NCBI GenBank assembly: GCA_964349465.1
Contig: CAYGGC010000002.1
Span: 28,841-92,840 of the forward strand
Reading direction: 5' to 3'
Length of the DNA stretch: 64,000 bases
Source of the DNA: an uncultured Gammaproteobacteria bacterium
GTDB taxonomy: Bacteria; Patescibacteriota; Patescibacteriia; SBBC01; CAIJZX01
The first letter of the stretch is position 1. Each line of letters starts with the position of its first letter. The notes beneath the pieces were generated by a model. The model was not told the DNA's origin. It ran no database searches and saw only the letters and a list, made by a program, of their open reading frames with translations. Shown here in pieces: positions 1-64,000 of the stretch. The position numbers and the translations under genes were made by a program.

Positions 1-313
1 GAAAAAACGAGCTTCAGGAATGTCGTCCAACTCGTCGCCCAGATGGTGGTCAGACCAGGAAAGATTCCGAGCACAGCCCACAGCAGCAGCGGAAAACTGA
101 TCAGCCGAAACGTATCCTTGCACGTTCCGCGAAGGTCGTCCGCGTTGAAGACCATCAGGAGGCAGCCGGTGCAAAGCAGAAGACCATACTGCCACACATT
201 CACCCAGCGGGGTCCGTTGAGGAATAGCTGAGTCCCGCTGAGAATCTCGACGGCACCAGCGATCGTAACCGCCAGTAGCGCCAACGTCAGTAAAACGTAC
301 AGTAGGAACTTCA
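1..313 (-). CDS. Membrane protein. The N-terminal ~104 aa are visible (start at 313) and the C-terminus lies beyond the left window edge.
   Basis: An ATG at 313..311 sits behind the AAAGGAGG motif 6 nt upstream. The frame translates to a hydrophobic multi-helix peptide (MKFLLYVLLTLALLAVTIAGAVEIL...) and stays open to position 1. This ORF is missing from the supplied track, probably because it runs off the edge. Confidence 0.45.
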
Positions 314-392
314 TAACGACCTCCTTTCGAGGGTCAGGGAAATGGAATGAGCAATCTCTCGGTAAGTAGAATTTTTTCTGCACACTGAGAGA

Positions 393-436
393 TGGTGGAG
401 CGAAGAGGTTGAATCCTCGCTCCACCTGGTTTTCAT
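393..436. terminator. GC-rich hairpin, with a T-run on the plus strand. Which strand it serves is unclear.
   Basis: GGTGGAGCGA...CGCTCCACC forms a 10-bp stem. On the plus strand it is followed by TGGTTTTC. Confidence 0.3.
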
Positions 437-451
437 CTTCGTCTCACCGAC

Positions 452-646
452 CTAGATCACCAAGTGATCGAGGTCCAGGCTGACCGCGTCGATGACACGG
501 TTGCCTAGCCAGACTCGCCGCCGAAAGTCAGTGATCGGTCGATCTGCGGGCGTGATAACGGCCTGTGTCACTTCGACCTCGGCCATTACCTCGAGATGAA
601 CTGCATCCGCCGCAAATAGCGGGACCAGAAACAGGGCACCAACCAT
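452..646 (-). CDS. Small hypothetical protein, 64 aa
   Basis: An ATG at 646 has AAGGAGGAGG immediately upstream. The track ORF 452..685 has an internal Met. No recognisable domain. Confidence 0.4.
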   Translation of the reverse strand: MVGALFLVPLFAADAVHLEVMAEVEVTQAVITPADRPITDFRRRVWLGNRVIDAVSLDLDHLVI

Positions 647-662
647 GACCTCCTCCTTGAGG

Positions 663-878
663 TTATGCAGCGACTTTACCACCACAGGGCGTCAGGATGA
701 CGCCAGGGTAACGACCGCGTCCCATCGAGCTGACCGAACGGCGGAGGCGCTTGACCTCCTCGACCTGAAGATCGAGGAATGCACAGGCATCCGTCAGATC
801 GGCGGCGGCCACCTTAGCACCATCCATGAACTTCTGGATGATTGCCTTGGCCCAGTTCTTCTGTTCGACTGCGCACAT
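663..878 (-). CDS. Small hypothetical protein, 71 aa
   Basis: The start at 878 (GTG then ATG) has GGGAGGG 5-8 nt upstream. It pairs with the next small ORF in an apparent two-gene unit. Confidence 0.4.
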   Translation of the reverse strand: MCAVEQKNWAKAIIQKFMDGAKVAAADLTDACAFLDLQVEEVKRLRRSVSSMGRGRYPGVILTPCGGKVAA

Positions 879-1399
879 CACTGAACCCTCCCTGGGTATC
901 CGGTCAACCCGACCGGTAGGTGTAACAACAGAAGATGAATGGCGAAGAACACATCAGGAGGCGAGCTGGCGAATAATTGATCGGACAAGCCAATCGAAAT
1001 TCGTAAATGCCCTACGCCTTTGACGCATCGAGTGAACCCAATGATGTCAAACGCTTCAGACGACCAGGTCATCATCACGTTACAAACGGTTGATGATACT
1101 GGCGCTCGTGCCAAGCACTCCTGCGCTGCAGTGGTGCTATGGCTCCCCTCCTTGTGTGTTCTTCGCCTGGTAAAAAGAACTTCGCTTGAGAATTCGATCG
1201 TGTTGGAGACTTGCGTCATTCCGCGATCAATCGAATACTCGAGTGAAACGGGGAACGACGATAGACGTGGTCTATGAATCGTTCCCCAAGGAATTCAGTT
1301 TCAGGCTTCCTTGGGCCTTTGGTTTGCAATGAGCGTTACGTCCAAGTCATGACGGCCTCATGGGCGGTGGCATGCTGGTGGTGCCCCTCTTGGCGGGGC

Positions 1400-1942
1400 T
1401 TAGGCGGCCTTACGACCGCGCTTCTCGTTCTTGGCCTTGGCGGCCTTCTCCTTCTTCGCCGGCTGCTGGGCGCCCGCGGACTTCTTCCGCTCGCCCTTCG
1501 CGACGTACCGCCGACTCGGCTTCTTCCCGGGACCCTTGCGATCCAGGTCCATCACGGTCTTCCCGTGGAAGCCAGCCGGCTGCTTGTCCGTCGGAGCCGA
1601 CGATACGGCGACGTACCGCCGACCGCTCGTCTCACCGATCTGCGTGCGGAGGTTCTTGATCTCCTGCTCGTGCTGGACGATCACGCCGAGCGTCTTCTCC
1701 TGACGCCCCAACGCGTACTCGACCTGCATCTGCATGCCAACCAGCCGATTTTCGGCCCAGGTCGTCCAGCGCGCGTTGTCGGTGCCGGCATCGACACGCT
1801 CGGCCATGGCGACCTCGTGCTCGGCGAGCTGGTCCCGGAGGATCCGCATGGAACGCTGCTCGCCCACGAGAAGCTCGTCGAGGCTCTTGATGAGCGCGAT
1901 GCGGTTGTTGATCTTCTCCTGCTGGGTCCAGTTGGACGACAT
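1400..1942 (-). CDS. Coiled-coil protein with a Lys/Ala-rich basic C-terminal tail, 180 aa. Possibly a nucleic-acid-binding or scaffold protein.
   Basis: An ATG at 1942 follows GGAGG (ggaggtacaccATG). The N-terminal two thirds are heptad-like (LIKSLDELLVGEQRSMRILRDQLAEHEV...). The tail is KKPSRRYVAKGERKKSAGAQQPAKKEKAAKAKNEKRGRKAA. Local GC is about 64%, against a window mean near 52%. Confidence 0.5.
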   Translation of the reverse strand: MSSNWTQQEKINNRIALIKSLDELLVGEQRSMRILRDQLAEHEVAMAERVDAGTDNARWTTWAENRLVGMQMQVEYALGRQEKTLGVIVQHEQEIKNLRTQIGETSGRRYVAVSSAPTDKQPAGFHGKTVMDLDRKGPGKKPSRRYVAKGERKKSAGAQQPAKKEKAAKAKNEKRGRKAA

Positions 1943-2303
1943 GGTGTACCTCCTTGCCCATCGTGGGCTCGGGTGTGCACTGCCTGTACAGCGTGTGAGT
2001 GATAGGGTTCCGAAGAACCGATCGGGAGGCAAGCGAACGGTCGGTGTGACGAGCAAGCTCATCGGACCGTCATATGCCTTCTCGAACTGGCGTTGGTAGT
2101 CGAAACCACCGTGGCTAGTTCTTGAATGCGGTTGGTGTCGTCCATGCTTGGCATTTCTCGACAACCAACGCTTTCCCCTCCCTGTCGGTTCTTTGGAACG
2201 TTGTAAGGTTCTGCTGTTTCGCTCTTTCGAGCTCATCAGGTGAGACACACATCTCACGACAGCGAGGGTTTTGTTAGACCAGTCCCACAACTGGTTGAAA
2301 CGG

Positions 2304-2654
2304 TTAGCGAGTTTCGCGTACCACCCGAGTTCCAGGGTAGTCGATTACCACCCTGCTCAGAGAGTCAGAAGCGATGATGAAGCGAGTGTAGTTGCTCAGT
2401 CGGTTGCTTTCGACGATGTGTCGAAACCTCGCCTGTGCATCCCGATACATCCGTTCCGACTCGATCGTCGGACCGCCCAGATGATCGGTATACTCGTGCC
2501 TCGCGACCATCACCATGATGGCAGCGTTCTGCAGCTGTTCGCCAGCGATGCCGACGCTGGCGTCGTACGTCACCGCGACCTTCGGGTCGATCTTCTGACC
2601 CGAACAACCAACGAGAGACATGAGCGCGAGCAGAACAATACCGAATCTGATCAT
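2304..2654 (-). CDS. Lipoprotein, 116 aa
   Basis: The start at 2654 has AAGGAGGAG upstream. The signal peptide is MIRFGIVLLALMSLVGC, with a LVGC lipobox. Confidence 0.55.
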   Translation of the reverse strand: MIRFGIVLLALMSLVGCSGQKIDPKVAVTYDASVGIAGEQLQNAAIMVMVARHEYTDHLGGPTIESERMYRDAQARFRHIVESNRLSNYTRFIIASDSLSRVVIDYPGTRVVRETR

Positions 2655-2964
2655 CTTCTCCTCCTTGCGCCTAAAGCGCTGTGAAGAACGACTGCCTTTC
2701 ATTTCACTGGTTCCTACAACCAGACACACGCGGCACCTGGCCGTAGAACCGGTAAAATGAAAAACGGATGAGGCGTATTGGAGACAACGTTGTCGACAAC
2801 ACACCTCACCCGTCTTGTCCCGTACGTACGACGGGAATGGATGATGGCTTGTTAGGTCGAACGCTCGCTCCTCAACGATTGTTCAGACGTGAATTGTATG
2901 GTGCGCTCGTCAGCCCTCCTTTTCGAGCGTGACTGAGTAGAATACTCCTCGACCTATAAAATGT

Positions 2965-2998
2965 CAAGAGCCCTCGGATGGACCAGGGCTCTTTTTGG
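2965..2998. terminator. Bidirectional intrinsic terminator
   Basis: AGAGCCCT-cggatggacc-AGGGCTCT is followed by TTTTT on the plus strand and has an A-run upstream. It lies immediately 3' of the minus-strand DUF4012 gene. Confidence 0.45.
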
Positions 2999-3028
2999 CT
3001 AACTTTAGGCTTTTTTTCTGTGGATATT

Positions 3029-5164
3029 TTACCTCGTCACGACGCCGAATACTCGAGTTTGGTCAGAGTTTGTCTGCCAAGTCGCCGCCCCGCGAACGCG
3101 CTCTCCCCCGCCAATCACCTCGCGAACTGATTCATTTCCACCCGGTTGATAGGTTACGGTCCAAGTTCGACGCGGCGCCCCAGGTTGTTTTTGCCACACC
3201 AGTGTCCAGGTATTGTTCGTCGGCAGTGGGGTGCTATAGGTATAGGTCAGCGTCTGTGTCTTTCCTGGTGGAAGAACGCTCCAGGCGCCAAACGTCTTTC
3301 GTCCTGTTTCCTCAGTCAAACGGACAGATCCAGCTTGTTCGAGTAACACGGTGCCTTCAGCGGCCAGAAGTTCCGCCGACAGCGCCGTATTGGCTGCAGG
3401 AGTTTTAAATATCCCGCTTGTTGGGCTCGCGCCATCAACGCTGATAAACTGAGCAGTTCGCGGTGCATAGACGCGGATAAATGATTGATTCTTCAGCCCA
3501 GCTAACGGATCGCTCGGCAAGCCGGAATGTCGCCGAGTAATCGCGACGGTATGGACGAGGCCCCGAGCTTCGGGGGTGACGGTCACGGCGACTGACTCAT
3601 CAATAACTCGGTCAGTCTTCCCGCCGCCAAGGTTACTTGTCACAACAGCCAAATAATCATCAGGAGCTTGTGCGAGTGCGCCGCTCCACCCTAAGTCACG
3701 AATCGATGTTTGCGTAACGGCATCATCACTATAGAACAGGAGATCGGCTTGATCAGCATGTTGCAGTGTCACGCCAGCCGCGAGCATCCCTTCCGTCGCA
3801 TCAAGCTTCGTCAACGCCGTCATTAAGGTTGGGACCATATCAAGCAGGAATTTTTTCGGATTATTTAAAGCTTTATTGTATTTAAACTCGACCTGCTCTT
3901 CCGTCGCGCGGACAAAATTATCGGCAGTAATATCCACCCCATAACCCTCCGGTCGAACCGGTCCGGTAATACGCAGTAATGATTCAATTAGGCCAGGCGT
4001 CAAATAGATAATCCCGTTCGGTTTAAAACCACGGGCTTGCTCATAAAAATCCAGGAGAAAGTTCGACGAGGTAGGTACATCAAGAAACCAGTTCGCGTCA
4101 TGAAACGTCCAATATGGCGCGACCGCTAAAATCGGTTGCGGCGGCATACTTGTTTGCGGAATTTGAACCGAGAGGTCGAACGGACCCGTGACCGGCGCAT
4201 CGAGGACTTTTAACACCCCTTTTTCAAATTTGACCATCATGAACGTACCAATAAATCCCCCGGTGGCACGGAGTTCATCATGGTTCTGAAAAACAATCAG
4301 CCATTCTTTTGTTTGATCGCCAGCCAACATACCGGTCAAAAAATCTGCCAGCTGTTCCCCGCGACCATCCGGCTCGGTGATGAATGGTTGCAGTTGTTGC
4401 CAGGTTCGCACAAACTCGGCGTAGGCCGGCGGAACCGCGTTGGGATCAACCGACCGTAACTCCTCTAAGGCCGTCATCAACGACGCTAGCCCCTGCCGGA
4501 AACTTTGCGGCTGTCGTAACATCGGCCCCAAAACTCCGACTGAACCTTGGACTACTCCACTCGTTTCAATCGTCACGCCCGACGTCACCGGCCGAACTCC
4601 GGTTAATGAAGTTGAGAGAATCGCCCCAGCTTTCGCAATGTGCCGAGCCGCTCGAATCGCCGCCAGACCGGTTTGGAATTTTTTTCCGACGACGGGCAAA
4701 CGACTGGCCATGCGGGTTTGCGACCAGACCGCGCCTTGTAATATTGTTTCTGCCTCTTGGAATGAGTTTTCGGCGTCTGAAAACGCAGTTGCAGCCGTAT
4801 CACTTTCGTACGCCACAATCGCGGCTCCCCCACGTTGCAGGGCAGTCGTACCAGTCGTCGCCAACGCCTCCGCTGTATTCGCCGCCCGAAGCATTCGTAG
4901 GCTGGCAAAAATACCAAGCACCGGAACACCCAAAATCGCCACCGCGACAATAAACTTCACCGCTTCGCGTCGTAGACGTGTCCACTCGACACGACGGGTC
5001 GGTGAGGCGTCGTGGAGGATTGGTGTTGCCGTTGGTTGCGACCGACGACGTAACCAGCTGGGGGCTCGTGGCGTCCGTCGGGCGGGAGTCGCCTCAGACG
5101 CTAAGAGTTCCCGCAGGTCGAGGATGTTTGAATCAGGAACGTTTTTTTGACGTGAGCTGGGCAT
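3029..5164 (-). CDS. Large cell-envelope protein, DUF4012-like. It has one N-terminal TM helix and a roughly 600-aa extracytoplasmic domain.
   Basis: 711-aa ORF. A TM helix (FIVAVAILGVPVLGIFASL) sits after a basic N-terminus. The ELRATGGFIGTFMMVKFEKG segment resembles the DUF4012 core as I recall it. It is co-oriented with the glycosyltransferase genes. The start may lie later than 5164. Confidence 0.55.
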   Translation of the reverse strand: MPSSRQKNVPDSNILDLRELLASEATPARRTPRAPSWLRRRSQPTATPILHDASPTRRVEWTRLRREAVKFIVAVAILGVPVLGIFASLRMLRAANTAEALATTGTTALQRGGAAIVAYESDTAATAFSDAENSFQEAETILQGAVWSQTRMASRLPVVGKKFQTGLAAIRAARHIAKAGAILSTSLTGVRPVTSGVTIETSGVVQGSVGVLGPMLRQPQSFRQGLASLMTALEELRSVDPNAVPPAYAEFVRTWQQLQPFITEPDGRGEQLADFLTGMLAGDQTKEWLIVFQNHDELRATGGFIGTFMMVKFEKGVLKVLDAPVTGPFDLSVQIPQTSMPPQPILAVAPYWTFHDANWFLDVPTSSNFLLDFYEQARGFKPNGIIYLTPGLIESLLRITGPVRPEGYGVDITADNFVRATEEQVEFKYNKALNNPKKFLLDMVPTLMTALTKLDATEGMLAAGVTLQHADQADLLFYSDDAVTQTSIRDLGWSGALAQAPDDYLAVVTSNLGGGKTDRVIDESVAVTVTPEARGLVHTVAITRRHSGLPSDPLAGLKNQSFIRVYAPRTAQFISVDGASPTSGIFKTPAANTALSAELLAAEGTVLLEQAGSVRLTEETGRKTFGAWSVLPPGKTQTLTYTYSTPLPTNNTWTLVWQKQPGAPRRTWTVTYQPGGNESVREVIGGGERVRGAATWQTNSDQTRVFGVVTR

Positions 5165-6272
5165 GCGTCGAGGTATAGAGGGCTAACGTTTCTTCGGCCA
5201 TCCGGCGCCAAGAAAATTCCTGAACGCGCGCGGCACCGGCGGCAATGAGTCGTTGTCGCTCTAGTGTATCATGAAGCGCTTGAGAAATCGATTGTGCAAT
5301 TGAGGTCGGATTCAGCGGATCAAAGTACGCCGCGGCCGGCCCAAACACCTCCGGCAAGCAACTCGCCCGGGCCGCAAAGACCGGCGTTCCCATTGACATC
5401 GCTTCAAGTCCCGGCAACCCAAAGCCCTCGGAGAGTGAAGGAAAAAAATACGCTTGCGCGTGTTGGTACAGCGCGGCTAGTTCCTGGTCCGAAGCGAATC
5501 CGTAAAAAAGAATATTCTTCATCCCCCGCTCATGCACTAACCGCTCGAGGCGACGGGAAAAATAATCTCGCTTACCAACTAACACGACCTGAAAATTCTC
5601 ACCTCGACGCTGGGCTAGTTCCACCCCGTCGAGAAAGCGCTCCAGGTTCTTATGCGGATACGAATTACCGACGTAGAGCAGATACGGGGTCTGAATTCCC
5701 CGTTCGCTCACACTCGACCATTCCGACGGATCTGGTAATGGATCAACCGATTCATACGTGACTGAGACGCGATCAGAGGAAACCGGAAATCGTTTCAAGA
5801 GTTCCTGTCGGCTATGTGAGGAAACAGTAATTACGTGCGCCGCTTGATTGATGGCGTGACGGATCGTCGCTTCGTAGGCTAGAAATTTTGCTCGAAAAAG
5901 AAACGGACCTAAGGTGCTGGCGCGCTCCGTCGGAAACTGGTTAAGAATGAGATCGTGAATCGTTACGACGAATGGACCGCTCCAAAACAGTGGTACATTA
6001 AAATGTGGAATGTGCCAAAGATCGACCCGGGCTGCGCGATACCGCGCGGGCATGCGGACTTGTTCGGCGAGGCTGTACCAACGCTCTGGAGCCAACCGTT
6101 TTGTCCAACGAGAGTTTTTTGGCTGCCACAAATCCCACGCTTTTGGCTGGAGCAAGAGCACGTACTCATTGTGCTGGTCAATCTGTTCGAGATGGGAAAT
6201 CAGCCGCTCAACATAGCGACCAATGCCGGTCTCTTGTGGTCCAAAAAATCGGGCATCAATCCCGAGGCGCAT
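5133..6272 (-). CDS. Glycosyltransferase, family 4 (GT-B fold)
   Basis: The N-terminus reads MRLGIDARFFGPQETGIGRYV. The C-terminal half carries the GT4 EGFGLP-type motif (SLSEGFGLPGLEAMSMGTPV). The start at 6272 is 4 nt after the stop of the upstream gene. Confidence 0.7.
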   Translation of the reverse strand: MRLGIDARFFGPQETGIGRYVERLISHLEQIDQHNEYVLLLQPKAWDLWQPKNSRWTKRLAPERWYSLAEQVRMPARYRAARVDLWHIPHFNVPLFWSGPFVVTIHDLILNQFPTERASTLGPFLFRAKFLAYEATIRHAINQAAHVITVSSHSRQELLKRFPVSSDRVSVTYESVDPLPDPSEWSSVSERGIQTPYLLYVGNSYPHKNLERFLDGVELAQRRGENFQVVLVGKRDYFSRRLERLVHERGMKNILFYGFASDQELAALYQHAQAYFFPSLSEGFGLPGLEAMSMGTPVFAARASCLPEVFGPAAAYFDPLNPTSIAQSISQALHDTLERQRLIAAGAARVQEFSWRRMAEETLALYTSTHAQLTSKKRS

Positions 6273-6276
6273 TGGA

Positions 6277-6885
6277 TTATTGGCGGAGATAATGCCGAGC
6301 GGCAGCGACGAGCAATGCCAAGCCAAAACTGAGGACCAGCACCGCACCCGCGTACAGCCAAGGATTTGGCTGGGCGGGGGCGATCACCGGCGTTGAGCCA
6401 ACGACCTCAAAAATTGATTTGTTATCGGCACTCCGGTTGAGTTGGGAGGTCCGCTCACCCATGACGCCGGCCATCCCGCGGACGAGAGCTTGAGCCCGAG
6501 CCTCATCTCGCTCAGTAAAGCGAACGACGATGTTTTGGGCCGAGTACTTTTTCACCCGAAAACGCGAGGGCAAACTGTCGACGGATTGAATTTCCGAATC
6601 AAGGTTGGCCCGTCCGTACATTTCCTGCAACACGGATGGCGTGCTGAACCAACTCACGACGGTTTGAGCAAACAAGTCGGTCGCCTGAAGAGCGTAGTAG
6701 CCGTCGTATTGATAATCCGGCGTCGCCTCTTTATTCACGCGGTTGACGGCGTAGGAAACTGACACACCGGTACGAACCGGCTGCGTCGCGGTCACAACAT
6801 ACGCGGCCACAGTTGCCACCAGGACGATACTACCAATCAGCCAACGCTGGGACCAGTACACTTTAAGATAATCGCGTAATTCCAT
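6277..6885 (-). CDS. Wzz/chain-length-determinant-like membrane protein (short form)
   Basis: An N-terminal TM helix (WLIGSIVLVATVAAYVV), a periplasmic region and a C-terminal TM helix (LYAGAVLVLSFGLALLVAAARHYLRQ). This topology is typical of Wzz/CapA-type co-polymerases. The start is uncertain (6885 or 6924). Confidence 0.45.
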   Translation of the reverse strand: MELRDYLKVYWSQRWLIGSIVLVATVAAYVVTATQPVRTGVSVSYAVNRVNKEATPDYQYDGYYALQATDLFAQTVVSWFSTPSVLQEMYGRANLDSEIQSVDSLPSRFRVKKYSAQNIVVRFTERDEARAQALVRGMAGVMGERTSQLNRSADNKSIFEVVGSTPVIAPAQPNPWLYAGAVLVLSFGLALLVAAARHYLRQ

Positions 6886-6893
6886 AGTCGTGG

Positions 6894-8012
6894 TTATTGT
6901 AACTGAGTTTGATGGTTTTTCCAAGCGGTATCGACCGCGGCACGAATCTGTTGTCGGAACTGTTCCGTACTAAATGTTTCGGCCCAGGCCCGAATTTTTT
7001 TGGGGTCAAACGCGTCGGGAGTGAAACGAATCACCGTGTCTGCCAGCGCTTCCCACTCTTGATCGTGGAACAACGTTCCGGTCACGCCTGGCTTGACTGT
7101 TTCGATTGCACCGCCAGCAGCATATGCGATGACCGGTCGGCCGGCCGCCATCGCCTCAATCACCGTAATACCAAAATCTTCTTCTTGTGGATTAATAAAC
7201 GCGATGGCTTGTCCGAAGAGCTTGCCCATTTCCGCGTCGTCTAACCGCCCGACAAATTCAATATTTGATTTCGCCATCGCCCGTAATTTTGGCTCAGCCG
7301 GACCAGAACCAAAAATCTTTAACGGTAAGCCTAGTCGGTTAAATGCTTCAATCACCAGGTCGAAATGTTTATACGGAACTAATCGACCACCGGTTAAATA
7401 ATAGGGACCAATTTTTTCCTGGATGGTAAACCGCTGAATATCAACCGGCGGATAAATCACCTGCCCGGACCGTCGGTAATACTTTTTCAAACGCTGACTG
7501 ACGAACTTGCTATTCACGATAAAGTGGTCAACCCGATCGGCCGCTAATCGATCCCATTGCCGCAAACGGGTCAGCGCAAACATCGCCACTACTTTCAGGA
7601 TTCGCGCGTAACGAAGATTATTGACATAGCTGATGGTGTCGTTCCAGAGATACCGCGTCGGCGAATGGAGATAGCACACATGGACAGTGTGCGGATCGGT
7701 AATCACGCCCTTAGCAAAACTCGCCGAACTAGATAAGACCACATCAAACCCGCGCAGGTCGTAGCGCTCAACGGCGGTCGGCATCAGCGGTAAATACCAT
7801 TGATAAAATCGTTGCGACCCTGGTAAGTGTTGAATGAATGAAGTCCGAATATCTTTCGTACGAAACCAAACATTCGCCTCATCGCGATTGTAGACAAGCG
7901 TGAAGACAGGCGCGTCTGGATACTCTTCCATAAACGCGCGGAGGACTCGCTCAGCCCCACCATCTTGGGCTAAGTGATCGTGGACCAGGGCGACGCGAAG
8001 ATTAGACGGCAT
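6894..8012 (-). CDS. Glycosyltransferase, family 4
   Basis: The N-terminus reads LRVALVHDHLAQDGGAERV. The EDFGITVIEAMAAGRPVIA motif is present. The start at 8012 overlaps the stop of the upstream gene by 11 nt. An alternative start is at 8048. Confidence 0.7.
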   Translation of the reverse strand: MPSNLRVALVHDHLAQDGGAERVLRAFMEEYPDAPVFTLVYNRDEANVWFRTKDIRTSFIQHLPGSQRFYQWYLPLMPTAVERYDLRGFDVVLSSSASFAKGVITDPHTVHVCYLHSPTRYLWNDTISYVNNLRYARILKVVAMFALTRLRQWDRLAADRVDHFIVNSKFVSQRLKKYYRRSGQVIYPPVDIQRFTIQEKIGPYYLTGGRLVPYKHFDLVIEAFNRLGLPLKIFGSGPAEPKLRAMAKSNIEFVGRLDDAEMGKLFGQAIAFINPQEEDFGITVIEAMAAGRPVIAYAAGGAIETVKPGVTGTLFHDQEWEALADTVIRFTPDAFDPKKIRAWAETFSTEQFRQQIRAAVDTAWKNHQTQLQ

Positions 8013-9387
8013 GTTTGGTGGAAAAAACGACCGTTGGAGTCTGGGCAATAATCCGTAGATCGAGGCTCAGTGACCAGTGCTCGATATACCACAAATCAAG
8101 TCGGACCTCATCTTCAAACGACAGCGTCGATCGACCCGAAACTTGCGCCATCCCGGTTAAGCCAGGTTTAATGGCTAGGAGTTTTTTATGTCGAGCTTCA
8201 TAGCGCGCAACTTCTTCTGGCTCATGCGGTCGCGGGCCAACTAAGCTCATTTCACCGCGCAAAACGTTATAGAGTTGCGGCAGCTCGTCGATACTCGTTT
8301 TCCGTAGCCAGCGCCCAATCCGCGTAATGCGCGGATCTCGAGAAATTTTAAACAGCGGCCCATCGGCGCGTTCATTTTTTTCGAGGAGCTGTGATTTCAA
8401 GGCATGTGCGTCACGAACCATCGATCGAAATTTATATAATGTGAACCTCCGCTGACGTTGGCCGACGCGGTCGAGTCGCACAAAAATTGGTCCAGCGGAA
8501 TCAATTTTAATCAGCACAGCGACGATCAGGCCGGGAATAAAAATGATGGCCAATCCAAGCGCCGAACCAAGAATGTCGACACCTCGTTTCAGAATCCTTC
8601 CCCAACCATCTAGGGGCGTGCGGCGAATGGTAATCATTGGTACACCGCCAATGTCACCAACATCGACATGGCCCGCTTGTGTGTCAAAAACATCAGCCGC
8701 ATAGCGGAAACTGATGCCATGCTCGTTGCAATGGTCAAGAATTTGCAAAGTTTGAGCTTTGCTGATAGCACTGTCCCCTTGCAAGACTTCATCGATGGTC
8801 CCTTGCTGCGCTAATTCATCCAATTGCGCTAAGGCGTCGAGCGCAACCTCCGGCCAATGCTTCACGACGCGGTATCCCAGCGTCGGCTGGGTATGAAACA
8901 TTTCGATCAAATCTTTGGTCGTTTGATCTTTACCAAAAACAACGAGCTGTCGAACGCCCAGGCCACGACGATAAAATTGCCGCTGAATTGAACGCACGAA
9001 TACATGGGTGCACCATAAAAAAATCAACGCGATGACCCAGCTCGCTAATATAATAAACCGCGAAGAAAAGAATTCACGCTGGAAAAAGATAGTAACAATA
9101 ATCAGCAAGACCGCCGTCGAGGTGCCGAAAAAAACTTTGCCAAGCTCGGCACTCAATCGAGTTTGCCGAATCGAAAAAACACCCGTGGCCGCGAGAACCG
9201 CCACCCAAAGCGCGGCCGCAATCAAGACTAACCGCATATAGCCGCCGAACGGGATCGTATCGACTGTCGGTAGCCACTGACTAAAACTACTAAACCGCAG
9301 GCTGTACGCTAACCACCCGGCCAAAACTAATGCCAGGTAATCAATCGGAACGAGAAGGCCAGCGAAAAATAAGTCAGAACGTTTCAT
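8002..9387 (-). CDS. Polyprenyl-phosphate sugar phosphotransferase (WbaP/WcaJ/EpsL family), the initiating transferase
   Basis: Four or five N-terminal TM helices are followed by a catalytic domain with SIDELPQLYNVLRGEMSLVGPRP and KPGLTGMAQVSGR. The start at 9387 (MKRSDLFF...) leaves the RNase P RNA clear of the coding sequence. Confidence 0.8.
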   Translation of the reverse strand: MKRSDLFFAGLLVPIDYLALVLAGWLAYSLRFSSFSQWLPTVDTIPFGGYMRLVLIAAALWVAVLAATGVFSIRQTRLSAELGKVFFGTSTAVLLIIVTIFFQREFFSSRFIILASWVIALIFLWCTHVFVRSIQRQFYRRGLGVRQLVVFGKDQTTKDLIEMFHTQPTLGYRVVKHWPEVALDALAQLDELAQQGTIDEVLQGDSAISKAQTLQILDHCNEHGISFRYAADVFDTQAGHVDVGDIGGVPMITIRRTPLDGWGRILKRGVDILGSALGLAIIFIPGLIVAVLIKIDSAGPIFVRLDRVGQRQRRFTLYKFRSMVRDAHALKSQLLEKNERADGPLFKISRDPRITRIGRWLRKTSIDELPQLYNVLRGEMSLVGPRPHEPEEVARYEARHKKLLAIKPGLTGMAQVSGRSTLSFEDEVRLDLWYIEHWSLSLDLRIIAQTPTVVFSTKHAV

Positions 9388-9451
9388 AGTATCGTATGCC
9401 CTGTCAGATCGCCTATAAGCCGAATTCTGTCCGCCTCCGCCCAAGAGTACA

Positions 9452-9890
9452 GCGGGCATCGCTCCGGTGAAGGAACTTGTCAGCTGGAATCTTGGACGAA
9501 AGTTGGATGATCATCTCTCTCGAACGGTCATTGCTGACCGCCTCTAGCGATCTACCCGTCTCGACGCTTGCGCGTGAGACCTATGCGATCTTGCACCGAA
9601 GAGGGTTTGCCCGCCGATTCAATCACTTGAACCAGCCGTGCGCTCTTACCGCACGATTTCGCCCTTACCGCATCTCGCGATGCGGCGGTATGTTTCTGTT
9701 GCACTCTTCGCCGCGTCAGACGCGGGCCCTAGGCTTGGCATGACATGGACGGTATACCCAGATCCACGTCACGTTACTCCCGGTTGCCGTTAGCAACTCT
9801 TCATATTCCCAACTGATTTCTCAGCTGAGCGGTGTTCGGACTTTCCTCCCCACCTTGCGATGGGGCGATCATCCAGCGATCTGTACAGAG
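9452..9890 (-). ncRNA. rnpB: RNase P RNA (bacterial)
   Basis: The minus strand reads GGAGGAAAGTCCGAACACC (CR-I). It also reads GTGCAACAGAAACATACCGCC (CR-II). GGTAAGGGCGAAATCGTGCGGTAAGAGCGCACGGCTGG matches CR-III. GGGTAGATCGCTAG and AGATGATCATCC resemble the CR-IV/P15-18 region. The 5' segment GATCGCTGG pairs with 3' CCGGAGCGATG to form P1. The ends are approximate. Confidence 0.8.
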
Positions 9891-9897
9891 CGCCAAG

Positions 9898-9926
9898 ACT
9901 ATACAACATTCTTCGATCCGAGTCAA
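9898..9926 (-). promoter_or_regulatory. Sigma70-type promoter for rnpB
   Basis: The minus strand reads TTGACT, a 17-nt spacer, then TATAGT. The predicted start lies about 7 nt downstream, at the modelled 5' end of the RNA. Confidence 0.55.
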
Positions 9927-9935
9927 GGTCGCCGC

Positions 9936-10337
9936 TTACCCGGCAGCATCAAGGGCGTGATTCACTAACGCATCCGCCGCGCTATTTTGTTCGCGAGGAA
10001 TGGCCGTGAACGTCACTCGGCCAATCTGGTTCACGAGTGACTGAATCCGAATAAACCACTGGGCTAAATCTTTATTTTTCATCTTGTATTCACCCCGGAG
10101 CTGCTTCACGACCAGTTCGCTATCGGCAAAGAGTTCCACCGACGTCGCACCTTGGGACTGGCACCACTGTAGCGCGGCATGAACCGCTTGATATTCGGCT
10201 TGGTTGTTCGTCGTTACACCAATCGTCTGATGAAGTTGATGAACCACGTTTCCGTCGGATTCAATTACCGCGCCAATCGCCGCTGGGCCTGGGTTACCGC
10301 GTGAACCGCCGTCAGTATGAACTTGAAACGTTTTCAT
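9936..10337 (-). CDS. rnhA: Ribonuclease HI
   Basis: MKTFQVHTDGGSRGNPGPAAIGAVI... followed by NNQAEYQAV...ELFADSELVVKQ, the RNase H type 1 core with its acidic residues. The ATG overlaps the recJ stop as ATGA. Confidence 0.75.
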   Translation of the reverse strand: MKTFQVHTDGGSRGNPGPAAIGAVIESDGNVVHQLHQTIGVTTNNQAEYQAVHAALQWCQSQGATSVELFADSELVVKQLRGEYKMKNKDLAQWFIRIQSLVNQIGRVTFTAIPREQNSAADALVNHALDAAG

Positions 10338-12058
10338 GATGTTGTTCGCCAATCGATAATCTTGAGCTGCCGCTCTTTTCGCCCGTTCCAAATATTCCAA
10401 GACACTTCGACGGCAAGATCCGCTTGAGACCCAGGCACCAATTCCGCAACACGATCCCCCAGACGAAACCCGATGCATTTTCCGAACTGATCCCCTTGCC
10501 CAACAATGATTTTCACATGCTGTCGTTTCGCCCCAACGACCTGCGCTTCGCGGATCGTCACGTTCGACAACAAAAATACTGGTCGCGGGTTTTGCTGACC
10601 GTACGGCGCGCAGACATCAATCATATCAATCGTGGTCGGGTCTAGTTCTTCCAACGTAGTCGATAAATCAAGCTGGACGGGTTTCAGCGTCCGATCGGCC
10701 GGCACAGTTTCGGCTGTATGCGCTTGGAACCAACGCTCAAACGTAGGTCGATGGTCAAGTGCAATAAGGGTAAACCCGCAGGCACCCGGATGTCCGCCAA
10801 ATCGTCGAAAATGTTCCGCCCCGGCATCAAGGGCAGACATAATGTCGTAGCCGGGTGTTGATCGGCCTGAACCAACAATCTCTTCGCCGTTCTGCGTCAT
10901 CACCAAGACCGGTCGCCAGACTCGCTCCACCAGTCGTCCAGCAATCAAGCCAATAATCCCGGGTGACCAATGGGGAGCAAACGCCGTGTAGGCGCTCTGT
11001 TCACCTTGTTGCTCAATTTGCTCCAAAGCTTCGTCAACCGCCATTTCGGTCAGATGCTGTCGTTCAGTGTTGATGGCTTGAAGCTGTTCGGCTAGTTGTC
11101 GACCTTGAGCAGCATCGCGGGTCAGTAATAATTCCAGTGCAATTGAGGCGTGTTGTAATCGACCCGCCGCATTAAGACGCGGAGCAATTTGAAAACCAAT
11201 CGTGGTTTCGTCGGCCGTTTCTATTTCAGAACCCATCACATCGAATAACGCTCGCAAGCCGGGTCGCCGTGTCTTTCGCAACACCACTAAACCATATTTT
11301 ACGAGTAGCCGATTCTCACCGACGAGTGGCATCATATCTGCCACGGTTGACAACGCCGTCAGGTCCAGTAACCATTTTTCCCAACCATCAGGAACACGGT
11401 GATTCAAGGTGGAACCATTATTCGTTGCTTGCAGTAACGCGCAAGCTACAGTAAAGGCCACGCCACCTGATGAATAATGCTGAAAGGACCGTGCTTCGCG
11501 TTCAAAGACCGGATTGATGATCGCTGCGGCCTCCGGAATCTCCGCTGGCTGATGGTGATGGTCGAGGACAACAACCGATATTCCCAGCTCGTTCGCCCGA
11601 GCGATTTCCGCCACGTTTGTTGATCCGCAATCGACGGTGATTAAAAACTGCGTTCCTTGAGCCGCCAATTCTTCGATGGCCCGGACATTTAGTCCGTAGC
11701 CTTCGGCTAACCGTTCCGGCAGGTACCAATTGACCTTCGCGCCGAGGGCTCGGAGCACCTCAACCATCGTCGCCGTGGCGGTTACGCCGTCGACATCGTA
11801 ATCACCATAGACCGTGATTTGTCGCTGGGCGGTAATAGCCGCGATGATGTGATCCACCGCTGTCTGCATCTGCGTAAACACAAACGGATCTTGCAAGTCT
11901 TGTTCGTATTCTGGTCGAAGAAATTGTTTGATCGCGGTCGCCGTTCGATACCCGCGTTGCCACAACAAGCGCACGACCACTGCCGGTAATTCCGGAAACT
12001 CGTCGACGCGTGAAATCGGCGGCTGGTCCGCCACTATCCAGGGCCGCTGATTCATCAT
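10334..12058 (-). CDS. recJ: Single-stranded-DNA-specific exonuclease RecJ
   Basis: DHH motifs are present (ITVDCGS, VVVLDHHHQP), with the DHHA1 motif GGHPGACGF. Length 574 aa. Confidence 0.85.
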   Translation of the reverse strand: MMNQRPWIVADQPPISRVDEFPELPAVVVRLLWQRGYRTATAIKQFLRPEYEQDLQDPFVFTQMQTAVDHIIAAITAQRQITVYGDYDVDGVTATATMVEVLRALGAKVNWYLPERLAEGYGLNVRAIEELAAQGTQFLITVDCGSTNVAEIARANELGISVVVLDHHHQPAEIPEAAAIINPVFEREARSFQHYSSGGVAFTVACALLQATNNGSTLNHRVPDGWEKWLLDLTALSTVADMMPLVGENRLLVKYGLVVLRKTRRPGLRALFDVMGSEIETADETTIGFQIAPRLNAAGRLQHASIALELLLTRDAAQGRQLAEQLQAINTERQHLTEMAVDEALEQIEQQGEQSAYTAFAPHWSPGIIGLIAGRLVERVWRPVLVMTQNGEEIVGSGRSTPGYDIMSALDAGAEHFRRFGGHPGACGFTLIALDHRPTFERWFQAHTAETVPADRTLKPVQLDLSTTLEELDPTTIDMIDVCAPYGQQNPRPVFLLSNVTIREAQVVGAKRQHVKIIVGQGDQFGKCIGFRLGDRVAELVPGSQADLAVEVSWNIWNGRKERQLKIIDWRTTS

Positions 12059-12924
12059 GCGAACGCAGCCAATAATGGACGAAGATCGACGGGTTCAAGA
12101 TGCTGATCCGCTAAGGCTCGATCTTTCAGCTGCGGCAATCCGTCTTGGTAGGTCGGGCGAGCGTGCTGGTAAAAAATCCCAATCGGAAATTTTTCACCCG
12201 TGCCGGTCGCTTGAAGCCAAGCCGCATTTTTATCATCCGTCGGATGACCTAGTTGATCAAGTTTAACGACGCGTTGATAAAACCAGGCGTACGTATTCAC
12301 ATGATTAAATGTCACGCAGGGTTGAAAAACATCGACCAGCGCAAAACCCGGATGAGCGATCGCCGCTGTCAGAATTTCCTGCAAATGTTTTAAATCGCCG
12401 GCAAATCCACGGGCCACGAAACTCGCGTCACCAGCCAAGGCTAAGGCAATCGGGTTCAGCGGCTCTTCAAGTGAGCCCGACGGCGTCGAATCCGAATGAA
12501 AACCTTGCATCGAGGTCGGCGAGGTCTGACCCTTCGTTAAACCATAGACCTGATTATCCTCGACTATATAGGTCACGTTCGGATTAGCGCGCATCGTGTG
12601 GAGAAAATGCGACAACCCTTCGCCATACCCAGCGCCGTCACCGCTAATCACAATTGTTTTTACTCGGTGGTTAGCGAGAGCCAGACCGGTCGCGAGGGGC
12701 AACGACCGCCCGTGGAGACCATGAAACGCATAGGTGTTAATAAAGTTGGAACCATTACCGGAGCAGCCAATATCAAAAACTACTACCACGTCATGCTGAG
12801 GAATAGTGCTATGTGCTAGAACATTCTTTACCGCAGTCCAAAGTGCTAAGTTTCCGCACCCCGGACACCAGGTTGGTGTTAGGCCAGTTTCGAAGTGTTG
12901 CGGCTGATGGGCTGGCGGCGTCAT
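12055..12924 (-). CDS. 2-oxoacid:ferredoxin oxidoreductase, beta (TPP-binding) subunit
   Basis: The N-terminal WCPGCGN motif, a GDG...E TPP motif (VISGDGAGYGEG) and a 289-aa size fit the two-subunit OFOR type. Confidence 0.8.
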   Translation of the reverse strand: MTPPAHQPQHFETGLTPTWCPGCGNLALWTAVKNVLAHSTIPQHDVVVVFDIGCSGNGSNFINTYAFHGLHGRSLPLATGLALANHRVKTIVISGDGAGYGEGLSHFLHTMRANPNVTYIVEDNQVYGLTKGQTSPTSMQGFHSDSTPSGSLEEPLNPIALALAGDASFVARGFAGDLKHLQEILTAAIAHPGFALVDVFQPCVTFNHVNTYAWFYQRVVKLDQLGHPTDDKNAAWLQATGTGEKFPIGIFYQHARPTYQDGLPQLKDRALADQHLEPVDLRPLLAAFA

Positions 12925-12925
12925 A

Positions 12926-14689
12926 TTACGTGCTCAGATGATGAATCTGCTCAGCAACTTCGTGGGCATCAAACGGACGACCGTCATACCGACGAAGGTC
13001 ATGGGTACAGCTCAATCCCGTGTGTTGTTTGATCAAGCCGCTCATCTGTCCACTTTGGTTCGCTTCCAGCATCACCGTCATTGGGGCTGACTGGAGAAGT
13101 CGTTGGACCGACGCCACCGGAAATGGATGAATCCATGTGAGTGGCAAGACATTTGTTGATCGATGGAAATAATTCGTCAAACGTTCAGCCGCCGCCAGTG
13201 CCGGACCAATACTCGATCCCCAACTGACAATCGTGATATCGGCTTTCGCTGGTCCAACCAATTTGGGTTCCGGAAGCTCGCGCTGCAGTGTTCGTTCTTT
13301 CCGGGCCCGTTTATTCATCTGCGCCAGTCGCTCCTCGCGCTCCTCCGTCGTAAAACCGGTCGGCTCGTGCTCATCGGAGTTTGCTAAAAACATTCCATCC
13401 GGCATACCCGGAAGTGTCCGAGGAGAAATGCCATCATCAACATCGGTTCGATAGCGAAGAAATCGCTGTTCGCCTGGAACGTCAGTAGGATGCACAATTT
13501 TTCCGCGATCAAGCGGGAGAGCCGCTGGTAACGCACTAATCGTCCAATGACCTTCAGCTAAGTATTTATCAGTCATAACAATCACCGGCGTTTGGTACCG
13601 TTCAGCAAGATTAAAGGCTTGTTGAATCATGGTAAAGCATTCCGTCGGATTTCCTGGCGCGAGAACAATCTTCAGGAAATCCCCTTGCGACGCGTGCAGC
13701 ACCTGACGAAGGTCGCCCTGTTCAGTCCAGGTTGGAAGACCAGTTGATGGGCCACCGCGCTGCGCTTCAATCACCACTATTCCTACCTCCGCCATACCGG
13801 CTAACCCGATCGCTTCGGTCATCAAGGCAAAACCGCCCCCTGCGGTGCCACACATCGCCCGAACTCCCGCCCAAGCCGCTCCAATCGTTTCGTTAATCAC
13901 GCCGATTTCGTCTTCCGCATGCCGGACCACCATTCCATACGCCGGTCCGTGAGCCGCCAAATACGATAGAACGCTCGAAGCTGGGGTCATCGGATAAGCC
14001 GCGTAAAAAAGACATCGCGCCTGAATCGCGCCAAGCGCCAGCGCTTCGTTCCCGGTCATCAGGAATCGCTGCGGGGCAGCAGATATCGGCTCGATCGACC
14101 ACGGAAAGGTTTCACGTTGCACTACCGGAATTGCGTCATACCCAGCCTGGAGTAAGCGAAGGTTCATCGCGACAACATCAGGACCTTTCGCCGTGAATGA
14201 CTCAGCGATAACAGCCGACGGAACAGTCGCATCAACCGACAAGAGCGCGAATGACGCCCCTAAGGCCACAGTATTTCGCATCAATTTTTGTCCCCCAGCA
14301 GCCCGGGCAATATCTTCAAAGGCTAATCCATGCCAACGCACATCCCGTCGAGTCATGGTTTCAGGCGCAAAGGATTTGAGGGTTGGATCGGACGAATCAA
14401 AAATTACAACTGCGCCCGGCGTCAATTCATCAAGATGTCGGTCAATCGTTTCACGATTCAGGGCTACCAACATATTGACCTCGGTGCGATGCGCGTGCAG
14501 CGGCCGGGAAGAAATAGCGACCTGATAGGTGTTGTGACCGCCCCGAATGAGCGAAGGATACTCTGAGTAATCGACGGCGAACAATCCGGCACGAACACAC
14601 GCCTTCGCGAACGCGGCACCGGTGGCCATGATGCCAAAGCCAGCTTCACCGCCGATTTTCCAACTCACGTCGTTAACGATATGCTGCAT
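12926..14689 (-). CDS. 2-oxoacid:ferredoxin oxidoreductase, fused alpha/gamma subunit
   Basis: 587 aa. The N-terminal gamma-like domain (KIGGEAGFGIMATGAAFAKA) is followed by an alpha-like domain. The gene sits immediately upstream of the beta subunit. Confidence 0.8.
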   Translation of the reverse strand: MQHIVNDVSWKIGGEAGFGIMATGAAFAKACVRAGLFAVDYSEYPSLIRGGHNTYQVAISSRPLHAHRTEVNMLVALNRETIDRHLDELTPGAVVIFDSSDPTLKSFAPETMTRRDVRWHGLAFEDIARAAGGQKLMRNTVALGASFALLSVDATVPSAVIAESFTAKGPDVVAMNLRLLQAGYDAIPVVQRETFPWSIEPISAAPQRFLMTGNEALALGAIQARCLFYAAYPMTPASSVLSYLAAHGPAYGMVVRHAEDEIGVINETIGAAWAGVRAMCGTAGGGFALMTEAIGLAGMAEVGIVVIEAQRGGPSTGLPTWTEQGDLRQVLHASQGDFLKIVLAPGNPTECFTMIQQAFNLAERYQTPVIVMTDKYLAEGHWTISALPAALPLDRGKIVHPTDVPGEQRFLRYRTDVDDGISPRTLPGMPDGMFLANSDEHEPTGFTTEEREERLAQMNKRARKERTLQRELPEPKLVGPAKADITIVSWGSSIGPALAAAERLTNYFHRSTNVLPLTWIHPFPVASVQRLLQSAPMTVMLEANQSGQMSGLIKQHTGLSCTHDLRRYDGRPFDAHEVAEQIHHLST

Positions 14690-14695
14690 GAGTAG

Positions 14696-15811
14696 TTAGT
14701 GTATCACGCGCTGAAGATCTTCAGCAATTGCCCGTTCTTCGTCGGTCGCAACAGTCAAGCACTTCACCCCACGCGGCACGTTCACGCCTCGCAAAATCAA
14801 TCGCTGAACAACGCGATTCTGCCCAACGGAACCAGTGAAAACTATCGCCCGTAAGTGTTGTGCTAATCCAACATAACTACTTAAATACCGTTGAATGTCA
14901 TAGCGAAAGATGTCGATCGCCAGCCGTGATTGCCGACGTTGCTGTGCGGACCACCGACGACGTGGCCAACCAGGCACCGCGTGCCCAGCCGCACCTAAGA
15001 CATCGCGAATATCATGTAGACCCGTCAATCCGTATAACCCCGATTGGTGATTGAGCATCTTCGTTACCTGCTGAACCGATAGCTTGGCTTGTGTTTGCAA
15101 AAAAAGCGGGATCATTGGATCAATATCGCCGGACCGGGTCGCCATTGTTAACCCCTCGAGCGGAGTAAAACCCATGGACGTATCAACGGGGTGTCCATGC
15201 TTCCACAGCGTCATACTATCCCCGGCCCCAAGATGAATAGTAATCATCGTCCTCGCCGACCGCGGAATCTTCAGTCGCTTCGCCGCTTGTTCAAGCGCCC
15301 AGGCGTGAGAAATTCCGTGAAATCCATATTTTCGGATGTTAAATTTTTTTGTGACCGCAATTGGTAAGGCGTAATTTCGAGCGGCCGCGGGTAGCTCGTG
15401 AAAGAGGCCTGTATCGAAAGCCGCCCACACCTCCGCCTGTGGCCACCGTTGTCGCCCCGCCCGCAGAACCTGAAGATTCCGTGGAACATGCAACGGCGCT
15501 AAAGGTGTGTAACTCGCGAGGGCTCGTTCCACGGCCGCCGTGACTCGAATCGGCTGAGAAAATTTTGGACCACCGTGAACCACGCGATGTGCGACAACCG
15601 ATGGAACAAATTTTTGTCGCTCAAGTTCACTAGCGATAACGCGAAGGGCAACGGTACTCGTCGGAGCTTTGATCTTTTGAACACGGCGATTGATATGGAG
15701 ACGCGACGCGCCGCCAATCTGTTCAACCTGACCACGGCAAACAAGGCGTCCGCCGATCCAGGCGGCAAACTTGAGTGACGATGAACCGGCGTTAAGGACG
15801 AGGAGATTCAT
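14696..15811 (-). CDS. ackA: Acetate kinase
   Basis: MNLLVLNAGSSSLKF is the N-terminal signature and HRVVHGG the second motif. 371 aa. Confidence 0.75.
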   Translation of the reverse strand: MNLLVLNAGSSSLKFAAWIGGRLVCRGQVEQIGGASRLHINRRVQKIKAPTSTVALRVIASELERQKFVPSVVAHRVVHGGPKFSQPIRVTAAVERALASYTPLAPLHVPRNLQVLRAGRQRWPQAEVWAAFDTGLFHELPAAARNYALPIAVTKKFNIRKYGFHGISHAWALEQAAKRLKIPRSARTMITIHLGAGDSMTLWKHGHPVDTSMGFTPLEGLTMATRSGDIDPMIPLFLQTQAKLSVQQVTKMLNHQSGLYGLTGLHDIRDVLGAAGHAVPGWPRRRWSAQQRRQSRLAIDIFRYDIQRYLSSYVGLAQHLRAIVFTGSVGQNRVVQRLILRGVNVPRGVKCLTVATDEERAIAEDLQRVIH

Positions 15812-16383
15812 GATTGGAGCACTTCTCCAGTTGTCGTTGCGCTGACGCCCAGCGCGTTTGCTTCATCCGTATCAAGATGTAATCGCCAAGAAAAATCAGG
15901 ATGGACGCGGACTAGTACATATTCAAGAACGCCGCCCCGTGGCCCATCAATGCGGACCGAAACTTCTTGACCTTCGTGAAGTCCAAAGGATTCACAATCT
16001 TTTGGGTGGGCGTGAATATGGCGACGCTGGAGAATCGCGGCCGGGACTTCGATCGAACCTTGTGGTCCGATGATAGTGACGGGCGCCGCGCCTTCAAGCT
16101 TTCCCGATTCAGACAAAGGTGGCGTTAAGCCAAGCTTGCGCGCATCGGTGGCTGCTAGCTCAACCTGGGTATACGTCCGGACCGGTCCAACGATTCCAAC
16201 GCGCCCCAACTCCCCTTTCGGTCCACGCAAGGTAACGCGTTCAGCAGCGAGGAATTGCGGGGGTTGAGAAATCGTCGCTCCAACCGTCATCGGTTGTTCT
16301 CCAAAAATTTTTTGCCAAGCGTCAGCCGACAGATGCACGTGACGAGCGGAAATTTCGATGGGTATATTAGACATAGTTTTCAA
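15808..16383 (-). CDS. pduL: Phosphate acyltransferase of the PduL type (PTA analogue)
   Basis: The duplicated PduL motifs are present: ISARHVHLS, then RRHIHAHP. The gene overlaps ackA by ATGA. Together the two form an acetyl-CoA to acetate ATP-yielding branch. Confidence 0.7.
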   Translation of the reverse strand: MKTMSNIPIEISARHVHLSADAWQKIFGEQPMTVGATISQPPQFLAAERVTLRGPKGELGRVGIVGPVRTYTQVELAATDARKLGLTPPLSESGKLEGAAPVTIIGPQGSIEVPAAILQRRHIHAHPKDCESFGLHEGQEVSVRIDGPRGGVLEYVLVRVHPDFSWRLHLDTDEANALGVSATTTGEVLQS

Positions 16384-17962
16384 AAATATTATGACCAGTC
16401 ATTTCGGGAGGAATCGGCAAACCGGCTAAGCCGAGTAACGTGGGCGCGACGTCGGCCAATACTCCAACCGGCGTTAACGATGAAAGATCGCGCATGGGCG
16501 CGCGAAAGCGTTCAACCAAAGATGCGGGCAGGTCGTCCGCGATAACAAATAATGGCACCGGGTTTGCGGAGTGTTCTTTTCCAACCGCGCCGGTCTGGCC
16601 ATCAATTTTATCTTCAGCGTTCCCGTGATCAGCCGTAATCATCACAAAACCATTCACCTCTAACGTTGCCTCAACAATTTGACCAATCAATGTGTCCACT
16701 GTTTCCACAGCTTTAATCGTCGCCGGAATGTTTCCAGTATGACCAATCATATCAGGGTTGGCAAAATTGACGACCATAAAGCTATAGGTACCGGTATTCA
16801 GTGCCGTGATCACTCGATCCGCCACCGCCCGCGCGCTCATCTCAGGTTTTTGATCATAGGATGCCAACGAAGGTGACGGCACCAAAATTCGTTCTTCACC
16901 AGGCCAGGCGCTTTCGACGCCACCGTTGAAAAAAAATGTGACGTGCGCATACTTCTCGGTTTCGGCGGCGTGCACCTGTTTTAAGCCAGCATCGCTAAAA
17001 ACTTTTGCTAATGGGGTAATGACTTTTTCAGGTGGAAAAGCGATCGTCACGGGTAAATCTTTTTCATATTCGGTCATCGTCACAAAAACCAAATTTTTCA
17101 GATACGCGCCCCGATCAAATTTCTCAAAACCAGGCAAGGTAAATGCTTTCGTTAATTCTCGGGCGCGATCGGAGCGATAATTAAAAAAGATGATGCTATC
17201 GCCGTCACCAACCGTACCAACTGGCTGCCCATCATGGACGATCACGGTCGGCACCATTTGTTCATCATACACACTCTTCGCGTAACTCGCCTCAATCGCC
17301 GCGATTGGGTCGGTCGCGGTTGGGCCGTCACCTTGAACCATCGCCGCATACACGGGAGCGATCCGATCCCAGTGATTATCACGATCCATAGCATAATATC
17401 GACCGCTAATCGTCGCGATCTCGCCGATACCAATCGTCACAATTTTTTTCTGTAATTTTGCGACCAGCGTCGCGCCGCTGTTGTACGGGCTATCGCGTCC
17501 ATCAAGAATAACGTGAATCACAACGCGCTTCACTTTAGACTTTTTACACAGTTCCAAAAGCGCGAATGCGTGTTCATCAAAACTATGTACCCCAGCCGCG
17601 CTAAACATACCGACGATGTGCAACGTGCTGGACGCGGTTTTCACATTCTCCAGCGCTTGCCCAAAGGCCGGATTCGTAAAAAACGACTTATCCATAATCG
17701 ACCGCGTAATCCGCGGCAAATCCTGGTAAATAACCTTACCCGCCCCAATCGTTAGGTGGCCAACTTCTGAGTTCCCCATTTCGCCCCATGGCAAACCAAC
17801 CGCATCCCCGGCCGCTTGCAACGTCATGGCCGGATATTGCTCAATGAGTCGATCGAGGACCGGCGTTTTCGCAAGAGCGATACAATTCCCCCGCGAGGGT
17901 GGTGCGACACCAAACCCATCGAGGATCAGTAATACCGCGGGATGACGTTTCGGCGTGGTCAT
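16367..17962 (-). CDS. gpmI: 2,3-bisphosphoglycerate-independent phosphoglycerate mutase (copy 1)
   Basis: LLILDGFG, MGNSEVGHLTIGAG and the C-terminal ITADHGN are all iPGM motifs. 531 aa. Confidence 0.85.
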   Translation of the reverse strand: MTTPKRHPAVLLILDGFGVAPPSRGNCIALAKTPVLDRLIEQYPAMTLQAAGDAVGLPWGEMGNSEVGHLTIGAGKVIYQDLPRITRSIMDKSFFTNPAFGQALENVKTASSTLHIVGMFSAAGVHSFDEHAFALLELCKKSKVKRVVIHVILDGRDSPYNSGATLVAKLQKKIVTIGIGEIATISGRYYAMDRDNHWDRIAPVYAAMVQGDGPTATDPIAAIEASYAKSVYDEQMVPTVIVHDGQPVGTVGDGDSIIFFNYRSDRARELTKAFTLPGFEKFDRGAYLKNLVFVTMTEYEKDLPVTIAFPPEKVITPLAKVFSDAGLKQVHAAETEKYAHVTFFFNGGVESAWPGEERILVPSPSLASYDQKPEMSARAVADRVITALNTGTYSFMVVNFANPDMIGHTGNIPATIKAVETVDTLIGQIVEATLEVNGFVMITADHGNAEDKIDGQTGAVGKEHSANPVPLFVIADDLPASLVERFRAPMRDLSSLTPVGVLADVAPTLLGLAGLPIPPEMTGHNIFENYV

Positions 17963-19503
17963 GCGAGCAAACTTTTTCCCGTCATATCAGCCGGTTGCGG
18001 CTGCCCCAGGATTGCCAAAACGGTCGGCGCGACATCGGCTAATCGACCGCCAGATCGGAGAGTCCGGGCCTTCACTGCTGGTCCCACGAGCCACAGCGGC
18101 ACCGGATTGGCCGAATGCTCAGTATCAACCTCACCGGTTTTGAGATTTTTCATCTCTTCCAAATTCCCATGATCACCAGTGACAACAAGCACGCCGTTGA
18201 CTGCCGTGACCGCCGCAGCGATACGCCCAAGCGCGGCATCGGTTGCCTCCATCGCCTGAATTCCAGCGGCTAAGTTGCCAGTATGAGCCACCATATCGGT
18301 ATTCGCAAAATTCATGACGATGACATCAAATTCTTTTTTTTCGATGGCGCCACACACCCGGTCGGTCAAGGCCACCGTACTCATGGCCGGAAGTTGGTCA
18401 TAGTATTTGACTGGCGGGGATGGAATCATTTCACGGTGTTCTCCGCCAACCGGATCCGGGTACCCACCGTTGAAGAAATACGTCACATGGGCGTACTTTT
18501 CGCTTTCGGCGATGTAGAGCTGTCGATGATTCCGTAACACCATCGGCAACGTATCGTTGATAGTCAAGGCTGGGAAGGCGCTCAGGAGGTCCCCTAAATC
18601 TGGACCAAAATCAGTCATCGTCACGAACAGCAGATCACGAATAACCCGAGATCGATGAAAAGCTTTCGTGGCCGCATTGGCCGTCTCAAAGTCCGGTTGA
18701 ACAAAGGCTTTCGAAATTTGACGGGCTCGGTCCGACCGAAGATTGAAAAAAATAATCGCGTCACCGTCATGCATCCCATCGTACCCATCAACAATTGTGG
18801 GCTTAATAAATTCATCGCTTTCGCCTCGGTTATACGCTTGCCCTACTGCGGCTAACGCATCATCGGCTTGGTGCTCCCCGCGACCTTGGGTAATGGCGTC
18901 GTACGCAAGCTGGGTTCGCTCCCATGTTTTATTCCGATCCATTCCGTAAAAACGACCCATCAATGTCGCGACGTGCGCATCACCAAAAAACGGAACCATC
19001 TTCGTTAACATTTCCCGCGCAAAAAATCGCGGTGAGTCGCGTCCATCGGTGAATAAATGCAGTTTCACGTCTTGGATTTTGTGATTTTGGACAAACATCA
19101 ATAGCGCCAATAAGTGATCTGGATCAGCATGAGCGCTTTCGTTGCTCCCAAGCATCCCCATAATATGCAGCCGCGACTGATGTTTACGAACGTGACGCAG
19201 CACCGCGAGAAAAGCTGGGTTCCGAAAAAAGGTACCGTTATTGATGGCGTTAGAAATTCGGACGCTTTCTTGCGGCACAACTCGACCGGCACCCAAGTTC
19301 ATGTGGCCAGCTTCCGAGTTTCCATCTTGCCCCGGATTTAATCCAACCTCAACACCGCTGGCGTAAAGCTCGGTCATCGGCCATTGGCCACGCCAGCTAT
19401 CGAGGACAGGCGTCTTCGCTTGAGTAATGGCGTTAGCGGGACTCGGCGGGGCAATTCCCCAGCCATCAAGCACCGCCAATACAACCGGACCAGGCTGGCT
19501 CAT
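17959..19503 (-). CDS. gpmI: 2,3-bisphosphoglycerate-independent phosphoglycerate mutase (copy 2, paralogue)
   Basis: VLAVLDGWG, GNSEAGHMNLGAG and VTGDHGN. 514 aa. The two copies have diverged but both look full-length. Confidence 0.85.
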   Translation of the reverse strand: MSQPGPVVLAVLDGWGIAPPSPANAITQAKTPVLDSWRGQWPMTELYASGVEVGLNPGQDGNSEAGHMNLGAGRVVPQESVRISNAINNGTFFRNPAFLAVLRHVRKHQSRLHIMGMLGSNESAHADPDHLLALLMFVQNHKIQDVKLHLFTDGRDSPRFFAREMLTKMVPFFGDAHVATLMGRFYGMDRNKTWERTQLAYDAITQGRGEHQADDALAAVGQAYNRGESDEFIKPTIVDGYDGMHDGDAIIFFNLRSDRARQISKAFVQPDFETANAATKAFHRSRVIRDLLFVTMTDFGPDLGDLLSAFPALTINDTLPMVLRNHRQLYIAESEKYAHVTYFFNGGYPDPVGGEHREMIPSPPVKYYDQLPAMSTVALTDRVCGAIEKKEFDVIVMNFANTDMVAHTGNLAAGIQAMEATDAALGRIAAAVTAVNGVLVVTGDHGNLEEMKNLKTGEVDTEHSANPVPLWLVGPAVKARTLRSGGRLADVAPTVLAILGQPQPADMTGKSLLA

Positions 19504-20759
19504 GAGGCGAGCTCCTCTTCAATTTCAAGTAGGCGGTTGTACTTCGCAACGCGCTCACCGCGGGCCGGCGCCCCGGCCTTCAAGAACGGCGCGCTCGACG
19601 CGACTGCGAGGTCGACGATAAACGCATCGGATGTTTCCCCGGAGCGATGTGAAATAACCACGGTGTACCCAGCTTCTTGGGCGCGGAGAATTGTATCGGC
19701 TGTTTCACTCACCGTTCCTATTTGATTGAGTTTGATTAATATCGCGTTGCCCGCCTTCGCTTCAATACCACGATTCAACCGACTGGCGTTCGTGACAAAT
19801 AAGTCGTCACCCACAACCATCGTTGCCTTCGGCACGGCCCCGGTTAGCTCGGTCCAAGCACTCCAATCATCCTCCGCCAATGGGTCTTCAATCGAGATCA
19901 GCGGGTAGGCTTTGAGCCACTCCAATAATGTCCCAATCATGCCCACACTCGCTAAGCCACCGGTCGTCTCTCCGAAGGCATACCGGGCCGTCGCGGGATC
20001 GTAGAATTCAGAAGCGGCCAGATCAAGCCCGAGAGCAACCTGCTTCGGCAACGTGTATCCAGCCGTCTGGACGGCCGTCATAACCAAATCAAGCGCCGCT
20101 CGATCGTTTGGTAAGGTTGGCGCGAAGCCACCCTCATCGCCCAGTAACGTTGAAAGTTTTTTTTCGCGCAAGACACGACCGAGGGTTTGATAAACATCAA
20201 CCCCACGGGCTACCCGAATCGCCGCGCTTGGGCCGTCAGGAATAACCATAAACTCCTGGATTTTTAGTCCATTATCCGCGTGTCGCCCGCCATTCAAAAC
20301 ATTCATCATTGGGCGAGGAAGTTTTTTACGCTGAATCTCCGGCCATCCAAACGTTTTTTGTAAACTCGCGTACAGTGGTTGCTTTTCGAGCGCCGCATGA
20401 GCCCGAGCGGCGGCCATCGATACAGACAAAATTGCATTCGCGCCCAGTTTCGATTTATTGACCGTGCCATCAAGCTCGAGCATGCACTGGTCGATCGCTC
20501 GTTGGTCCCGGATATCAAATCCATGGAGAGCTTTCGCAATCGGCCCGACGACATTGCTGATCGCATTGCGGACACTCTGACCGTTGTAGTCCTTCGGGTT
20601 ATCGTCGCGCAATTCTAGCGCTTCGTGACTGCCGGTTGAGGCGCCAGATGGAACAGCGGCCACACCACTCACTCCAATATCAAGATGAACCGCTGTTTCG
20701 AGCGTCGGCTTCCCCCGTGAATCAAGAATCTGTCGACTAGTAATTGAAGAGATGCGCAT
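19500..20759 (-). CDS. eno: Enolase
   Basis: ITSRQILDSRGKPTLETAV at the N-terminus, and SHRSGETSDAFIVDLAV. The internal start MRISS at 20759 lies 4 nt after the pgk stop. Confidence 0.9.
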   Translation of the reverse strand: MRISSITSRQILDSRGKPTLETAVHLDIGVSGVAAVPSGASTGSHEALELRDDNPKDYNGQSVRNAISNVVGPIAKALHGFDIRDQRAIDQCMLELDGTVNKSKLGANAILSVSMAAARAHAALEKQPLYASLQKTFGWPEIQRKKLPRPMMNVLNGGRHADNGLKIQEFMVIPDGPSAAIRVARGVDVYQTLGRVLREKKLSTLLGDEGGFAPTLPNDRAALDLVMTAVQTAGYTLPKQVALGLDLAASEFYDPATARYAFGETTGGLASVGMIGTLLEWLKAYPLISIEDPLAEDDWSAWTELTGAVPKATMVVGDDLFVTNASRLNRGIEAKAGNAILIKLNQIGTVSETADTILRAQEAGYTVVISHRSGETSDAFIVDLAVASSAPFLKAGAPARGERVAKYNRLLEIEEELAS

Positions 20760-20763
20760 AACG

Positions 20764-21933
20764 TTATTCAGCCACTGCCAATAAACCTGGTAAATGTTTT
20801 CCTTCGAGAAACTCCAACATCGCCCCACCGCCCGTTGAACACCATGTCACCCGGCGATCTTGTTTGGTCTTTTTTAGCGCATCAATCGTCTCCCCGCCGC
20901 CGACATAGCTTTTGGCAGTACTCGCGCCAACAGCTTGCGCCACCCGTCGCGTGCCGTGATCGAACGGCGGGACCTCGTAGAGCCCCATTGGGCCATTCCA
21001 AACGATGGTTTTCGCGGTGCGGAGGATGCGGCGATACATCGTCACGGTATCAGGGCCAATATCATAAATGCGTTCGCCCGCCCGAACCGCGCCAACCGCT
21101 CGGACCGTCCGCCGTGCTTTCGCCTGCAGCGAGGTCGCCACCACGACATCACAAGGAATCGTCAGGTGTTTATTTCGAACGGTTAGGCCACGCGCGGCAC
21201 GCAGCATGGTTGGCTCTGATAAGGATTTACCGATCGCCAGCCCTTCCGCTTGTAGAACGGTATTTGCTAAAGCACCACCTAATAACACCTTATCCGCGCG
21301 ACGCAAGAGCGTCTGGACGAGTTGCAGCTTTGTCGAAATTTTTGCGCCACCGAGAATCGCAACATATGGTCGGGCTGGATTTTTCTGCAACCTCGATAGC
21401 GCCGCCACTTCTTGCTGAACCAACAGGCCAGCGTAGGCTGGTCGGTACCGCGCCACCCCGACAATCGAAGCATGAGCACGATGGGAATCGGCAAACGCGT
21501 CATTCACAACAACGTCCGCGAACTGGGCCAATCGTTTCGACAAGCGCACGGTATTCGCCGCCTCGCCTGGTTCAAAACGAATATTTTCCAAGAGCGCGAC
21601 CTGGCCTCGCTGAAGAGTCAAAAGTTTTTTTGTCACCGACTCGGACCAGATAGCGTCTGGCACAAACATCACAGGGCGCTTCAGCAATCGACGTAACGGG
21701 GTAATAAAGGGTTGTAAACTCAAAGCCGCCGATCGCCGGTCCGGCCGTCCCCGATGACTAACGAGAATGACTATCGCCTGATGTTTCACTAGCCAAGCAA
21801 TTGTCGGGACAGTTTGAACAATCCGCGTCAAGTCGCGTGGCCGACCACGGCCATCCAGCGCAATATTGTAATCAACGCGAACTAGAACGCTTTTTCCTCG
21901 AACATTGATTTTTCGGATATCTCGAAGTCGCAT
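20764..21933 (-). CDS. pgk: Phosphoglycerate kinase
   Basis: KSVLVRVDYNIAL, with GGGDS/GGGAM-type motifs near the C-terminus. An alternative start at 21984 would add 17 aa and overlap the ndh stop by ATGA. Confidence 0.85.
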   Translation of the reverse strand: MRLRDIRKINVRGKSVLVRVDYNIALDGRGRPRDLTRIVQTVPTIAWLVKHQAIVILVSHRGRPDRRSAALSLQPFITPLRRLLKRPVMFVPDAIWSESVTKKLLTLQRGQVALLENIRFEPGEAANTVRLSKRLAQFADVVVNDAFADSHRAHASIVGVARYRPAYAGLLVQQEVAALSRLQKNPARPYVAILGGAKISTKLQLVQTLLRRADKVLLGGALANTVLQAEGLAIGKSLSEPTMLRAARGLTVRNKHLTIPCDVVVATSLQAKARRTVRAVGAVRAGERIYDIGPDTVTMYRRILRTAKTIVWNGPMGLYEVPPFDHGTRRVAQAVGASTAKSYVGGGETIDALKKTKQDRRVTWCSTGGGAMLEFLEGKHLPGLLAVAE

Positions 21934-21980
21934 ACGATGAAAGTATACCACGCCATTTTTTTCGACGCTACGCAACCGAA

Positions 21981-23237
21981 TCAATCATTCCGAAGATAGG
22001 CGCGGCCGCCGCGATACCAGACTCGAAACGCGTTACGAAAGCTGACGATCGAAAAAAAATACCGTAGGTCAACAAACTTCCGCATCATCCAACCGACAAA
22101 CCCACTGGCGCGGAAACCAATGGTACTGACCGCCCATCGCCCCCCGATCGGAAAAACATACCCGCTTTGGACCGGAATGTAGGGTTGCAGTGGGCGCCCA
22201 TCCATCCGCGCCACAATATTACGCGCCACGAGTCGCCCTTGCGCAACCGCGGCTGGCGCGACCTGTGGCACCGGCCGCTCCGTCGCGTGATCGAGAAAAA
22301 ACATGCTATCTCCGACGACCGACACGTGATCATGCCCAGGAACAGTCAAGGCATCGGACACGCCGATTTGGCGCTTCCCAATCAATGGTAGTCCCATGGT
22401 CGCCAACACCGCGTGGCCCTGAATACCGCCGCTCCAGACCAAGAGATCAAAACCCTGTGTCGTTCCATCTTTGAGAATCACCTGGCGAGGACCAACGCCA
22501 ATGATCGGGCGACCGGTCGTCACGACAACACCGAGCGACTGTAAACGACGTAGCGCCTGCGCTTGGGCCCAGGCGGACAGCCCAGGCAGAATTGTCGGTC
22601 CCGCTTCGAGCAGGTGCACCTCAAATTGCTGAGGCACAAGCCGCCCCTCTCGACCGAGTCGGAGAATATAATGACGTAACTCACCGGCCACCTCCACGCC
22701 GGAGACTCCAGCACCGCCGATCAGAATTTTTTTTACCTCGCCGGGGCGCACCGTTCGCAATAGCTGATCGATCCGCAAGTGAATTGCCAACGCGTCAGGT
22801 AACTCTTTCAAACTGACACTATGTTCAGCCAGCCCCGGAATATGAAAATCATTCGACTGGCTACCAAGCGCCACAACGAGTTCATCATACCGAACTTCAC
22901 CACCCTGCGCGACCTTAACGCGATTTTTTGTCACATCAATGCTGGTAACGGCGTCTTGCAAGACATAAATATTTTTTTTGAGAAAAATATCTTGCAGCGC
23001 TTTTATGCGAATACAAACACCGCTTTGTAACGCGAGAAGATCTTGCTCGGTAATATCAACCGCCGCGGTGGCAATCTCGTACAACAGCGCATGATACAAA
23101 TGATAGCAATTTTTATCGATGAGCGTGACATTAAAGGCTCGACTGGCCCGTCGCCGCTCAAGCTCCAAGGCAGCCGCCAACCCTGCAAACCCGCCGCCCA
23201 AAATGACAATAGAAGTTCGTTGATGTGTTTTTTTCAT
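21981..23237 (-). CDS. Type II NADH dehydrogenase (NDH-2) or related FAD-dependent pyridine nucleotide-disulfide oxidoreductase
   Basis: An N-terminal GxGxxG motif (IVILGGGFAGLAAA) and a second dinucleotide motif (KILIGGAGVSGVEVA). About 420 aa with a C-terminal amphipathic region. Confidence 0.65.
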   Translation of the reverse strand: MKKTHQRTSIVILGGGFAGLAAALELERRRASRAFNVTLIDKNCYHLYHALLYEIATAAVDITEQDLLALQSGVCIRIKALQDIFLKKNIYVLQDAVTSIDVTKNRVKVAQGGEVRYDELVVALGSQSNDFHIPGLAEHSVSLKELPDALAIHLRIDQLLRTVRPGEVKKILIGGAGVSGVEVAGELRHYILRLGREGRLVPQQFEVHLLEAGPTILPGLSAWAQAQALRRLQSLGVVVTTGRPIIGVGPRQVILKDGTTQGFDLLVWSGGIQGHAVLATMGLPLIGKRQIGVSDALTVPGHDHVSVVGDSMFFLDHATERPVPQVAPAAVAQGRLVARNIVARMDGRPLQPYIPVQSGYVFPIGGRWAVSTIGFRASGFVGWMMRKFVDLRYFFSIVSFRNAFRVWYRGGRAYLRND

Positions 23238-23272
23238 TTGCTCAAAGTATACCATATTCAAACCCACGCGAG

Positions 23273-23301
23273 TTGCTGGACGTACGAGCCTGTGCTATGC
23301 T
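23273..23301 (+). promoter_or_regulatory. Candidate promoter for the T-box leader and aspS
   Basis: TTGCTG, a 17-nt spacer, then TATGCT. This is a weak match. Confidence 0.3.
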
Positions 23302-23326
23302 CAACACACAAATTGAAAGGCGATGA

Positions 23327-23540
23327 CGCTGTTGACCCAGCCGAGCCGAGAGCAGAGTTCCTGGTCATTCAGGAAGGTAGATCTCTCCGGGATACGCCCG
23401 TAATCGCGTTGAGCCGCTGTAAGACGGTCATAAGGCCGAGCCAAGCTCGGCAAAGTAAGGTGGTACCGCGCGCCCTGCGCCCTTACGAAAGCCTCAATCA
23501 TCCGATTGATTCTTTCGTCAGGGCGCTGCTTTATTAACCA
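23327..23540 (+). promoter_or_regulatory. T-box riboswitch leader, probably Asp-specific
   Basis: The conserved T-box sequence AAGGTGGTACCGCGCG lies at 23456-23471. A GA-rich Stem I base (CGAGAGCAGAG) is present. A terminator helix GCGCCCTG...CAGGGCGC is followed by TGCTTTATT just 10 nt before the aspS ATG. A candidate specifier GAU-A is seen in GGGAUACG. Confidence 0.65.
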
Positions 23541-23550
23541 CCTATCGTCT

Positions 23551-24867
23551 ATGGAAACATACCTCCCGATCAACGAAGTCGGCGCCCACCTCGGCGAACC
23601 AATCATCATCCGCGGCTTTGCCCAAGTCATCCGCGATCAAGGCAGTATTAAATTCTTATTGATCCGCGATATCACCGGCCTGATTCAAGCGGTCGTGTTT
23701 AAAGATAAAGCCGAAGCTCTCAAAGTTGTCAGTGAGCTCAGCGTTGAATCAGTTGTCGCGATCCACGGTTCGGCTAAGGCAGAAAAACAAGCACCGGGCG
23801 GTTTTGAAATTGCCGTCGATACGGTCACGCTGCTCTCCCACGCCGATCCAGAACTCCCAATTCCAGTGATTGAAAAGGGGCAGGAGGAAACGAACATCAA
23901 CTCCCGTCTTGATTGGCGGTGGATCGATTTACGGAAACCAAAAAATACCCTGACCTTCAAGGTATGGACCCTCATGGAATCGGCCTTCCGCGAGTACTGG
24001 GTCAATAATAAGTATTTGGAAATCCATTCGCCAAAACTCATCGCGACCGCCAGTGAGTCTGGCTCCGAAGTCTTTGAGGTCAAATACTTCGAACGCAAAG
24101 CCTATCTCGCCCAATCGCCGCAATTCTACAAGCAAATGGCTATGGCGGCTGGGTTTGAGCGCGTCTTTGAAGTTGGACCTGTTTTCCGAGCCGAACCATC
24201 CTTCACCTCCCGGCATGCGACGGAATTCACCGGGTACGACGCGGAAATTTCCTATGTCACCTCACATTATGACGTGATGGCCGAAGAAGAGCGAGTCATC
24301 GCCTACGCTTTGCAAAAGGTGAAAGATGTCTACGGCGCGCAGATCAAGGAACTGTTCGGCCGCGATCTCGTTGTCCCAACCGTTCCGTTTCCAAAACTGA
24401 CGATGATTGAAGTCAAAAAAATTCTGGCCGACCTCGGCATTCCGGACGAACGGGACGGCGACCTTGCGCCGGAAGAAGAAAAGGCGATCTGCCAATATAT
24501 TCTTGAGAAAGAAGGTCATGAATTTGTGTTCATTACGGATTACCCCAGCAAAGTTCGTCCGTTCTATCATATGCGCGATGAAAAAGATCCGAACACCACC
24601 AAGAGTTTTGATTTACTCTGGGGTGGACTCGAGATTACGACCGGGGCCCAGCGGGAACATCGTTATGACGTGTTGATGGCCCAGGCCAAGGAAAAAGGGA
24701 TGGAAATTGAAAAAATCCAGTTCTATCTCAACTTCTTTAAATTCGGATGTCCCCCGCACGGCGGCTATGGGATGGGCCCGAACCGGATGATTATGAAATT
24801 GCTCGGTATTGATAATGTCCGTGAGGCAATGTTCCTGTTCCGCGGCGTCAAACGATTAGAGCCATAA
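23551..24867 (+). CDS. aspS: Aspartyl-tRNA synthetase, archaeal/type-2 form (possibly non-discriminating)
   Basis: Motifs IHSPKLIATASESGSEVF, KAYLAQSPQFYKQ, FRAEPSFTSRHATEF, QREHRYDVL and PPHGGYGMGPNRMIM match Pyrococcus-type AspRS almost block for block. Start at METYL. Confidence 0.85.
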   Translation: METYLPINEVGAHLGEPIIIRGFAQVIRDQGSIKFLLIRDITGLIQAVVFKDKAEALKVVSELSVESVVAIHGSAKAEKQAPGGFEIAVDTVTLLSHADPELPIPVIEKGQEETNINSRLDWRWIDLRKPKNTLTFKVWTLMESAFREYWVNNKYLEIHSPKLIATASESGSEVFEVKYFERKAYLAQSPQFYKQMAMAAGFERVFEVGPVFRAEPSFTSRHATEFTGYDAEISYVTSHYDVMAEEERVIAYALQKVKDVYGAQIKELFGRDLVVPTVPFPKLTMIEVKKILADLGIPDERDGDLAPEEEKAICQYILEKEGHEFVFITDYPSKVRPFYHMRDEKDPNTTKSFDLLWGGLEITTGAQREHRYDVLMAQAKEKGMEIEKIQFYLNFFKFGCPPHGGYGMGPNRMIMKLLGIDNVREAMFLFRGVKRLEP

Positions 24868-24875
24868 ATAAACGT

Positions 24876-24915
24876 AAAACACCACGGGGCCATGCTTGGG
24901 CTCGTGGTGTTTTAG
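24876..24915. terminator. Bidirectional intrinsic terminator between aspS and the response-regulator gene
   Basis: AACACCACG-(GGGCCATGCTTGGGCT)-CGTGGTGTT, with A-rich sequence before and TTTT after. Confidence 0.55.
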
Positions 24916-24930
24916 GGCCTCGTAAAATGC

Positions 24931-25356
24931 TTACTCCGAAAACGTGCTTTGATGTAAGACCTCTTCAACCTGCTGCTGCAAGTCGTGTGGGTCGAGGTTT
25001 GACTTCACCAAATACCGATCGGCCCCGAGTTTTTTCGCGGTCCGAACATGCTCATCCGAATCAAGGTTAGAAAGAATAATGACTCGCGTCATTGATAACG
25101 ACGGCGTATTTTTTACCAGCCGAAGAATCTCAAAACCCGTGGGCTCGTGATAATTCTCGCCATGGGTGTCACCCTTCGGATGCTTTGGGATCAGGAGGTC
25201 CAAGAGGACCACGTGCGGGCGGTTAACAATGATTTGCTCCTCCCCTGTTTGCGCATCAAGCGCGGCGTTCACTTCGTAACCTGACTTTGTTAACATCAGG
25301 GTATAGAGCGAGGAAATAATTGGTTCGTCTTCGATCAGCAAGATGCGAGTGGCCAT
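24931..25356 (-). CDS. Single-domain response regulator (CheY-like receiver only)
   Basis: MATRILLIEDEPIIS...VLLDLLIP... with the conserved Asp pocket and a lysine (LVKSNLD). There is no output domain. The start is 13 nt after the stop of the kinase gene. Confidence 0.7.
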   Translation of the reverse strand: MATRILLIEDEPIISSLYTLMLTKSGYEVNAALDAQTGEEQIIVNRPHVVLLDLLIPKHPKGDTHGENYHEPTGFEILRLVKNTPSLSMTRVIILSNLDSDEHVRTAKKLGADRYLVKSNLDPHDLQQQVEEVLHQSTFSE

Positions 25357-25369
25357 AGACGTAGGGTAA

Positions 25370-28192
25370 TTATGAACGAGGGCTAACCACGTGCGCAGCC
25401 GCTTGATGCGGATGTGCCTCGGGCGCGTCAGCATGCGGGACCAAGGGTAGAATAAATTGGAAGGTACTCCCCTTTCCTTCACCATCCGACTCGGCCCAAA
25501 TCCGCCCGCCGTGGGCGTCGATAATGGATTTCGCAATAAATAAACCAAGTCCCGATCCATCAGGATGGATTTGGGCGATCCCGCTCCCGCGCACAAACTT
25601 GTTAAACAACTCCGTCGCGTCCTGCGGCTTAATACCAATACCGGTGTCTTTCGCGCGGAAATGAATACGCTCGTCTTCCAGTTCGGCCGTGAGGGTGATT
25701 GAACCTTTATCGGTATATTTGATGGCGTTATCGATCAAATTAAGAATGACATCTTGAATTTTATCGGCGTCAACCATAACTTTCGGCAAGGGTGTTTTTG
25801 GAAGCTTATTGAGAATTTTCAAACCCTTATCGTTCGCCGCTTTCGTTACTTCCTTAATTTCACGCACCACTAAATCTTCAAACTGGACTGGCACTTTTGT
25901 ATATGTGAACTTGCCCGCCTCGATTTTTGAGACGTTTAAGAACTGGTTAATTAAGCGAATCATCCGCTGTGATTCAGCTAATAAATCGGTCAGAATTTTC
26001 AGGTGATCGGGTTTCATCTTCCCGAAATCTCCCTGGGTCATCATCGACAGATAGCCCATAATCCCGGTCATTGGCGTTCGGAGTTGATGGGACGCGATCG
26101 ACACAAATTCTGACTTCGCACGGTCGAGTTCTTGAAGATGCTTGTTCGCAACTTCGAGCTGTCCGTTCGTTTCCTTCAATTGCGAGAAAAGCGTTAAGTT
26201 CCGCGACACAATCCCGAGTTCGTCGGCCATCGATTGCATCGTCGCGATTTCTTGTGGGGTGATGTCGTGGATAGATTTTTGCAAACCGATCTCAATCACC
26301 CCGATGGTCCTTGATTCCGAAATGATCGGTACTAAAACCATCGATTTCAGGCCCATCAGTTTTTGGATACTCGCACATATAATTTTCGGCAGCGGCGGCG
26401 AGAGAACGTCGCTCATCGAGTCCGTGATTTTTATTTCTCCAGTGCGAATAACCTGATGCCCTAAAGAGTTAGAGGCCGGATCCATGATATCGCTGTGGTA
26501 CGTATCAAACCGCAACGGCAATAATCGCATCGCCTTCTTAGTCAGCGGTGTTTCGGTAATTGCGCGCGCCCGAACCGTCCGACCATCTTGGTCGAGGAAG
26601 ACTAGAATCGCGCCCAGATAGCCAAGCTCAGTTGCGACGCTATTGGCGATATTTTGGACGGCTTGGGAGAAATCGAGTGTTCGCGTGACTTCTTTGGTAA
26701 TATTTTGCAGGGTTTGCAACGAGACATTCCGATCTTCGAGCTTCTCGGTCGCTTCCTTTACTTTCACTTTCAAATTTTCACCAAACTCCCGAACTTCTTC
26801 GAAGAGGTTCGCCTTTTGAATCGCTGATCCAATTTGTGGCGACAGCACTTCAATCAAGTTCACGTCATCGTTGGAGAACGTATCCCCAGAGAGTTTAGAC
26901 CCGAGGACAAGTACGGCAATCAAGTGATCTTGCGCGTAGACCGGCGCAATTAAGGCCGCTCCAAGCTTTTCAAATTCTTCTTTCGACGCAAGCAACGGTC
27001 CGCGTAGCTCTTCTTTCGTATCGTCAATTTTCCGCTCAAGCGATTCATAAATGGCCGGATGACGGTGCTCGCGGAGATAATGCACGAGCTGACTCTCGTT
27101 TTGGAGCACCATGTTTGGGTATTTGCCCAAAAGTTCCGGCAAGGCCTCAAACCGATCCGTGCCGCCATGCGAAGTTCGGCGCAGGAGCGTCGCCGCAAAC
27201 TTGATTTTGAGCTCTTGGGTTAGGGTCGTCCGCAGATCGGTAATCAGTTTTGTCTGATCAAGTTCGAAACTGAGGGTTTCGGAAAGTTTGCGGAGAATCG
27301 CTTGATAATCAATCTTTGCCTTGAAAAAGACTTTGTCGGTTGCTCGTGAAAGAAGCCGCTTGAGTGGATCAAGGCCGAAGACGATGAGAGCGGCGACGAG
27401 GAAGGCTATTGAATTTTGACTAACTTGGCTCTTTTCAAAGAAACGCGCGGAGGTAAACGTAATAAAAACGAAAGAGAGTGTGACGAGGGTCAACAGCAAA
27501 CCATAGATTAATGAACGTGTGGCGACTAGACGGATATCTAGTAGCCTATGCCTTACAATTGCGTAACTAACTAATACAACGAGAAAAAGTGTGCCGAGCG
27601 GTCCAAGGGCAACCAGACTACCGATCCCGATTACCGGCAGTAAAATATTAGTAATAATGCCAAAAAGAGCGGTAATTGCGACTCCAGCAAAAACGTACCT
27701 TATCTGTTGCTTAACTAACCCCGAGGAGCTTAAATATTTTCTAATAAAACTGTAAATCGAAAAAATTATTCCTCCAAAGAAATATAGTAAGAAAAAATAG
27801 TACCCTGGCGCATAAGTTAACTTTGCAGGAAAGATTGTGTTATCTACAGATTCAACAAGGTATCCAAAAAAAATAGTTGGCAACAAAACAATAAATCCCA
27901 CTAAAAAAAATACCAATACTGGTTTTCTTGGGTTAACACCAAACGGGAAGAGATAGCTAAAAAAAAGTATAGATGGAATCATTAGTACCGGTCCAAGAAA
28001 AGTCATTTTTGCCCAAAAAAGCGACCTATTCGGATCAAAGTCAACCAAATAGTTAGCAATTGCCCAAATTGCCAAGGATATCGCGAGGGAGAAAAAAGAA
28101 ATATTTATTTTGGATTTGTGATTTCTGTTTAGAATTAAGAATCCTAAAAAAATAATTGAAGCCGAGACAAAAAGAACTGACAATAGGTACAT
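25370..28192 (-). CDS. Sensor histidine kinase with 7TM, GAF, GAF, HisKA and HATPase domains
   Basis: About 220 aa of multi-pass membrane domain, then two GAF-like regions, an H-box (FVSIASHQLRTPMTGIMGY), an N-box (LNLIDNAIKYT) and G-boxes (DTGIGI, GSGLGL). 940 aa. The 5' roughly 500 nt are strongly AT-rich. Confidence 0.8.
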   Translation of the reverse strand: MYLLSVLFVSASIIFLGFLILNRNHKSKINISFFSLAISLAIWAIANYLVDFDPNRSLFWAKMTFLGPVLMIPSILFFSYLFPFGVNPRKPVLVFFLVGFIVLLPTIFFGYLVESVDNTIFPAKLTYAPGYYFFLLYFFGGIIFSIYSFIRKYLSSSGLVKQQIRYVFAGVAITALFGIITNILLPVIGIGSLVALGPLGTLFLVVLVSYAIVRHRLLDIRLVATRSLIYGLLLTLVTLSFVFITFTSARFFEKSQVSQNSIAFLVAALIVFGLDPLKRLLSRATDKVFFKAKIDYQAILRKLSETLSFELDQTKLITDLRTTLTQELKIKFAATLLRRTSHGGTDRFEALPELLGKYPNMVLQNESQLVHYLREHRHPAIYESLERKIDDTKEELRGPLLASKEEFEKLGAALIAPVYAQDHLIAVLVLGSKLSGDTFSNDDVNLIEVLSPQIGSAIQKANLFEEVREFGENLKVKVKEATEKLEDRNVSLQTLQNITKEVTRTLDFSQAVQNIANSVATELGYLGAILVFLDQDGRTVRARAITETPLTKKAMRLLPLRFDTYHSDIMDPASNSLGHQVIRTGEIKITDSMSDVLSPPLPKIICASIQKLMGLKSMVLVPIISESRTIGVIEIGLQKSIHDITPQEIATMQSMADELGIVSRNLTLFSQLKETNGQLEVANKHLQELDRAKSEFVSIASHQLRTPMTGIMGYLSMMTQGDFGKMKPDHLKILTDLLAESQRMIRLINQFLNVSKIEAGKFTYTKVPVQFEDLVVREIKEVTKAANDKGLKILNKLPKTPLPKVMVDADKIQDVILNLIDNAIKYTDKGSITLTAELEDERIHFRAKDTGIGIKPQDATELFNKFVRGSGIAQIHPDGSGLGLFIAKSIIDAHGGRIWAESDGEGKGSTFQFILPLVPHADAPEAHPHQAAAHVVSPRS

Positions 28193-28197
28193 GTAAA

Positions 28198-28503
28198 TTA
28201 TAGTCTGTTAAAAATACGAAAGATGCCAATTATAACGAGTACCAAAAAAATTAAATATACATATGACGGCAGTTTTTTTGCAAAAAAGAAAACATAGATA
28301 TACGGCACTAGGAATACTATGAGAGTTAATCCAGCTCGTACAATAATCTCAAAAGTCGAGACCTTCAGTGCTACCCCCACAACTAGCCAAGCCATTAGAG
28401 CATAGAAAACGGGCCAGGTTCCAAAGTATAGAATTCCAAAAATTCTGCCATCTAGACCATATTTATTGATTTGCTGATTTTTTTTTCGCAAAAAGTCTAA
28501 CAT
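28198..28503 (-). CDS. Small membrane protein, 101 aa, 3 TM helices
   Basis: Hydrophobic ORF lying 2 nt downstream of the acyltransferase stop and 6 nt upstream of the kinase start. About 33% GC. Confidence 0.5.
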   Translation of the reverse strand: MLDFLRKKNQQINKYGLDGRIFGILYFGTWPVFYALMAWLVVGVALKVSTFEIIVRAGLTLIVFLVPYIYVFFFAKKLPSYVYLIFLVLVIIGIFRIFNRL

Positions 28504-28505
28504 GA

Positions 28506-29213
28506 TTAATGCAAAGAATACCTATAATCTTTCCCATGAGGAGAAAGGGAGCCATTAGATAAAAATTTTAATAGTGATCTATTTTTTTCGTACATCTTTT
28601 CTTCAAACTCATTAACATGGATTACATAAGGAGCTGTAATGCCTTGAAATATTTTGGATTTCCCAATGCGTGTAATTGGGATATTAAACTCTTCGAGGTT
28701 CGGTGTTAGCTTATCATCTAAGACGCAGAAAATATTGTTTAAGTGTCTTTCTTTTACCAGCAAATAAATGCCCTTAATTAATACTAGAAGTAGGTGTTTT
28801 CTTCGATAATTTCTTGCGACTATTAATCTAGAAATTTCTGCGACCTGATTTACATCAACTGGTTGAAGACGATAATCAATTTCGAAATTTCTGAGTATGG
28901 GCAATCCATCATCTGAACCGAGAATAAGCCTAGCTGTTGCAGCGAGATCTCCTGAATTATGTCTTACTACAAGATGAATGGAGTGACGATCAAAAATATC
29001 TTGTTCTCTTTTATTTGGGTAATCTCTGTAGTCTAAGTATCTATATTCTTCACAGTAAACTTTGTAACGAATTCTATAAATTTCTTCTAACTCGTCATGC
29101 TCTGAAGTTGTGTAGAAAGTAAAATTTTTATAGACACTTCTTTCTGCTAATCTTAAATTTATCCCCCCAAAGAAAGGACTCTTTACCAATGCTTTCAAAA
29201 AAATGGAGGGCAT
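28506..29213 (-). CDS. GNAT-fold N-acyltransferase of the autoinducer-synthase/N-acyl-amino-acid-synthase/OlsB superfamily
   Basis: RIRYKVYCEEYRYLDYRDYPNKREQDIFDRHSIHLVV matches the LuxI/FeeM block R..VF..E..W.....E.D.FD..S.HLVV. ATARLILGSDDGLPI...AEISRLIV matches the E.SRL.V block. The start at 29213 overlaps the upstream stop as TAATG. Confidence 0.6.
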   Translation of the reverse strand: MPSIFLKALVKSPFFGGINLRLAERSVYKNFTFYTTSEHDELEEIYRIRYKVYCEEYRYLDYRDYPNKREQDIFDRHSIHLVVRHNSGDLAATARLILGSDDGLPILRNFEIDYRLQPVDVNQVAEISRLIVARNYRRKHLLLVLIKGIYLLVKERHLNNIFCVLDDKLTPNLEEFNIPITRIGKSKIFQGITAPYVIHVNEFEEKMYEKNRSLLKFLSNGSLSPHGKDYRYSLH

Positions 29214-29890
29214 TATTTTTTCAAAACAATATAAGTTGTAGTGGCAAACCAAATCACTGAACTAAGAACGCCATAAAGGAAATTTGGAACAAAGTCGGGG
29301 GAAAAAATAGGCCAAATCAGATCGATAAATACCGCGGGCAATCCACCGATGATCACAGACAAAAGGACTAAAAAAACATTTTTGCCGTTTAACCCATCGT
29401 TTCTTTTTGATTGCTTGAATAGCAGTCCTACTGCTAATAAGTAGAGAGAGAGTAAAAGCACATTGTAAAAAGGGAGTAGAGGTCCTGCGACTACCCTCCC
29501 TACGTTTGTTGTAGAGGCAACATAATCCAACTCTATAGTTCGTGTTGTAAGAGCGATTATTGAAAATAGTGCTGCGGGCAAATACATCAATGTTCTATGA
29601 AGTCTATCCAAATGAACTAGCGGAAGTGGAAATACAATGGCCAAATGGACTAGTGACGTAAGTAAAAAAATTCCAAAAACATACACAAAGGAATTGATTA
29701 TGAGAGATGCTTCTAGGCTGTAGGCCAACAAGCCGCTGAAAATCACCCACAACCCCGTACTCAAAGCCAACAACGCCATCACCTTCCGAATTTCACTCTT
29801 CGAGTGCGTCACCCAAAAGAAAATTGCGAGGATTAACTCCCCAATCCCAACAAGGTAGGTGGCTGTAAGTAAAAAGGTTTTCATTTCCAT
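29213..29890 (-). CDS. Stand-alone 7TM membrane protein, paralogue P1 of the kinase sensor domain
   Basis: 225 aa with seven predicted TM helices. It shares MK...ATYLxGxGE..L..FFW.T, FPLP, GGLP and a terminal YIVLKK with P2 and P3. Confidence 0.6.
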   Translation of the reverse strand: MEMKTFLLTATYLVGIGELILAIFFWVTHSKSEIRKVMALLALSTGLWVIFSGLLAYSLEASLIINSFVYVFGIFLLTSLVHLAIVFPLPLVHLDRLHRTLMYLPAALFSIIALTTRTIELDYVASTTNVGRVVAGPLLPFYNVLLLSLYLLAVGLLFKQSKRNDGLNGKNVFLVLLSVIIGGLPAVFIDLIWPIFSPDFVPNFLYGVLSSVIWFATTTYIVLKK

Positions 29891-29891
29891 A

Positions 29892-30566
29892 TTATTTCTT
29901 CAACACAATATAGGAAGTTACGCCAAGCCATACAAGTGTCGCTGAGGTGCCGTACAGAGGATCTTTAGCATACCCCGTAAACAAAGGAATGATCAGGTCA
30001 TTAATGACTCCCGGAAGACCCCCTAGGACAAAGGACAAAGCCACTGGCAGAAGGGTGTGACGATATGTGACATCAGCTTTTCTCAATCGGTATAACAATA
30101 TTCCAATAGCCAGTGTATACAGTGCGATAAGGTATATATTGTAATACTGGAAGAGCGGACCGCCGTGCCAGGCGCCCTGAAATGTTGAGGAGGAAACGTA
30201 ATAATTGAGGACAGTATTCGTTCCAAAAATCTCGAAAGAAAAAATAATGGCCGGGATAAAGAGCAGAAAAATATGAAAGCGATCTATACGAATTATTGGT
30301 AATGGAAAAAGGAGAGAAAAAAGCAAAACGGCGGTTACCATGAAAACTCCAAAGGCGTATGTCAGTCGAGGTAATAGGTTTTGCGCCGTAGCATTTTCAG
30401 TATACGCAGCGCCAACGGTTGAGAGTACCCATGCGCCTGTTACGATCGCAAGGAAACCAAGTATCTTTCGAATAATTTGGTTTCCATTCGTTTTCCAAAA
30501 AAACAATCCGAGGAGAACTTCTCCTAGTCCAATCAGATACGTTGCAATGATTGCGAGTTCTTTCAT
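29892..30566 (-). CDS. Stand-alone 7TM membrane protein, paralogue P2
   Basis: Start MKELAIIATYLIGLGE. It ends SYIVLKK. Its ATG overlaps the P3 stop as ATGA. Confidence 0.6.
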   Translation of the reverse strand: MKELAIIATYLIGLGEVLLGLFFWKTNGNQIIRKILGFLAIVTGAWVLSTVGAAYTENATAQNLLPRLTYAFGVFMVTAVLLFSLLFPLPIIRIDRFHIFLLFIPAIIFSFEIFGTNTVLNYYVSSSTFQGAWHGGPLFQYYNIYLIALYTLAIGILLYRLRKADVTYRHTLLPVALSFVLGGLPGVINDLIIPLFTGYAKDPLYGTSATLVWLGVTSYIVLKK

Positions 30567-31222
30567 TTCTTCACCAAAATATATCCGGTCAAGCACAGCC
30601 AAACCGAGGTAAACAACGATCCAATAAAACCGTATTTCGTGGCCGCATTCAACGGCAAGGCGATATCAAACACCGCCGAAACCACAAGCGAGACCACGAT
30701 ACCGATCGTCACCAGCTGGGTATTTCGACGATGCAACCCGTCGGCCCGCCGCCAGGCGCGCACCAAGTTCACCAACGACCACAGCCAATACAGCCCGAAA
30801 ACGACGATCAGGAGCCAGAACAACTCGCCGGTTGCTGTCGCGTACCCAGGGCCGAAGGCAACAATACTTGAACGAGCGACAAAAATATCGGTCAGCAGGA
30901 GCCCTGGAATGAAGATCGCCGCTGGCCACAGTACCCAGGGAACGAGCTCATGATTTCCCCTCGTCGGTAGAGGGAAGGAAAAGCTAAAGGGTAAGAACAG
31001 CACCGCAGTCATCAATCCCCCGGTCCAAGCCAAGTGCTCGGCGGTGTCGCCACTGATCCACTGTCCAAGATACCCAAGCCCGTTCGCCCCCACATATAGG
31101 GCAACCGCGAAGCAAAACAAGCCATACCACATGGTCGCCTGGTTTTTCTGGTATTTCGTTAGGAACCAAAAGCCCAGCCAAACTTCAGCCAGGGCGATCA
31201 CGATTAACAGCCAGCCAATCAT
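30563..31222 (-). CDS. Stand-alone 7TM membrane protein, paralogue P3 (GC-normal copy)
   Basis: 219 aa. Contains FSFPLP and ends GYILVKK. Its GC is about 55%, unlike P1, P2 and the acyltransferase. Confidence 0.6.
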   Translation of the reverse strand: MIGWLLIVIALAEVWLGFWFLTKYQKNQATMWYGLFCFAVALYVGANGLGYLGQWISGDTAEHLAWTGGLMTAVLFLPFSFSFPLPTRGNHELVPWVLWPAAIFIPGLLLTDIFVARSSIVAFGPGYATATGELFWLLIVVFGLYWLWSLVNLVRAWRRADGLHRRNTQLVTIGIVVSLVVSAVFDIALPLNAATKYGFIGSLFTSVWLCLTGYILVKK

Positions 31223-31422
31223 AGGCTCTGACAGAAAACAAACCCACGGCCAGTGGATTGGGTTTTTTTGCTACCCTGATAAATTGTCGATTTCCCGCGA
31301 GAAAATTCCGTCACGGTGGATGTATAAAAAGTCCACCGCTACTATAGCAGATTTGGTCTAAATGCGCAACTTGATAGCCCTTGTGCTATCAGCCTCGAAA
31401 ATTGCTCCAAGAATTTCCTCTG

Positions 31423-32085
31423 CTACTGAGAAAAGCTAGTGAGGGCTTTCTGCATGTCCGCATCAGAAATATCGGCGGATCCGAAGGAAATGAGATATTT
31501 CGGGGTAATAAAGAGATAGTAATAGCCATACGGCCAAGCATCTGTGTCTCGTTGTACGGTACGAAAAACCTGTTGACCGTTCAGTGTCAGTACATCAGAC
31601 GTGAGCACTCCCCGATCCCACATATACTGATCGAGAATTGTTGCCTGAGATTGGCTATCAAGATTCGTGAGGTTATTATTGTTTGGGTATACCTCAAGTA
31701 CAATTTCATCACTTGGGTTAGGATTAAATCCTACCAATGTATCTCGATTGCGTTCAATCCCCGTATTCAAATTCTGCCGACTAAATCTAGCCGCATACGC
31801 AGCCTTTTCTCCGCCGGGAAAATGCGTCATCGAAAAACTCTTATCAAGTTCCAACGAAAAACCATATTTCTCGCTAACATATTTTGTATACCCCGGTAAA
31901 CTTTCAACTGTTGACGTTTTAAGATCTTTTTCGGAACCCCATACTTTTTGTGTAGTCGTATTACTCGTAGTGTTACTATGTAACGATTTGTCTGTGGTTT
32001 TTGCCGTTTGCCGCGTAAACACAAAAACGAACAGAGCAATACAAAGAGTAGCTCCAATGGTTGCAAGGTAAATTATTTTTTTCAT
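31423..32085 (-). CDS. Membrane-anchored secreted protein, Ser/Thr/Asn-rich linker
   Basis: N-terminal TM/signal anchor (IIYLATIGATLCIALFVFVF). No recognised domain. Translationally coupled to the gene upstream. Confidence 0.5.
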   Translation of the reverse strand: MKKIIYLATIGATLCIALFVFVFTRQTAKTTDKSLHSNTTSNTTTQKVWGSEKDLKTSTVESLPGYTKYVSEKYGFSLELDKSFSMTHFPGGEKAAYAARFSRQNLNTGIERNRDTLVGFNPNPSDEIVLEVYPNNNNLTNLDSQSQATILDQYMWDRGVLTSDVLTLNGQQVFRTVQRDTDAWPYGYYYLFITPKYLISFGSADISDADMQKALTSFSQ

Positions 32086-32777
32086 TGTCCGTCCCCCATC
32101 ATTAATCGAACGATCGCGTCGAATGTATTTCTGTACATTGAAACCCGTAGCTCAACACCATCGGACTGATTATACCAGCTCCCAAGTAAAGAATATGCCG
32201 ACCCGTCAGATAGAGTTACCTTACAGACTCGGTCGAATTTAGTGTTAAAGCAGCTAATCGTTCGATTATTCTTGCTACCATAGATTTCGTCAGAAGTCAC
32301 TTGATCTTGTATAAAGGACAGGGGTAAAAAAATTGTAGTGTATGCAGGTGGTGTAGGCACAGTCTCGCCATCTGCTGGTATCTTTTGAACTACAAACACT
32401 GGCGCGTCATTGAGGCCTTCGCATTGCGTAACGCCTTCCATAAGGTAGACAGTGTCCTCATCCAGAGACGAGGGGCAGGCAAAGAAGGAGGTCGAGTATT
32501 TAAAACAAATTGAATCATTCACGCAGTATTTCCGGAAGCCTTTTGTGTCAGGAGTGGAAAAAGAGTTTTCATAAGGGATTTGCTTACCCGACGCTATGAC
32601 GGCTGGACCACGTTCGCGCTGATCAGTTGTGTTGATATTATTGAACGACTCGACATTTTTGTCAGACGATACATTATTAGTTAAATGTGTCTCTTCTTTT
32701 TGGGATAACAAAATTCCACCGGTGATGGTTATCAATAATAGAAGTAATCCGATAGGGATATAAGTGTTTGCTTTCAT
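32082..32777 (-). CDS. Membrane-anchored, Cys-rich secreted protein
   Basis: N-terminal anchor (IPIGLLLLLITITGGILL). Ten Cys in the extracytoplasmic part. No recognised domain. Confidence 0.5.
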   Translation of the reverse strand: MKANTYIPIGLLLLLITITGGILLSQKEETHLTNNVSSDKNVESFNNINTTDQRERGPAVIASGKQIPYENSFSTPDTKGFRKYCVNDSICFKYSTSFFACPSSLDEDTVYLMEGVTQCEGLNDAPVFVVQKIPADGETVPTPPAYTTIFLPLSFIQDQVTSDEIYGSKNNRTISCFNTKFDRVCKVTLSDGSAYSLLGSWYNQSDGVELRVSMYRNTFDAIVRLMMGDGQ

Positions 32778-32802
32778 ACCGAATGAATGAGAATAGAGTT
32801 GT

Positions 32803-32849
32803 TATTGAAAAAATTACCGGGTACAAGAGTATAGTACCCTTGTACCCGG
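32803..32849 (-). terminator. Intrinsic terminator 3' of the CHAP lipoprotein gene
   Basis: On the minus strand, CCGGGTACAAG-ggtactatact-CTTGTACCCGG is an 11-bp stem followed by TAATTTTTTC. Confidence 0.55.
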
Positions 32850-32863
32850 CGACTGTGAAGGCG

Positions 32864-33649
32864 TCAGTATCCGAGGTTCAAAGCCCTGTAATTCGCCAGG
32901 TTGCCCACTCCGGACCCGGACGTCACGGCGATGACATGCATCCCGATTTCCTCGTCGCCGATGAAGTTCGAGTCGACGACAACCACCTTCCGAACCGAGG
33001 ACCCGGCGGCACCTTCCACGATACCGACTACGATGGCCGTGTGGCCGTTGACCGTATTCGTTTCGATGACGTCACCGACACGAATCTGGTAGTACGGTCT
33101 GGCCGAGCCGCCGTAGGCCGGAAGCTTACTATTCCGAACACCCGCGCGGTACAGGATCAGTGCCGCAAAACTCCGGCACTGCCCGCCGTGGGAACGAACC
33201 GTGCCGGTGTTCTGTCCGGAGCGATTCAAGCTCGTCCATGAGTAGACGTCCATGTTCGAGTAATAGCTCGGCCACCCGGTCCAGAGGGAAGCGTTAACCC
33301 CGTACCAGTCATTGCCCTTGATGACATTGTGAGCATTCGGGTCGCTCAGTAGATACGCCCAGTTACTGCGCTGGACCGTTCCATCCGCCGACAACTGCCA
33401 GTACATATAGCCCCAGTTCTGACGGAGCGCGTAGTAGCACTCGTACTGAATGGCGATACGGTTGTCGGGATGCAGTCGACTCGGCTCCACGCCCGGCTTC
33501 CCGATCCGGCCCGACATCGTGTCGGCCGGCGAAATGGTCTGCTCAGTCGTGATCGACGGCTGCACGGGGTTATCCTTCCCGCAGCTCGTCAGCGTCATCG
33601 GCACCAGTGCCAGCGCAAGCGCCAGCCCCACCACCAGAAACTTCTTCAT
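32864..33649 (-). CDS. Lipoprotein with a C-terminal CHAP-like (Cys/His amidase/peptidase) domain, CHAP-1
   Basis: The start at 33649 (MKKFLVVGLALALALVPMTLTSC, lipobox LTSC) has AGGAAG 8 nt upstream. The catalytic-looking region is GGQCRSFAALILYRAG...GDVIE...GHTAIVVG. Confidence 0.6.
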   Translation of the reverse strand: MKKFLVVGLALALALVPMTLTSCGKDNPVQPSITTEQTISPADTMSGRIGKPGVEPSRLHPDNRIAIQYECYYALRQNWGYMYWQLSADGTVQRSNWAYLLSDPNAHNVIKGNDWYGVNASLWTGWPSYYSNMDVYSWTSLNRSGQNTGTVRSHGGQCRSFAALILYRAGVRNSKLPAYGGSARPYYQIRVGDVIETNTVNGHTAIVVGIVEGAAGSSVRKVVVVDSNFIGDEEIGMHVIAVTSGSGVGNLANYRALNLGY

Positions 33650-34068
33650 TGCACACTTCCTGTTCTGCTCCATGACGGAGCTAGAGGGTTTGGTCGCTGA
33701 GGATCACCTCCTCAGGTGTTCTTGATGAGCTACCGTGAAACGGGCGACGAACTGCCGTTCTGGATCACCTCCCTTCCCTCGCACCAGTTGTTGAATTTGA
33801 GTGCTGAGGTTTTTGAATTGTAATGTGCGTCACGAACCATGATGGTCTTTTTTTGGCGTACACAAAGCACGACTATCAACGCCCACTTTCTGCGTTGAGC
33901 CGTCAGTCCTCACCAAGCATGGTGATATGCCACAGCACCAACTACTCACGAGTGGTGCTGGGCAAGCAAAAACCAGCGGCCCAACTCTCGACACTTTGTC
34001 AGGTTAACAACGTATGAACGTTGTCAGCCCGAGCGAAGTCGAGGGCCAAGCCACTGGTTCGTATGTTC

Positions 34069-34096
34069 ATTGTACTTGACGGAATAGCTGCGTCAA
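34069..34096 (-). promoter_or_regulatory. Promoter plus conserved leader, copy A (drives the long 5'UTR of CHAP-1)
   Basis: On the minus strand, TTGACG, a 16-nt spacer, then TACAAT. The transcript begins with GAACATACGAACCAGTGGCTTGG, which is conserved with copies B and C. Confidence 0.5.
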
Positions 34097-34109
34097 GTGG
34101 AAAACTTGT

Positions 34110-34730
34110 TTATTGTACTACTGCTGATTTGACCACCTTATCTAAAATAGCCATCACATCGCCTCTTCCCTGATTGTATTCAATTTCTACCGTTGGGCGA
34201 TGATCAGAATACCAATAGGTCATCGAGTAACCCACATTGGTCGTCACTTCGATATAGCGCCACTGCTGTTCATGGATTTGCTCGCTACCTTCACGAACAA
34301 TACGTTGACCTGCGGGAAGAGTGGCTTTTATCGACTGAACGAGTTCGACCGCTGAATCAAATTCGTGCTGCATGAACAGTAAACTCGGACTGTCTGGGTA
34401 GCTCACCGGAAATGACCAAGACACCGCGCCTGCCCCTTCGGACTTCGTCATATTTTTTGGGATGGCAAAAGTAAATCCACTATACGGGAAATCTTGCGTG
34501 TCGACCGCCTGAGCAACGACTGTATCCCACGCTCGACTTACATCTGTAGATACATTACCGTTTGCATTGCTGTTTTTTTGTTTCGTGTTCGTCACTGGAG
34601 TATAAAAATTTTTCAATCCAAACCAAACGCCACCTCCGATGACAATAAGCGCGACGATGACCATGAAATTTTTCATACGTAATTGACCAATGATACAAAT
34701 AAAAAAGAAAATAGGGAACAGAGAAATCAT
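34110..34730 (-). CDS. Membrane-anchored secreted protein
   Basis: The start at 34730 has GAGGGGAG 7 nt upstream. An internal MKNFMVIVALIVIGGG start is also possible. No recognised domain. Confidence 0.5.
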   Translation of the reverse strand: MISLFPIFFFICIIGQLRMKNFMVIVALIVIGGGVWFGLKNFYTPVTNTKQKNSNANGNVSTDVSRAWDTVVAQAVDTQDFPYSGFTFAIPKNMTKSEGAGAVSWSFPVSYPDSPSLLFMQHEFDSAVELVQSIKATLPAGQRIVREGSEQIHEQQWRYIEVTTNVGYSMTYWYSDHRPTVEIEYNQGRGDVMAILDKVVKSAVVQ

Positions 34731-34761
34731 ACTCTGCTCCCCTCTTTATGAGAAGGCGCCA

Positions 34762-35658
34762 TCAGTACCAGATACCCGCGCCAGAGACACAACGCCACTT
34801 CGTACCGTTGATCTGGGCGTTGGTCACATAGTGCCGGCCGATCGTCTCATACGCCAGGTAATTGGAATCGCCCACTGTCATCCCGCCACTATCCTTCGTG
34901 ACGCAGACACCAATATGCTGATTCCCGGTCCCGTTGTTGTAGTAGACTATGTCACCTACCTGAGCGCTCAGGGCTGACTGATCGCTGGTAGACGTGTGAG
35001 CCGCCCAGCTCCAGTTTAGTTTGTAACTGCCCCCGGTCGCTCGGTAGAGCAACATAGCCACAAACGCGACGCACTGCGTCCCGCGACCATAACCACCTCT
35101 CATCGCGTAACTATCGGCACTGAGATAGTTAACCCAGTACTCGACCGTGTTCTGCGGCGATGCCATCAGCCCCGGCTTGTCGATACGGCAACAGTTGCAG
35201 ACCGGCGGAATGTCATCCGAGACGCAGGTCTGGAAGGTGTTGAGCGCATAGCGGAGGCCGTTTGCATTCGCATCCGCCGCCGTCGACAACCAGTTCCAGT
35301 TCGACTTCGGACCTGAAGGGCCGACGGTATCGTCCGGCTTAGTCAACCAGGAACGGTTCAGCGAGTACCAGAACTCGTTCCGCACAAAGTACCGTCTCGA
35401 GCCGATCGAGTACGGCTGCATCGACGACTTCCGCAGGGCAGCTGCGGTCGACTCCGCACGAGTGGTGGTGTACGTCAGCGGCGTGAGACCCCGGTAGATC
35501 GACTTGACCGCACCCCAGCTCGTCCGGAGAACTTCATGCTGCAGCGTGGCATTGGCAGCGTAGTCTGGAGTCTGGTCAGTTCCAGCAACGGCTGGTTTCA
35601 CCCACACTGACATAGTTGCCAGCACGATGAGCGACAGGACCATCATCAGCTTTTTCAT
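34762..35658 (-). CDS. Secreted CHAP-like domain protein, CHAP-2 (paralogue of CHAP-1)
   Basis: Signal peptide MKKLMMVLSLIVLATMSVWVKPAVAG. The Cys/His region is GTQCVAFVAMLLYRATG...GDIVYY...QHIGVCV. Confidence 0.6.
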   Translation of the reverse strand: MKKLMMVLSLIVLATMSVWVKPAVAGTDQTPDYAANATLQHEVLRTSWGAVKSIYRGLTPLTYTTTRAESTAAALRKSSMQPYSIGSRRYFVRNEFWYSLNRSWLTKPDDTVGPSGPKSNWNWLSTAADANANGLRYALNTFQTCVSDDIPPVCNCCRIDKPGLMASPQNTVEYWVNYLSADSYAMRGGYGRGTQCVAFVAMLLYRATGGSYKLNWSWAAHTSTSDQSALSAQVGDIVYYNNGTGNQHIGVCVTKDSGGMTVGDSNYLAYETIGRHYVTNAQINGTKWRCVSGAGIWY

Positions 35659-35950
35659 TGCCGATTTCCATTTCTGCTCGAAGAACGAGCAAAGAGTTTT
35701 TGAGATGAGACAATCTCATCTCGATGTGACCATCACGTCTATTCCCACGGTACTACAACCTCGAACGCCTCCTTTTTGGATTGGAATGAACAACCCGAAC
35801 CAGGTTTGTCGTAACTCAAGCACATAAAACAAGCGGTTCAAGCCGCGGTTTTCTCACCTGTGTGGTTTACGAAAAACCAGCAGCTCGACGCTGAACTGTT
35901 CTCCCCTGTTTCGGAGAGAGTTCAGAACCAAGCCACTGATTCGTACATGT

Positions 35951-35978
35951 ATTTTACTCCGGTAAAAAGTAATGTCAA
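35951..35978 (-). promoter_or_regulatory. Promoter plus conserved leader, copy B (about 285-nt 5'UTR of CHAP-2)
   Basis: On the minus strand, TTGACA, a 16-nt spacer, then TAAAAT. The transcript begins with ACATGTACGAATCAGTGGCTTGG. Confidence 0.5.
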
Positions 35979-36318
35979 GTGCATAAAATCGAGCTTGTCC
36001 CGAGATCCTGAGTTTGTCGAAGGGCGAGGGATCAAGTGGATAAGTACATACCTACCCTCTCCCCATCGCCCGATCCACTGATCCCGATAGACAAAGTATT
36101 GGTGGTTCCCGATACTTAGTAAAAAGTAGCGGATTCCTGGGACCAATGTGCTGGTACGACGGAGAGGGGGCAGCCCCGCACCGTCCGACCTCCCCTTTGA
36201 CCCTCCCCCTACGAGGAGGGATCGGAATGGTCGAGCCAATTTCTTGGCGGACGGTGCGGCGGACTATTCGTTACCGAGATGCTTCGCGCCTCTCTCCGGC
36301 GCTCAGCATGGAAAACGA

Positions 36319-36732
36319 CTAGTCGTTTTCCACCTCATCAACGTCAACATCCTCTTTCACGAGTTTCGTGTTCACTGAATCCCCGCCCTTCGCCTTGGTA
36401 GTTCGATGGCCAAGCATAATCATATTATCAGCGACAATTTCCTTGACACTCCGTTTTCCACCATCGCGGGTCACATACTTACGCGTCGCCAAACGACCCT
36501 CAACATAGATCTTGCTTCCCTTTTTGACGTACTGACGAACAATATCGCCAAGCTTGCCCCAAGCAATGACGTCATGGAAGTCGACGGCCTCTCGCTTCGC
36601 TTTCGTTTTCGCGTCTTGCCAGGCGTAATTCGTCGCCAAGCTAAACCGAGTAATCTGCTGACCTGATGGCAGCGTTTTCCCTTCTGGATCGCGAACCATG
36701 TTCCCGATCAACGTGACCTTGTTGAGGTCCAT
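36319..36732 (-). CDS. ssb: Single-stranded DNA-binding protein
   Basis: OB-fold N-terminus (MDLNKVTLIGNMVRDPE...TRFSLATN...HDVIAWGKL). The acidic tail ends EDVDVDEVEND rather than the canonical DDDIPF. The stop codon sits in the loop of a perfect 10-bp palindrome. Confidence 0.8.
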   Translation of the reverse strand: MDLNKVTLIGNMVRDPEGKTLPSGQQITRFSLATNYAWQDAKTKAKREAVDFHDVIAWGKLGDIVRQYVKKGSKIYVEGRLATRKYVTRDGGKRSVKEIVADNMIMLGHRTTKAKGGDSVNTKLVKEDVDVDEVEND

Positions 36733-36894
36733 ACAAAAATCCTTTCTTGCCCCGCGCCGATACGGCGCGGTGGCTTATCCAGCACTTCAATCCTGAGCTA
36801 GCCGAAGGATTGTGGTGCTGGGCGCCAAGCCCGCGATCTGTCTTCGTCCCCGCCCACCAATCGCGCGGAGATGAGGACGGATTTTTTGCCTCGC

Positions 36895-37374
36895 TCACTG
36901 ATGACTGCCGTGTTCGTACACTACCCACCGAAAAGAAAGATGCCCACCGAGAAGTCCGATCAAAGGTGCAACAAGAGAAATTATTCCCAGTTGAAAACTT
37001 TTTGCATGCTGTATATATTTTGCTGAGTTTCCAGTAGTCATCATGACGAGCGGCGGGTTGAAAATTAATATGGCACTTGAAGTAAGGGCGAATAGTATGG
37101 CAATTGTGTATATTTTCAACTTCATTTTTGGATGACCGCTTGAGAGAAGACCCGCGAGTATTGCAACGAGAATCATAGTTGCACACACTGACAGGTAGCG
37201 TAAATAGAATTCACCGTTGGCTGAAGAAAGTTTTGTATGTGCGCAAACACTTTCAATAGAAGGTGTTTTACTATCGCAATAGACAGCTCCTTGGCGAATA
37301 AATCCCGGGGAAAAGTATGTAATAAATCCCAGCAGGATCAGAAGGCCAAATAAATGTTTTCTTGGTGTGGTCAT
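36895..37374 (-). CDS. Multi-pass membrane protein (hypothetical)
   Basis: Hydrophobic ORF starting MTTPRKHLFGLLILLGFI in an AT-rich region. An overlapping ORF in another frame (36641..37186) was rejected. Confidence 0.4.
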   Translation of the reverse strand: MTTPRKHLFGLLILLGFITYFSPGFIRQGAVYCDSKTPSIESVCAHTKLSSANGEFYLRYLSVCATMILVAILAGLLSSGHPKMKLKIYTIAILFALTSSAILIFNPPLVMMTTGNSAKYIQHAKSFQLGIISLVAPLIGLLGGHLSFRWVVYEHGSHQ

Positions 37375-37445
37375 AGAGTATATTGACATACTATCAGACG
37401 TTCACGCTTGATCCTGTCAAACAAGTGCGTCTGAAATCGAAACGA

Positions 37446-37841
37446 CTACGCTACAAGATTGCAAATGATAAATGGGAAATCAGGTTCCCAAACTTGAACT
37501 ACTGTAAAGGAAATGCCTGCAACGATAATTACTATCAGAAGTATCAGTCGTAAATATTTTGGCAAAGGCTTTCGCAAGCCACTTGCCCAGACCAGGAGAG
37601 AAATAAGAATCAGTAAAAAAGTACTAGACACAAACACGCTCATAAAATTTGCCAGGCCTGGCGCAGTAATGGTTTTGCAGATCTTTTGAATAGCTACCGG
37701 ATCGCCATTTGTCACTGCAAGACTTTGTTGAATTTCTGGGTGTTGTTGTGCATACCCATCGTATGAAAATGCTGAAAGCAATAGCCCCAGCGTGCTCATT
37801 GTGAGTATTGGGAGAACAATAGCATGAAGTTTTTTTATCAT
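37446..37841 (-). CDS. Membrane protein (hypothetical), 131 aa
   Basis: An N-terminal signal/anchor and two further TM segments. AT-rich. Confidence 0.45.
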   Translation of the reverse strand: MIKKLHAIVLPILTMSTLGLLLSAFSYDGYAQQHPEIQQSLAVTNGDPVAIQKICKTITAPGLANFMSVFVSSTFLLILISLLVWASGLRKPLPKYLRLILLIVIIVAGISFTVVQVWEPDFPFIICNLVA

Positions 37842-37866
37842 ATGATTAACATGTAGTATAGCAGAA

Positions 37867-37897
37867 AAAGTCTGGAGGAAACGACTAGCATAGTCGT
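37867..37897 (-). terminator. Intrinsic terminator 3' of the secreted-protein gene
   Basis: On the minus strand, GGAGGAAACGACTA-TGC-TAGTCGTTTCCTCC is a 14-bp stem followed by AGACTTTTTCT. Confidence 0.55.
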
Positions 37898-37908
37898 TTC
37901 CTCCATTA

Positions 37909-38424
37909 CTAGTAGGAGTACGTCGTCCAGAGCCAGAAGTACCGTGAAAATTCCCAGTCCGTCAGATAGCCGTACTGAATGCGCAGAGTCTTCGGGATAA
38001 TCAACCGGCAGTCATCCCACCCGTTACCAAGATTCGTGCGGGCCAGAATCCAGTTGTTCAGACCGCCTTCGCAACAGGACGTCGGGATGCCTGCGGACCG
38101 AGTAATCCCGTAGGTGGAATGGGGGATCCGGAACACGATCGTGAAATGCGGCCCCTTCCAGTCCCACTGCCAGTCAGTCCGATAGGCCTGGTAGCCCGTG
38201 TTCTGAACCGCACTCATCTCCGCTCCCGGCCGTACGATCGCGCGACCAGTCTCACTCGAGATGGTCTGAGTCGGAACCGTCTCCGCGGGGGTAGGCACCG
38301 GCTGTGCAAACCTCGTCTTGAGCGCGCCCCAGGTCGTCTTCGTGACGGTCGGTTCCTGCGCGAACGACGGGAACGTGAACAACGTGGCGACAAGCAAAAC
38401 AAGCAACGTGACCAGCCGCTTCAT
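37909..38424 (-). CDS. Secreted protein, 171 aa
   Basis: Signal peptide MKRLVTLLVLLVATLFTFPSFAQE. AAAGGAG lies 5 nt upstream of the ATG. The N-terminal block TTWGALKTRFAQP resembles one in CHAP-2. Confidence 0.5.
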   Translation of the reverse strand: MKRLVTLLVLLVATLFTFPSFAQEPTVTKTTWGALKTRFAQPVPTPAETVPTQTISSETGRAIVRPGAEMSAVQNTGYQAYRTDWQWDWKGPHFTIVFRIPHSTYGITRSAGIPTSCCEGGLNNWILARTNLGNGWDDCRLIIPKTLRIQYGYLTDWEFSRYFWLWTTYSY

Positions 38425-38603
38425 GGCGCTACTCCTTTTGGTAACCCTGAATCAGGTTCAGGGTCTGTAAGGTGCAACAAGCACACGTCGATGTGACGTC
38501 GCTTGCTTCGACATACGCGATCTGCGCATGTCAAAAAATCGGCGACTCGACGGCCAACGGGTTTTCCACCGTCAGCGACCAAGCCACCGATTTCTATGTC
38601 TCT

Positions 38604-38631
38604 AGTTTACTCTTCTGAAACCAACTGTCAA
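38604..38631 (-). promoter_or_regulatory. Promoter plus conserved leader, copy C (upstream of the 37909..38424 gene)
   Basis: On the minus strand, TTGACA, a 16-nt spacer, then TAAACT. The transcript begins with ACATAGAAATCGGTGGCTTGG. Confidence 0.5.
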
Positions 38632-39057
38632 GATCTTCATTTGCGCTTTGACCTAAAGAGCTTATCGTTTACGAAAACTATGTTCAAGATACTCCTTGGG
38701 CTATGTCCAAGTTATATCCAAACCATGAAAACCATCCAAAAAAACCAAAAAGCAAAGATGCTAGCTTGAATGAATTTTCCCGCTTCTCTTTTTACCAATG
38801 TACTACGCACGATGATAGCGACGGTTATGAGGCTCACCATGATCAACAAAAGATCTGTCAAAAGCCCTAAGGAATTTCGTTAATATGAGGACCGTCCGAT
38901 CAAGATAAAAATATTCTCGGCCAAAATCGTTCCGCCAATCGAAATACTTAATACTAATGAAACGAGACGGCCGACTAGTGTCAACATATTATTAACACGG
39001 ATGTTTTTAAAAATTTTCACATTATTCGACCATTGTTGATTACTCATAGTTTATTTC

Positions 39058-39402
39058 TTACTTGATCTCTTCAATATTCAATAATTGGATGACAATTCCC
39101 CAATCGCCCCCAATAACATCTTGGATTTGATACTCAATCACAACGCGCTGACCATCATGCTGCCGAGCGCTTGGGAGATCGGCAAAACGAAATTTTTGCT
39201 TCAATGGATGTGCTAGGCTACGATCGGTTTGAAACCCCCATGCTGGGACAGAGTTGACCGTAATAACCTGGATGCGACCAATAGCCTTGTGGGTCACGGC
39301 GCCTGATTGTAGCGACTGGGTGTAGGCAACGATTGCAAAAACGCCGTAGAGTATTATTAGGCCAACCGTGGTAACAAGAATATATAGGTATCGTTTTGTC
39401 AT
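39058..39402 (-). CDS. Small membrane-anchored protein, 114 aa
   Basis: N-terminal TM helix (YLYILVTTVGLIILYGVFAIVAY). No recognised domain. Confidence 0.45.
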   Translation of the reverse strand: MTKRYLYILVTTVGLIILYGVFAIVAYTQSLQSGAVTHKAIGRIQVITVNSVPAWGFQTDRSLAHPLKQKFRFADLPSARQHDGQRVVIEYQIQDVIGGDWGIVIQLLNIEEIK

Positions 39403-39412
39403 GGGTAGATTT

Positions 39413-39718
39413 TTACATCAGGTTTCCCGAAAACCCCAGGAGTAAGATCCAAACAATTGGAAACAGCACAAATAACGCCCATCCCAGGATCATTCCTAGC
39501 CCAAAGTTTCGGTTTTTCTTCCGTAACCAAATCGCAACTGCGAGTAGCGTGATACAAAAAATCCATTGCAAAAGAAAACTTGTAGCTGGTGAAGGCTCAA
39601 CAGTTACCATCAATATAAACCCGATCGCGCCGAGCAATGGAATAAGCAAGACACCGCGGTAAAAGTTTCGTTCTTTTAGGATGTGAGCTGGCTGGTGTGT
39701 CGGTACGCCATTGATCAT
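39413..39718 (-). CDS. Small membrane protein (2-3 TM helices)
   Basis: Hydrophobic. The start is uncertain (39718 or 39757). Confidence 0.4.
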   Translation of the reverse strand: MINGVPTHQPAHILKERNFYRGVLLIPLLGAIGFILMVTVEPSPATSFLLQWIFCITLLAVAIWLRKKNRNFGLGMILGWALFVLFPIVWILLLGFSGNLM

Positions 39719-39734
39719 TGGTTCGGAACCAAAA

Positions 39735-40262
39735 TTAATTATTACTTTTTTGTGCAATACAGTTCGTGATAAAAAATGTTCGGGGAATGCCTTTCATGTC
39801 AGGAGCATTCTCGTTGAATTGCCGGAGATGGGTAATTTTTAAGGAAGACAGATTCTCTTGCAATGCTTCAGCTGTATATCGTGAAATCAACGGACGCTCG
39901 AATGACGGTTCTGGGTCTTGAAAAAAAGTTTGAAGAGCGAATATTCCGTGTGGATCAAGGTGTTGAAGAGCAGTGGGAAAGAAACTCTTTTTCACCCATT
40001 CGCCAGAAAGAAATTGGATGAGATTTCGAGAAAAAATAATGTCGTAGCTTTCCTGCGTCGGCCAATTTGCAACGAACGAAACTACATCTTGCTTGATCCA
40101 TCGTAGACCGGAAAGTTCCTGCGGCGCATCTTTCAGATCAACAGCTGTCACGACCGCGCCACGTTCCACCGCTTGGCGCGCAAACCAACCATTTCCAGCC
40201 CCAAGATCGAGGACGCGGCTACCTGGTTGGACGTAGTGCAATGTTGTTTCAGCGAAGGTCAT
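39735..40262 (-). CDS. Class I SAM-dependent methyltransferase, small-molecule/RNA type
   Basis: Motif I is VLDLGAGNGWFARQAV. Length 175 aa. There are no DNA-MTase motifs. Confidence 0.6.
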   Translation of the reverse strand: MTFAETTLHYVQPGSRVLDLGAGNGWFARQAVERGAVVTAVDLKDAPQELSGLRWIKQDVVSFVANWPTQESYDIIFSRNLIQFLSGEWVKKSFFPTALQHLDPHGIFALQTFFQDPEPSFERPLISRYTAEALQENLSSLKITHLRQFNENAPDMKGIPRTFFITNCIAQKSNN

Positions 40263-40328
40263 AGTGAAAAAATATTGGGAGGGTCTGTAGAGTCTACCAT
40301 ACCCCTCCCAAGGTATTCCGGACGGAGG

Positions 40329-40781
40329 CTAATCCCACTCGGAACAGCCGGTACAGTTGCAGGGATCAGCCTGACAGTCGGCGTTCTCCGGCATTGCCCA
40401 GGCGACGAGGTCGAACACGATACCGTGTTCTTCCATGAACCGCCTGGTCCGGAGCGCCCCGCCCTTCGGAGGCAGAACATCCAGTTCGTCGACCGGGACG
40501 TGGTGGATGTACGGCCGGTTGAGCAACCGGCAATACGCTGCGTAGGGCCGGGTGAAGAGGATGAACTCGTGCCAGGCGAGGTCGACTTCCTGGGACGGGA
40601 CAAACTCGTGCCCCGGAAACTGGGCCGCCAGCGTCATGAAGTGACAGGCGGCGTCGAGCATGCGTTCGGCTTCGGTCATCGCGACGTTGTGTTCGCGGCT
40701 GATTCGCGCCGCCACAATGCGCCGGACCTTTTCCGGCAACGGTGGCACGGCCAGCGTCTGGGTACGAACGTTCGTTTCCAT
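40329..40781 (-). CDS. Hypothetical protein with a C-terminal Cys cluster (CNCTGC), possibly DUF1399/GRDP-like
   Basis: The start at 40781 has AGGAGA 7 nt upstream. The VDLAWHEFILFTRPYAAYC block resembles the GRDP-like DLxWHxHxL motif as I recall it. Local GC is about 62%. Confidence 0.45.
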   Translation of the reverse strand: METNVRTQTLAVPPLPEKVRRIVAARISREHNVAMTEAERMLDAACHFMTLAAQFPGHEFVPSQEVDLAWHEFILFTRPYAAYCRLLNRPYIHHVPVDELDVLPPKGGALRTRRFMEEHGIVFDLVAWAMPENADCQADPCNCTGCSEWD

Positions 40782-41452
40782 GATGGTCTCCTGTTGCGAA
40801 GGGACTGCAGTGAACAGCGCGGCCGAAACGTTGGTTCTTCCTTTCCTGTAAAGGGCAATCTTCTGGAGCGGAATCATTCGTTCATCCTCTCCCATCTCCC
40901 CACCGGCGCGGTATAGACAAATTTTGGTGGCTTGGCAATTGGTGATGGAAGGTTCGCCGCGCCGATGGAGAGGTGGGAAAGAACGTTGTTCTACGGAATC
41001 ATCACCTCCCAGCGCCCAGGCGCCACCCCGAGTAGACGACGACCTCGCGGAGGTGAAGCGAGGTCGACAACGGGACGATGAAAATGAGTGGTGAGCTTGG
41101 CCCAGAATCGCGGCCAGCCGGAAAAGCGAAAGATACTCGCCGGACGGCGCTTTTTCTTGATGACGAATTGGTCAATCGATCGATTCATAGACACGATAGT
41201 GAAGTTATCCACGTTGATGGCGACGGCGCTCGAGTGCGACGGCGCAACCTGTCGGGCGTCGATTCGTTGCGTAATACTGGAGTGAACGATGAGATTCATA
41301 CCTGGGCGATGTGTGTTTTAGCGCCGTCGCTATTTTTTGAGACGGCTCATTTATAAATAAATTTTAGCGCGATGATTTTTTTTCGTCAAGATTTTGTACA
41401 TAAAAAAATCAGGGAATGTGTTCCCTGATAACTATCCTACCCAACAATGCTC

Positions 41453-41710
41453 TTAGTCCCCCGCCCGCAGAATGTGTTCACCACTGGTAGCACATCTGAT
41501 GACCGCACAGTGGCAGTCGTCGCATTCCCATCTCGCAGCCAGCTGACCCTCAAACACCTCGTTTGCCTTGAAGAACAGTGCGCCCGGGCAACCCTCCTCA
41601 GGACACGCATCGGCAAACAAGCGGCGACGCCAGCGACGAAGCCTTTGTGAAAGAAGTGCACAGCCAGTAATCGCAATCGTAACAACGCTGAGTAGAAAGG
41701 ACAATTCCAT
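41453..41710 (-). CDS. Small membrane-anchored Cys-rich protein, 85 aa
   Basis: An ATG at 41710 has GGGAGGTG 6 nt upstream. A TM helix is followed by CPEEGCPG...CDDCHC...C, a zinc-ribbon-like arrangement. Confidence 0.45.
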   Translation of the reverse strand: MELSFLLSVVTIAITGCALLSQRLRRWRRRLFADACPEEGCPGALFFKANEVFEGQLAARWECDDCHCAVIRCATSGEHILRAGD

Positions 41711-41789
41711 GTCGCACCTCCCATACAATATCGCGGACCGAACCACGCTGCGAACCAACAGAACCTACGCCCAGAATCGGATTTCGTCA

Positions 41790-41822
41790 AGACACAAAGA
41801 CCGGCCGAGGTATCTCGGCCGG
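41790..41822 (-). terminator. Intrinsic terminator 3' of typA
   Basis: On the minus strand, CCGGCCGAG-atac-CTCGGCCGG is followed by TCTTTGTGTCTTG. Confidence 0.5.
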
Positions 41823-41842
41823 TGAAGGCTCGAAAACGTCGC

Positions 41843-43660
41843 TTAATTCTTCCCGGCGCGTTTCCGCTCGTTCGAATCAAGAATACGTTTACGAATCCGA
41901 ATCACGTTTGGCGTGACTTCGACGAATTCATCTGGTCCGATATATTCCAACGCTAATTCCAGCCCCATCTCGCGCGGTGGTGCAAGCAGAATCGCTGCAT
42001 CGGACGCTTTCGAACGCATGTTGGAAAGCTTCTTTTCCTTACAGACATTAATTTCCATGTCTTCATCGCGGGAGTTTTGCCCAACCACCATCCCAGCATA
42101 GACTTCATTCCCCGGACCGATAAACAGCGTGCCGCGTTCTTGCGCGGTGTCGAGGGCATAGCCAGTACTTTGGCCGTTTTCAAAAGCGATCAGCGAACCA
42201 TGATTATTCGCGTTGATCAAGTCGGCCTGGAACGGTTCATATTTGTTGAACAAATGGTTGACCATCGCTTGACCCCGGCACTTGGTCATCAAGGCGGATT
42301 TCAAACCGATAACGCCGCGGGTCGGCATGTCGTATTCAATATGGAGTTCACCGGTTGGGGTTGTTTCCATGGTCAACAGATTCCCCTTTCGTTGGCCACA
42401 TTCTTCAATAATGATTCCCTGGAATTCCGACGGGACATCAATCGACACCAATTCGTATGGTTCCATTTTCTGCCCATCTTTTTCATGCATGATCACTTGC
42501 GGTTGCGAAACTTGCAGTTCAAATCCTTCGCGACGCATTTGCTCGATTAACACCGCTAAGTGCAATTCGCCTCGACCGGAAACGAGGAACGCATTGTCGT
42601 TTTCGGTATCTTCAACGCGCAAGGCCACGTTCGTTTCCAATTCCTTCATGAGCCGGGCGTGAATCTGTCGCGAGGTCACGAGTTTTCCGTCTTGCCCAGC
42701 AAACGGCGAGGTGTTAACCCCGAAGGTCATCTGGACCGTCGGTTGATCAACTTCAACGGTTGGAAGCTGGATCGGGTTTTCCGGATCAGCGATCGTTTCA
42801 CCAATCGCGATGTTTTCAATTCCCGCGACAGCGATGATTTCTCCAGCCGCGGCTTCGTCGACCGCGACTTGCTTCAAGCCTTCGTAGATCATGATGTCGG
42901 TCACTTTACTTTTCACGATCGTGCCGTCGATTTTGATTTCGGCGATCGGCTGGCCCTTCATAATCTTTCCCGCCGCAATTTTGCCGATTCCCATCTTGCC
43001 TTTGTAGTTGTCGTACATTAAGGCTAAGACCAATAACTGTAATGGGTCGTTGGCTTTTACTTCTGGAGCTGGAACCTTTTCAAGAATCATCTCGAACAAC
43101 GGTTTCAGGTCCGTACCGGGCTGGTTGAAATCAAGCGTCGCCGTTCCGGCTACAGCGGAGGTATAGATAATCGGAAAATCGAGCTGTTCGTGCGTCGCGT
43201 TTAAATGAGAAAAGAGATCGAAGGTTTTGTTGACCGCTTCGTCCGGATCGGCGTCGGGCTTATCAATTTTATTAACGACAACAATGGCGTTCAGACCAAG
43301 CTCAAGCGCTTTCCGTAACACAAATTTCGTTTGTGGCATCGGCCCTTCTTTCGCGTCGACGAGCAGCAACACGCCGTCGGCCATGCGCAGGGTTCGCTCA
43401 ACTTCTCCGCCAAAATCAGCGTGGCCAGGCGTATCAACAATATTGATTTTCACACCGTTATAGACGATTGAAGCGTTCTTCGCTTTAATCGTAATCCCCC
43501 GTTCTCGCTCTTGATCCATCGAGTCCATAATCAAAGCACCCATCGCGTCCAAATTGCGAGCAGCTTGAGTCTGTTTCAGCATCGCATCAACCAAGGTCGT
43601 CTTTCCGTGGTCGACGTGAGCAATAATAGCGATATTTCGAATGTCGGTGCGGCGGTCCAT
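41843..43660 (-). CDS. typA: Translational GTPase TypA/BipA
   Basis: Start [25 protein letters not shown] (G1). [12 protein letters not shown] and NKIDK motifs are present. About 605 aa with EF-G-like domains. The track ORF extends 73 aa further upstream with a non-conserved peptide. Confidence 0.9.
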
Positions 43661-43700
43661 AAATGTTGTTGATGACAAAAAGCGCCAAAGGCGCCTGATG

Positions 43701-43729
43701 ACTATACTATAACCCTTCAAGAACGTCAA
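43701..43729 (-). promoter_or_regulatory. Candidate typA promoter
   Basis: On the minus strand, TTGACG, a 17-nt spacer, then TATAGT. The leader contains GGCGCC-TTT-GGCGC followed by TTTTT about 20 nt before the ATG. Confidence 0.45.
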
Positions 43730-43958
43730 TGGAGCCGGGCTGCTCTCGACTTGACGGGACACTGCTTTCGCTATAGTGTTCGCGGCGCTGCGGAGATAAT
43801 GGTTTGGTAGCTCAGGCAGACATGCGTCCTTTCCCTGGGCACTCTCGAACCAGATGTCGGCTGAGGGCCTGCCTTTCACTCTTTCTAGTCGAACAGGTCG
43901 GCCTCAAACTCGCTGAGCCCAGGGGCACGGCTCGGCTTATCAGCTCGATTCTTCTGCA

Positions 43959-43992
43959 CACCCGTTCGACTCTGAACGGGTTTCTTTTTTAT
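43959..43992 (+). terminator. Plus-strand intrinsic terminator with no annotated plus-strand gene upstream
   Basis: CACCCGTTC-gactctg-GAACGGGT is followed by TTCTTTTTTAT. Confidence 0.5.
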
Positions 43993-44020
43993 CTTCGGCC
44001 AGTCAACATTGATACCGATT

Positions 44021-44812
44021 TTAACTCGCCTCTTCAGACAAAAGAACTTCCGGCTTCTGAGGGAGTGGTAGGGTCGTAAGCACAAGCGACTCATCAGATT
44101 CAGTACGAGCTGACAGCGCGGCATGGAGTTGCGGGTCAACCTCACCAACGATGATATATCGTAACGGCTGGTCGCTAGAAAATCGCTCACCAAAACCATG
44201 ATCGCTCCGAGCTATCCCATCGACAAACGCAACTGTTTTAGTTACTTCGTCGACAGAAATTCCAGCCGTGCTAACCACAAAGCCCGGCGGTAAACGCTCA
44301 ACTGTCCGTTGTTTAAAGGTCTGAGTGCCAACATCGCCGACGATATAGACTACCCCGGCCTCATGATACTCAACTGGGCGTTGCAATTCATCCGCTGATT
44401 GGTGGGAGGCGCGAATCCCCGCTTTCGCTGCGACCTCCTCGGCCCAGGCCCGAGCAAAGGCATTAATGTCCGTTTGTGAAACCGTCGCGTCTACCGGCAA
44501 ACCATGTTCACGATAGTAGGCACTCTTAGCCGCTCCACAATGATCATGGCTACTCACCTCGGTAACGCCTTGCTCGCGCAACAATGCAGCGACAGCTTCG
44601 GCGCCGCCAGGATGCGAAATGCCCGCGCCCGCTAAACGGACTTTCCCGTCTTTCGCGCCTTCATCAACGCACGAACAAACATTCGTCGGCTCAGTCTCAA
44701 AAGCGGCAGCAAGCGTTTCCGGTTCAAGCTCATGAACGTGAGCCGCCTTATCTTGGACTTCAGCAAACTGAAGATCGAGTTCAAGTTGTGGTCCGAGGTC
44801 AGGGCTTGTCAT
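44021..44812 (-). CDS. Hypothetical protein, 263 aa
   Basis: Long ORF without a recognised domain. Cys/His-containing blocks are present (SHDHCGAAKSAYY). Confidence 0.45.
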   Translation of the reverse strand: MTSPDLGPQLELDLQFAEVQDKAAHVHELEPETLAAAFETEPTNVCSCVDEGAKDGKVRLAGAGISHPGGAEAVAALLREQGVTEVSSHDHCGAAKSAYYREHGLPVDATVSQTDINAFARAWAEEVAAKAGIRASHQSADELQRPVEYHEAGVVYIVGDVGTQTFKQRTVERLPPGFVVSTAGISVDEVTKTVAFVDGIARSDHGFGERFSSDQPLRYIIVGEVDPQLHAALSARTESDESLVLTTLPLPQKPEVLLSEEAS

Positions 44813-44819
44813 GGAGTTA

Positions 44820-45242
44820 TTATGCGGGTCGGTGAAAGTCTGCCGCCCGATGGAGCAATCGTCGAAATCTCGGATTCATCGCAAAGTCGTCAATGCGCGT
44901 GGACGACACCCAGACATATTCCTCAAAGCCCTCGCTGCTATCGGTCGCAATCCACTGAAAATTTGGCTTGGCTGGTAGATCTAACAGGTAGCCAACCGTA
45001 ATGCGGTGCGTCCCCTCATCATCATTCACATGCGTCCAGGCCCCTAAGGCGATTGGTTCGGCTGGTAACGTATACCCCATCTCTTCCAGTAACTCACGCT
45101 GAAGCGCGGCTAACGGCTGCTCACCGTATTCCAAATGTCCGCCCGGAAGATAATGATGACCATCATGGGCGCGGAACATTAACAACTCCGAACCGACGCG
45201 AAAAACAATTTTAGCATTAACGTAGGTGTGGAGTTTGTGCAT
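44820..45242 (-). CDS. NUDIX hydrolase
   Basis: Nudix box GGHLEYGEQPLAALQRELLEEMGY. The start at 45242 (MHKLHTY...) is chosen, but earlier in-frame starts exist. Confidence 0.6.
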   Translation of the reverse strand: MHKLHTYVNAKIVFRVGSELLMFRAHDGHHYLPGGHLEYGEQPLAALQRELLEEMGYTLPAEPIALGAWTHVNDDEGTHRITVGYLLDLPAKPNFQWIATDSSEGFEEYVWVSSTRIDDFAMNPRFRRLLHRAADFHRPA

Positions 45243-45332
45243 ACGACGACGAAGAAAATATTCCTGGCCACGCCGATGTGGCCCGTCTAGAAATTTATGG
45301 TAGCAAACGTGGTAAAAAAAGGCCAGTCGGGG

Positions 45333-45361
45333 AAAACTGGTCTTGACAATATTCATTTTTT
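45333..45361 (+). promoter_or_regulatory. Near-consensus sigma70 promoter with no assigned plus-strand product
   Basis: TTGACA, a 17-nt spacer (atattcattttttcctg), then TATTAT. The first roughly 330 nt downstream, as far as the minus-strand tRNA-Gln, hold no convincing ORF. Confidence 0.55.
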
Positions 45362-45714
45362 CCTGTATTATGAACATTCTAAAAAAATATTCTTCGTCGC
45401 GAGTTGTCCGGAAAACATTTTCCGAACGCGAACCCGCCTGGCTGGTTTTTCGTCTACTTCATGGAACTTGTTGTCATTATCCCTTGGTATTTCTTCGACG
45501 CAAATCGACCGGAATTGCCGCGCGTCCTCGTCGAACCCGGACGATATCCGGTCGAAACAATCGCCAATCCGCTCGGGCAATCCGCCCAACCATGAATCGT
45601 TCTCCGCGGCACAAAAATTGGATCGAATGCAGAATTTATCCGGACGATGAGCCGATCCGGCTGGGGTGACTTTGCATTGCGCCTAGATATTCGCCATAGC
45701 TAACAAGCGCAAAG

Positions 45715-45785
45715 CTCCGGGACCTGGATTCGAACCAAGATAGCCAGGTCCAGAACCTGGAGTCCTACCATTAGACGATCCCGGA
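45715..45785 (-). tRNA. tRNA-Gln (anticodon CUG)
   Basis: The minus strand reads UCCGGGA uc GUC-uaauggua-GAC u CCAGG-UUCUGGA-CCUGG cuauc CUUGG-UUCGAAU-CCAGG UCCCGGA g. This gives a 7-bp acceptor stem with a U1:A72 pair. The T-loop is UUCGAAU and the anticodon-loop is UUCUGGA. Confidence 0.75.
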
Positions 45786-45862
45786 GCTTTAAGCTCGTTG
45801 GCTTTCAAAAAACCTAGATTGATCTAAGAACGCGAAGAGTATACGAAAAAAAACTGCCGTGG

Positions 45863-47503
45863 TCAACTGAAACTCGCTACGACTTGATCCCAGAGTTCAT
45901 TTTTCGGCGCATCGTTCTTTAGTCCACTGGGCGCTGTCCCACCAGCCACTGGCTCGACCGGTGTCGGTTTCACTGGGGCAAGCTCTGGAACTTCTTCCGA
46001 TTGAATGACGACCAGTGTAATAGGCTGGCCAATCGCCTCGCTCAGCAATTCAGATAAGTGTGCTCGCTGGGTCGGCGTGTTCAACCGCTCGACATGGAGT
46101 TTAAATGGGGCAGCAATGGTAATTTGCTGCTGGTCAATTTCGTGAATATGCGCGAGTTTAATTGACAACGCTAAGCTCGGATGGTCAGCCGCCGCCTGTT
46201 GCTGTACCTTCGACCACGCTGCCTGAACCGCGGCGAGGTCAATATCACCTTTCGCTACTGCTTTTTTCGGGGTAGGCTTTTTTGGCGCAACGGGCGCAGC
46301 CTCCACGACAGGTTGATTCGTTGACGTGGCGATCGGGACCGAGGGCTCCGGGACGGTTGGGGTGGCTGAAGGCCGATCGGATTGGCGCTCGAGGCGTTCA
46401 GGACCAGTCGACCCGCCCAATGCGATAATAGCAATCTCGAGCGGAAACTCTGGGAGTAAACCGTGCTGAGTCAATCGTTCCGCTTCTAGAAATTTTTCGG
46501 CCATGAGCACGAAGAATTCAGTTGGCCGTAGCGCCGCGAGAGCGCCGATCGCTGTCATTGTCGGGGCGTCTTCAGTCTGCATCGCCTCTTCCATTAGCCG
46601 GTGGTCGATACTGGCCAACATCACCGCCCGACTCATGGTCACTAACTCGTGAATAAAAATGGGGACATCGCCGCCATCATCACTAAAGGTATGGAGGTGC
46701 GTAATTGCTTCGGCCGACTGTCCACGGATAACCGCTTCGGTCAACGCTAAGAGCGTCGCCCGATCAGTGCGCGGTAAAACCACATCTGCAACCTCTAAGG
46801 TGATGGTCTTGTCCGGAAAGGAAAATAGCTGCGTCAACATGCTTTCAGCATCGCGCAAACTTCCGTCTGAAGCCCGGGCGATTCGATCGGCCACGCCGGA
46901 CGCCAACTGTCGCTTTTCGGCGACCGTCAATTTTTCTAATCGGGTCACGATATCGGCTAACGGAATCTTTTTAAAATCAAAACGCTGGGTTCGTGAAATA
47001 ACCGTTTCCGGCACGCGATGAAGCTCGGTAGTCGCTAAAATAAACAACGCGTGGGCCGGCGGTTCCTCTAAGAGTTTAAGAAGGGCGTTAAAGGCTGAGG
47101 TCGACAACATGTGGACCTCATCAATAATGAACACTTTGTATTTCCCTTGCGCCGGAATGGAGCGAGCACTTTGAATAATATTTTCACGAACGTTATCAAC
47201 GCCCGTTTGCGAGGCGGCGTCGATTTCCACCACATCTAACGAGGCGCTCGTGAGTTGGGCAGTGCACGACGCGCAGGCGTTACAAGGTTCGGCTGATTTC
47301 GGTGACCGGGCCAGACAATTAACCGCGCGAGCAAATACACGCGCCACGGTTGTTTTACCAACCCCGCGCGGACCGGTAAAGATATAGGCGTGTGCTACAC
47401 GGTCTTGGACGAGGGCGTGTTCGAGGGTGATCCGAACATGTCGCTGATCGACCAGATCGGCGAAGGTGGTTGGGCGGTAACGTCGGTAGAGGGTATCGGC
47501 CAT
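45863..47503 (-). CDS. dnaX: DNA polymerase III subunit gamma/tau
   Basis: YRRYRPTTFADLVDQ...FTGPRGVGKTT, then the zinc module C..C..C, then a sensor/arginine region. 546 aa. Confidence 0.85.
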   Translation of the reverse strand: MADTLYRRYRPTTFADLVDQRHVRITLEHALVQDRVAHAYIFTGPRGVGKTTVARVFARAVNCLARSPKSAEPCNACASCTAQLTSASLDVVEIDAASQTGVDNVRENIIQSARSIPAQGKYKVFIIDEVHMLSTSAFNALLKLLEEPPAHALFILATTELHRVPETVISRTQRFDFKKIPLADIVTRLEKLTVAEKRQLASGVADRIARASDGSLRDAESMLTQLFSFPDKTITLEVADVVLPRTDRATLLALTEAVIRGQSAEAITHLHTFSDDGGDVPIFIHELVTMSRAVMLASIDHRLMEEAMQTEDAPTMTAIGALAALRPTEFFVLMAEKFLEAERLTQHGLLPEFPLEIAIIALGGSTGPERLERQSDRPSATPTVPEPSVPIATSTNQPVVEAAPVAPKKPTPKKAVAKGDIDLAAVQAAWSKVQQQAAADHPSLALSIKLAHIHEIDQQQITIAAPFKLHVERLNTPTQRAHLSELLSEAIGQPITLVVIQSEEVPELAPVKPTPVEPVAGGTAPSGLKNDAPKNELWDQVVASFS

Positions 47504-47600
47504 AAGAGGGACAATAAACCGCCAGATGTTCGAGGCCCTGGGCGGGTTACGGAACGTCGATAGTCTACCCTATCCGGGACCACCTCGGCAAGACGCTCGT

Positions 47601-48215
47601 TTAGACGAGGCTCGTATCAGCGTCAGTGACGCCGTGTTTAATGATGTTCTCAACCGCGGCCCAGCGCGCTTCGCCATCGGGCGGGACAAGAATCACCACT
47701 TCGTCACCAATCTCACCTTTAAAATACGTGATTGAAGCGAGTAATACTTTATACCCGCGGCCATCAACGATGACTTTAAATTCGCCGGTATTTTCGTCGC
47801 GGACTAATTCGCCAATCAAACGCTGACGCTGAATCGGACCAATCTGTTTATAGATGAAGGATCCATCACGCGTAATCGTTAACTTTAACACATCACCTTC
47901 AACGAGTTTAGATTTCGACGCATAGTTGGCCGGAACCGAATATTGCTTCCCATCGGGGCCAACCATATTCTGCCCATCGAACGCCCCTTCGATCACGCGC
48001 ATCCCATCTTCATCACCGGCCGCTGTTGCGCTCGGCGCCGACCGCGGACGACTCCGAACGGTCGCCAGAAGCTCCGGCTGATCACTGACCATATGACGAA
48101 TCCGCGCTAACTTTGCGTTGACGTCGTCAAGTAATTCTAAAAACTCACTGGCCGCATCAGGGGCGGTGTCAGTGACAAGTTCTTGATCGCTGGTAAGAAG
48201 TGTTTGGTCGTCCAT
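47601..48215 (-). CDS. Hypothetical protein
   Basis: Start MDDQTLL. A candidate minus-strand promoter (TTGACG, 17 nt, TAGACT) lies about 40 nt upstream. The N-terminus is acidic. No recognised domain. Confidence 0.4.
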   Translation of the reverse strand: MDDQTLLTSDQELVTDTAPDAASEFLELLDDVNAKLARIRHMVSDQPELLATVRSRPRSAPSATAAGDEDGMRVIEGAFDGQNMVGPDGKQYSVPANYASKSKLVEGDVLKLTITRDGSFIYKQIGPIQRQRLIGELVRDENTGEFKVIVDGRGYKVLLASITYFKGEIGDEVVILVPPDGEARWAAVENIIKHGVTDADTSLV

Positions 48216-48374
48216 ATGTTTGGATTTCGGTTCGATGTATTTTTTTCGCTCATCTAGCGATGCAGGCAGTCTAGCAAAAAGCCGATTTGGCGTCAATGCG
48301 TGCCGCCCATCGCACCGCGAGGGCTAAAATGGCCTGAACACTAAAAGTGTTCACACTGCATTCACGGTGAGGCC

Positions 48375-48899
48375 TCAGACGCGATAGACCCAAACAGTCA
48401 TACGTTTTGGATCTGGTTTATCTTTTCTGATCGGGGTCCAACCTGGGATAGAAAAGGCGTAGGACAGCACACGGGTGCCGGGGCGTAATTCTCGACGAAG
48501 CTTCGGAGCGAGTTTGGCCATCGCCCGTGGTGTTAAAAAACAAATAACCACATCGGCCTGCGAGAGGTCCTGATGAAAAAAGTCTCGATAGAGAATTTTT
48601 GCCCGCCCCTGTGTCCGCGTGAGACGGATCCGCATCCAAGCCGCGAGCCAAGCTAAGGCGGTAATTTCATACCCAACTGCGCGGGCGTCAAATCGGCGAA
48701 CAGCTTCAACGAGATAGCATCCGTCCCCTGCCCCAAGATCTAGCACCAGCTCATTCGGTTGAATCTCGGCTAACTCCAATACTCGCCGGACGTCACGTCG
48801 CCAGGTTGGAACATACGGAGCAGCCGAAATCGAGGCCCAGGCCGCTGTCCCAGCCGCCACAAGTACGACACCGAGAAGTGCAATCCAGAAAACGTCCAT
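48375..48899 (-). CDS. Class I SAM-dependent methyltransferase with an N-terminal TM anchor
   Basis: Motif I is LVLDLGAGDGCYLVEA, preceded by an N-terminal hydrophobic helix. 174 aa. Confidence 0.55.
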   Translation of the reverse strand: MDVFWIALLGVVLVAAGTAAWASISAAPYVPTWRRDVRRVLELAEIQPNELVLDLGAGDGCYLVEAVRRFDARAVGYEITALAWLAAWMRIRLTRTQGRAKILYRDFFHQDLSQADVVICFLTPRAMAKLAPKLRRELRPGTRVLSYAFSIPGWTPIRKDKPDPKRMTVWVYRV

Positions 48900-48904
48900 A
48901 CTGT

Positions 48905-51424
48905 TTATCGTGACGCTTCCGCTGTTGGCACTGACGCAACGGTCGCCGGTGAACCAAGTTGTGTTCGTTCAAGAATCTCGGCTTCAACAATGCGCCGTTC
49001 TTTGCCGTAGCGTAATCGTGAATATTGCTTGATCGCCTCGGCCATTGTTGAGCTCCCTTTGAGTGGTGGGTAGGTTTGCATATGGAACGGGGTCGCCGCC
49101 GTATTATTAATCAACAAGCGCACATAGGCAGTGTATTGTTCTTGATTGACGAGATCAAAAGCCGAGAAGGTTGGGGCAAACTGACGTTCCAGAATTTCCG
49201 CGTCTTCGACACCAATCCGGAACGCCGCGACGGTTCCGACGTTGCCGAGCACCGCATCGCGTACTTTTGTATCACCACCGGACGACAGTTGACCCATATA
49301 TTGATGGGCCATGGTTAAGTTTAATTTGTATTTACGCGCTTCGGAGAGAATGACCGCGATTGAGTCGGTAATGAAATTTTGGAATTCATCAATATACAGG
49401 AAGAAGTCACTCCGCTCGGCTTCCGGGATGTCCGCGCGTGATAACGCCGCCATCTGGAGTTTCGACACGATAATCAAGCCCAACAGTGCGGAGTTCACTT
49501 CACCAATTTTTCCTTTCGAAAGATTCACGAGGAGGATTTTTTTCTTATCCATGATGTCTCGCAGGTTGAATCCGGATTTCGGCTGGCCAATAATATTGCG
49601 CATCTGAGCATTCTCGACAAATCGTCCGACTTTCGAGATCAGGTAGCCCAGCATTTCCGATTTATGGAAGTCGCTGGTCTTCGCCATTTCTTTCTCCCAG
49701 AAGGCGCGGACCACTGGGTCGGTGACCTTGCTAACCTTATACTGCTGAAAGGCCTTGTCGGTAAACATCCGCGGAATATCAGCGATCGTCCCGGGGAATT
49801 CTTCATCGGCCATCAACGTCAGCATCGCATTACGCATGTTATGCTCGAACATCGGACCAATCATCTCCGGCGGGAACAGCTTCATAAAAATCGCGATCAT
49901 TTCCTGCACCGCCATATCGCGCTCATCCGGTGTTCGCGCCTCCAACATATTCAGTCCGAGTGGCCGCTCAAAATCTGATGGATCAAAAATTACCACGTCG
50001 TGCATTCGTTCTTGCGGCACTCCAGCCAAAACATCTTCCACTAGACCGCCGTGCGGATCAACGACGCACACGCCGTGGCCGGCCTGGATGTCTTGAATCG
50101 CCATGTTGCTCATCAACACCGATTTACCAGATCCGGTCGTCCCGACGATGTAGACATGGCGACGGCGATCAACGGTTTTGAGTCGCACTACGGTATCACT
50201 CCCACGATACTGGTTATGCCCGAGGATGACGCCTTCCGTCGGCATCTGCACCGGCGCCGAACTTTTTTTCGCGCTCAGCCATTGAATATTTGGCGTTTCA
50301 GTTTGGGCCAAGGGAAAATGATAAACCGAATTAATTTCCTCGCTATTGAGGATCATCGCGTGGGCGTTGTCGAAATGACGATAGATAAAATCATAGACAA
50401 GTTCACCACCACGAGCGACGTGGCCGCGCTTAAACTGGTTACCGGATTCGGGCGCTTGGAACTGACTGAAGGCGTTGACGATATTTTCTAAGTGGACACT
50501 AGCGTTCGCCTCGAGGGGTGATGAGGTGACGATCCGGATGTTTGTGTCGAAGCCCGGCTTGCCGGACTTTTCTTCGAGACCACGAATGAGCTCCTGCTCC
50601 ATCGGCGTGATGTTTGGCAAACCACGATATTGCCGCTCTTTCGCTTGCCCGGTTTTGAAAACACTCCCAATCGATAAACCAGTTCCCGAAATCGCCTGAT
50701 TAATTTTATCGCCCTCTTGCATTTTGTGGGCAATCTCGCGCCCACGTCGTTGCCACCCGTTCGCCTTCGGGCGGATCAGCACCTGGATCGCCGCGCCTTC
50801 GCCCGGCTGGACTTTACTGAGGACGTTCGTTAACGCGTTGAGCGGATCAGTGTCAAGCCGTTTATAGGAGCGAATCGGGAAAAAGAATTGTTTCGTCAAT
50901 TTCAACATCGTGCCGCGAATGTGCGATTGCGGCGTGAATAAATTGTAATCCTCAACCTCTTCGATTTGGGCTTGCGGATATTGCGCTTGAATTTGTAATT
51001 CAACAAGTTGCTGATTCGATCGCGGTACGGCAATGTAAAAATGGATCTGGCCGCTATGGGCGACGATCTCAAAAGCCAGGTGGTCATGATGTCCAAACCA
51101 AAACTTCTGCCAAGCCGCGCGGGCTCCGCCGGCGGAAAACTTGATTCCACCTAACGTCACAAACAACGTTTCAAACGCCGCCAAGGTTTCACGCCAATCT
51201 CGCTGACCCTGTGCAGCTGCCATCGATTCTTTCGGGAGCAACACCTGCAGGACCGTGTACATCAACGCGCGCGGAACTTTATTCTTCCGGTGAAACTGTC
51301 GGCGGAGGGCCCAAACGACGAGAGTCACTAGTCCGGCAAGAATAATCCCGATCAGCGCCCACCCAAGCGGACCATTCGTGAACAGGGCGGAATCATCCGC
51401 AGAAAAAATTGAGACTTGGAGCAT
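48905..51424 (-). CDS. Membrane-anchored P-loop ATPase of the VirD4/TraD/TraG (type IV coupling protein) family, with a roughly 400-aa N-terminal extension
   Basis: Walker A is GTTGSGKS, followed by VVDPHGG, which resembles the T4CP DPKG motif. Walker B is FLYIDEFQNF. The C-terminus has EARKYKLNLTMAHQYMGQL, typical of the TraG-D_C region. An N-terminal TM helix is present. Confidence 0.6.
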   Translation of the reverse strand: MLQVSIFSADDSALFTNGPLGWALIGIILAGLVTLVVWALRRQFHRKNKVPRALMYTVLQVLLPKESMAAAQGQRDWRETLAAFETLFVTLGGIKFSAGGARAAWQKFWFGHHDHLAFEIVAHSGQIHFYIAVPRSNQQLVELQIQAQYPQAQIEEVEDYNLFTPQSHIRGTMLKLTKQFFFPIRSYKRLDTDPLNALTNVLSKVQPGEGAAIQVLIRPKANGWQRRGREIAHKMQEGDKINQAISGTGLSIGSVFKTGQAKERQYRGLPNITPMEQELIRGLEEKSGKPGFDTNIRIVTSSPLEANASVHLENIVNAFSQFQAPESGNQFKRGHVARGGELVYDFIYRHFDNAHAMILNSEEINSVYHFPLAQTETPNIQWLSAKKSSAPVQMPTEGVILGHNQYRGSDTVVRLKTVDRRRHVYIVGTTGSGKSVLMSNMAIQDIQAGHGVCVVDPHGGLVEDVLAGVPQERMHDVVIFDPSDFERPLGLNMLEARTPDERDMAVQEMIAIFMKLFPPEMIGPMFEHNMRNAMLTLMADEEFPGTIADIPRMFTDKAFQQYKVSKVTDPVVRAFWEKEMAKTSDFHKSEMLGYLISKVGRFVENAQMRNIIGQPKSGFNLRDIMDKKKILLVNLSKGKIGEVNSALLGLIIVSKLQMAALSRADIPEAERSDFFLYIDEFQNFITDSIAVILSEARKYKLNLTMAHQYMGQLSSGGDTKVRDAVLGNVGTVAAFRIGVEDAEILERQFAPTFSAFDLVNQEQYTAYVRLLINNTAATPFHMQTYPPLKGSSTMAEAIKQYSRLRYGKERRIVEAEILERTQLGSPATVASVPTAEASR

Positions 51425-51429
51425 GGAGA

Positions 51430-51897
51430 CTATTGGCGCGTTTTGAGCGCGATGATTTTATCGGTTTTAATTTTGGCTTCCTGTTCGAAAAAAAACACGT
51501 TCATTCCAGGAATAATTCGTAACCACGCGACCAGGAGTTCAACGATTTTCTTGGCCTGACTTTTTCCGGACTGCAGGAGTTGAGAAATTTTTCCAGCCGT
51601 TATTTCACCACTGGTTTTAAACTTGGCTTGGGTTGCTGGATCCATCTGCGCATAGGCGTCAGCGAGCCCGTCAGACATCACATCCTCGACTTGGCGCTGA
51701 AGCGGTGTTCCGGTTGGTTGCAGTGGCACGGGGCCGTCAATCGGTGCTGGCAACGGTTGAATAACCGGCATCACCGTTTCCGGTCGTTCACCGCGATGAT
51801 CAATGGTCGTCTGTGGAGCGTGTTCCGGGGAAAGCGTTTCCGCTGTTTCGGGCAAGCTCCGCGATAAGTCAGGATTGAGTATCGGGAGTTCAGGCAT
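51430..51897 (-). CDS. Hypothetical protein, 155 aa. Probably a leaderless mRNA.
   Basis: The ATG at 51897 is 6 nt downstream of an extended -10 element (TGGTATAAT). The track ORF's N-terminal 24 aa fall inside the promoter. Confidence 0.4.
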   Translation of the reverse strand: MPELPILNPDLSRSLPETAETLSPEHAPQTTIDHRGERPETVMPVIQPLPAPIDGPVPLQPTGTPLQRQVEDVMSDGLADAYAQMDPATQAKFKTSGEITAGKISQLLQSGKSQAKKIVELLVAWLRIIPGMNVFFFEQEAKIKTDKIIALKTRQ

Positions 51898-51903
51898 AAA
51901 AAA

Positions 51904-51931
51904 ATTATACCATTTTACTCTGAACACGTCA
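51904..51931 (-). promoter_or_regulatory. Promoter with an extended -10 element for the 51430..51897 gene
   Basis: On the minus strand, TGACGT, a 16-nt spacer ending in TGG, then TATAAT. This is followed by TTTTTT and then the ATG. Confidence 0.5.
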
Positions 51932-51940
51932 CGGCGGCTC

Positions 51941-51969
51941 TTGACAAAATGGGAATTGTATGGTAGCAT
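51941..51969 (+). promoter_or_regulatory. Divergent promoter for the GC-rich lipoprotein pair
   Basis: TTGACA, a 17-nt spacer, then tgg-TAGCAT. It lies about 80 nt before the ATG at 52050, which has AGGAGG 7 nt upstream. Confidence 0.5.
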
Positions 51970-52049
51970 CTTCGGTCAACGATTCACCTGAATCCACGAC
52001 ATCAACCGTAGTCACGCTTCACCGTGACACCTACCATAGGAGGTAGCTG

Positions 52050-52493
52050 ATGAACCGGATTGTTCGTTTCACTTTCATGATGCTGATGTGCTTCGTCACC
52101 TCCGCGATCGTTGCTGGCTGCAAATGGCCAACCGGTCCGGAAATCGCCGATGCGATCAGTCCGCCCCCGGCTGAACGCTGGTACGACGGCGCCGTCTTCT
52201 ACGGCGGCTCGATCTCGTTCGAAGTCCGGATCCATCCGGACTACACCGACCCCAAACATCGGGACTACGCCAACTGGGTGTTGCTCGACGCGACGCCCAG
52301 CGGCCAGTTCAGTTCGGCCGCGTACTACCTGCACGCTCGGGCCTACAAGCTCGAGTTCCGTAACGCGAACACGAAGGCACTTGTTCGGACCGTGATCGTC
52401 ACGCCGAACAACGAAGAGAACGAGCGGGTGTACGAATACCTGTCTCAGCTCGACTGGCTGTACGACTACAACGCCAAACGCGTCGCGCCCTAA
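52050..52493 (+). CDS. Lipoprotein, 147 aa
   Basis: MNRIVRFTFMMLMCFVTSAIVAGC with an IVAGC lipobox. Strong SD. About 62% GC. Confidence 0.6.
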   Translation: MNRIVRFTFMMLMCFVTSAIVAGCKWPTGPEIADAISPPPAERWYDGAVFYGGSISFEVRIHPDYTDPKHRDYANWVLLDATPSGQFSSAAYYLHARAYKLEFRNANTKALVRTVIVTPNNEENERVYEYLSQLDWLYDYNAKRVAP

Positions 52494-52512
52494 GCGCGGA
52501 AAGGAGTGGTCC

Positions 52513-53016
52513 ATGCGTACCATGCTGAAGCTCTCGTTCGCGCTCATCGCGACCATCCTCATCACTGGTTGTGCCCCGGGACAGTTTCTCCGGATGCCGC
52601 CGCCGAACGTGACCGTCGATGCTAACGGGAATGTCCAGACGTACATCCCGAACGCGACGCACGCGATGGCCCGAGCGGTTCGTGGGATGAATGGTCCGAT
52701 TCTGTACGAACGGACCCGCGACGGTGGCAACGAGCTGTCGGACGGCTGGATCGAATTCCAGTCCGACCAGTCAACGGCCACGTTTGTGCTCGACCCGCAA
52801 GGCGACGTCGCCTCCGCGTACGTCAAGTACAAGAGCGGCGTCGTCGTCCGTCGCCTGCGTGCCCCGAACTGGACGTTCAAACTTCCGAACGCCTACAACT
52901 CGGGCACACGCGACTACGAACTGTACGTCCGTCGCGAGGACGAGTCGGAAGAGCTGCTCATGACCATCACGGTCGTCAGCAGCCCGCCGGCCTCGCTACG
53001 CAGTCGTCGACGCTAG
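52513..53016 (+). CDS. Lipoprotein, 167 aa
   Basis: MRTMLKLSFALIATILITGC with an ITGC lipobox. SD is AAAGGAG. About 62% GC. Confidence 0.6.
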   Translation: MRTMLKLSFALIATILITGCAPGQFLRMPPPNVTVDANGNVQTYIPNATHAMARAVRGMNGPILYERTRDGGNELSDGWIEFQSDQSTATFVLDPQGDVASAYVKYKSGVVVRRLRAPNWTFKLPNAYNSGTRDYELYVRREDESEELLMTITVVSSPPASLRSRRR

Positions 53017-53040
53017 CCCAAGACGCATCATGTTTCACCG

Positions 53041-53074
53041 GCGAGGTTCCCCCAAACCTCGCCGTTTCTTTTTA
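53041..53074 (+). terminator. Intrinsic terminator after the lipoprotein pair
   Basis: GCGAGGTT-cccccaa-ACCTCGC is followed by CGTTTCTTTTTA. Confidence 0.6.
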
Positions 53075-53085
53075 TCCAAGAAATG

Positions 53086-53114
53086 TTGACAAGAGACAAA
53101 AAATGTGCTAAAAT
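53086..53114 (+). promoter_or_regulatory. Near-consensus promoter
   Basis: TTGACA, a 17-nt spacer, then TAAAAT. The A-rich, SD-less leader (about 40 nt) runs to the ATG at 53157. Confidence 0.55.
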
Positions 53115-53156
53115 ACGCATAGACAAATACAAAACCAAAGAAAAAACACATAACAA

Positions 53157-53843
53157 ATGGCTTACACAGAACTCCACACGGCGGCTCTTCGGTTGGTGCA
53201 CGTCAATCGCCCATCCGACCGTGACATGGATTATCTCACCCGCGAATTTCATCTGACCCCGACGGATACCGAGGCAATTCTTGGCGTCGCCGAACAAAAT
53301 TCTATCTCGCAAACAGACGCCTATCGCCGCCTCACGATCCAATGGCCAATGCCCACGCGACGCGGCATCGTTCTGACGGACGTACATTGCCTGGTCGGAT
53401 CCGGCTGGGTCGCCGTGATTGACCACGGAAACTTCCCGGCCGCGCAGGAACTTATCCAAGAATTGCAAAACGTTCCGGCCGAACGACTTTGGCAAGACGG
53501 TCCGATGATGATGCTGTATGAACTCTGGCGTCGAGCGATTCGCGACTTACAAAACTTTGACCACGCCCTCGGATCCGCTCAACTGTTATCGTTTGTCCGA
53601 ACACGAACGGCCGTCGGCGAAACCCTAAAACATTTCGCTGAAAGCTCGCCTTCTACCTCTGATCACGACGATGTTGTACGTGGTTTTTCCTTTCTCGCGT
53701 TCACGTTGAGTCACGTTAATCCGGCTGGCGCACGCGCTCCGGTTATGGCCACCTCAAAATTACCAATCACGGTTCGCGGTTACGCGGCAGTTTCGACCGC
53801 CGTCGCTGTGCTCACGCTGATCGTTATCAGTCGAACACTGTAA
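53157..53843 (+). CDS. Hypothetical protein with a C-terminal TM helix, 228 aa
   Basis: ORF lying behind the consensus promoter. The C-terminus YAAVSTAVAVLTLIVISRTL is hydrophobic. No recognised domain. Confidence 0.5.
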   Translation: MAYTELHTAALRLVHVNRPSDRDMDYLTREFHLTPTDTEAILGVAEQNSISQTDAYRRLTIQWPMPTRRGIVLTDVHCLVGSGWVAVIDHGNFPAAQELIQELQNVPAERLWQDGPMMMLYELWRRAIRDLQNFDHALGSAQLLSFVRTRTAVGETLKHFAESSPSTSDHDDVVRGFSFLAFTLSHVNPAGARAPVMATSKLPITVRGYAAVSTAVAVLTLIVISRTL

Positions 53844-53850
53844 ATATTTT

Positions 53851-53991
53851 ATGAAGCGCCCGGTCGCTATCGCCACACAAACCACCACCAGTCGCGCCGT
53901 CCGGGTGTCGGTCGCCTTTGTGATTATTACCGCGGCGATCACCAGCCTGATTGGCGTCGTCGCTATCATCAGTCGCCTGCTCTCAAAATAA
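53851..53991 (+). CDS. Possible small membrane protein, 46 aa
   Basis: [49 protein letters not shown]. It fills the gap between two genes and its stop lies 4 nt before the next ATG. Confidence 0.3.
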
Positions 53992-53995
53992 TTCT

Positions 53996-55009
53996 ATGTT
54001 CGAGCTCATCGACAATCTCGCGACTCCCGGCGGCCTCATCGCTCTGCTCGCCTTCGGAGGATTGTTTATGTATTTTGGCATCGTCCTCCTCAAGGAAAAT
54101 ACGAAAGAAAAAATCCGCGGTTCGATTTTGTCCCTCTACTCACAAGACCTGACCCAACTTGCCCGGATGGGTAAACTCGATCCGGTCATCGGACGTGATC
54201 ACGAAATTGAACGCGTCATTCAAATTCTCTCTCGCCGCACAAAAAATAATGCGGTCCTCGTCGGCGATTCCGGCGTCGGTAAAACGGCGATCGTCGAAGG
54301 TCTGGCTGGAAAGATTGCGGCCGGCACCGTCCCCGATCCGATCAAGCACAAGCGAATTCTGTCGCTCGACTTATCAGGTCTCGTCGCCGGCACAAAGTAT
54401 CGCGGCGAATTTGAAAAGCGGTTGAAAACAATTCTGGATGAAGTCATCGCCTCGCAACGTCAAATTATTTTATTTATCGATGAGCTTCACACCCTCGCCC
54501 AAGCCGGCGAAGCCACCGGCGCCATCGACGCTGCCGATATTCTGAAACCCGCCCTCGCCCGTGGCCAGCTCCAAGCCATCGGCGCGACGACCAAGAAAGA
54601 GTATGAAGGGTACATCCTAAAAGACATCACGCTCGAACGTCGATTCCAACCAGTCCTCGTGAACGAGCCAACACCGGCCGAAACCTTAACCATCATCGAG
54701 GGCTTACGCACCAACTACGAACGTCATCACAAAGTTCGTATCAGCGATGAAGCACTCGCCGCCTCGGTAACGCTCGCCGGCCAACTCCTCCCCGACCGCC
54801 ACTTCCCGGATAAAGCCATTGACGCCATGGATGAAGCGGCCGCAAAAGTTCGCCTCGGATCGATTCGCCATCATGACGATAAAACCGATTTCCCGATTGT
54901 CACCGCAGATGATGTAAAAGTTGTACTGGAAGAATGGGCGAAAGATCTCGAGTGCTTTCGACAAGATCATACAACCAAAGGTCGACCTTCCTTGCCAGCC
55001 GACGCGTGA
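53996..55009 (+). CDS. Membrane-anchored AAA+ protein consisting only of a ClpB/ClpC-type D1 module. Truncated relative to canonical Clp/Hsp100.
   Basis: A TM helix ([21 protein letters not shown]) replaces the Clp N-domain. The canonical D1 blocks are all present: [84 protein letters not shown] and [17 protein letters not shown]. The ORF stops where D2 would begin. No D2 follows. Confidence 0.65.
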
Positions 55010-55171
55010 GCGACTGGACGGAAGCTTATTCACCCACTCACCACACCCTCCTCCTTCGAGGTCGGTCCCTCGGCTTCGAGGTTCCAAACCATTCAGGCCT
55101 GAGAATCTCCAAGCTCTGAGACTACGTCGAGACGAGATCGGGTGCCGAAAAAAATACAAAACAAAAAATCT

Positions 55172-55375
55172 ATGGAAAATAACGCCGTTATGCCATCCGT
55201 CCTCAAGATGGATGAGCCAACAACGACCCCAGCTCCTTCAGAACCAACTCCAGCCCTCAAAAAGAAAGACCATTGGCTGGTTGAAGTCGTCGGTGGCGTC
55301 ACTGTCGCCGGTACGATGTTGTCCGCTCTTTCGATGTGGTATTTGATGCTCACCTACGTCATCCTGCCGTCATAG
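55172..55375 (+). CDS. Possible small tail-anchored protein, 67 aa
   Basis: MENNAVMPSV...HWLVEVVGGVTVAGTMLSALSMWYLMLTYVILPS, with an A-rich leader. Weak support. Confidence 0.3.
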   Translation: MENNAVMPSVLKMDEPTTTPAPSEPTPALKKKDHWLVEVVGGVTVAGTMLSALSMWYLMLTYVILPS

Positions 55376-55461
55376 TCGACGAATCAATCATCACGTCCCT
55401 CCCCTATGGCCTCCAGTCATGGGGGTTTTCTTTTCCCGCAAAAACCGATAGACTGCTGAGT

Positions 55462-56895
55462 ATGGCTGACCTGAAACTCTATAATACAAGGAAGCGAAAA
55501 CTCGAGCCCTTCACCCCGATCCATAAGGATCAGGTCGGATTGTATACCTGTGGCCCAACCGTCTATGGCACGGCCCACCTAGGAAATTTACGGACGTATA
55601 TCTTTGAGGATATTCTCCATCGAACGCTGGTCCTGAACGGATACAACGTCAAGCATGTCATGAACATTACCGACGTTGGTCATCTGACCGGCGATGGCGA
55701 TATGGGCGAGGATAAGATGGAGCTGAGTGCGAAACAAGAGAAAAAAAGCGCCTACGATATCGCCGCTCAGCATGAACGGGAGTTTTTTGCTGATCTTCAG
55801 AAACTCAACATCCTGACCCCGGACGTTATTCTGCATGCAACAAAAACAATTGATCTTCAGATTGATCTCATCAAGCGCCTGGAAGACCGAGGGGTGACGT
55901 ATACAACCTCCAACGGTATCTATTTCGACACTTCAAAATTCCCTCGCTACGGCGAGTTAAGTGGCCAGAAATCCGCCGACAAGAAGGCCGGAGCGCGCGT
56001 TGAGGTAAACGACGAGAAAAAGCACCCGACCGACTTTGCCCTCTGGAAATTCTCGAACCCCGAGGACAAACGCCAGATGGAATGGCCGAGTCCGTGGGGC
56101 GTCGGTTTTCCTGGGTGGCACATCGAGTGTTCAGCCATGAGTATGCATGAGCTCGGCGAGCAGTTTGATATTCATACCGGCGGGGTTGATCACATTGCCG
56201 TGCACCACGAAAACGAAATCGCCCAAAGCGAAGCTGCAACCGGTAAGCATCCGTTTGTGAATGTTTGGATGCATGGTGAGTTTTTGGTATTGCCAGGGAA
56301 ACGGATGGGAAAATCTGAGGGAAATAGTATTACCCTCTCAGAGATTATTGATAAGGGAATTGATCCACTCGCTTTCCGCTATCTGTGCTTGCAGTCGCAC
56401 TACCGGAAGCCGTTATCGTTTACATGGGAGTCTTTAGAAGCTGCTCAAAGAGGTCTTACCAGTCTTTGGCAAGAAATCAACAAAATACATTCACAATCTA
56501 AGCTTTCACTAACAACCAATGTACCGGTTGATGAAAATAATAACGCTCGGTATGATGAAATTTTTTTTGAAGCAGTTGGTCAGGATATAAATACTGCCGC
56601 AGCTCTAGCAATCGTTCATGAGAGCCTTGATTCCGACATTTCTGCGAAAGCAAAAATAGAACTCCTTTCGTTTTTTGAACAAGTTCTTGGACTCGATCTC
56701 ACTCCTGAAGCAGCCGCCAAACATCTCATTCAATCTGAAGAAGTCATTGGCCACGAATCCGATCTCAAAGACTACGAAACGGCCCGTGCCGAAAAACGCT
56801 ACGCCGACTCCGATAAAATCCGTCAGCAATTCGCTGATATGGGTCTCACCGTTGAAGATCTTCCGGACGGCACCTCGCGGTTGCGAAAGAAATAA
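55462..56895 (+). CDS. cysS: Cysteinyl-tRNA synthetase
   Basis: YTCGPTVYGTAHLGN is the HIGH region and KMGKSEGN the KMSKS region. CysRS-type zinc residues (C, C/H) are present. The start position is within about 1 nt. Confidence 0.85.
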   Translation: MADLKLYNTRKRKLEPFTPIHKDQVGLYTCGPTVYGTAHLGNLRTYIFEDILHRTLVLNGYNVKHVMNITDVGHLTGDGDMGEDKMELSAKQEKKSAYDIAAQHEREFFADLQKLNILTPDVILHATKTIDLQIDLIKRLEDRGVTYTTSNGIYFDTSKFPRYGELSGQKSADKKAGARVEVNDEKKHPTDFALWKFSNPEDKRQMEWPSPWGVGFPGWHIECSAMSMHELGEQFDIHTGGVDHIAVHHENEIAQSEAATGKHPFVNVWMHGEFLVLPGKRMGKSEGNSITLSEIIDKGIDPLAFRYLCLQSHYRKPLSFTWESLEAAQRGLTSLWQEINKIHSQSKLSLTTNVPVDENNNARYDEIFFEAVGQDINTAAALAIVHESLDSDISAKAKIELLSFFEQVLGLDLTPEAAAKHLIQSEEVIGHESDLKDYETARAEKRYADSDKIRQQFADMGLTVEDLPDGTSRLRKK

Positions 56896-56919
56896 AAACA
56901 CGCTATAGTCGTCCCTCTC

Positions 56920-57900
56920 ATGCCTAGTAATTTTTGGTTACAACTCAAGAAACCCATTCTCGCTTTAGCGCCAATGGAAGGGGTCACCGACCGAGCCTAT
57001 CGCCTCCTCTGTAAAGAATATGGCGCTGATGTCGTCTATACCGAATTCATGCCCGCGGACGGTATTTTTCACCGCGCCCGTAAGGTTCTCGAGAAAATGA
57101 AGCGAGGTGATGATGAGCGACCGGTTATCTGCCAAATCTTCGGCAAGGACCCGGTCAAATTCGCTGACGCGGCGAAGTTTATTGAAGAGGCCGGTTTTGA
57201 CGGGGTCGATCTGAATTTTGGCTGTCCGGCAAAGAAAGTGATTGGAAGCGGCGGTGGTGTCGCGCTCTTACGAAACCCGGACCATGCGCGACGCCTGGTC
57301 GAAGCGGCACTCGAAAAGATTTCTATCCCCCTCTCGATTAAAGTCCGAACGAGTATCCGCAAAGAACGAAAAGAAATTTCCCCCGGTGAACCAGAACGAT
57401 ATACTGCCCTCGATCTCGTTGAATCAATAAAAGGACTTCCGGTCGCCGCCATCATGGTCCACGGTCGCTCATTCGAGCAAGGTCATGCTGGCAACGTTGA
57501 CACGGATATGATCCGCCAGGTCAAGGAAAAGTTTCCGGGCCTCGTGCTCGCAAATGGTGGAATTCAAACACCTCAGGACGCAGCAACCATGCTAGAAGCA
57601 ACCGGCGCTGATGGTGTCGGTATCGCCCGTGGAAGTTGGGGCAAGCCCTGGATCTTCCGCCAAACACGTGAACTACTCGAGACAGGCCATGTCACAGCCT
57701 TAACGACCGATGAACTGAAAGCCGCGATTCTCCGGCATGCCGGTCTGCTTCTAGAGCACAAAGGTCCGCACGGGCTGATTGAGTTTCGCAAACATTTCGC
57801 ACATTTCATCTCCGGTCGACCAGGCGCGGCGCAAATGCGAGCAGCGGCGGTGCGCGTTTCAACCCTGGATGATGTCCAAAAACTCGTACAGCAGTTATAA
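56920..57900 (+). CDS. tRNA-dihydrouridine synthase (Dus family)
   Basis: LAPMEGVTDRAYRLLCKEYGADVVYTEFM...GFDGVDLNFGCPAKKV, a TIM-barrel Dus signature with a catalytic Cys. Confidence 0.8.
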   Translation: MPSNFWLQLKKPILALAPMEGVTDRAYRLLCKEYGADVVYTEFMPADGIFHRARKVLEKMKRGDDERPVICQIFGKDPVKFADAAKFIEEAGFDGVDLNFGCPAKKVIGSGGGVALLRNPDHARRLVEAALEKISIPLSIKVRTSIRKERKEISPGEPERYTALDLVESIKGLPVAAIMVHGRSFEQGHAGNVDTDMIRQVKEKFPGLVLANGGIQTPQDAATMLEATGADGVGIARGSWGKPWIFRQTRELLETGHVTALTTDELKAAILRHAGLLLEHKGPHGLIEFRKHFAHFISGRPGAAQMRAAAVRVSTLDDVQKLVQQL

Positions 57901-57938
57901 AAAACAACAGCATCCTCGTTGAACGAGGATGCTGTTTA
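57901..57938. terminator. Bidirectional intrinsic terminator
   Basis: AACAGCATCCTCGTT-gaa-CGAGGATGCTGTT, preceded by AAAA and followed by TACGG. Confidence 0.55.
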
Positions 57939-57946
57939 CGGAATAC

Positions 57947-58654
57947 TTATTTAACCGAGATTGATCGCGCTTCGAGCGTGTTCGTGGTCGCATTCCAGCG
58001 GCCGATCACTTTTCCGTGATCGCCATTCATGACCACTCCGAGTGAAATAACCCCGACCTGCTTCTTGGTAATAACCGTCTGGGCATCAACCGTCACATTC
58101 GTCATTTTCCCTAAGCCGCTTGGTCGACGTGTTACGGTAAACGAGTTTGTTCCGGCATTCACATTCTGAAAGAATCCTTTCACTTCGACAAGACGAATGG
58201 CCTTATCTTCAATTTTTAACGCGACGCCGTTTGTGCGTGATGTCGCCCGGACCGTCACGCGGTCGCCGACCTGAATGTCGCTCACGCGAGCGCGGCGGCT
58301 GTGCTTCCCGATCACAATCGTCGACTCATTGATTGCAAGAGTTGTTACGACCGGCGTTACGACGCTGTTCGTATTTCCGTTACTATTTCCATTCGTATTG
58401 CTGTTGTCGTCGGAATTCGTATTGCCATTCTGATTACCATTGTGGTTATCTTCGACGCGTGGGGCGCCAGTAACCGTTATGGATGTGGCTGAGACTGCTG
58501 TAACGACCCCACGAACCCGAACCGTCTGGACTGCGACCGAACGATGCGATTCGCGTTCGAACTGACCTTGACCATCTTTAGCTAAACCAACCAGCGGCAT
58601 GGCAACTAAACTGGCAACGACGCCAGCTATTACTATCCCTTTGCTCATTTTCAT
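57947..58654 (-). CDS. Secreted protein with an Asn/Gly/Thr-rich low-complexity repeat
   Basis: Signal peptide MKMSKGIVIAGVVASLVAMPLVGLA. NGNQNGNTNSDDNSNTNGNSNGNTNS repeat. Shares the VTAVSATSITV block with the next gene. Confidence 0.5.
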   Translation of the reverse strand: MKMSKGIVIAGVVASLVAMPLVGLAKDGQGQFERESHRSVAVQTVRVRGVVTAVSATSITVTGAPRVEDNHNGNQNGNTNSDDNSNTNGNSNGNTNSVVTPVVTTLAINESTIVIGKHSRRARVSDIQVGDRVTVRATSRTNGVALKIEDKAIRLVEVKGFFQNVNAGTNSFTVTRRPSGLGKMTNVTVDAQTVITKKQVGVISLGVVMNGDHGKVIGRWNATTNTLEARSISVK

Positions 58655-58725
58655 ACATTCCTGATATTACCTAATAAGGACGTTGTACTACATGAACCGG
58701 CCCTTACAGAAAAGTGTTACAAAAG

Positions 58726-58753
58726 AAAAAACCGGCCAAAAAGGCCGGTTTTT
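58726..58753. terminator. Bidirectional intrinsic terminator between the two secreted paralogues
   Basis: AAAAAACCGGCC-aaaaa-GGCCGGTTTTT. Confidence 0.55.
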
Positions 58754-58765
58754 GTGAGCGGGAAT

Positions 58766-59527
58766 TTACTGTGTGATGGTAACTTTGCTAGCCAAGAAAT
58801 ACTTGCCAACGCTGTTCCAACTACCGCGCACCGTTACCTTCTTTTCGGCGTTCATGGCCGCGGTCAGGTCATCGAACGTGGCGGCGGTCACCGGCTCGGT
58901 CCCGAACCAGTAGGTCGTGCCTTCATGGGTTTTTACCAGGGCCGAAACGGTCTTGGTCAACCCGCTTTCCGTTTGCTTTTGTCGCAGGACCAGTTTAAAG
59001 GTCTTGGCGGTCGTGTTCACGTCGGTAATGGTGCCCTTGATTTGCCCCCACCAGATCGACTTGTCCCAGATGAGCTTGGCGATACCTCCTTCAAACTTCG
59101 TGCCCCAAACCTTCACGGTATCACCAACGGCAACTTCGGTAATCGAAGCAGTGCCCTTGAATTTTCGAAGAACCTTCGTCGTCGCGTCAACACCAAAGGT
59201 GTATGAAGTCGTGACGATCGCGTCGTCCGATGAGGTGTTCGTGTTTTCTGTTTGAGCGCTGACTTCAGCCTTTTTACTTCGAACGGCGACCGTAATCGAA
59301 GTCGCGCTGACGGCGGTCACTTTGCCGTTGGCGTAGACCATCGTCTTATTTTCTTCGAGTCGCTTGAACATTCCAATCCCATTGCGATCGCCTTTACCAT
59401 CCAAGGCAGATTCTTCGCCATGGAGGAATTTTGGCAAACCCTTCGACGAGGTTTTCGCTTCGGCCGACGGCCCGAGAAGCATGGTGACGATCGCGATCAG
59501 CGGGAGAACTAAGAATGCTTTTCTCAT
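58766..59527 (-). CDS. Secreted protein, paralogue of the 57947..58654 gene
   Basis: Signal peptide MRKAFLVLPLIAIVTMLLGPSAEA. Contains the shared VTAVSATSITV block. Confidence 0.5.
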   Translation of the reverse strand: MRKAFLVLPLIAIVTMLLGPSAEAKTSSKGLPKFLHGEESALDGKGDRNGIGMFKRLEENKTMVYANGKVTAVSATSITVAVRSKKAEVSAQTENTNTSSDDAIVTTSYTFGVDATTKVLRKFKGTASITEVAVGDTVKVWGTKFEGGIAKLIWDKSIWWGQIKGTITDVNTTAKTFKLVLRQKQTESGLTKTVSALVKTHEGTTYWFGTEPVTAATFDDLTAAMNAEKKVTVRGSWNSVGKYFLASKVTITQ

Positions 59528-59616
59528 AGTAGTATCTACTTTAATGATAAACCCCTTTATATAGTATTTCGAAAACGGGCGCGGCGTGTTACATCAGGCT
59601 CGTCAAGAACAGAGAG

Positions 59617-60198
59617 TTAGATTTCGTATTTGTACTTTTTATCACTACTGCCGCCACGGATCAGAATCATCGATACAATCGGCGCGACAATCCAGAAGAA
59701 ACGTGCGTTATCCTGAGCGAAAAGTCGCTGGGTAATTGGCGCCAAATTCGCCGTCGCGGAATCGGGTAAAAACGAGAGCGTGATCGAGACCAATAACCCA
59801 ACATGCAAAAAACTAAAGAGAAGAACTTGCCACCAGGAACCGGCGCTATCCGATTTTGCCACGGTCGCCAATAAAGCTGAGCGTGACATCAAGAAGAAGA
59901 GGGCGACAAAAACGACAACAAAGGTCGAAACCCGAACGACAAAAAACTGATTGACGCCCACGTCGGCCGTAAAGCTCCCGATATACGGCGCAAAGTTTAC
60001 GACCGCCAGCGCCATATAGACCGAAATCAGAATCGTAATAACTCGATCACGTCCTAGGCTAAGTCCATATAACAACGCGGCCACCACGAAAAATAGGATA
60101 ATAAACAAATCCCAGCTGGGCTGGGCCCAGTTGATGTTCGCCACGAAGCTTTTTGCTTCGGTCGTGGTTTGGGTCAGGTTGACCGCCAAAAGTGGCAT
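59617..60198 (-). CDS. Multi-pass membrane protein (hypothetical), 193 aa
   Basis: Five or six predicted TM helices. The ORF ends KKYKYEI. Confidence 0.5.
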   Translation of the reverse strand: MPLLAVNLTQTTTEAKSFVANINWAQPSWDLFIILFFVVAALLYGLSLGRDRVITILISVYMALAVVNFAPYIGSFTADVGVNQFFVVRVSTFVVVFVALFFLMSRSALLATVAKSDSAGSWWQVLLFSFLHVGLLVSITLSFLPDSATANLAPITQRLFAQDNARFFWIVAPIVSMILIRGGSSDKKYKYEI

Positions 60199-60270
60199 GA
60201 GAAATACTTATGTTTTACTTTGGTATTTGTAGTATAGCACAAAATTACCGAATTGGCAACTTCAGCTGTA

Positions 60271-61356
60271 CTAGACGCCTTCGTCGGCTAATTCTTTTAA
60301 AAGCTTTTTGGCCTTGCCGCTGAGCTGCTTCGGAATCGCGATGGTGACCGTCGCGAGATGATTGCCGCGCCCACGACCGCGTAACTGGGTAATCCCCTTG
60401 CCTTTCAGTGAAAAGGTTTTACCACTTGGGGTACCGGCTGGAATTTTCAAGGTCACTGGACCGTCTAACGTTTCCACGCTGACCGTGCCACCAAGGGCCG
60501 CGGTCGTTAACGGAATAACGACGTCACTCAACACATCATCTTCTTCGCGGGTGAACTGTGGATCGGGCGCGATAGAAATATCAAGATAGAGATCGCCGGT
60601 CGGCACACCGCGACGCCCCGCCTCGCCTTTGCCGGTTAGTTTGATCCGTTGACCAGCATCAATGCCGGCTGGAATTTTGACCGTAATAGATTCCGTTTCT
60701 TCGCGCCGACCGTCACCATGACAACGCTGACACGGATCGGACACGATTGTCCCCTCGCCATCGCAGGTCGGACAGACACCAACAGATTGGACGGCACCGA
60801 GAAAGGTTTGCTGAACACGTTGAACTTGCCCCCGCCCGTTGCAGGTTGAACATTGCTTCGCGCTTGTCCCCGATTTGGCACCACTGCCGGCACATTCGGT
60901 ACAACGAACATGATGGCGCACTTGAATCACTTCTTCTCCGCCAAACGCGGCGAGGCGGAATGGAACCCGAAGGTCGGCTCGGATATCCGCACCACGAGAC
61001 GGTCGAGCTGAGCCACGTCGGCCGCCGCCAAAACCAAATAAGTCGCCGAACATATCGCCCAGATCACCCATGTCGACGTTACCCGAAAATCCGCCACCAA
61101 ACGGGCCCGCGCCGCCGGCTGGTCCCCCGCCCTGTCGGCGGGCTTGATCAAACGTTTGCCCGTACTGGTCATACTGCTGGCGTTTTTCAGCGTCACTAAG
61201 GACCTGATAGGCTTCGTTGATTTTTTTGAATTGCTCAGCATCCCCGGTGGATTTATCCGGGTGAAACTGGTGAGCCTTGGTCCGAAAGGCTTTTTTAATC
61301 TCGTCCGCCGAGGCAGTCCGGCTTACGCCAAGTAAATTGTAGTAGTCGTCAGCCAT
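60271..61356 (-). CDS. dnaJ: Chaperone DnaJ
   Basis: J-domain MADDYYNLLGVSRTASADEIKKAFR...HPDK, a G/F region, and four CxxCxGxG zinc-finger repeats (CTECAGSG, CSTCNGRG, CPTCDGEG, CQRCHGDG). Confidence 0.85.
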   Translation of the reverse strand: MADDYYNLLGVSRTASADEIKKAFRTKAHQFHPDKSTGDAEQFKKINEAYQVLSDAEKRQQYDQYGQTFDQARRQGGGPAGGAGPFGGGFSGNVDMGDLGDMFGDLFGFGGGRRGSARPSRGADIRADLRVPFRLAAFGGEEVIQVRHHVRCTECAGSGAKSGTSAKQCSTCNGRGQVQRVQQTFLGAVQSVGVCPTCDGEGTIVSDPCQRCHGDGRREETESITVKIPAGIDAGQRIKLTGKGEAGRRGVPTGDLYLDISIAPDPQFTREEDDVLSDVVIPLTTAALGGTVSVETLDGPVTLKIPAGTPSGKTFSLKGKGITQLRGRGRGNHLATVTIAIPKQLSGKAKKLLKELADEGV

Positions 61357-61414
61357 AGTCGCGAATCACCATACCAAATTAGCACTCGCTTTGCAAGAGT
61401 GCTAAATCTGGAAA

Positions 61415-62683
61415 CTATCCTCGGCCACCCACGAGCCACTGTTCATCCCGACGCGGATCGGCCAACAGAATCTTGACGGCCCGTTCGAGGCGACTCGCAT
61501 ACCTTGACCCTTTAAAGAGCAACGCGTCGCCGGCCTGAATCAATGGTCGAATCGTTGTGGCCGCGGCCTCGGCCGTCGGCACATTAAAGATGCGGGCATT
61601 TGGAAAACGTTTGAGATGGGCCGCGTCACCAATCCGCTTCGCTAACGGACCAACCGTAATAATCGTTTCAATGACCTGTGGTGATAATAATGCGCCAATC
61701 TGATCATGCGCCTCGGCCGCGCTCGCGCCGAGTTCGGACATTTGCCCAAGGATAACGTGTTTCTTCCCAGGCACAGTCAGATCAATCAAGGTTGTCACGG
61801 CCGCCTGCATCGCTGCCGGCGAAGCGTTATAGGTATCATCAATAATAACCGTCCCTTCAACGCCGGGAAAAACGCGCATCCGACCGGGCGGGACACGGTA
61901 ATGACTTAGTCGTTGGACGCTTTCAAACACCTCGTCACCGCAAGCGACCGCTACCGTTAAGGCCGCGGCGATTGGATACGCCTGATGACGACCAATCACC
62001 CCCGGCAAGGCGACCGGGATAACACTCCCGGCCACCGCGACCTTGATGATTTGCCCGGTTGGCAAGCCATGCTGATCGGTGGTTAAACGCACTTGGTCAA
62101 TCCGAACGTCGGCCGTCATGTCCCATCCGTACGTCATGACTCGGCTACGCAACGAGGATCGAATTTTTTTGCTATGTGGGTCGTCGAGGTTCAGAATTGC
62201 CGTGCCGTCGGACTGAAGTAATCGCACCACGAGCGACTCTTCGGCGACGACCGCTTCAAGCGAATCAAAAAATTCCATGTGCTCGGGAGTGAGCGCGGTC
62301 AAAATCCCAATCTTCGGGCGGGCCAGTTCAACCAACGGACGCAAGTCACCTGGCTTATCCGCGCCAAGTTCTAAAACAACTGCCGCCGGGTATGGGCGCC
62401 GCGCGAGCAACTGCGTCAGCCCCGCGACTAGCACCATCCCCCATTGCCAGAGGCTGGTCGGTGCCGTACCACCGGTCATAATCGTCAACGGGACCCCAAT
62501 TTCGCCATTAAAATTTCCAACAGTTTGTCGTAACGTCCGCGTTGACGTTGCTAACGCGGCCGCGACCGCTTCTTTTGTTCCGGTCTTCCCGACCGACCCG
62601 GCCACCGCCACAACCAACGGGCGCTCACGTCGCAAAATCCCCCGAGCGATTGACCGAAATATAAAGCGAACAAAAAATTTCAT
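61415..62683 (-). CDS. murF: UDP-N-acetylmuramoyl-tripeptide--D-alanyl-D-alanine ligase
   Basis: The Mur ligase P-loop VAVAGSVGKTGTKE, the central GQMSELG-type motif and the C-terminal domain are present. The start at 62683 is 1 nt after the PBP stop. Confidence 0.7.
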   Translation of the reverse strand: MKFFVRFIFRSIARGILRRERPLVVAVAGSVGKTGTKEAVAAALATSTRTLRQTVGNFNGEIGVPLTIMTGGTAPTSLWQWGMVLVAGLTQLLARRPYPAAVVLELGADKPGDLRPLVELARPKIGILTALTPEHMEFFDSLEAVVAEESLVVRLLQSDGTAILNLDDPHSKKIRSSLRSRVMTYGWDMTADVRIDQVRLTTDQHGLPTGQIIKVAVAGSVIPVALPGVIGRHQAYPIAAALTVAVACGDEVFESVQRLSHYRVPPGRMRVFPGVEGTVIIDDTYNASPAAMQAAVTTLIDLTVPGKKHVILGQMSELGASAAEAHDQIGALLSPQVIETIITVGPLAKRIGDAAHLKRFPNARIFNVPTAEAAATTIRPLIQAGDALLFKGSRYASRLERAVKILLADPRRDEQWLVGGRG

Positions 62684-62684
62684 G

Positions 62685-64000
62685 TTATTGGTTGGCCGTA
62701 TCAGCCGGCGGGACGCCCATATAGAGCAAAAGGAATTTCGCAATATCACCGAACAGTGGCGCGGCTGATGATTCGGCGAATTGGACGTCGCGTGGGCGCA
62801 CGAGTTGAACCACCATCACAAAGCGTGGATTTTCGACCGGTGCAAAGCCTGCAAAGGTCCCAATCGTTTCGTTCTCATGGTAGGCACCGGTTTTCGGATC
62901 AGGAATCTGGGCCGTCCCGGTTTTTCCAGCCACAAAGTATCCAGGCACACCGGCCTTTTTCCCGTGTCCGTTTTGGACAACCCGAACCAGCATCGCGCCA
63001 ATCGTGGCCGATGTTTTCGCGCTCAACACTTGGCGGACAAGTTTAGGCTGTGTCGTGGTCGACGTCCCATCAGACTTTTTGACGGTATCAACCAGGTACG
63101 GTTGCATCAATTTACCACCATTGGCTAGCGCGCCGTATGCGGCCGCGAGTTGTAACGGCGTGACCGTTAGCCCCTGACCAAACGAACCGGTCATGGCATA
63201 AATATCTTTGCCCTTCGTTAAAGAGCTGATATTACCGGTCGACTCACTCAGCTCGACACCCGTCGGCGCGCCAAACCCATAAGCTTGAACATATCGCTCG
63301 AAGGTCGTTGGCCCTATTTGCTGCATCGCGTATATCGCGCCAGTGTTCAGAGATTTTTCAAGCACCTCGTACATCGTCTGGACACCATTCGATTTCTTGT
63401 CAGAGTTCCGAATCGTAAAGCTACCGACTTTTACCTCTCCGGTATCGGTATAGGTTGTGTCCGGGGTGAGCGCGTCTTCATTGAGGGCTGCCGCCATCGT
63501 AAAGGGCTTGAACACCGAACCAGGTTCATATGACTGGGTCGCTGGGTTCACGAACGTCTTAACGTCTTTAACATCAGCGTAGCTGTTTGGATCAAAGTCC
63601 GGCGCGCCACACATCGCCAGTACCGCGCCAGTTTGTGGGTCAAGAATAACGACACTGCCACCATCGGCGCCATGTTTTTTCACCGCCTCATTTAACGACC
63701 GGCACGCTTCAAATTGAATCGTCCGATCAATCGTAAGCACAAAATCCGACCCATCAATGGCCGGCTGCCACAGCTGTGCCGCCGTCGCGATCAACTGACC
63801 GGAGGCGTCTTTTTCCGCTTGTAAATATCCTTGGCGTCCGGCTAACTCAGTTTCATGCGCACCTTCAAGCCCGTAGCGACCAACTTTCTTTTTATCATCA
63901 AACCCAACGAACCCAAGAATATGTGATCCAATGCTTTTTTCCGGGTAATACCGAGTATTTTCATCGGCGAAATAGAGTCCCGGGATTTTTAGGGCCAGAA
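62685..64000 (-). CDS. Penicillin-binding protein, class B transpeptidase (FtsI/PBP2-like). 5' partial because the N-terminus lies beyond the right window edge.
   Basis: KTGTA motif (VAGKTGTAQIP) and an S-x-x-K region. The frame remains open to position 64000 and encodes ...GRYGLEGAHETELAGRQGYLQ. Confidence 0.75.
   Translation of the reverse strand, partial: LALKIPGLYFADENTRYYPEKSIGSHILGFVGFDDKKKVGRYGLEGAHETELAGRQGYLQAEKDASGQLIATAAQLWQPAIDGSDFVLTIDRTIQFEACRSLNEAVKKHGADGGSVVILDPQTGAVLAMCGAPDFDPNSYADVKDVKTFVNPATQSYEPGSVFKPFTMAAALNEDALTPDTTYTDTGEVKVGSFTIRNSDKKSNGVQTMYEVLEKSLNTGAIYAMQQIGPTTFERYVQAYGFGAPTGVELSESTGNISSLTKGKDIYAMTGSFGQGLTVTPLQLAAAYGALANGGKLMQPYLVDTVKKSDGTSTTTQPKLVRQVLSAKTSATIGAMLVRVVQNGHGKKAGVPGYFVAGKTGTAQIPDPKTGAYHENETIGTFAGFAPVENPRFVMVVQLVRPRDVQFAESSAAPLFGDIAKFLLLYMGVPPADTANQ

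Follow-up and report, generated by a model that had tools for sequence, protein, structure and literature searches.

An N-acyl amino acid synthase encoded with a 7TM-GAF-GAF histidine kinase and three free 7TM proteins: a candidate signal and receptor locus in a CPR bacterium

The 64,000-nucleotide stretch of DNA analysed here, referred to below as the window, comes from a candidate phyla radiation (CPR) bacterium whose nearest named relative is Candidatus Kerfeldbacteria. An ORF check of the window found seven minus-strand ORFs running from 31222 down to 24931 (Table 1), each where the original prediction had placed it. The tight operon layout claimed there was also confirmed: from P3 to the receiver gene, the junction spacers are −4 (ATGA), +1, −1 (TAATG), +2, +5 and +13 nt. 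Public contigs identical to the window carry identical gene calls, and two such contigs have this kinase. The hairpin located past the receiver gene is the sole strong hairpin, with a T-rich run next to it on the minus strand, and is likely to be the operon terminator. The intergenic region upstream of P3 is the presumed promoter region of the operon; a sigma-70 scan of these 200 nt gave nothing better than shuffled sequence, and promoter-like and terminator-like matches inside the region were no commoner than in shuffled sequence. A regulatory RNA was considered and rejected, as no Rfam family matched across positions 24000-33000, upstream gap included.

Table 1. Features of the locus, in positions of the window
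Feature	Position	Strand	Remarks
P3 free 7TM protein	30563..31222	-	219 aa; conserved chassis copy
P2 free 7TM protein, P1/P2 type	29892..30566	-	224 aa; start in 4-nt ATGA overlap with P3 stop
P1 free 7TM protein, P1/P2 type	29213..29890	-	225 aa
N-acyl amino acid synthase (TIGR03694 family)	28506..29213	-	235 aa; start in TAATG overlap with P1 stop
Small hydrophobic ORFan	28198..28503	-	101 aa, ~3 TM segments; no Pfam match
7TM-GAF-GAF histidine kinase, whole gene	25370..28192	-	940 aa
Kinase residues 1-213, hypervariable 7TM sensor	27554..28192	-	PF16927
Kinase residues 214-940, conserved core	25370..27553	-	Pfam GAF, HisKA, HATPase_c
Receiver protein, stand-alone	24931..25356	-	141 aa; PF00072 only
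Hairpin past receiver gene	24875..24914	-	18-nt inverted repeat, 89% complementary, 4-nt loop
Low-GC3 variable module (P2, P1, synthase, small ORF, kinase sensor)	27397..30567	-	GC and blastn breaks
Intergenic region upstream of P3, 200 nt	31223..31422	-	sole sizeable gap adjoining the operon

All four 7TM segments of the locus pass the Pfam gathering score of PF16927 (HisKA_7TM, 28.6), with 33.8 bits for P3, 30.6 for P2, 35.4 for P1 and 49.7 for the kinase N-terminus, which confirms the HisKA_7TM family four times. The segments align over their full length, with P84, G132, P190, G201 and Y214 invariant, and a local 7TM profile matches these four ORFs only within the 64-kb window. The claim that one 7TM domain is present in four copies, one of them at the kinase N-terminus, is therefore upheld. 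The free copies had also been said to stop where the kinase copy continues, and this is exact in the alignment: their ends (YILVKK or YIVLKK) fall at the very point where the kinase runs on as SYAIVRHRLLDIR. The GGLP motif, which had been attributed to all four copies, is common to P1 and P2 only. Nor are the free copies recent duplicates: three or more orthologous groups, all of them old, can be told apart among them. In phmmer searches, P1 and P2 detect each other, at 2e-49 one way and 6e-48 the other, and P1 has orthologues in five related loci (L003, L008, L009, L010 and L098). P3 has 40 orthologues that are 45-97% identical, nearly all of them 217-229 aa long and none of kinase length. 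The AlphaFold2 model of P3 (pLDDT 90, pTM 0.88) has seven helices, and the predicted 7TM fold is GPCR-like, a likeness in structure alone that says nothing of lipid binding. The idea that the free 7TM genes are silent cassettes for the kinase sensor was rejected, given that the kinase sensors form their own clade and that every free copy has a start codon of its own and belongs to an old orthologous group.

The enzyme encoded downstream of P1 scores 126.8 bits against TIGR03694 (cutoff 111.95), and five homologues from related loci score 125.7-145.3 bits. It also matches PF13444 and PF21926 FeeM. The prediction could have failed on the LuxI/FeeM residues of this GNAT protein, and these were checked: the core R-x3-F/Y, E-x-D-x2-D, R, E-x-S-R is complete and aligns to that of the AHL synthase BjaI, the invariant residues being R49, Y53, E70, D72, D75, R95, E126, S128 and R129. 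A profile of the synthase clade matches BjaI at 1e-5. In the AlphaFold2 model (pLDDT 84), the nearest solved folds are FeeM and the AHL synthases, before ordinary GNATs. PF00765 (Autoind_synth) gave no match at E up to 0.1, and LuxI Trp34, of the SAM pocket, aligns to Tyr59. The OlsB equivalog models gave 25.8 and 22.4 bits, with cutoffs of 350 and 320. By these criteria of sequence, the enzyme belongs to the N-acyl amino acid synthases (TIGR03694, FeeM-like) and is neither a LuxI-type AHL synthase nor OlsB. Of the original assignment to a LuxI/FeeM/OlsB type of acyltransferase, the LuxI/FeeM superfamily and the catalytic core are thus retained, and the LuxI and OlsB types are not. Members of the FeeM-like family make long-chain N-acyl amino acids, according to the passages of PMC9762135 and PMC4897644 that cite Craig, Cherry and Brady 2011, and PMC10404671 provides a further family precedent for such products.

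The 101-aa ORF takes up the entire gap between the synthase and kinase genes. Its product has a single NCBIfam match at chance level (E 0.021), and its sole match among 5.8 billion proteins is itself. In the same slot, relatives encode ThiF-family cyclases, methyltransferases or 4-TM proteins, and it shows no similarity to any of these. ThiF, the 154-aa 4-TM proteins and the TM-methyltransferase fusions were each considered as its origin and dropped, since tblastn and BLASTP found nothing, and no ThiF ORF or remnant was found anywhere in the 64-kb window. The small membrane protein had been counted as a part of the system; being an ORFan that is replaced in relatives, it loses that status. Because it is not conserved, the conserved unit is a chassis (P3, kinase core and receiver) together with a variable module, and not the seven fixed genes originally described. 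The window locus could be a decaying variant from which the ThiF partner of most relatives has gone; yet all seven ORFs are intact.

Behind its 7TM domain, the kinase has another two TM helices and a pair of GAF domains, then HisKA (692-760) and HATPase (808-917), and it ends after HATPase_c; LuxQ and other hybrid-kinase models match its catalytic core only, far below their cutoffs. The sensor and GAF part gave a weak LIC10906_fam match only. A PrsK/PrsR identity was rejected, as TIGR02916 has no match at the kinase N-terminus and the regulator is without a sigma-54 activator domain. The receiver gene, whose start codon lies 13 nt past the kinase stop, encodes no output domain, and orthologues follow the kinase gene, either directly or a few genes downstream, in eight related loci (L003, L007, L009, L013, L014, L098, L108 and L109). 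In other lineages, an architecture of two 7TM units, GAF and kinase core is found in at least 16 protein clusters, and three more protein clusters have three 7TM units before the kinase.

We then compared the two parts of the kinase. The sensor (1-213) shares no more than 25-38% identity with any other kinase sensor, and the rest of the protein is 47-85% identical to its counterparts, the core reaching 85% with L106 and 74% with L109. Identity in sliding windows rises stepwise at about residues 180-200. The GC3 value is 0.32 for the sensor and 0.55 for the rest of the gene. This divergence does not result from a generic drift of membrane segments, given that TM helices 8 and 9 of the kinase are 41-67% identical over the seven relatives compared, and that P3, itself a free 7TM protein, shows good conservation and a normal GC3.

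The arrangement recurs in all related loci with enough flanking DNA, whose sources are CPR bacteria or unclassified metagenomes. In the gene order of these relatives, one to four free 7TM proteins come first, then the synthase and the 7TM-GAF-GAF kinase, as a rule with a ThiF-family enzyme between these two and a receiver after the kinase. Wherever a related locus extends far enough downstream, the synthase gene is followed by a 7TM-GAF kinase gene, and the gene-neighbourhood check thus showed that the predicted pairing of acyltransferase and 7TM kinase is conserved. When loci were collected with P3 instead, in a small sample (n = 8), all eight had an enzyme block that lies between P3 and, downstream, a GAF histidine kinase, which carries a 7TM sensor in seven of the eight (the L108 kinase is without). 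The enzyme slot may also hold a pyruvoyl decarboxylase, an AdoMet-decarboxylase-like enzyme, or an alpha-oxoamine synthase with a reductase; these alternative enzymes all make small amino-acid-derived molecules. The alpha-oxoamine synthase occupies the slot in L111, and its family includes CqsA and LqsA. In the closest relative, L106, the site holds a P1-type 7TM protein, a 241-aa protein of unknown kind and a pyruvoyl decarboxylase. We considered whether the 241/243-aa protein of L106 and L109 is a diverged acyltransferase and found no support, either by hhalign against the synthase profile or in a PDB sequence search. So far, the synthases seen in such exchangeable blocks are the N-acyl amino acid synthase (with or without ThiF/methyltransferase), the pyruvoyl amino-acid decarboxylase, and the alpha-oxoamine synthase with its reductase.

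Against L106, blastn homology is lost at 30567 and comes back at 27397, at about kinase residue 265 and just past the sensor boundary. The module so delimited has a GC content of 0.31-0.47; that of P3 is about 0.56, and the kinase core has 0.45-0.55. Likewise, GC3 is 0.41 in P2, 0.42 in P1 and 0.27 in the synthase gene, with 0.68 in P3, a value equal to or above that of the housekeeping genes of the window. Across divergent kinase cores, the sensors group by module type. Where the module type differs, the sensors are 33% identical and the kinase cores 85% (window and L106, which has no synthase), or 32% and 78%, with synthases 42% identical (L007 and L014). Where the module type is the same, the corresponding values are 42% and 50%, with synthases at 52% (L113 and L014), 53% and 48%, with synthases at 43% (L101 and L107), and 58% and 74%, with no synthase in either (L106 and L109). 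Among loci of the synthase type, divergence is faster in the sensor than in the synthase, as between the window and L008 (synthase 71% identical, sensor 33%); therefore the enzyme alone does not explain sensor divergence, and differing tailoring genes may lie behind it. Taken on these sequence comparisons, the block from P2 to the kinase sensor is a low-GC3 module exchanged horizontally between lineages, although its low GC3 could in principle come from local selection instead of transfer. The chassis is vertically inherited.

We propose that the locus makes an amphiphile that is sensed by a dedicated receptor kinase, in a circuit of one product and one receptor; our confidence in this reading is evenly poised. 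The FeeM/LuxI-fold enzyme would, by its family membership, attach a fatty acyl group to an amino acid, with acyl-CoA or acyl-ACP as the donor. In most relatives, the ThiF-family enzyme would cyclise the N-acyl product to an acyl-oxazolone; the window is without ThiF, so that synthesis here is likely to stop at the uncyclised acid. The amphiphile would enter the membrane of the producer or of its neighbours, where the GPCR-fold 7TM domain of the kinase would recognise it, probably in a hetero-oligomer with the free paralogues P1-P3. Recognition of the ligand by the kinase and P1-P3 is suggested by the operon linkage, by the co-exchange of enzyme and sensor, and by the natural 7TM-7TM-kinase fusions. 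The free copies had originally been proposed to be exporters, decoys or co-receptors, and the natural fusions of two or three 7TM units to a kinase favour the co-receptor among the three. From there the signal would pass through the two further TM helices to the two GAF domains, to the HisKA/HATPase core and, by a phosphotransfer that the architecture suggests, to the stand-alone receiver. The latter has no DNA-binding domain and would therefore have to act through protein contacts. More tentatively, and with some doubt, we extend this proposal to a modular signalling between cells of the same kind within one CPR group, in which a vertical chassis would host horizontally moving cartridges of synthase, sensor and co-receptor.

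The product could also be a membrane constituent and not a signal, since CPR bacteria generally depend on scavenged lipids. The N-acyl amino acid would then be a bulk membrane lipid, and the 7TM proteins and kinase would monitor the bilayer and adjust lipid synthesis or uptake in a feedback. We regard such aminolipid remodelling, which the original prediction had named as its alternative, as unlikely, but it deserves attention: an intramembrane 7TM sensor fits lipid sensing, the synthase does score, weakly, on OlsB models, and in one locus a FadD-like fatty acyl-CoA ligase is encoded immediately upstream of the synthase. Sibling slots contain a serine-palmitoyltransferase-like alpha-oxoamine synthase with a reductase, and an enzyme that resembles the C-terminal domain of lysyl-PG synthase. 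On this view, the enzymes of sibling loci would likewise yield lipids that contain an amino acid, for example sphingoid bases or aminoacylated lipids, which we hold to be similarly improbable. However, OlsB is far below cutoff (25.8 versus 350) and no OlsA-like second acyltransferase was found. Moreover, pyruvoyl histidine-decarboxylase-family enzymes and plain methyltransferases in the slot do not fit lipid synthesis, close relatives have wholly different modules at one site, and so hypervariable a sensor, which specificity systems typically show, is not expected for housekeeping homeostasis.

It is less probable still that the kinase senses an external or host cue unrelated to the product, the enzyme cassette being merely co-transcribed or regulated and the free 7TM proteins being independent sensors or decoys. 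Such a cue would accommodate the strong conservation of P3 whatever the enzyme type, and the divergence of sensors despite a similar synthase; moreover, the ligand of the HisKA_7TM domain is not known (PMC5847659). However, it is the sensor, and not the remaining kinase, that changes with the enzyme block, the sensors cluster by module type, and the break in DNA homology falls just past the sensor boundary. A role of the free 7TM proteins in export, flipping or immunity towards the acylated product, in place of a role as receptor subunits, appears very improbable. An amphiphilic product must get out of the cell, the genes for P1-P3 lie immediately upstream of the synthase and their copy number varies from one to four per locus, but the modelled bundle is GPCR-like and not a transporter fold, and tandem 7TM fusions to kinases occur. 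The four paralogue types have no invariant residues other than Pro, Gly and Tyr, so there is no conserved polar catalytic or transport motif. In addition, some loci have a separate 4-TM protein of 142-160 aa, one of which weakly resembles the small multidrug export family. Finally, a classical LuxI-type AHL quorum-sensing synthase or a PEP-CTERM/exosortase accessory enzyme can practically be dismissed: JGI labels two homologues AHL synthetase, the TIGR03694 family name refers to PEP-CTERM/exosortase and the fold is near that of AHL synthases, but PF00765 does not match, the Trp34 position is a tyrosine, PrsK has no match at the kinase N-terminus, the receiver is without a sigma-54 activator domain, LuxR-type and exosortase Pfam domains are absent among the neighbours in all related loci examined, and no exosortase Pfam domain occurs among the called neighbours of the window locus and 11 related loci (a statement on neighbourhoods and not on whole genomes).

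If the more tentative proposal of a modular signalling is true, bacterial N-acyl amino acids and acyl-oxazolones, which are widespread and bioactive, would gain a cognate receptor for the first time. The candidate receptor of the locus, being hard-wired genetically, makes the use of these compounds by their producer directly testable. HisKA_7TM is a common sensor domain, for which the window locus proposes a ligand class, and it suggests that free 7TM paralogues are receptor subunits. The modular system would be the counterpart, in bacteria, of GPCR signalling that senses lipids and amines. There is little knowledge of how CPR bacteria, host-attached organisms with tiny genomes, communicate; a conserved chassis with a swappable synthase and sensor module would suggest lineage-specific chemical communication or recognition among them. 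The cartridge structure would also offer a simple route to new signal/receptor pairs in metagenomes.

In a literature search, no paper turned up that connects a sensor kinase with an N-acyl amino acid synthase or the oxazolone pathway, in agreement with the original statement that the arrangement fits no described system. This looks like a system of self-made signal and receptor whose make-up has not been described before, the new points being the GPCR-like 7TM fold, the multi-7TM kinase fusions and the horizontally exchanged P2-to-sensor block. For the free 7TM proteins, the nearest comparison is the LIC10906 family of Leptospira, in which, as in P1-P3, the HisKA_7TM domain occurs as a separate protein; the family model, NF047679, is matched weakly by P3 and by the kinase sensor (17.7-47.8 versus a cutoff of 200). 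We know of no function for this family.

On the enzyme side, the acyl-oxazolone chemistry of N-acyl amino acid synthase and ThiF is established for OxzA/OxzB of Pseudoalteromonas rubra (bioRxiv 10.1101/2020.06.11.147165) and in the TyzA/TyzB/TyzC pathway of Mycobacterium tuberculosis (PMC10404671). The synthase family is common to these pathways and the window, OxzA-like enzymes encoded beside ThiF-nitroreductase genes passing TIGR03694. A ThiF-family protein also follows the synthase in most related loci, and for some of these ThiFs the best NCBIfam match is NF006077, a model passed by the proteobacterial synthase-linked ThiFs. The ThiF cyclase is missing in the window, and a nitroreductase-family desaturase is found neither in the window operon nor in any related CPR locus examined, nitroreductase being seen only as proteobacterial ThiF-nitroreductase fusions. 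Unlike the window locus, the described oxazolone pathways have no linked sensor kinase or 7TM proteins, and the discoverers of the acyl-oxazolones stated that their biological role is unknown (bioRxiv 10.1101/2020.06.11.147165) and could only suggest that they may be signals.

In layout, the locus resembles LuxM/LuxN, CqsA/CqsS and LqsA/LqsS, in which the gene for the synthase of a small lipophilic signal adjoins that of a polytopic kinase sensing the signal within the membrane. The window has its synthase and kinase in one operon with one 101-aa ORF between them, and L111 has, like the CqsA and LqsA systems, an alpha-oxoamine synthase in its enzyme slot. The analogy originally drawn with a signal synthase and its polytopic kinase is strengthened by the conserved pairing, the co-exchange of enzyme and sensor and the L111 enzyme, and it remains an analogy: the window synthase is unrelated to LuxM, the kinase has a HisKA_7TM sensor with two GAF domains, is not hybrid and uses no Hpt relay, in contrast to LuxN, CqsS and LqsS, and the response regulator is receiver-only. 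Free sensor paralogues, of which the window-type loci have one to four, are absent from all three of these systems. With agr (AgrB, AgrD, AgrC) and comQXP, the likeness lies in the pattern of variation: the variable region comprises the signal genes and the N-terminal membrane sensor of the kinase, whose core is conserved, and the alleles of the window-type loci are discordant with the core phylogeny, in a comparison that is made between lineages and not between strains of one species. Whereas agr and comQXP vary one peptide signal, the window-type loci, which have no peptide precursor, swap whole enzyme classes.

The seven minus-strand genes of the original prediction are all present as open reading frames, and the gene calls are identical on two public contigs that match the window exactly. 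From P3 to the receiver, the spacers are -4 (ATGA), +1, -1 (TAATG), +2, +5 and +13 nt. Because of this spacing, the seven genes are likely to be transcribed as one unit; the close packing expected of a single operon is confirmed. A hairpin with an 18-nt stem lies 3' of the receiver gene.

Features of the window and of related loci (L numbers)
Feature	Location	Strand	Product or remark	GC3
P3, free 7TM	31222-30563	minus	ORF, 219 aa	0.68
P2, free 7TM	30566-29892	minus	ORF, 224 aa	0.41
P1, free 7TM	29890-29213	minus	ORF, 225 aa	0.42
Acyltransferase (synthase)	29213-28506	minus	ORF, 235 aa	0.27
Small membrane protein	28503-28198	minus	ORF, 101 aa	0.32
Histidine kinase	28192-25370	minus	ORF, 940 aa; 7TM, two GAF, HisKA, HATPase	sensor 0.32; rest 0.55
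Receiver	25356-24931	minus	ORF, 141 aa; bare receiver domain	0.60
40-nt direct repeat	29215-29254, 29894-29933, 30565-30604		3' coding ends of P1, P2, P3; 70-73% identical	
Tandem overlapping iPGM genes	16367-17962, 17959-19503		cofactor-independent phosphoglycerate mutase	
tRNA synthetase-type gene	23506-24867	plus	aspartyl/asparaginyl type	
Three upstream genes	31423-33673		no Pfam match	0.38 and 0.43 (nearest two); 0.78 (32864-33673)
Cell-wall hydrolase gene	34762-35658		CHAP/NlpC-P60	
7TM-GAF proteins	L012 2595-4001; L094 5167-7940; L097 1895-4649		454-468 aa, no kinase core	
Methyltransferase + synthase ORF and kinase	L079 1486-4680		Saccharibacteria; HisKA_7TM-GAF kinase 7 nt on	
Protein preceding pyruvoyl decarboxylase	L106 8397-9122; L109 8309-9040		241 and 243 aa, cytosolic	

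Downstream of the operon, the tRNA synthetase-type gene, on the opposite strand, separates the receiver from an NDH-2-like oxidoreductase gene, which directly follows the receiver in L007 and is separated from it by two other genes in L003; in L109, a glutamyl-tRNA synthetase-type gene lies between kinase and receiver. The downstream edge appears to tolerate insertions. The iPGM pair adjoins enolase, PGK and the NDH-2-like gene, a duplication and synteny also found in L007. Upstream, the three genes without Pfam match differ sharply in GC3 and are followed farther out by the cell-wall hydrolase gene, and M23 or CHAP peptidases together with an SSB gene also lie upstream in related loci.

The acyltransferase had been assigned to the N-acyltransferases that make acylated signals or lipids, and it does not group with ordinary N-acetyltransferases. 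It passed the NCBIfam synthase model TIGR03694 (126.8 bits, cutoff 111.95) and matched Pfam Acetyltransf_5 and FeeM; it gave no match to the LuxI model PF00765 and scored well under the cutoffs of the OlsB models. Enzymes of this family produce long-chain N-acyl amino acids (Craig et al. 2011, cited through PMC9762135 and PMC4897644), and TyzA takes lauroyl-CoA together with Tyr or Phe (PMC10404671). The close homologues are encoded in CPR or Patescibacteria genomes or on unclassified metagenome contigs; among named organisms, Candidatus Kerfeldbacteria gives the best match (70% identity). Distant homologues (24-31%) are enzymes of the PEP-CTERM type from Proteobacteria and other phyla. Outside the CPR, a short histidine kinase (about 340-350 aa) often lies just behind a synthase of this family (3 nt away in L016), and at least one such kinase has a weak PAS match; other synthases have a GAF-HisKA-GAF-HD protein (about 750 aa) nearby (kinase-linked loci L016, L017, L019, L033, L038, and also L023, L024, L028, L029, L045). 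Linkage of the synthase family with sensor kinases may therefore be general. By our count, a kinase-like match falls within 6 kb in roughly 40% of the loci from outside the CPR, which number about 66.

The proposal that one 7TM domain occurs four times also held: each of the four segments (P3, P2, P1 and the N-terminus of the kinase) scores above the Pfam HisKA_7TM gathering threshold, and they align end to end, the free copies ending precisely where the kinase reads on. In the 64-kb window, a local profile search found no fifth copy. The sole invariant residues across the four are Pro, Gly and Tyr, which argues against an enzymatic role. In a neighbour-joining tree the kinase sensors form one clade, and the free copies divide into three or more orthologous groups. 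Searching 1.84 billion representative proteins with a profile returned 4,879 relatives; among the best 150, 106 are free-standing. At least 16 clusters carry two 7TM units ahead of GAF and the kinase core, and three further clusters carry three in tandem. Such naturally occurring fusions favour the view that the free 7TM proteins function together with the kinase sensor. In some loci (L012, L094, L097) the free-7TM position is occupied by 7TM-GAF proteins lacking the kinase core, forms midway from the free sensor to the complete kinase. The 40-nt repeat, whose copies are spaced by 679 and 671 nt, could be an anchor where 7TM copies are gained or lost; these number one to four among lineages.

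All related loci whose flanking DNA reaches far enough have the same order: one to four free 7TM genes, synthase, a variable slot and the 7TM-GAF-GAF kinase, with a receiver usually next. The pairing of acyltransferase and 7TM kinase is kept in all of them. The commonest slot occupant is a ThiF-family protein of 245-280 aa; others are a 4-TM protein (142-160 aa), a SAM methyltransferase, a TM region fused to a methyltransferase, and a 574-aa protein that by eye only resembles a PaaK-type adenylating enzyme. At one locus, a gene for a FadD-like fatty acyl-CoA ligase lies immediately upstream of the synthase. In Saccharibacteria L079, where no free 7TM gene was detected, methyltransferase and synthase appear to be fused, the ORF start being a mechanical call. 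In the window, no ThiF gene or remnant was found, and the slot protein matched nothing but itself.

A synthase paired with ThiF is also found in Geobacter, Desulfuromonas, Methylococcaceae and, as ThiF-nitroreductase fusions, Halieaceae; this is the published acyl-oxazolone pathway (reviewed in PMC12596934). There, OxzA makes an N-acyl amino acid that the ThiF-nitroreductase OxzB cyclises and oxidises (bioRxiv 10.1101/2020.06.11.147165); TyzA, TyzB and TyzC are the M. tuberculosis counterparts (PMC10404671). The NCBIfam model NF006077 was passed by three of four proteobacterial synthase-linked ThiFs tested and by the Halieaceae fusion. For some CPR ThiFs it is the best match, yet below cutoff, and others are more divergent. 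The discoverers describe the biological role of oxazolones as unknown and suggest signalling (bioRxiv 10.1101/2020.06.11.147165).

Searching with P3 in place of the synthase gave eight further loci, all with the order P3, P1-type 7TM genes or none, a low-GC3 enzyme block and a GAF histidine kinase, which bears a 7TM sensor in seven of the eight (the exception is L108). Three blocks contain the synthase, accompanied by ThiF or a methyltransferase. Two hold a pyruvoyl histidine-decarboxylase-family enzyme, always preceded by a protein of 241 or 243 aa. The remaining three, one locus each, encode an AdoMet-decarboxylase-like enzyme with an EamA transporter and an LPG-synthase-C-like protein; an unknown protein with a methyltransferase; and an alpha-oxoamine synthase (BioF/Kbl/SPT/CqsA family) with an OleD-like reductase. 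The 241- and 243-aa proteins, 40% identical to each other, matched nothing convincingly in Pfam or NCBIfam, and matched neither a PDB sequence nor the synthase profile; they may represent a new enzyme that tailors the amine.

The locus is a mosaic, and one of its boundaries runs through the kinase gene. GC3 drops within this gene in each of the eight lineages tested. Between lineages, the kinase sensors share 22-58% identity and the rest of the same proteins 47-85%, with the step at about residues 180-200; TM helices 8 and 9 are 41-67% identical over the seven relatives compared, so the divergence of the sensor is not general to membrane segments. L106, the closest relative of the window (kinase core 85% identical), carries a decarboxylase-type module, and DNA homology between the two is lost at the P3 stop (30567) and returns at 27397, about kinase residue 265. 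In pairwise identities, sensor similarity tracks module type and not core phylogeny: pairs sharing a module type have sensor/core identities of 42%/50% (L113 and L014), 53%/48% (L101 and L107) and 58%/74% (L106 and L109), against 32%/78% for L007 and L014, which differ in type. The window sensor is only 25-38% identical to every other, in keeping with the unique content of its slot.

The best-supported reading is a circuit with a single product and a single receptor. The enzyme block would produce an amino-acid-derived amphiphile, in the window presumably an N-acyl amino acid, to be detected in the membrane by the matching GPCR-fold kinase sensor. The free 7TM subunits would probably join the sensor as a hetero-oligomer, and the kinase core would then phosphorylate the receiver-only protein. 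In the main rival reading, the product would be a lipid of the membrane and the system would monitor the bilayer; variants with a decarboxylase or a methyltransferase fit this less well, as does the allele-like polymorphism. The component families are already known. In a literature search mostly without subscription journals, we found no description of an N-acyl amino acid or oxazolone synthase linked to a HisKA_7TM-GAF kinase, of free 7TM paralogues in such a system, or of whole enzyme classes swapped along with the sensor. A one-product, one-receptor circuit would have familiar counterparts: LuxM/LuxN and CqsA/CqsS likewise pair a synthase with a membrane kinase, and in agr and comQXP a specificity region likewise covers the signal genes and the kinase sensor.

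Follow-up and report, generated by a model that had tools for sequence, protein, structure and literature searches.

In staphylococcal agr (agrBDCA), a membrane sensor kinase shares one operon with the ligand-making genes, and the hypervariable region of the alleles spans agrB, agrD, and agrC, covering signal production together with the membrane sensor at the N-terminus of the kinase; the core of the kinase and the regulator are conserved, and signal and receptor variants are paired (PMC10482373). Similarly, in Bacillus subtilis comQXPA (and streptococcal comCDE) the enzyme, the signal gene, and the 5' membrane part of the kinase gene are co-polymorphic, whereas the 3' part and the regulator are conserved (PMC4408185, PMC4008528), and ComP varies much more in its N-terminal membrane domain than in its cytoplasmic one (PMC4008528). 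Moreover, the TIGR03694-type synthase family is described, as Craig et al. (2011) are cited in PMC7293339, as adjoining exosortase loci, which also contain a transmembrane kinase of unknown stimulus (PMC1569441), and O-antigen and capsule loci have an AT-rich and diverse middle that is exchanged via conserved flanks and is devoid of mobile-element hallmarks (PMC5303225 for the lower GC of accessory genes).

The window (i.e., the whole 64,000-nt stretch of DNA analyzed, from a Candidatus Kerfeldbacteria (Patescibacteria) genome) harbored an operon in the order P3-P2-P1-acyltransferase-TM101-kinase-receiver, whose histidine-kinase gene contains a compositional breakpoint, probably the seam left by recurrent recombination in a modular locus with a swappable enzyme cassette and sensor. 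Like comQXPA, the operon has its breakpoint within the gene for the kinase; the com loci, too, are probably poorer in G+C in their variable region. Like agr, it combines a membrane sensor kinase with putative ligand-making genes, its variability takes in these genes and the N-terminal membrane sensor but leaves the kinase core and the regulator conserved, and the variants on both sides are paired. Features of pherotype-type loci were thereby found, namely a co-operonic kinase and regulator (the signal role of the enzymes being assumed), a hypervariable span, and cassette-receptor covariation.

The differences from the described systems are nevertheless substantial. Unlike agr, the locus encodes small-molecule enzymes instead of a peptide precursor and an AgrB-type protease, the sensor is a HisKA_7TM bundle rather than the AgrC fold and is followed by two GAF domains and a HisKA-type kinase, the receiver has no LytTR output domain, and, compared with the four agr groups, at least 31 sensor types occur in 46 orthologues and differ between species-level lineages. 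Unlike comQXPA, with its isoprenylated peptide and its alleles of one gene, the presumed signal is an amino-acid derivative, the sensor fold and the phylum are different, and one type differs from another in the enzyme family itself (synthase, decarboxylase, aminotransferase, and others). Searches of the operon with Pfam and NCBIfam detected none of the AgrD/AgrB, ComX/ComQ, or ComC/ComAB families, and its sole short ORF was TM101; thus, the locus is no member of agr, comQXPA, or comCDE, and the resemblance is one of logic only. With exosortase (PEP-CTERM) loci it shares an acyltransferase that passes the TIGR03694 cut-off and the Pfam FeeM model; however, PrsK was absent from the best 25 NCBIfam matches of the kinase, the best of which were generic kinase cores, the regulator is a bare REC receiver and not a sigma-54 activator, and the synthase is swapped for unrelated enzymes in relatives. 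The general layout is also that of O-antigen and capsule loci, except that one flank is intragenic, resulting in a chimeric protein, and that the cargo consists of a sensor and small-molecule enzymes, not glycosyltransferases.

Table 1. Features of the operon and of the kinase gene (window coordinates)
Feature	Coordinates	Strand	Evidence and composition
P3, stand-alone HisKA_7TM protein, 219 aa	30563..31222	-	PF16927 33.8 (cut-off 28.6); GC/GC3 0.54/0.68
P2, stand-alone HisKA_7TM paralogue, 224 aa (ATG at 30566)	29892..30566	-	PF16927 30.4; GC/GC3 0.43/0.41
P1, stand-alone HisKA_7TM paralogue, 225 aa	29213..29890	-	PF16927 35.4; GC/GC3 0.40/0.42 (z = -4.4)
N-acyl amino acid synthase of FeeM type, 235 aa with GNAT fold (ATG at 29213), variable cassette	28506..29213	-	Pfam and TIGR03694; GC/GC3 0.33/0.27
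TM101, orphan small membrane protein, 101 aa, variable cassette	28198..28503	-	GC/GC3 0.34/0.32
Histidine kinase, 940 aa	25370..28192	-	HisKA_7TM, GAF, HisKA, HATPase_c
Kinase codons 1-214, exchangeable 7TM sensor module	27551..28192	-	HisKA_7TM residues 7-220, 49.7 bits; GC3 0.34
GC3 change-point support interval (mosaic seam)	27403..27553	-	Codons 213-263, 2-logL; best estimate between 27500 and 27499
Kinase codons 215-288, TM8-TM9, RHRLLDIRLV motif, transition zone	27329..27550	-	Intermediate conservation and GC; GC3 0.44
Kinase conserved core: GAF, coiled coil, GAF, HisKA (DHp), HATPase_c	25370..27328	-	Pfam matches; limits from AF2 model
Receiver-domain response regulator, stand-alone, 141 aa, last operon gene	24931..25356	-	Pfam Response_reg

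The genes from P3 to the receiver are a single tightly coupled operon (Table 1), with junctions that overlap or leave gaps of 1-13 nt, including the ATGA overlap of the P3 stop and the P2 start (30563-30566) and a receiver start 13 nt past the kinase stop, and with a terminator-like hairpin and T-run after the receiver stop. P3, the first gene, forms the GC-rich and conserved left flank of the variable zone, and its identity to relatives follows that of the kinase core (71% with L016, 61% with L018, and 56% with L003). At the other end, the receiver shared 82% identity with its L016 counterpart. P3 and the kinase core rank the relatives alike, whereas the cassette and the N-module of the kinase do not. 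P1 and P2 are low in GC (GC3 of P2 0.41 against 0.545 expected, z = -4.2), yet their orthologues are kept in relatives, among which the copy number of HisKA_7TM paralogues ranges from 1 to 4. P1 shared 65% identity with L003 and 49% with L016, although the latter is closer by core, and it therefore departs from the core phylogeny, which it fits only loosely. The acyltransferase scored above the cut-offs of Acetyltransf_5 (52.0 vs. 22.4), FeeM (41.3 vs. 27), and TIGR03694 (126.8 vs. 111.95), and its matches to solved AHL synthases were weak (E = 0.2-0.8). It was present in some relatives (L003, L004, and L025, 64-70% identity), with other enzymes in its place elsewhere. TM101 matched no Pfam or NCBIfam family and had no homologue in the ~100 fetched loci save the identical contigs L001 and L002.

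The kinase is a HisKA_7TM kinase according to its scores for PF16927 (49.7 vs. a cut-off of 28.6), HisKA (61.8), and HATPase_c (89.7), and the whole ORF was modelled by AF2 as one folded protein. In this model, seven helices occupy residues 2-213 with a pLDDT of 80-94, followed by TM8 and TM9 at residues 218-251 and 256-288. Codons 215-288, the transition zone, were 45-90% identical to the closest relatives, and across them the nucleotide identity to L015 climbed from ~55% to ~75%.

Within this gene, GC fell from ~0.50 to ~0.32 over positions 27400-27850. In 300-nt windows, GC was 0.49-0.52 across 26050-27400, 0.447 at 27250-27549, 0.433 at 27400-27699, 0.380 at 27550-27849, and 0.30-0.36 between 27700 and 29350, rising to 0.39-0.44 up to ~30550 and to 0.54-0.57 at 30550-31150. 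Accordingly, GC/GC3 was 0.35/0.34 in kinase codons 1-200, 0.43/0.44 in codons 201-300, and 0.49/0.56 from codon 301 to the end, and maximum likelihood placed the GC3 change point after codon 231 (position 27499), with a logLR of 18.9, the highest value among 500 permutations being 10.2. Amino-acid composition accounted for 0.074 of the 0.168 drop in GC (~44%), the GC expected from the amino acids being 0.404 for codons 1-150 vs. 0.478 for the core. The breakpoint is real and no amino-acid artefact, as codons 1-150 had a GC3 of 0.307 against 0.514 predicted from native codon usage (z = -5.4), compared with 0.56 against 0.52 in the kinase core (dN/dS of 0.017 vs. L015). Moreover, the most AT-rich gene was the soluble acyltransferase (GC3 0.27 vs. 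0.49 expected, z = -7.2), and the hydrophobic controls were not AT-rich in GC3, with 0.59 in a native gene (59617..60198) and 0.68 in P3. Since P3 is a 7TM paralogue in the same operon, membrane-protein codon choice is excluded as the cause. The low-GC block as a whole had a GC3 of 0.27-0.42 vs. 0.50-0.60 in native genes, and positions 27500-30562 deviated from background in dinucleotide delta* (160 vs. 47 +/- 21) and in the correlation of tetranucleotide usage (0.29 vs. 0.87 +/- 0.05).

These results confirm the GC fall that the earlier note had placed at 27400-27750, an interval that contains the whole change-point support range, and the uniform GC3 and tetranucleotide signature with hydrophobic bias alone, which would have spoken against it, was not observed. 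That note had put the seam at the boundary between the sensor and cytoplasmic domains; it does lie near the end of the sensor, but at residue ~214, ~70 residues before the membrane exit. Here it coincides with a low-confidence hinge (residues 216-221, pLDDT < 50 in the AF2 model) between the 7TM bundle and TM8, with a conservation step at residue ~200, and with the C-terminal end of each stand-alone paralogue, where ...YIVLKK aligns to the kinase ...SYAIVRHR. Likewise, the edges of a low-GC block ending at the P2/P3 junction fit the comparative picture, but atypical composition does not stop there, as a patchwork of genes with very high and low GC3 extends past P3 to ~38-40 kb.

To the two sides of the seam correspond different relationships. 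Over residues 301-940 the kinase was 93-98% identical to its closest relative (P0002, locus L015), whereas identity dropped to 10-34% over residues 1-150 and to 10-38% over the N-module (codons 1-214). Across 46 orthologous kinases, similarity in the N-module (here residues 1-200) was uncorrelated with similarity in the core (Mantel r = -0.004, p = 0.52), in contrast to the control with two halves of the core (r = 0.87, p = 5e-4), and the nearest neighbour by N-module was the nearest by core in 0/46 cases, vs. 24/46 in the control. At 40% identity, the 46 N-modules fell into 31 types. Nearly identical cores carried dissimilar N-modules in P0001 (the window kinase) and P0002 (96% core, 27% N-module), P0019 and P0022 (95% and 27%), and P0039 and P0041 (93% and 29%); in contrast, P0016 and P0034 shared 65% of the N-module and 62% of the core, and P0012 and P0040 57% and 56%, respectively. 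Neighbour-joining trees conflicted reciprocally: the groups (P0001,P0002), (P0001,P0002,P0003), (P0019,P0022), and (P0010,P0016) received 100% bootstrap from the core but 0% from the N-module, and the reverse (N-module 100%, core 0%) held for (P0002,P0022), (P0003,P0004,P0007), (P0013,P0016,P0034,P0036), (P0012,P0040), and (P0021,P0031), with the P0002 N-module 53% identical to that of the core-distant P0022. As the core clade (P0001,P0002,P0003) holds two N-types that cannot both be ancestral, at least one N-module was transferred horizontally. The conflict supports the view that the kinase is a mosaic gene with a sensor end of different history, and it bears out the suggestion of a mosaic made from the window alone; the synteny comparison proposed with it likewise found relatives with different N-types on a conserved core.

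The exchangeable part is not limited to the kinase. Directly upstream of the kinase gene, each locus carries a cassette of 1 to 4 genes for amino-acid-modifying enzymes, which in relatives include ThiF-type adenylating enzymes, SAM methyltransferases, aminotransferases, GNATs, a Glu/Leu/Phe/Val-type dehydrogenase, a nitroreductase-like protein, and a pyruvoyl histidine decarboxylase (HDC). Loci with the same cassette had similar N-modules, i.e., 46-55% in three HDC loci, 44-46% in the FeeM+ThiF loci (including L025, for which this was predicted before examination), and 64% in the Aminotran_1_2 loci L020 and L021. All seven pairs with N-modules at or above 40% identity had the same cassette type and none of the 144 different-cassette pairs reached this level, with the pairs being phylogenetically non-independent, so that a Fisher p-value for them overstates the case. 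In addition, GC3 of the N-module correlated with that of the cassette (r = 0.81, mean difference 0.04), the core being 0.27 higher, and was lower than core GC3 in 16/16 orthologues (Wilcoxon p = 3e-5). The N-module and the cassette are therefore one compositional unit, and ~1.7-1.9 kb, comprising the enzyme cassette and kinase codons 1 to ~214-280, is replaced between the window and its relatives.

An exchange of this unit is the probable explanation, and other readings were weighed against it. It is unlikely that only the upstream enzymes were gained and lost while a resident 7TM module diverged fast under relaxed or positive selection, with a local AT bias lowering its GC3. Evolution is generally faster in membrane sensor domains than in catalytic cores (PMC4008528, for ComP), and domain-specific constraint would also yield a sharp step at a domain boundary. 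Synonymous sites were saturated even vs. the closest relative (dS ~1.6), and at this dS the N-module dN of 0.79 needs a dN/dS of only ~0.5, so that in-situ divergence after a cassette switch is possible for the lineage of the window itself. However, such divergence does not account for the trees, in which P0002 and P0003 belong to one core clade with P0001 at 100% bootstrap and yet group by N-module, also at 100%, with P0022 and with P0004 and P0007, respectively. It also gives no reason why the synonymous sites of codons 1-214 should match the cassette rather than the remainder of their own gene, and the high GC3 of P3, a 7TM protein of the same operon, again speaks against membrane-protein codon choice as the cause.

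A one-off import, in which a single low-GC fragment of 2.9 kb replaced the kinase 5' end and the upstream genes in this genome only and is still unameliorated, is improbable and is largely refuted by the family-wide pattern. The block does look foreign in GC3, delta*, and tetranucleotide usage, close relatives are lacking for both the N-module and TM101, and the two closest core relatives bear different N-types. Nevertheless, the low-GC3 N-module with its upstream block and the intragenic seam recurred in all 16 orthologous loci with DNA, regardless of host GC (core GC3 from 0.30 to 0.83), indicating that AT-richness is a standing property of the exchangeable part and not the result of a one-off import. 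Given the saturation of synonymous sites between lineages, the low GC3 requires maintenance or continual re-import and cannot be the fading trace of one event. P1 and P2 also lie inside the block and have orthologues in relatives. No donor lineage was traceable for the N-module among 1.84 billion representatives, where its best matches had 35-42% identity and none exceeded 42%. The only contigs found of the same species were L001 and L002, both identical to the window; the next relative was at dS ~1.6, and a scan of metagenomes detected nothing closer than 74%. Furthermore, no integrase or recombinase family was found among the operon proteins, the sole tRNA (Gln, 45714-45785) does not adjoin the block, and repeats in 25000-33000 were short and at chance level, leaving the block without a flanking repeat. 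By the hallmarks checked (integrase, repeats, and adjacent tRNA), the block is not an integrase-mediated mobile genomic island, and the single foreign import favoured in the earlier note is not supported.

An artefact, be it AT-richness from hydrophobic amino acids alone, which do lower the expected GC of codons 1-150, or mis-assembly of two organisms in what is a metagenome-assembled genome, is highly improbable and was rejected on the codon-usage test and the controls above, and on the identical join in assemblies made independently (L001 from ENA, L002 from Logan, and a 116,871-nt contig from NCBI) with an intact ORF, a single modelled fold, and the same seam in 16 orthologues.

For the modular, recurrently recombined locus, the following mechanism may be proposed. 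The conserved flanks, P3 on one side and the kinase from ~residue 215 with the receiver on the other, would be inherited with the genome, and the AT-rich middle, i.e., the cassette enzyme genes and the first ~214 kinase codons with the whole 7TM bundle, would be swapped as a unit by homologous recombination in these flanks, with one crossover in, or right after, the hinge past TM7. AT-richness marks the exchangeable part in all lineages, likely because this part belongs to a common pool of accessory genes whose alleles may be too divergent for ordinary allelic recombination and GC-biased repair. As background, GC is lower in accessory than in core genes (PMC5303225), and bacterial recombination is associated with higher GC (PMC4450053). 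Functionally, the cassette enzymes may produce or convert a small molecule that derives from amino acids, is probably soluble in membranes, and would be recognized by the co-inherited 7TM module, with TM8-TM9 and the GAF domains presumably relaying the signal from the 7TM bundle to the kinase, and the kinase to the receiver. A joint swap of cassette and sensor would then alter specificity and keep the output wiring. By analogy, the reading favoured here is a pair of signal synthesis and sensor diversifying like agr and comQXP, but the covariation would be equally compatible with a kinase that responds to a substrate consumed by the cassette enzymes. N-acyl amino acid synthases require an activated acyl donor, and Patescibacteria are generally reported to lack fatty-acid synthesis, which makes the donor for the synthase of the window uncertain.

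The present results may have implications beyond this genome. An intragenic GC3 step can locate a recombination seam at a protein-domain boundary, providing a cheap screen for modular receptors in metagenomes, and AT-richness that persists over host core GC3 values of 0.30-0.83 offers a clean natural test of the AT-richness of accessory DNA. In the literature searched, HisKA_7TM has no known ligand and is hardly mentioned, and its strict covariation with amino-acid-modifying enzymes provides testable ligand candidates, i.e., N-acyl amino acids here and amines (from the pyruvoyl decarboxylase) in relatives. Most CPR bacteria are uncultured and next to nothing is known of how they signal, and the literature searched contained no description of a comparable CPR signalling system. 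A conserved locus with such extreme paired diversification of enzyme and sensor would be a strong candidate for kin or host discrimination. More tentatively, Kerfeldbacteria and possibly other Patescibacteria might possess a locus for cell-cell or host-symbiont signalling, in which a 7TM receptor and the enzymes for its ligand are swapped as a cassette to give at least 31 private dialects among the 46 orthologues, with the stand-alone 7TM proteins as accessory receptors or transporters. If true, this would be a small-molecule analogue of the peptide pherotype systems in a phylum without described quorum sensing, and the uncharacterised HisKA_7TM domain would gain a ligand class.

The genes from P3, a stand-alone HisKA_7TM paralogue, to the receiver-only response regulator are separated by tight junctions (ATGA, TAA-T-ATG, TAATG, 2 nt, 5 nt, and 13 nt), and a hairpin with a T-run lies 3' of the receiver gene, indicating that they constitute one operon. 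Per-kb GC averaged 0.50-0.57 across the window but sank to 0.34-0.43 between 27 and 30 kb. In 300-nt windows, GC was 0.49-0.52 up to 27400, descended via 0.447, 0.433, and 0.380 to 0.30-0.36 over 27700-29350, rose to 0.39-0.44 after 29350, and then leapt to 0.54-0.57 at 30550. The right-hand step falls within one ORF, that of the kinase, in which GC3 was 0.25-0.38 in codons 1-150, 0.38-0.50 in codons 150-300, and mostly 0.50-0.63 after codon 300, apart from a shallow dip to 0.47-0.50 around codons 720-800. By likelihood, the change point of the GC3 series fell after codon 231 (27499), with a 2-logL support interval of codons 213-263 (27403-27553) and a log-likelihood ratio of 18.9, versus a maximum of 10.2 in 500 permutations. 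The GC drop that the earlier note had described at 27400-27750 inside the kinase gene was thus borne out in both position and description.

Features of the operon, of the adjoining region, and of related loci (L numbers)
Feature	Coordinates	Strand	Annotation
Receiver-only response regulator, 141 aa	24931..25356	-	downstream of kinase
Kinase, 940 aa	25370..28192	-	Pfam HisKA_7TM (residues 7-220), two GAF regions, HisKA, HATPase_c
TM101, membrane protein, 101 aa	28198..28503	-	no Pfam or NCBIfam family
Acyltransferase	28506..29213	-	Pfam FeeM, Acetyltransf_5; NCBIfam TIGR03694, 126.8 bits (cut-off 111.95)
P1, stand-alone HisKA_7TM protein	29213..29890	-	
P2, stand-alone HisKA_7TM protein	29892..30566	-	
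P3, stand-alone HisKA_7TM protein	30563..31222	-	
ORFs past P3	31423..32777		GC3 0.38-0.43
Terminator-like hairpin	32816-32850	-	16 pairs and T-run
ORF past P3	32864..33673		GC3 0.78
ORF past P3	34762..35658		GC3 0.73; CHAP/NlpC-P60 domain
ORF past P3	37446..37841		GC3 0.35
ORF past P3	37909..38424		GC3 0.78
ORFs past P3	39058..40262		GC3 0.41-0.46
Membrane ORF (114 aa) and SAM-methyltransferase ORF	39413-40262	-	sub-threshold 7TMR-DISM_7TM match in membrane ORF, 21.7 bits (cut-off 29)
Native hydrophobic control gene	59617..60198		GC3 0.59
L016, second slot	13049-15899		radical SAM enzyme, 35-aa ORF, MFS transporter
L022, second slot	3349-5601		YcaO-nitroreductase fusion
L018, second slot	8851-10314		Glu-tRNA synthetase
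L005, second slot	6253-11331		1692-aa ORF
L011, second slot	13188-14294		radical-SAM-like ORF
L006, orphan fragment	15064-15330		64% identity to kinase residues 851-939
L011, split kinase	9977-11833, 12219-12809		two ORFs

An AlphaFold2 model of the kinase built on 46 orthologues (mean pLDDT 81.8) comprised seven membrane helices (residues 2-213), a low-confidence hinge (216-221), and two long helices (218-251 and 256-288), followed after residue 288 by GAF, coiled coil, GAF, DHp, and catalytic domains in turn. The C-termini of the stand-alone 7TM proteins (...YIVLKK) align with the kinase (...SYAIVRHR) at residue ~214. Because the change point matches the hinge in the model, the GC3 step lies just past the 7TM bundle, ~70 residues short of the membrane exit; the seam placed earlier at the sensor/cytoplasmic boundary therefore stands as to the interval 27400-27750 and moves, within the protein, to the post-7TM hinge. 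When the full-length model was compared by fold with PDB structures, the kinase core alone found matches and the 7TM module none.

Mis-assembly was excluded, as the seam recurs throughout the family and the junction is identical in separate assemblies: the exact kinase protein occurs with the same neighbours on one ENA contig and one Logan contig, and a 116,871-nt NCBI contig encodes it as well. Hydrophobic amino-acid bias accounts for part of the step: with 25 native genes of the window as codon-usage reference, ~0.074 of the 0.168 GC difference was attributable to amino-acid composition. Codons 1-150 had an observed GC of 0.322 versus 0.404 predicted from their amino acids and a GC3 of 0.307 versus 0.514 (z = -5.4), while codons 291-940 had observed GC/GC3 of 0.490/0.557 versus 0.478/0.523 predicted. 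Moreover, the most AT-rich gene encodes the soluble acyltransferase (GC3 0.27, z = -7.2), and P3, a 7TM paralogue of the same operon, has a GC3 of 0.68. These GC3 z-scores, together with P3 and the native membrane-gene control, rule out such bias as the sole cause. Compared with the remainder of the window, 27500-30562 had a GC-normalised dinucleotide distance (delta*) of 160 (background windows, 47 +/- 21) and a tetranucleotide-usage correlation of 0.29 versus 0.87 +/- 0.05, so that the GC3, dinucleotide, and tetranucleotide signatures all depart across this stretch and are not uniform.

Atypical composition was also observed past P3, where 31400-40300 is a patchwork of high- and low-GC3 ORFs, most without a Pfam family, with delta* of 80-140 until ~38 kb. 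The strong terminator-like hairpin lies just past the stop of the GC-rich ORF 32864..33673 and divides it from the low-GC ORFs downstream, and the 114-aa membrane ORF overlaps the end of the SAM-methyltransferase ORF, both being low-GC.

In a scan of one genome per species, full-length relatives of the kinase at 39-60% identity were found in MAGs that carry the label Candidatus Kerfeldbacteria or Patescibacteria group. GC profiles of 10 related loci all had the trough, which takes in the 5' ~600 nt of the kinase gene and the 2-3 kb ahead of it. In all 16 orthologous kinase genes with DNA, the GC3 of codons 1-200 was below that of codons 301-end (mean gap 0.31, range 0.13-0.53; Wilcoxon p = 3e-5), across hosts with core GC3 of 0.30-0.83. 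Low GC is therefore a trait of this part of the locus throughout the group and not a recent quirk of the window genome, and the single foreign 2.9-kb import proposed earlier was not supported. Within a genome, the GC3 of the sensor end (N-module) follows that of the cassette, i.e., the enzyme and small-membrane-protein genes between the stand-alone 7TM genes and the kinase (r = 0.81, mean difference 0.04); its mean difference from the remainder of its own gene was 0.27.

A search of 5.8 billion proteins yielded 64 kinase orthologues. The closest relative, P0002 (locus L015), shares 93-98% identity with the window kinase (P0001) over residues 301-940, 72% over 251-300, 60% over 201-250, 38% over 151-200, and 10-34% over 1-150. 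At the DNA level, identity was ~83% over the 3' two-thirds of the gene, 75% at 27413-27294, and 51-61% at 27593-27414, and the sequences were unalignable 5' of ~27600. An identity step at residue ~200 recurs in six further close kinase pairs. Among all pairs of 46 full-length orthologues, the identities of residues 1-200 and 301-920 were uncorrelated (Mantel r = -0.004, p = 0.52), whereas the two core halves, as a control, gave r = 0.87 (p = 5e-4). The nearest relative by N-module was the nearest by core in 0/46 cases (control, 24/46), and 31 N-module types were distinguished at a 40% threshold. Neighbour-joining trees of core and N-module were in reciprocal conflict: bootstrap support was 100% by core but 0% by N-module for (P0001,P0002), (P0001-3), (P0019,P0022), and (P0010,P0016), and the reverse for (P0002,P0022), (P0003,P0004,P0007), (P0013,P0016,P0034,P0036), (P0012,P0040), and (P0021,P0031). 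The seam lies at a domain hinge, and its two sides have independent histories.

Divergence of the N-module in place, without exchange, is possible on rate alone. The cores of the window and L015 kinases differ by dS ~1.6 (dN 0.026, dN/dS 0.017; Nei-Gojobori), indicating that the two lineages are old, and a relaxed module could diverge over such a separation (dN 0.79 for codons 1-200). However, the N-type of P0002 is shared with the distant P0022, and that of P0003 with P0004 and P0007; only one ancestral N-type is possible for P0001, P0002, and P0003, so that at least one N-module must have been transferred, which is the main argument against divergence purely in place. The case for exchange rests on tree conflict, covariation, and composition, and rate forms no part of it. 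For the gene family, the mosaic gene suggested by the earlier note is supported, and for this genome it is so as far as its two closest relatives each bear a different module; the kinase core does occur with other N-terminal modules in relatives, P0002 among them.

The layout was constant in every relative with context: the kinase is preceded by one to four genes of low GC3, and these in turn by an array of one to four stand-alone 7TM genes. The cassette genes vary by genome and encode FeeM-type synthases, ThiF-family enzymes, SAM methyltransferases, class I/II and class IV aminotransferases, a Glu/Leu/Phe/Val-type dehydrogenase, a nitroreductase-like protein, a pyruvoyl histidine decarboxylase (PF02329), GNATs, and unannotated membrane proteins. 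In the window, TM101 is an orphan between acyltransferase and kinase with no homologue in ~100 related loci, and unrelated small membrane proteins occupy the comparable slot of other cassettes (154 aa in L003, 160 aa in L023, and 164 aa in L010).

Similar N-modules go with the same cassette across loci: HDC in L016, L018, and L019 (N-module identity 46-55%), FeeM+ThiF in L004 and L007 (46%), and Aminotran_1_2 in L020 and L021 (64%). For L025, a FeeM+ThiF locus from a later metagenome scan, an N-module match to L004 and L007 was predicted in advance and was found (45% and 44%, respectively, and <=32% to all other loci). An N-module identity of >=40% implied a shared cassette type in 7/7 pairs, and 40% was not reached in any of the 144 pairs whose cassettes differ (nominal Fisher p 1e-10, indicative only, as the pairs are not independent). 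The cassette and the sensor module are inherited jointly and share their composition, between conserved flanks.

Regarding the edges of the block, P3 is GC-rich and its identity follows the core ranking (L016 71%, L018 61%, L003 56%), P1 departs from it (L003 65%, L016 49%), and no P2 orthologue was found in L016, so that the low-GC zone (~27500-30563) corresponds to the operon's flexible part. Against the nearest relatives, complete replacement is confined to the cassette and codons 1 to ~214-280, roughly 27350/27550 to 29213. The ~2.9-kb block ending at the P2/P3 junction hence corresponds to the flexible zone, but only this shorter piece is fully replaced.

A second variable slot, empty in the window, lies between the kinase and receiver genes of relatives; its radical SAM and YcaO genes look like peptide-modification (RiPP) genes, the radical-SAM-like ORF of L011 being judged solely by a CxxxCxxC-like motif near its start. 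The orphan kinase fragment of L006, 2.3 kb downstream of an intact kinase, and the split kinase of L011 may be left over from earlier rearrangement of the locus or may reflect an error of assembly or a spurious frameshift.

Other sources of new modules found no support. Repeats, a tRNA, and a recombinase, the hallmarks of site-specific or mobile-element insertion, were looked for at the locus and none was found. A role of the stand-alone 7TM paralogues as silent gene-conversion donors was not supported, their best identity to any kinase N-module being 35% (36 paralogues). CPR genomes are rich in diversity-generating retroelements, but such an element does not fit variation that spans the entire 200-residue module with indels as well as the upstream enzyme families. 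Donor tracing by exhaustive HMMER search with the N-module gave 4395 matches, none above 42% identity; a word-index search, a method insensitive to hydrophobic membrane segments, gave zero matches to the 230-aa N-module and missed even the protein from which it came. Neither the genome scan nor the metagenome scan contained relatives close enough for strain-level breakpoints. The best exhaustive-search matches to the window 7TM module (P0121-P0133, ~1080-1090 aa) each matched it in two stretches, the better at residues ~260-495, and seem, by their sequences, to be kinases in which two 7TM modules stand in tandem.

Replacement probably proceeds by homologous recombination within the conserved flanks, as at other hypervariable loci. 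The AT-richness probably reflects membership of the accessory gene pool, GC being lower in accessory than in core genes (PMC5303225), and may in addition arise because the module escapes allelic recombination and, with it, GC-biased repair (PMC4450053). At the sequence level, the acyltransferase is assigned as a FeeM/TIGR03694 N-acyl amino acid synthase; such synthases are described as adjoining PEP-CTERM/exosortase systems (Craig et al. 2011, as cited in PMC7293339), which have the PrsK/PrsR pair (PMC1569441). We hypothesize that a small molecule derived from an amino acid is produced or converted by the cassette enzymes and would be recognised in the membrane by the paired 7TM bundle; joint exchange of cassette and sensor would then alter specificity and keep the GAF-kinase-receiver output. 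That the kinase instead senses a substrate later consumed by the cassette enzymes fits the same data.

The variable region of comQXP is lower in G+C. The same logic is known from agr, whose hypervariable region covers agrB, agrD, and the part of agrC that encodes the sensor (PMC10482373), and from the comQXPA polymorphism, in which ComP varies in its membrane domain and is conserved in its cytoplasmic domain (PMC4008528, PMC4408185). However, the window locus has no peptide precursor and no processing enzyme and differs in sensor fold, kinase architecture, and regulator, and is therefore not a member of these families. In the literature searched, HisKA_7TM was mentioned in two surveys only, and no description of such a locus in Patescibacteria was found. 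The phenomenon, seen here in a CPR lineage, is pherotype-like in that a sensor module and the enzymes encoded beside it diversify as a pair, with small-molecule chemistry and unusually high diversity.

Follow-up and report, generated by a model that had tools for sequence, protein, structure and literature searches.

The gene considered here codes for a GNAT protein resembling autoinducer synthases, and its host is a Patescibacteria (CPR) bacterium near Ca. Kerfeldbacteria. What does such an enzyme make in such a bacterium, and what senses the product? The initial annotation of the 64,000-nucleotide stretch of DNA analysed here (the window) left three readings open, namely an AHL-like signal, an N-acyl amino acid and OlsB-type membrane lipid synthesis, and held that the substrate class could not be assigned from sequence. 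This was too pessimistic, as profile comparisons do separate the three: judged by sequence, an N-acyl amino acid is clearly favoured over an AHL, and OlsB is rejected. Our full model, to which we assign a probability of roughly 0.5, is that of a NasY/OxzA-type N-acyl amino acid synthase in a polymorphic signal/receptor circuit, where the chemistry, the acyl donor and the sensing of the product are the parts that we infer.

The GNAT reading frame starts with the ATG at 29213 and ends with the stop at 28506 (Table 1). An alternative TTG start at 29252 is improbable because the ATG overlaps the stop codon of the preceding gene, 7TM-c, in a TAATG junction. In public assemblies, too, the identical protein has been called with this 235-aa frame. 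The three public contigs that carry it are 100% identical to the window; gene-length differences among them come from differing start calls only, so strain-level polymorphism was rejected.

The sensing operon proposed in the initial annotation is indeed there: the genes from 7TM-a to the REC-only regulator are co-directional, include a HisKA/HATPase_c kinase and a receiver, and are spaced by -4 to +13 nt. 7TM-a, the first gene of this packed operon, is 45–56% identical in close relatives, and its product aligns over the full length with the other three 7TM modules. 7TM-b overlaps 7TM-a by 4 nt and is 39% identical to 7TM-c. The predicted model of 7TM-c has seven helices (pLDDT 77.6) and gives only generic GPCR-like bundle matches at an rmsd of 6–7 Å, so its fold permits no functional inference. 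The kinase is a 940-aa 7TM-GAF-GAF histidine kinase. It was also considered as a PrsK-type kinase, which was rejected: its N-terminal part matches only a weak “LIC10906 family” model, with no PrsK match among the reported ones. The REC-only regulator is the last gene of the operon and is convergent with AspRS; it has 141 aa in the identical public contigs as well and is 66–73% identical in L004 and L010. Neither Rfam families nor riboswitches were found in the operon or its leader (none at E≤1 in the 200-nt gap), and promoter and terminator scans within the operon, like the promoter scan of the gap, gave nothing above chance.

Table 1. Features of the GNAT operon, in window positions.
Feature	Positions	Strand	Description
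Gap 5' of 7TM-a	31223..31422	-	200 nt, likely operon leader/promoter region
Standalone 7TM-a	30563..31222	-	219 aa, HisKA_7TM-type module only; PF16927 33.8 bits; 54% GC
Standalone 7TM-b	29892..30566	-	224 aa, HisKA_7TM-only; PF16927 30.4 bits; 43% GC
Standalone 7TM-c	29213..29890	-	225 aa, HisKA_7TM-only; PF16927 35.4 bits; 40% GC
GNAT	28506..29213	-	235 aa, LuxI/FeeM-fold acyltransferase, TIGR03694 (NasY/OxzA-type); 33.3% GC
Slot gene	28198..28503	-	orphan 101 aa, 3–4 predicted TM helices; 34% GC
Kinase, sensor part (residues 1–230)	27503..28192	-	7TM module, PF16927 49.7 bits
Kinase, cytoplasmic part	25370..27502	-	two GAF, HisKA 61.8 bits, HATPase_c 89.7 bits (Pfam)
REC-only regulator	24931..25356	-	141 aa, no output domain; PF00072 52.4 bits

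The family assignment rests mainly on TIGR03694, which the GNAT protein matches with 126.8 bits against a curated cutoff of 111.95 (E 8.9e-37, NCBIfam). The match is split in two stretches, the best of which spans model positions 6–126 of 241, because the protein lacks a 30–50-residue insertion after the EISRL block. A contiguous full-length match is therefore not obtained; according to the alignment the insertion is missing across the whole clade of this GNAT, and it is typical of the family but not strictly defining. All full-length Patescibacteria relatives tested pass TIGR03694 with 125–167 bits. The protein also scores above the cutoff with PF13444 (Acetyltransf_5, 52.2 bits) and PF21926 (FeeM, 41.5 bits against a gathering cutoff of 27, profile positions 1–121 of 158). 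Of the other profiles that the initial annotation had named for comparison, PF00765 gives no match at E≤1, and the scores with the two OlsB equivalog models, 25.8 and 22.4 bits, are far below the cutoffs of 350 and 320. Likewise, no NCBIfam AHL-synthase model (TraI-type) matches this GNAT, and in its relatives such models reach at most 22 bits against cutoffs of 250–292.

CPR bacteria rely on scavenged lipids, and the protein might carry out an OlsB/GlsB-like first step towards a structural membrane aminolipid, remodelling scavenged fatty acids while the kinase monitors the state of the membrane. The weak OlsB-model matches would agree with this, as would the match to PF13444, a family that the initial annotation had named alongside OlsB, and the fact that every neighbour is an integral membrane protein. 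We nevertheless regard a structural aminolipid as improbable. Besides the OlsB scores, no OlsA/PlsC-type O-acyltransferase gene was found in the operon, in the neighbourhoods of relatives or among about 40 ORFs of the window, and on these two grounds an OlsB identity was rejected. The clade is also very rare and patchy (9 cluster representatives at E≤1e-30), which is a poor fit to a core membrane function; the ThiF and methyltransferase tailoring genes of relatives suit secondary metabolites better, and a general sensor of membrane state would not be expected to be hypervariable.

Both signature blocks of the LuxI/FeeM/NasY/OlsB fold that had been read from the sequence are present verbatim, as RIRYKVYCEE...EQDIFDRHSIHLVV... 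and AEISRLIV. Fifteen residues stand invariant over 28 relatives in an alignment that includes named PEP-CTERM-type TIGR03694 members: R49, V52, Y53, E56, E70, D72, D75, R95, P105, E126, S128, R129, L130, L145, and G191. The E-x-S-R block with the putative catalytic Glu126 aligns to the equivalent block of BjaI; in Nas354 the corresponding Glu is indispensable, and in FeeM it has been proposed to act in catalysis. The AlphaFold model of the GNAT protein (pLDDT 85.2) shows the LuxI-like three-layer GNAT fold with N-terminal helices and a C-terminal hairpin of its own, and its best PDB matches are BjaI, FeeM, RpaI and TofI. BjaI is matched with a TMq of 0.62–0.63 and an E of about 5e-10; LasI, MesI and EsaI match as well. 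FeeM (PDB 2G0B), an acyl-ACP-dependent N-acyl tyrosine synthase, is matched with E 2.6e-8 and a TMq of 0.55, the position of the catalytic Glu being kept, but at an rmsd of about 5 Å and only 13–14% identity. In a sequence-profile search of the PDB FeeM is absent at E≤1, unlike the AHL synthases, with BjaI found at E 2e-11 and the CoA-dependent BjaI, RpaI and MesI ranking above the ACP-dependent TofI, LasI and EsaI. A single-sequence search of the PDB gives matches at E>0.1 only, so there is no close solved relative. Taken together, the motif blocks, the fold and the scores with TIGR03694, PF13444 and PF21926 bear out an autoinducer-synthase-like GNAT: the best profile hits lie here rather than in unrelated GNAT families, and the conserved Arg, Glu, Asp and Ser positions are in place.

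AHLs can be sensed by membrane kinases such as LuxN, and a true LuxI-type AHL synthase that uses SAM and forms a quorum-sensing pair with the adjacent kinase would account for much of the above. The protein has the fold of AHL synthases, to which its best solved relatives also belong (BjaI by both structure and profile), every charged residue of the LuxI signature is conserved, and some relatives carry precomputed PF00765 matches. This is also the reading of Bernard et al. (2020; PMC7567580), whose survey tabulates LuxI homologs lying beside putative sensory kinases in CPR bacteria, Kerfeldbacteria included, as AHL synthases; in its part on these proteins a change of Trp35 to Phe or Tyr is noted. 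In the window protein, the LuxI Trp (W34/35, in the N-terminal SAM-side pocket) is Tyr59, which is near-invariant in the clade and speaks against a LuxI-type enzyme. An AHL synthase is further opposed by the profile scores, which lead to TIGR03694 and not to AHL-synthase families both here and in all full-length relatives tested, and by the operon, which has no LuxR-type gene. As to the signature residues, family members proven to be N-acyl amino acid synthases have them as well; since true AHL synthases share these residues, a SAM acceptor would still be compatible with the sequence alone. On balance, we find the AHL reading quite unlikely, and an N-acyl amino acid the clearly favoured product class.

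The slot varies in content between loci. The 101-aa slot protein belongs to no Pfam or NCBIfam family, and a search of 5.8 billion proteins gives no match but the protein itself. It shows no similarity to ThiF, the ~154-aa (o154) slot family, the methyltransferase or the 7TM module, and was therefore rejected as a remnant of any of these. In most relatives the same position is taken by a ThiF-family enzyme: ThiF lies beside the GNAT gene in L004, L007, L009–L016, L018, L102, L103, L106, and L110, and in Patescibacteria loci with readable flanks a GNAT is followed by a ThiF-family adenylating enzyme except in L017/L108, L099, L082 and the window, which has no ThiF (tblastn E 1.8). Across loci, the slot contains ThiF, o154 with ThiF, o154 with a methyltransferase and ThiF, a TM-methyltransferase, a 574-aa protein or the 101-aa protein, or it is empty. 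ThiF alone is the slot content of L004 and L011, o154 with ThiF that of L097 and L106, and the TM-methyltransferase that of L017. The small membrane proteins around the synthase also vary between lineages. Around this variable position, a conserved operon of two to four standalone 7TM genes, GNAT, slot, 7TM-GAF-GAF kinase and REC-only regulator is kept down to 36–43% GNAT identity. A metagenome scan has found no additional locus with the 101-aa protein or a window-type sensor.

Outside the Patescibacteria the surroundings are different. 7TM modules lie beside the GNAT gene only in Patescibacteria loci, while Gram-negative relatives have GAF-HisKA-GAF-HD or small soluble kinases as neighbours; in Geobacter and Desulfuromonas, GAF-containing signalling proteins adjoin TIGR03694 genes. 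Of 70 non-CPR loci, 20 have ThiF in the flank, 11 of them at a distance of no more than 300 bp, and in the Gram-negative loci L058, L059 and L083 ThiF-nitroreductase fusions adjoin TIGR03694 members, which score 172–226 bits. The NasY/TIGR03694 synthases, which are associated with PEP-CTERM/exosortase systems (Craig, Cherry & Brady 2011, J Bacteriol 193:5707), share with the window protein the family HMM, the motif blocks, the invariant residues and the LuxI/FeeM fold. The window protein differs from them in its host, in its low identity to Gram-negative members (24–31%), in lacking their insertion and in being tied to a 7TM kinase, which is found at no Gram-negative locus. There is also no exosortase/PEP-CTERM-related family among the approximately 40 ORFs of the window or in the neighbourhoods of relatives.

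The ThiF genes of sister loci point to known chemistry. OxzA, TyzA and TrzA use acyl-CoA to N-acylate Tyr, Phe or Trp, and the ThiF homologs OxzB, TyzB and TrzS cyclise the N-acyl amino acid with ATP, acting on its free carboxylate. Since an AHL has no such carboxylate, ThiF in most sister loci is one more argument against an AHL. Stieleriacines come from clusters of NasY, a methyltransferase, ThiF and a nitroreductase, and a producer of this type without ThiF and the nitroreductase makes saturated N-acyl tyrosines only. With OxzAB of P. rubra, TyzABC/TrzAS of M. tuberculosis and the stieleriacine cluster, the sister loci share an acyltransferase followed by ThiF and sometimes a methyltransferase. 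They differ in the absence of a nitroreductase/FDO, which was found neither in the window operon nor among the Pfam families listed for the Patescibacteria relatives examined, so that any ring formed in the latter would be a saturated, more labile oxazolone; the window locus lacks ThiF as well. None of the characterised oxazolone/stieleriacine clusters has been described with a dedicated receptor kinase.

Most characterised ThiF-like enzymes described in the literature use protein, peptide or tRNA substrates, and it is conceivable that the GNAT acylates a protein or peptide (for instance the co-encoded 7TM proteins or a small unannotated peptide), with ThiF of relatives activating a peptide C-terminus in an MccB-like manner. 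The translational coupling of the GNAT start to the 7TM-c gene and the conserved ...YIVLKK C-terminal tail common to the three standalone 7TM proteins could be seen in this light. We consider protein acylation highly improbable, as all characterised members of the family use free amino acids, no ThiS/MoaD-like or precursor-peptide ORF is present between the operon genes (gaps of at most 13 nt), and ThiF of relatives aligns over its full length with the standalone ThiF type found beside TIGR03694 genes.

The sensor part of the kinase is hypervariable. Against the sensors of 17 other loci, that of the window kinase shows only 26–34% identity; the remainder of the kinase is 60–77% identical to its closest relatives (60–66% in the middle part and 68–77% in the core versus L004, L010, L011, and L016). 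Over all pairs of loci, sensor identity is 18–61%, that of the cytoplasmic part 46–78% and that of the core alone 56–81%. In the comparison of the L017 and L009 kinases, identity is 13–42% up to about residue 200 and 71–100% from residue 220. This breakpoint at residues 200–220 coincides with the sensor/cytoplasmic boundary, and GC content rises there too, from 34–37% across the first 600 nt of the sensor part (300-nt windows).

Sensor identity does not follow that of the cytoplasmic part of the kinase (r=0.05) or of GNAT (r=-0.17; 8 loci), so GNAT does not co-vary with the sensor. It follows the slot content instead, with a partial r of 0.82 (p=0.018, 8 loci). Over 18 loci, sensor pairs with the same slot content have a mean identity of 39.7% and those with different content 27.8%, a difference reached by none of 20,000 label permutations; the same-slot class consists mostly of ThiF-only loci, the remaining classes being small or singletons. 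The slot and the 7TM sensor of the kinase form a low-GC hypervariable block in a conserved chassis, in which the sensor tracks the slot content. As the slot lies directly beside the 5' part of the kinase gene, which encodes the sensor, co-inheritance in one recombining block could give this association without functional coupling, and if it is mere linkage, the GNAT would be an ordinary new TIGR03694 member in an unusual host.

Toxin/immunity loci are also typically hypervariable, compositionally odd cassettes, and the product could be a surfactant or antibiotic aimed at competitors: export or self-immunity would then fall to the standalone 7TM proteins and the 101-aa protein, the kinase would sense damage or variants made by competitors, and an arms race would explain the hypervariability. 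In the literature, N-acyl tyrosines are biosurfactants with antibiotic activity and stieleriacines change biofilm composition; several lineage-varying small membrane proteins surround the synthase, and the rarity and patchiness of the family are typical of accessory competition loci. Nevertheless, no ABC, MFS or RND transporter family is represented in the operon, which is moreover stably tied to a two-component system across deep divergence, and the variable part is a kinase sensor with its breakpoint at a domain boundary, which suits ligand recognition better than immunity. An antibiotic role is therefore unlikely in our opinion.

The arrangement recalls agr (agrB-D-C) and comQXP, in which a hypervariable block for signal maturation and membrane sensing is joined to a conserved kinase core and regulator. 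Like them, window-type loci vary in a processing slot and a sensor, with the breakpoint at the sensor/cytoplasmic junction, although the likeness is one of working principle only. In agr and comQXP the signal is a ribosomal peptide, and here a small acylated amino acid is predicted; the core synthase lies outside the variable block, and the variation is seen between distant lineages and not within one species, the three contigs available at strain level being 100% identical. It is possible, if still tentative, that we are dealing with a pherotype-like small-lipid system of CPR bacteria, in which the kinase 7TM module would be the cognate receptor for a signal that consists of an N-acyl amino acid or, in sister lineages, of a ThiF-cyclised or methylated derivative.

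A recent acquisition could be suspected from base composition, since the GNAT gene has 33.3% GC (GC3 26.7%) in a window of 51.6%, in full agreement with the 33% and 52% stated initially. The low GC is real, yet it does not point to a recent import into the present genome: all relatives examined show the same GC trough, and the synteny downstream (Pyr_redox_2, PGK, enolase, iPGM) is conserved. Recent transfer was thus rejected as the cause.

By analogy with characterised homologs, the GNAT would use an acyl thioester as donor, with acyl-CoA more probable than acyl-ACP, and acylate a free amino acid at its α-amino group; Glu126 in the AEISRL block is the putative general base. The resulting N-acyl amino acid would be amphiphilic. 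In most sister lineages the ThiF encoded immediately downstream would adenylate its carboxylate and cyclise it to an oxazolone-type derivative, and some lineages would add a methyltransferase and/or a small membrane protein to this. In the window lineage the orphan 101-aa membrane protein appears to have taken the place of ThiF, and the end product is therefore predicted to retain a free carboxylate. The GPCR-like 7TM module of the kinase may sense the product in or at the membrane, the two GAF domains being an alternative ligand site, upon which the kinase would phosphorylate the REC-only regulator. As with sensing by the kinase and the acyl donor, any role of the standalone 7TM proteins is something we infer. 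The slot and the sensor presumably constitute one exchangeable AT-rich block within an otherwise vertically inherited operon, and its exchange would leave each lineage with a signal and receptor of its own, much like the pherotypes of agr and comQXP.

Many bacteria, M. tuberculosis among them, produce N-acyl amino acids and acyl-oxazolones, and the papers that characterise these compounds call their physiological role unclear; no receptor for them was found in the searchable literature. The operon offers a concrete candidate producer/receptor pair, as the kinase sensor changes when the tailoring genes change. If the pherotype-like reading is true, the 7TM module would be the first bacterial receptor dedicated to the N-acyl amino acid/oxazolone class, and the window lineage would have changed its signal chemistry (ThiF lost, the orphan membrane protein gained) together with the receptor. 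The present finding would also correct the published AHL-synthase reading of CPR genes and mean that ultra-small host-dependent bacteria carry lineage-specific chemical signalling. What appears to be new is the system, i.e., a conserved operon with co-variation of slot and sensor, since LuxI homologs beside CPR kinases were already known. In Bernard et al. (2020; PMC7567580), the passages on LuxI homologs mention neither standalone 7TM proteins nor a hypervariable sensor, and “ThiF” and “7TM” are absent from the supplementary files. The natural sensor variants provide a set for working out ligand specificity.

The source of the acyl group deserves a separate comment. As far as is known, CPR bacteria generally lack the capacity for fatty acid synthesis, and the approximately 40 ORFs of the window include no ACP, Fab or FadD gene, which leaves a long-chain donor unexplained. 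Enzymes that make and use short-chain acyl-CoA, namely POR, PduL and acetate kinase, are encoded in the window.

The GNAT gene product, the 235-aa LuxI/FeeM-fold acyltransferase studied here, scores 126.8 bits against the NCBIfam model TIGR03694 (curated cutoff 111.95), and every full-length relative tested passes this model too. It also exceeds the Pfam cutoffs of Acetyltransf_5 (52.2 bits) and FeeM (41.5 bits). PF00765 gave no match to GNAT at E≤1 and no NCBIfam AHL-synthase model was reported for it; on the relatives these models reach at most 22 bits against cutoffs of 250-292. A structural aminolipid pathway is one of the main rivals, and the initial annotation had proposed it in the form of OlsB-type lipid synthesis. 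This form is rejected, as the two OlsB equivalog models give 25.8 and 22.4 bits, far below their cutoffs of 350 and 320. That annotation named three readings (AHL-like signal, N-acyl amino acid, OlsB), and its view that the substrate class cannot be assigned was too cautious: profile comparisons separate them, rejecting OlsB and disfavouring AHL synthesis.

A true AHL system, another main rival, finds an argument in the fold. The AlphaFold model of GNAT (pLDDT 85.2, pTM 0.82) matches best, among solved structures, BjaI, an AHL synthase that depends on CoA (E about 5e-10, TMq 0.63); FeeM (E 2.6e-8), RpaI and TofI are the other top matches. A PDB sequence profile search ranks the CoA-dependent BjaI, RpaI and MesI above the ACP-dependent TofI, LasI and EsaI, and does not list FeeM; a single-sequence PDB search found no close solved relative. 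However, synthases of AHLs and of N-acyl amino acids are indistinguishable by fold, while the family profile does distinguish them and, at the sequence level, places GNAT among those of N-acyl amino acids. Both LuxI/FeeM signature blocks described initially were found verbatim in the reading frame, and R49, E70, D72, D75, R95, E126, S128 and R129 are invariant in an alignment of 28 relatives. In the same alignment, a 30-50-residue insertion after the EISRL block is present in Gram-negative members and absent from the clade of GNAT. We regard GNAT as a new N-acyl amino acid synthase of the TIGR03694/NasY/OxzA type whose host is unusual, and put the probability of this enzyme-class assignment at about 0.7-0.75.

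The GNAT start codon overlaps the stop codon of the preceding gene (TAATG), and public assemblies call an identical protein. The placement of the gene inside a sensing operon is borne out by a co-directional gene string (intergenic gaps of -4 to +13 nt) containing a histidine kinase and REC, a receiver-only regulator. Three standalone 7TM proteins (7TM-a, 7TM-b, 7TM-c) precede GNAT, and a variable position, the slot, separates it from the kinase. HisKA_7TM is a catalogued sensor domain; we are not aware of any ligand for this domain. The shared C-terminal tail of the standalone proteins has its counterpart in the kinase exactly at the junction between the 7TM and cytoplasmic parts, as if these proteins were kinase sensors severed at that point. 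The model of 7TM-c is a seven-helix bundle (pLDDT 77.6) with generic GPCR-like structure matches only, from which we draw no functional conclusion.

Features of the operon, of the rest of the window and of relatives' loci (L-numbers)
Feature	Coordinates	Strand	Description
7TM-a, 7TM-b, 7TM-c	29213-31222		219, 224, 225 aa; each a HisKA_7TM module alone; all end in ...Y-I-[VL]-[LV]-K-K
GNAT	28506-29213	-	235 aa; ATG 29213, stop 28506
Slot gene			101-aa membrane protein, 3-4 TM helices
Kinase			940 aa; 7TM-GAF-GAF-HisKA-HATPase_c
Kinase sensor	27503-28192		7TM module, residues 1-230; SYAIVRHR at the 7TM/cytoplasmic junction
REC			141 aa; end of operon gene string
RNase H / RVT_3-like protein	9936-10478		180 aa; adjoins recJ
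Fermentation genes	12055-16383		pyruvate:ferredoxin oxidoreductase (two subunits), acetate kinase, PduL-type phosphotransacylase in a row
Phosphoglycerate mutases	16367-17962, 17959-19503		cofactor-independent; overlapping tandem paralogs; duplication also in L009
ORF, no Pfam family	32816-33673		269 aa; 60% GC, GC3 78%; borders AT-rich operon region; conserved in Kerfeldbacteria locus L011
Terminator-like hairpin	32850-32816		16-bp stem, after the 269-aa ORF
Low-GC patches	37001-38000, 39001-40262		41-42.5% GC; ORFs without Pfam family
SAM methyltransferase	39735-40262		175 aa; within low-GC patch
Coupling protein	48905-51424		839 aa; T4SS-DNA_transf and TrwB_AAD_bind domains (VirD4/TrwB type); small-genome host
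Long standalone 7TM proteins	L099:4167-6940		456-465 aa; 7TM module plus unassigned C-terminal half
Slot protein	L099:7659-9383		574 aa, no known family; metagenomic relative
GAF-HisKA-GAF-HD proteins	L070:7490-9733, L026:11645-13912		non-CPR
Small soluble kinases	L019:10681-11700, L020:1625-2674, L041:6218-7288		non-CPR
ThiF examples	L059:10772-12733, L083:10697-12805, L070:10653-11525		beside TIGR03694 genes; non-CPR loci L026-L088

The gene order (two to four standalone 7TM proteins, GNAT, slot, 7TM-GAF kinase, REC) holds even for relatives whose GNAT identity is as low as 36-43%, and the downstream synteny of Pyr_redox_2, PGK, enolase and iPGM is shared by the window and several relatives' loci. 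The slot content varies. Nine loci have just a ThiF-family protein (about 250 aa) there, four a membrane protein of ~155 aa with ThiF, L010 the same pair with a SAM methyltransferase, L017/L108 a TM-fused methyltransferase without ThiF, and L099 the 574-aa protein; in the Saccharibacteria locus L082 the slot is empty. The 101-aa protein of the window is an orphan, matching only itself among 5.8 billion proteins and resembling none of the other slot genes; no ThiF gene was found anywhere in the 64-kb window.

The sensor is the hypervariable part of the kinase. Against L004 and L010, the two closest relatives also carrying REC, identity is 64-67% for GNAT, 62-66% for the kinase middle, 73-77% for the kinase core, 66-73% for REC and 33-35% for the sensor. 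All-against-all comparison of the first eight loci gave 28-48% for the sensor and 56-81% for the core. Between L017 and L009 the cytoplasmic kinase is 77-81% identical, the sensor 33% and GNAT 41%; in sliding windows, identity stays at 13-42% until roughly residue 200 and is 71-100% from position 220 onwards. Comparison of the window with L004, L011 and L010 shows a step of the same kind. GC content of the kinase gene is 34-37% in the first 600 nt, then 43%, then about 52%, the rise coinciding with the identity step. This 5' end belongs to an AT-rich trough including 7TM-b (43%), 7TM-c (40%), GNAT and the slot gene (34%); GNAT itself has 33.3% GC (GC3 26.7%) while the whole window has 51.6%, in line with what was initially reported (33% in 52%). 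Since GNAT and ThiF of the relatives have 29-38% GC inside loci of 45-52%, the trough is a long-standing property of the cassette and does not signal recent import into this genome. The trees are incongruent: the L016 kinase groups with those of the window's group (60-70%) and its GNAT with that of L017 (50%), which suggests that lineages have exchanged parts.

In eight loci with complete kinases, sensor identity is uncorrelated with that of the cytoplasmic kinase (r=0.05) or GNAT (r=-0.17) but is correlated (r=0.78, partial r=0.82; permutation p=0.018, the floor at eight loci) with two loci having the same slot content. Among 18 loci, with unbalanced slot classes and L015 an outlier inside its class, mean sensor identity is 39.7% for same-slot pairs and 27.8% for different-slot pairs, a difference reached by 0 of 20,000 label permutations. 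As the slot adjoins the sensor-coding region, linkage in one exchanged block could mimic this pattern without functional coupling. No relative exceeds about 34-35% identity to the window sensor.

ThiF homologs are known partners of such acyltransferases. The LuxI/FeeM-fold enzymes OxzA, TyzA and TrzA use acyl-CoA to N-acylate Tyr, Phe or Trp; the ThiF homologs OxzB, TyzB and TrzS adenylate the carboxylate of the N-acyl product and cyclise the product into an oxazolone, with desaturation by a nitroreductase-type oxidase as the next step. Stieleriacine clusters combine NasY, methyltransferase, ThiF and nitroreductase; a producer lacking ThiF and nitroreductase makes saturated N-acyl tyrosines only. 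Outside CPR (Patescibacteria), a ThiF gene flanks TIGR03694 in 20 of 70 loci, at no more than 300 bp in 11 of these, so many 'PEP-CTERM-associated' acyltransferases may be oxazolone-pathway enzymes. Three of the flanking genes are ThiF-nitroreductase fusions of OxzB architecture; Gram-negative L059 and L083 have TIGR03694 members with scores of 172-226 bits at 70 bp from such fusions. The recurrence of GNAT with ThiF in characterised pathways and Gram-negative loci indicates an old module in which the acyltransferase product needs a free carboxylate. This fits an N-acyl amino acid and not a homoserine lactone. With ThiF lost in the window lineage, the predicted end product is an uncyclised N-acyl amino acid. 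The acyl donor may be acyl-CoA. Three observations speak for this: the solved structures closest to GNAT belong to CoA-dependent enzymes, acyl-CoA is the donor for characterised homologs, and short-chain acyl-CoA metabolism is encoded in the window (about 12 kb from GNAT, a possible donor source). Aromatic residues dominate among the acceptor amino acids of characterised members; acylation of a protein or peptide instead is a main rival.

7TM modules beside GNAT were found in Patescibacteria loci only. Among non-CPR loci, 18 of 71 have a histidine-kinase core within 2 kb of the TIGR03694 gene: in Geobacter and Desulfuromonas it adjoins GAF-HisKA-GAF-HD proteins, and three loci have small soluble histidine kinases 3-25 bp downstream of it. 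Such neighbours support a general link of the enzyme family to signal transduction; the ligand may possibly bind GAF domains instead of the 7TM module. At the system level, we see a new variant, an N-acyl amino acid/oxazolone biosynthetic module hard-wired to a 7TM kinase, its exchangeable block of tailoring genes and sensor resembling agr or comQXP pherotype cassettes. The 7TM-GAF-GAF kinase would sense the product of the GNAT pathway. For this full mechanism of synthase, exchangeable block and product-sensing kinase the chances look roughly even; an antagonistic surfactant/immunity locus is a main rival.

We found no description of such a system in the searchable literature. Bernard et al. 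(2020) tabulate CPR LuxI homologs, Kerfeldbacteria included, as AHL synthases with Trp35 replaced by Phe or Tyr, 18 of them adjoining a putative sensory kinase; therefore, the core adjacency is not new. The TIGR03694 assignment and the operon anatomy are absent from their paper, and 'ThiF' and '7TM' do not occur in the supplementary files. The clade of GNAT is rare: 9 of 1.84 billion cluster representatives match at E≤1e-30, and 21 of 5.8 billion proteins have at least 37% identity to GNAT.

The window itself is ordinary chromosomal DNA from a fermentative bacterium with a small genome and carries glycolysis genes, pyruvate:ferredoxin oxidoreductase, PduL-type phosphotransacylase, acetate kinase, RecJ, DnaX, BipA, a Mur ligase and a PBP; no exosortase, ACP, Fab, FadD or PlsC was found among about 40 window ORFs scanned. 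The nearest genome match is a Candidatus Kerfeldbacteria MAG (70% identity), and further close matches are Parcubacteria or Patescibacteria MAGs, one of them a 1.03-Mb single contig. Three TPA MAGs (L012, L016, L018) are labelled 'uncultured Gammaproteobacteria', yet carry the Patescibacteria operon with the same downstream synteny and kinase cores 65-73% identical; these labels are probably wrong.
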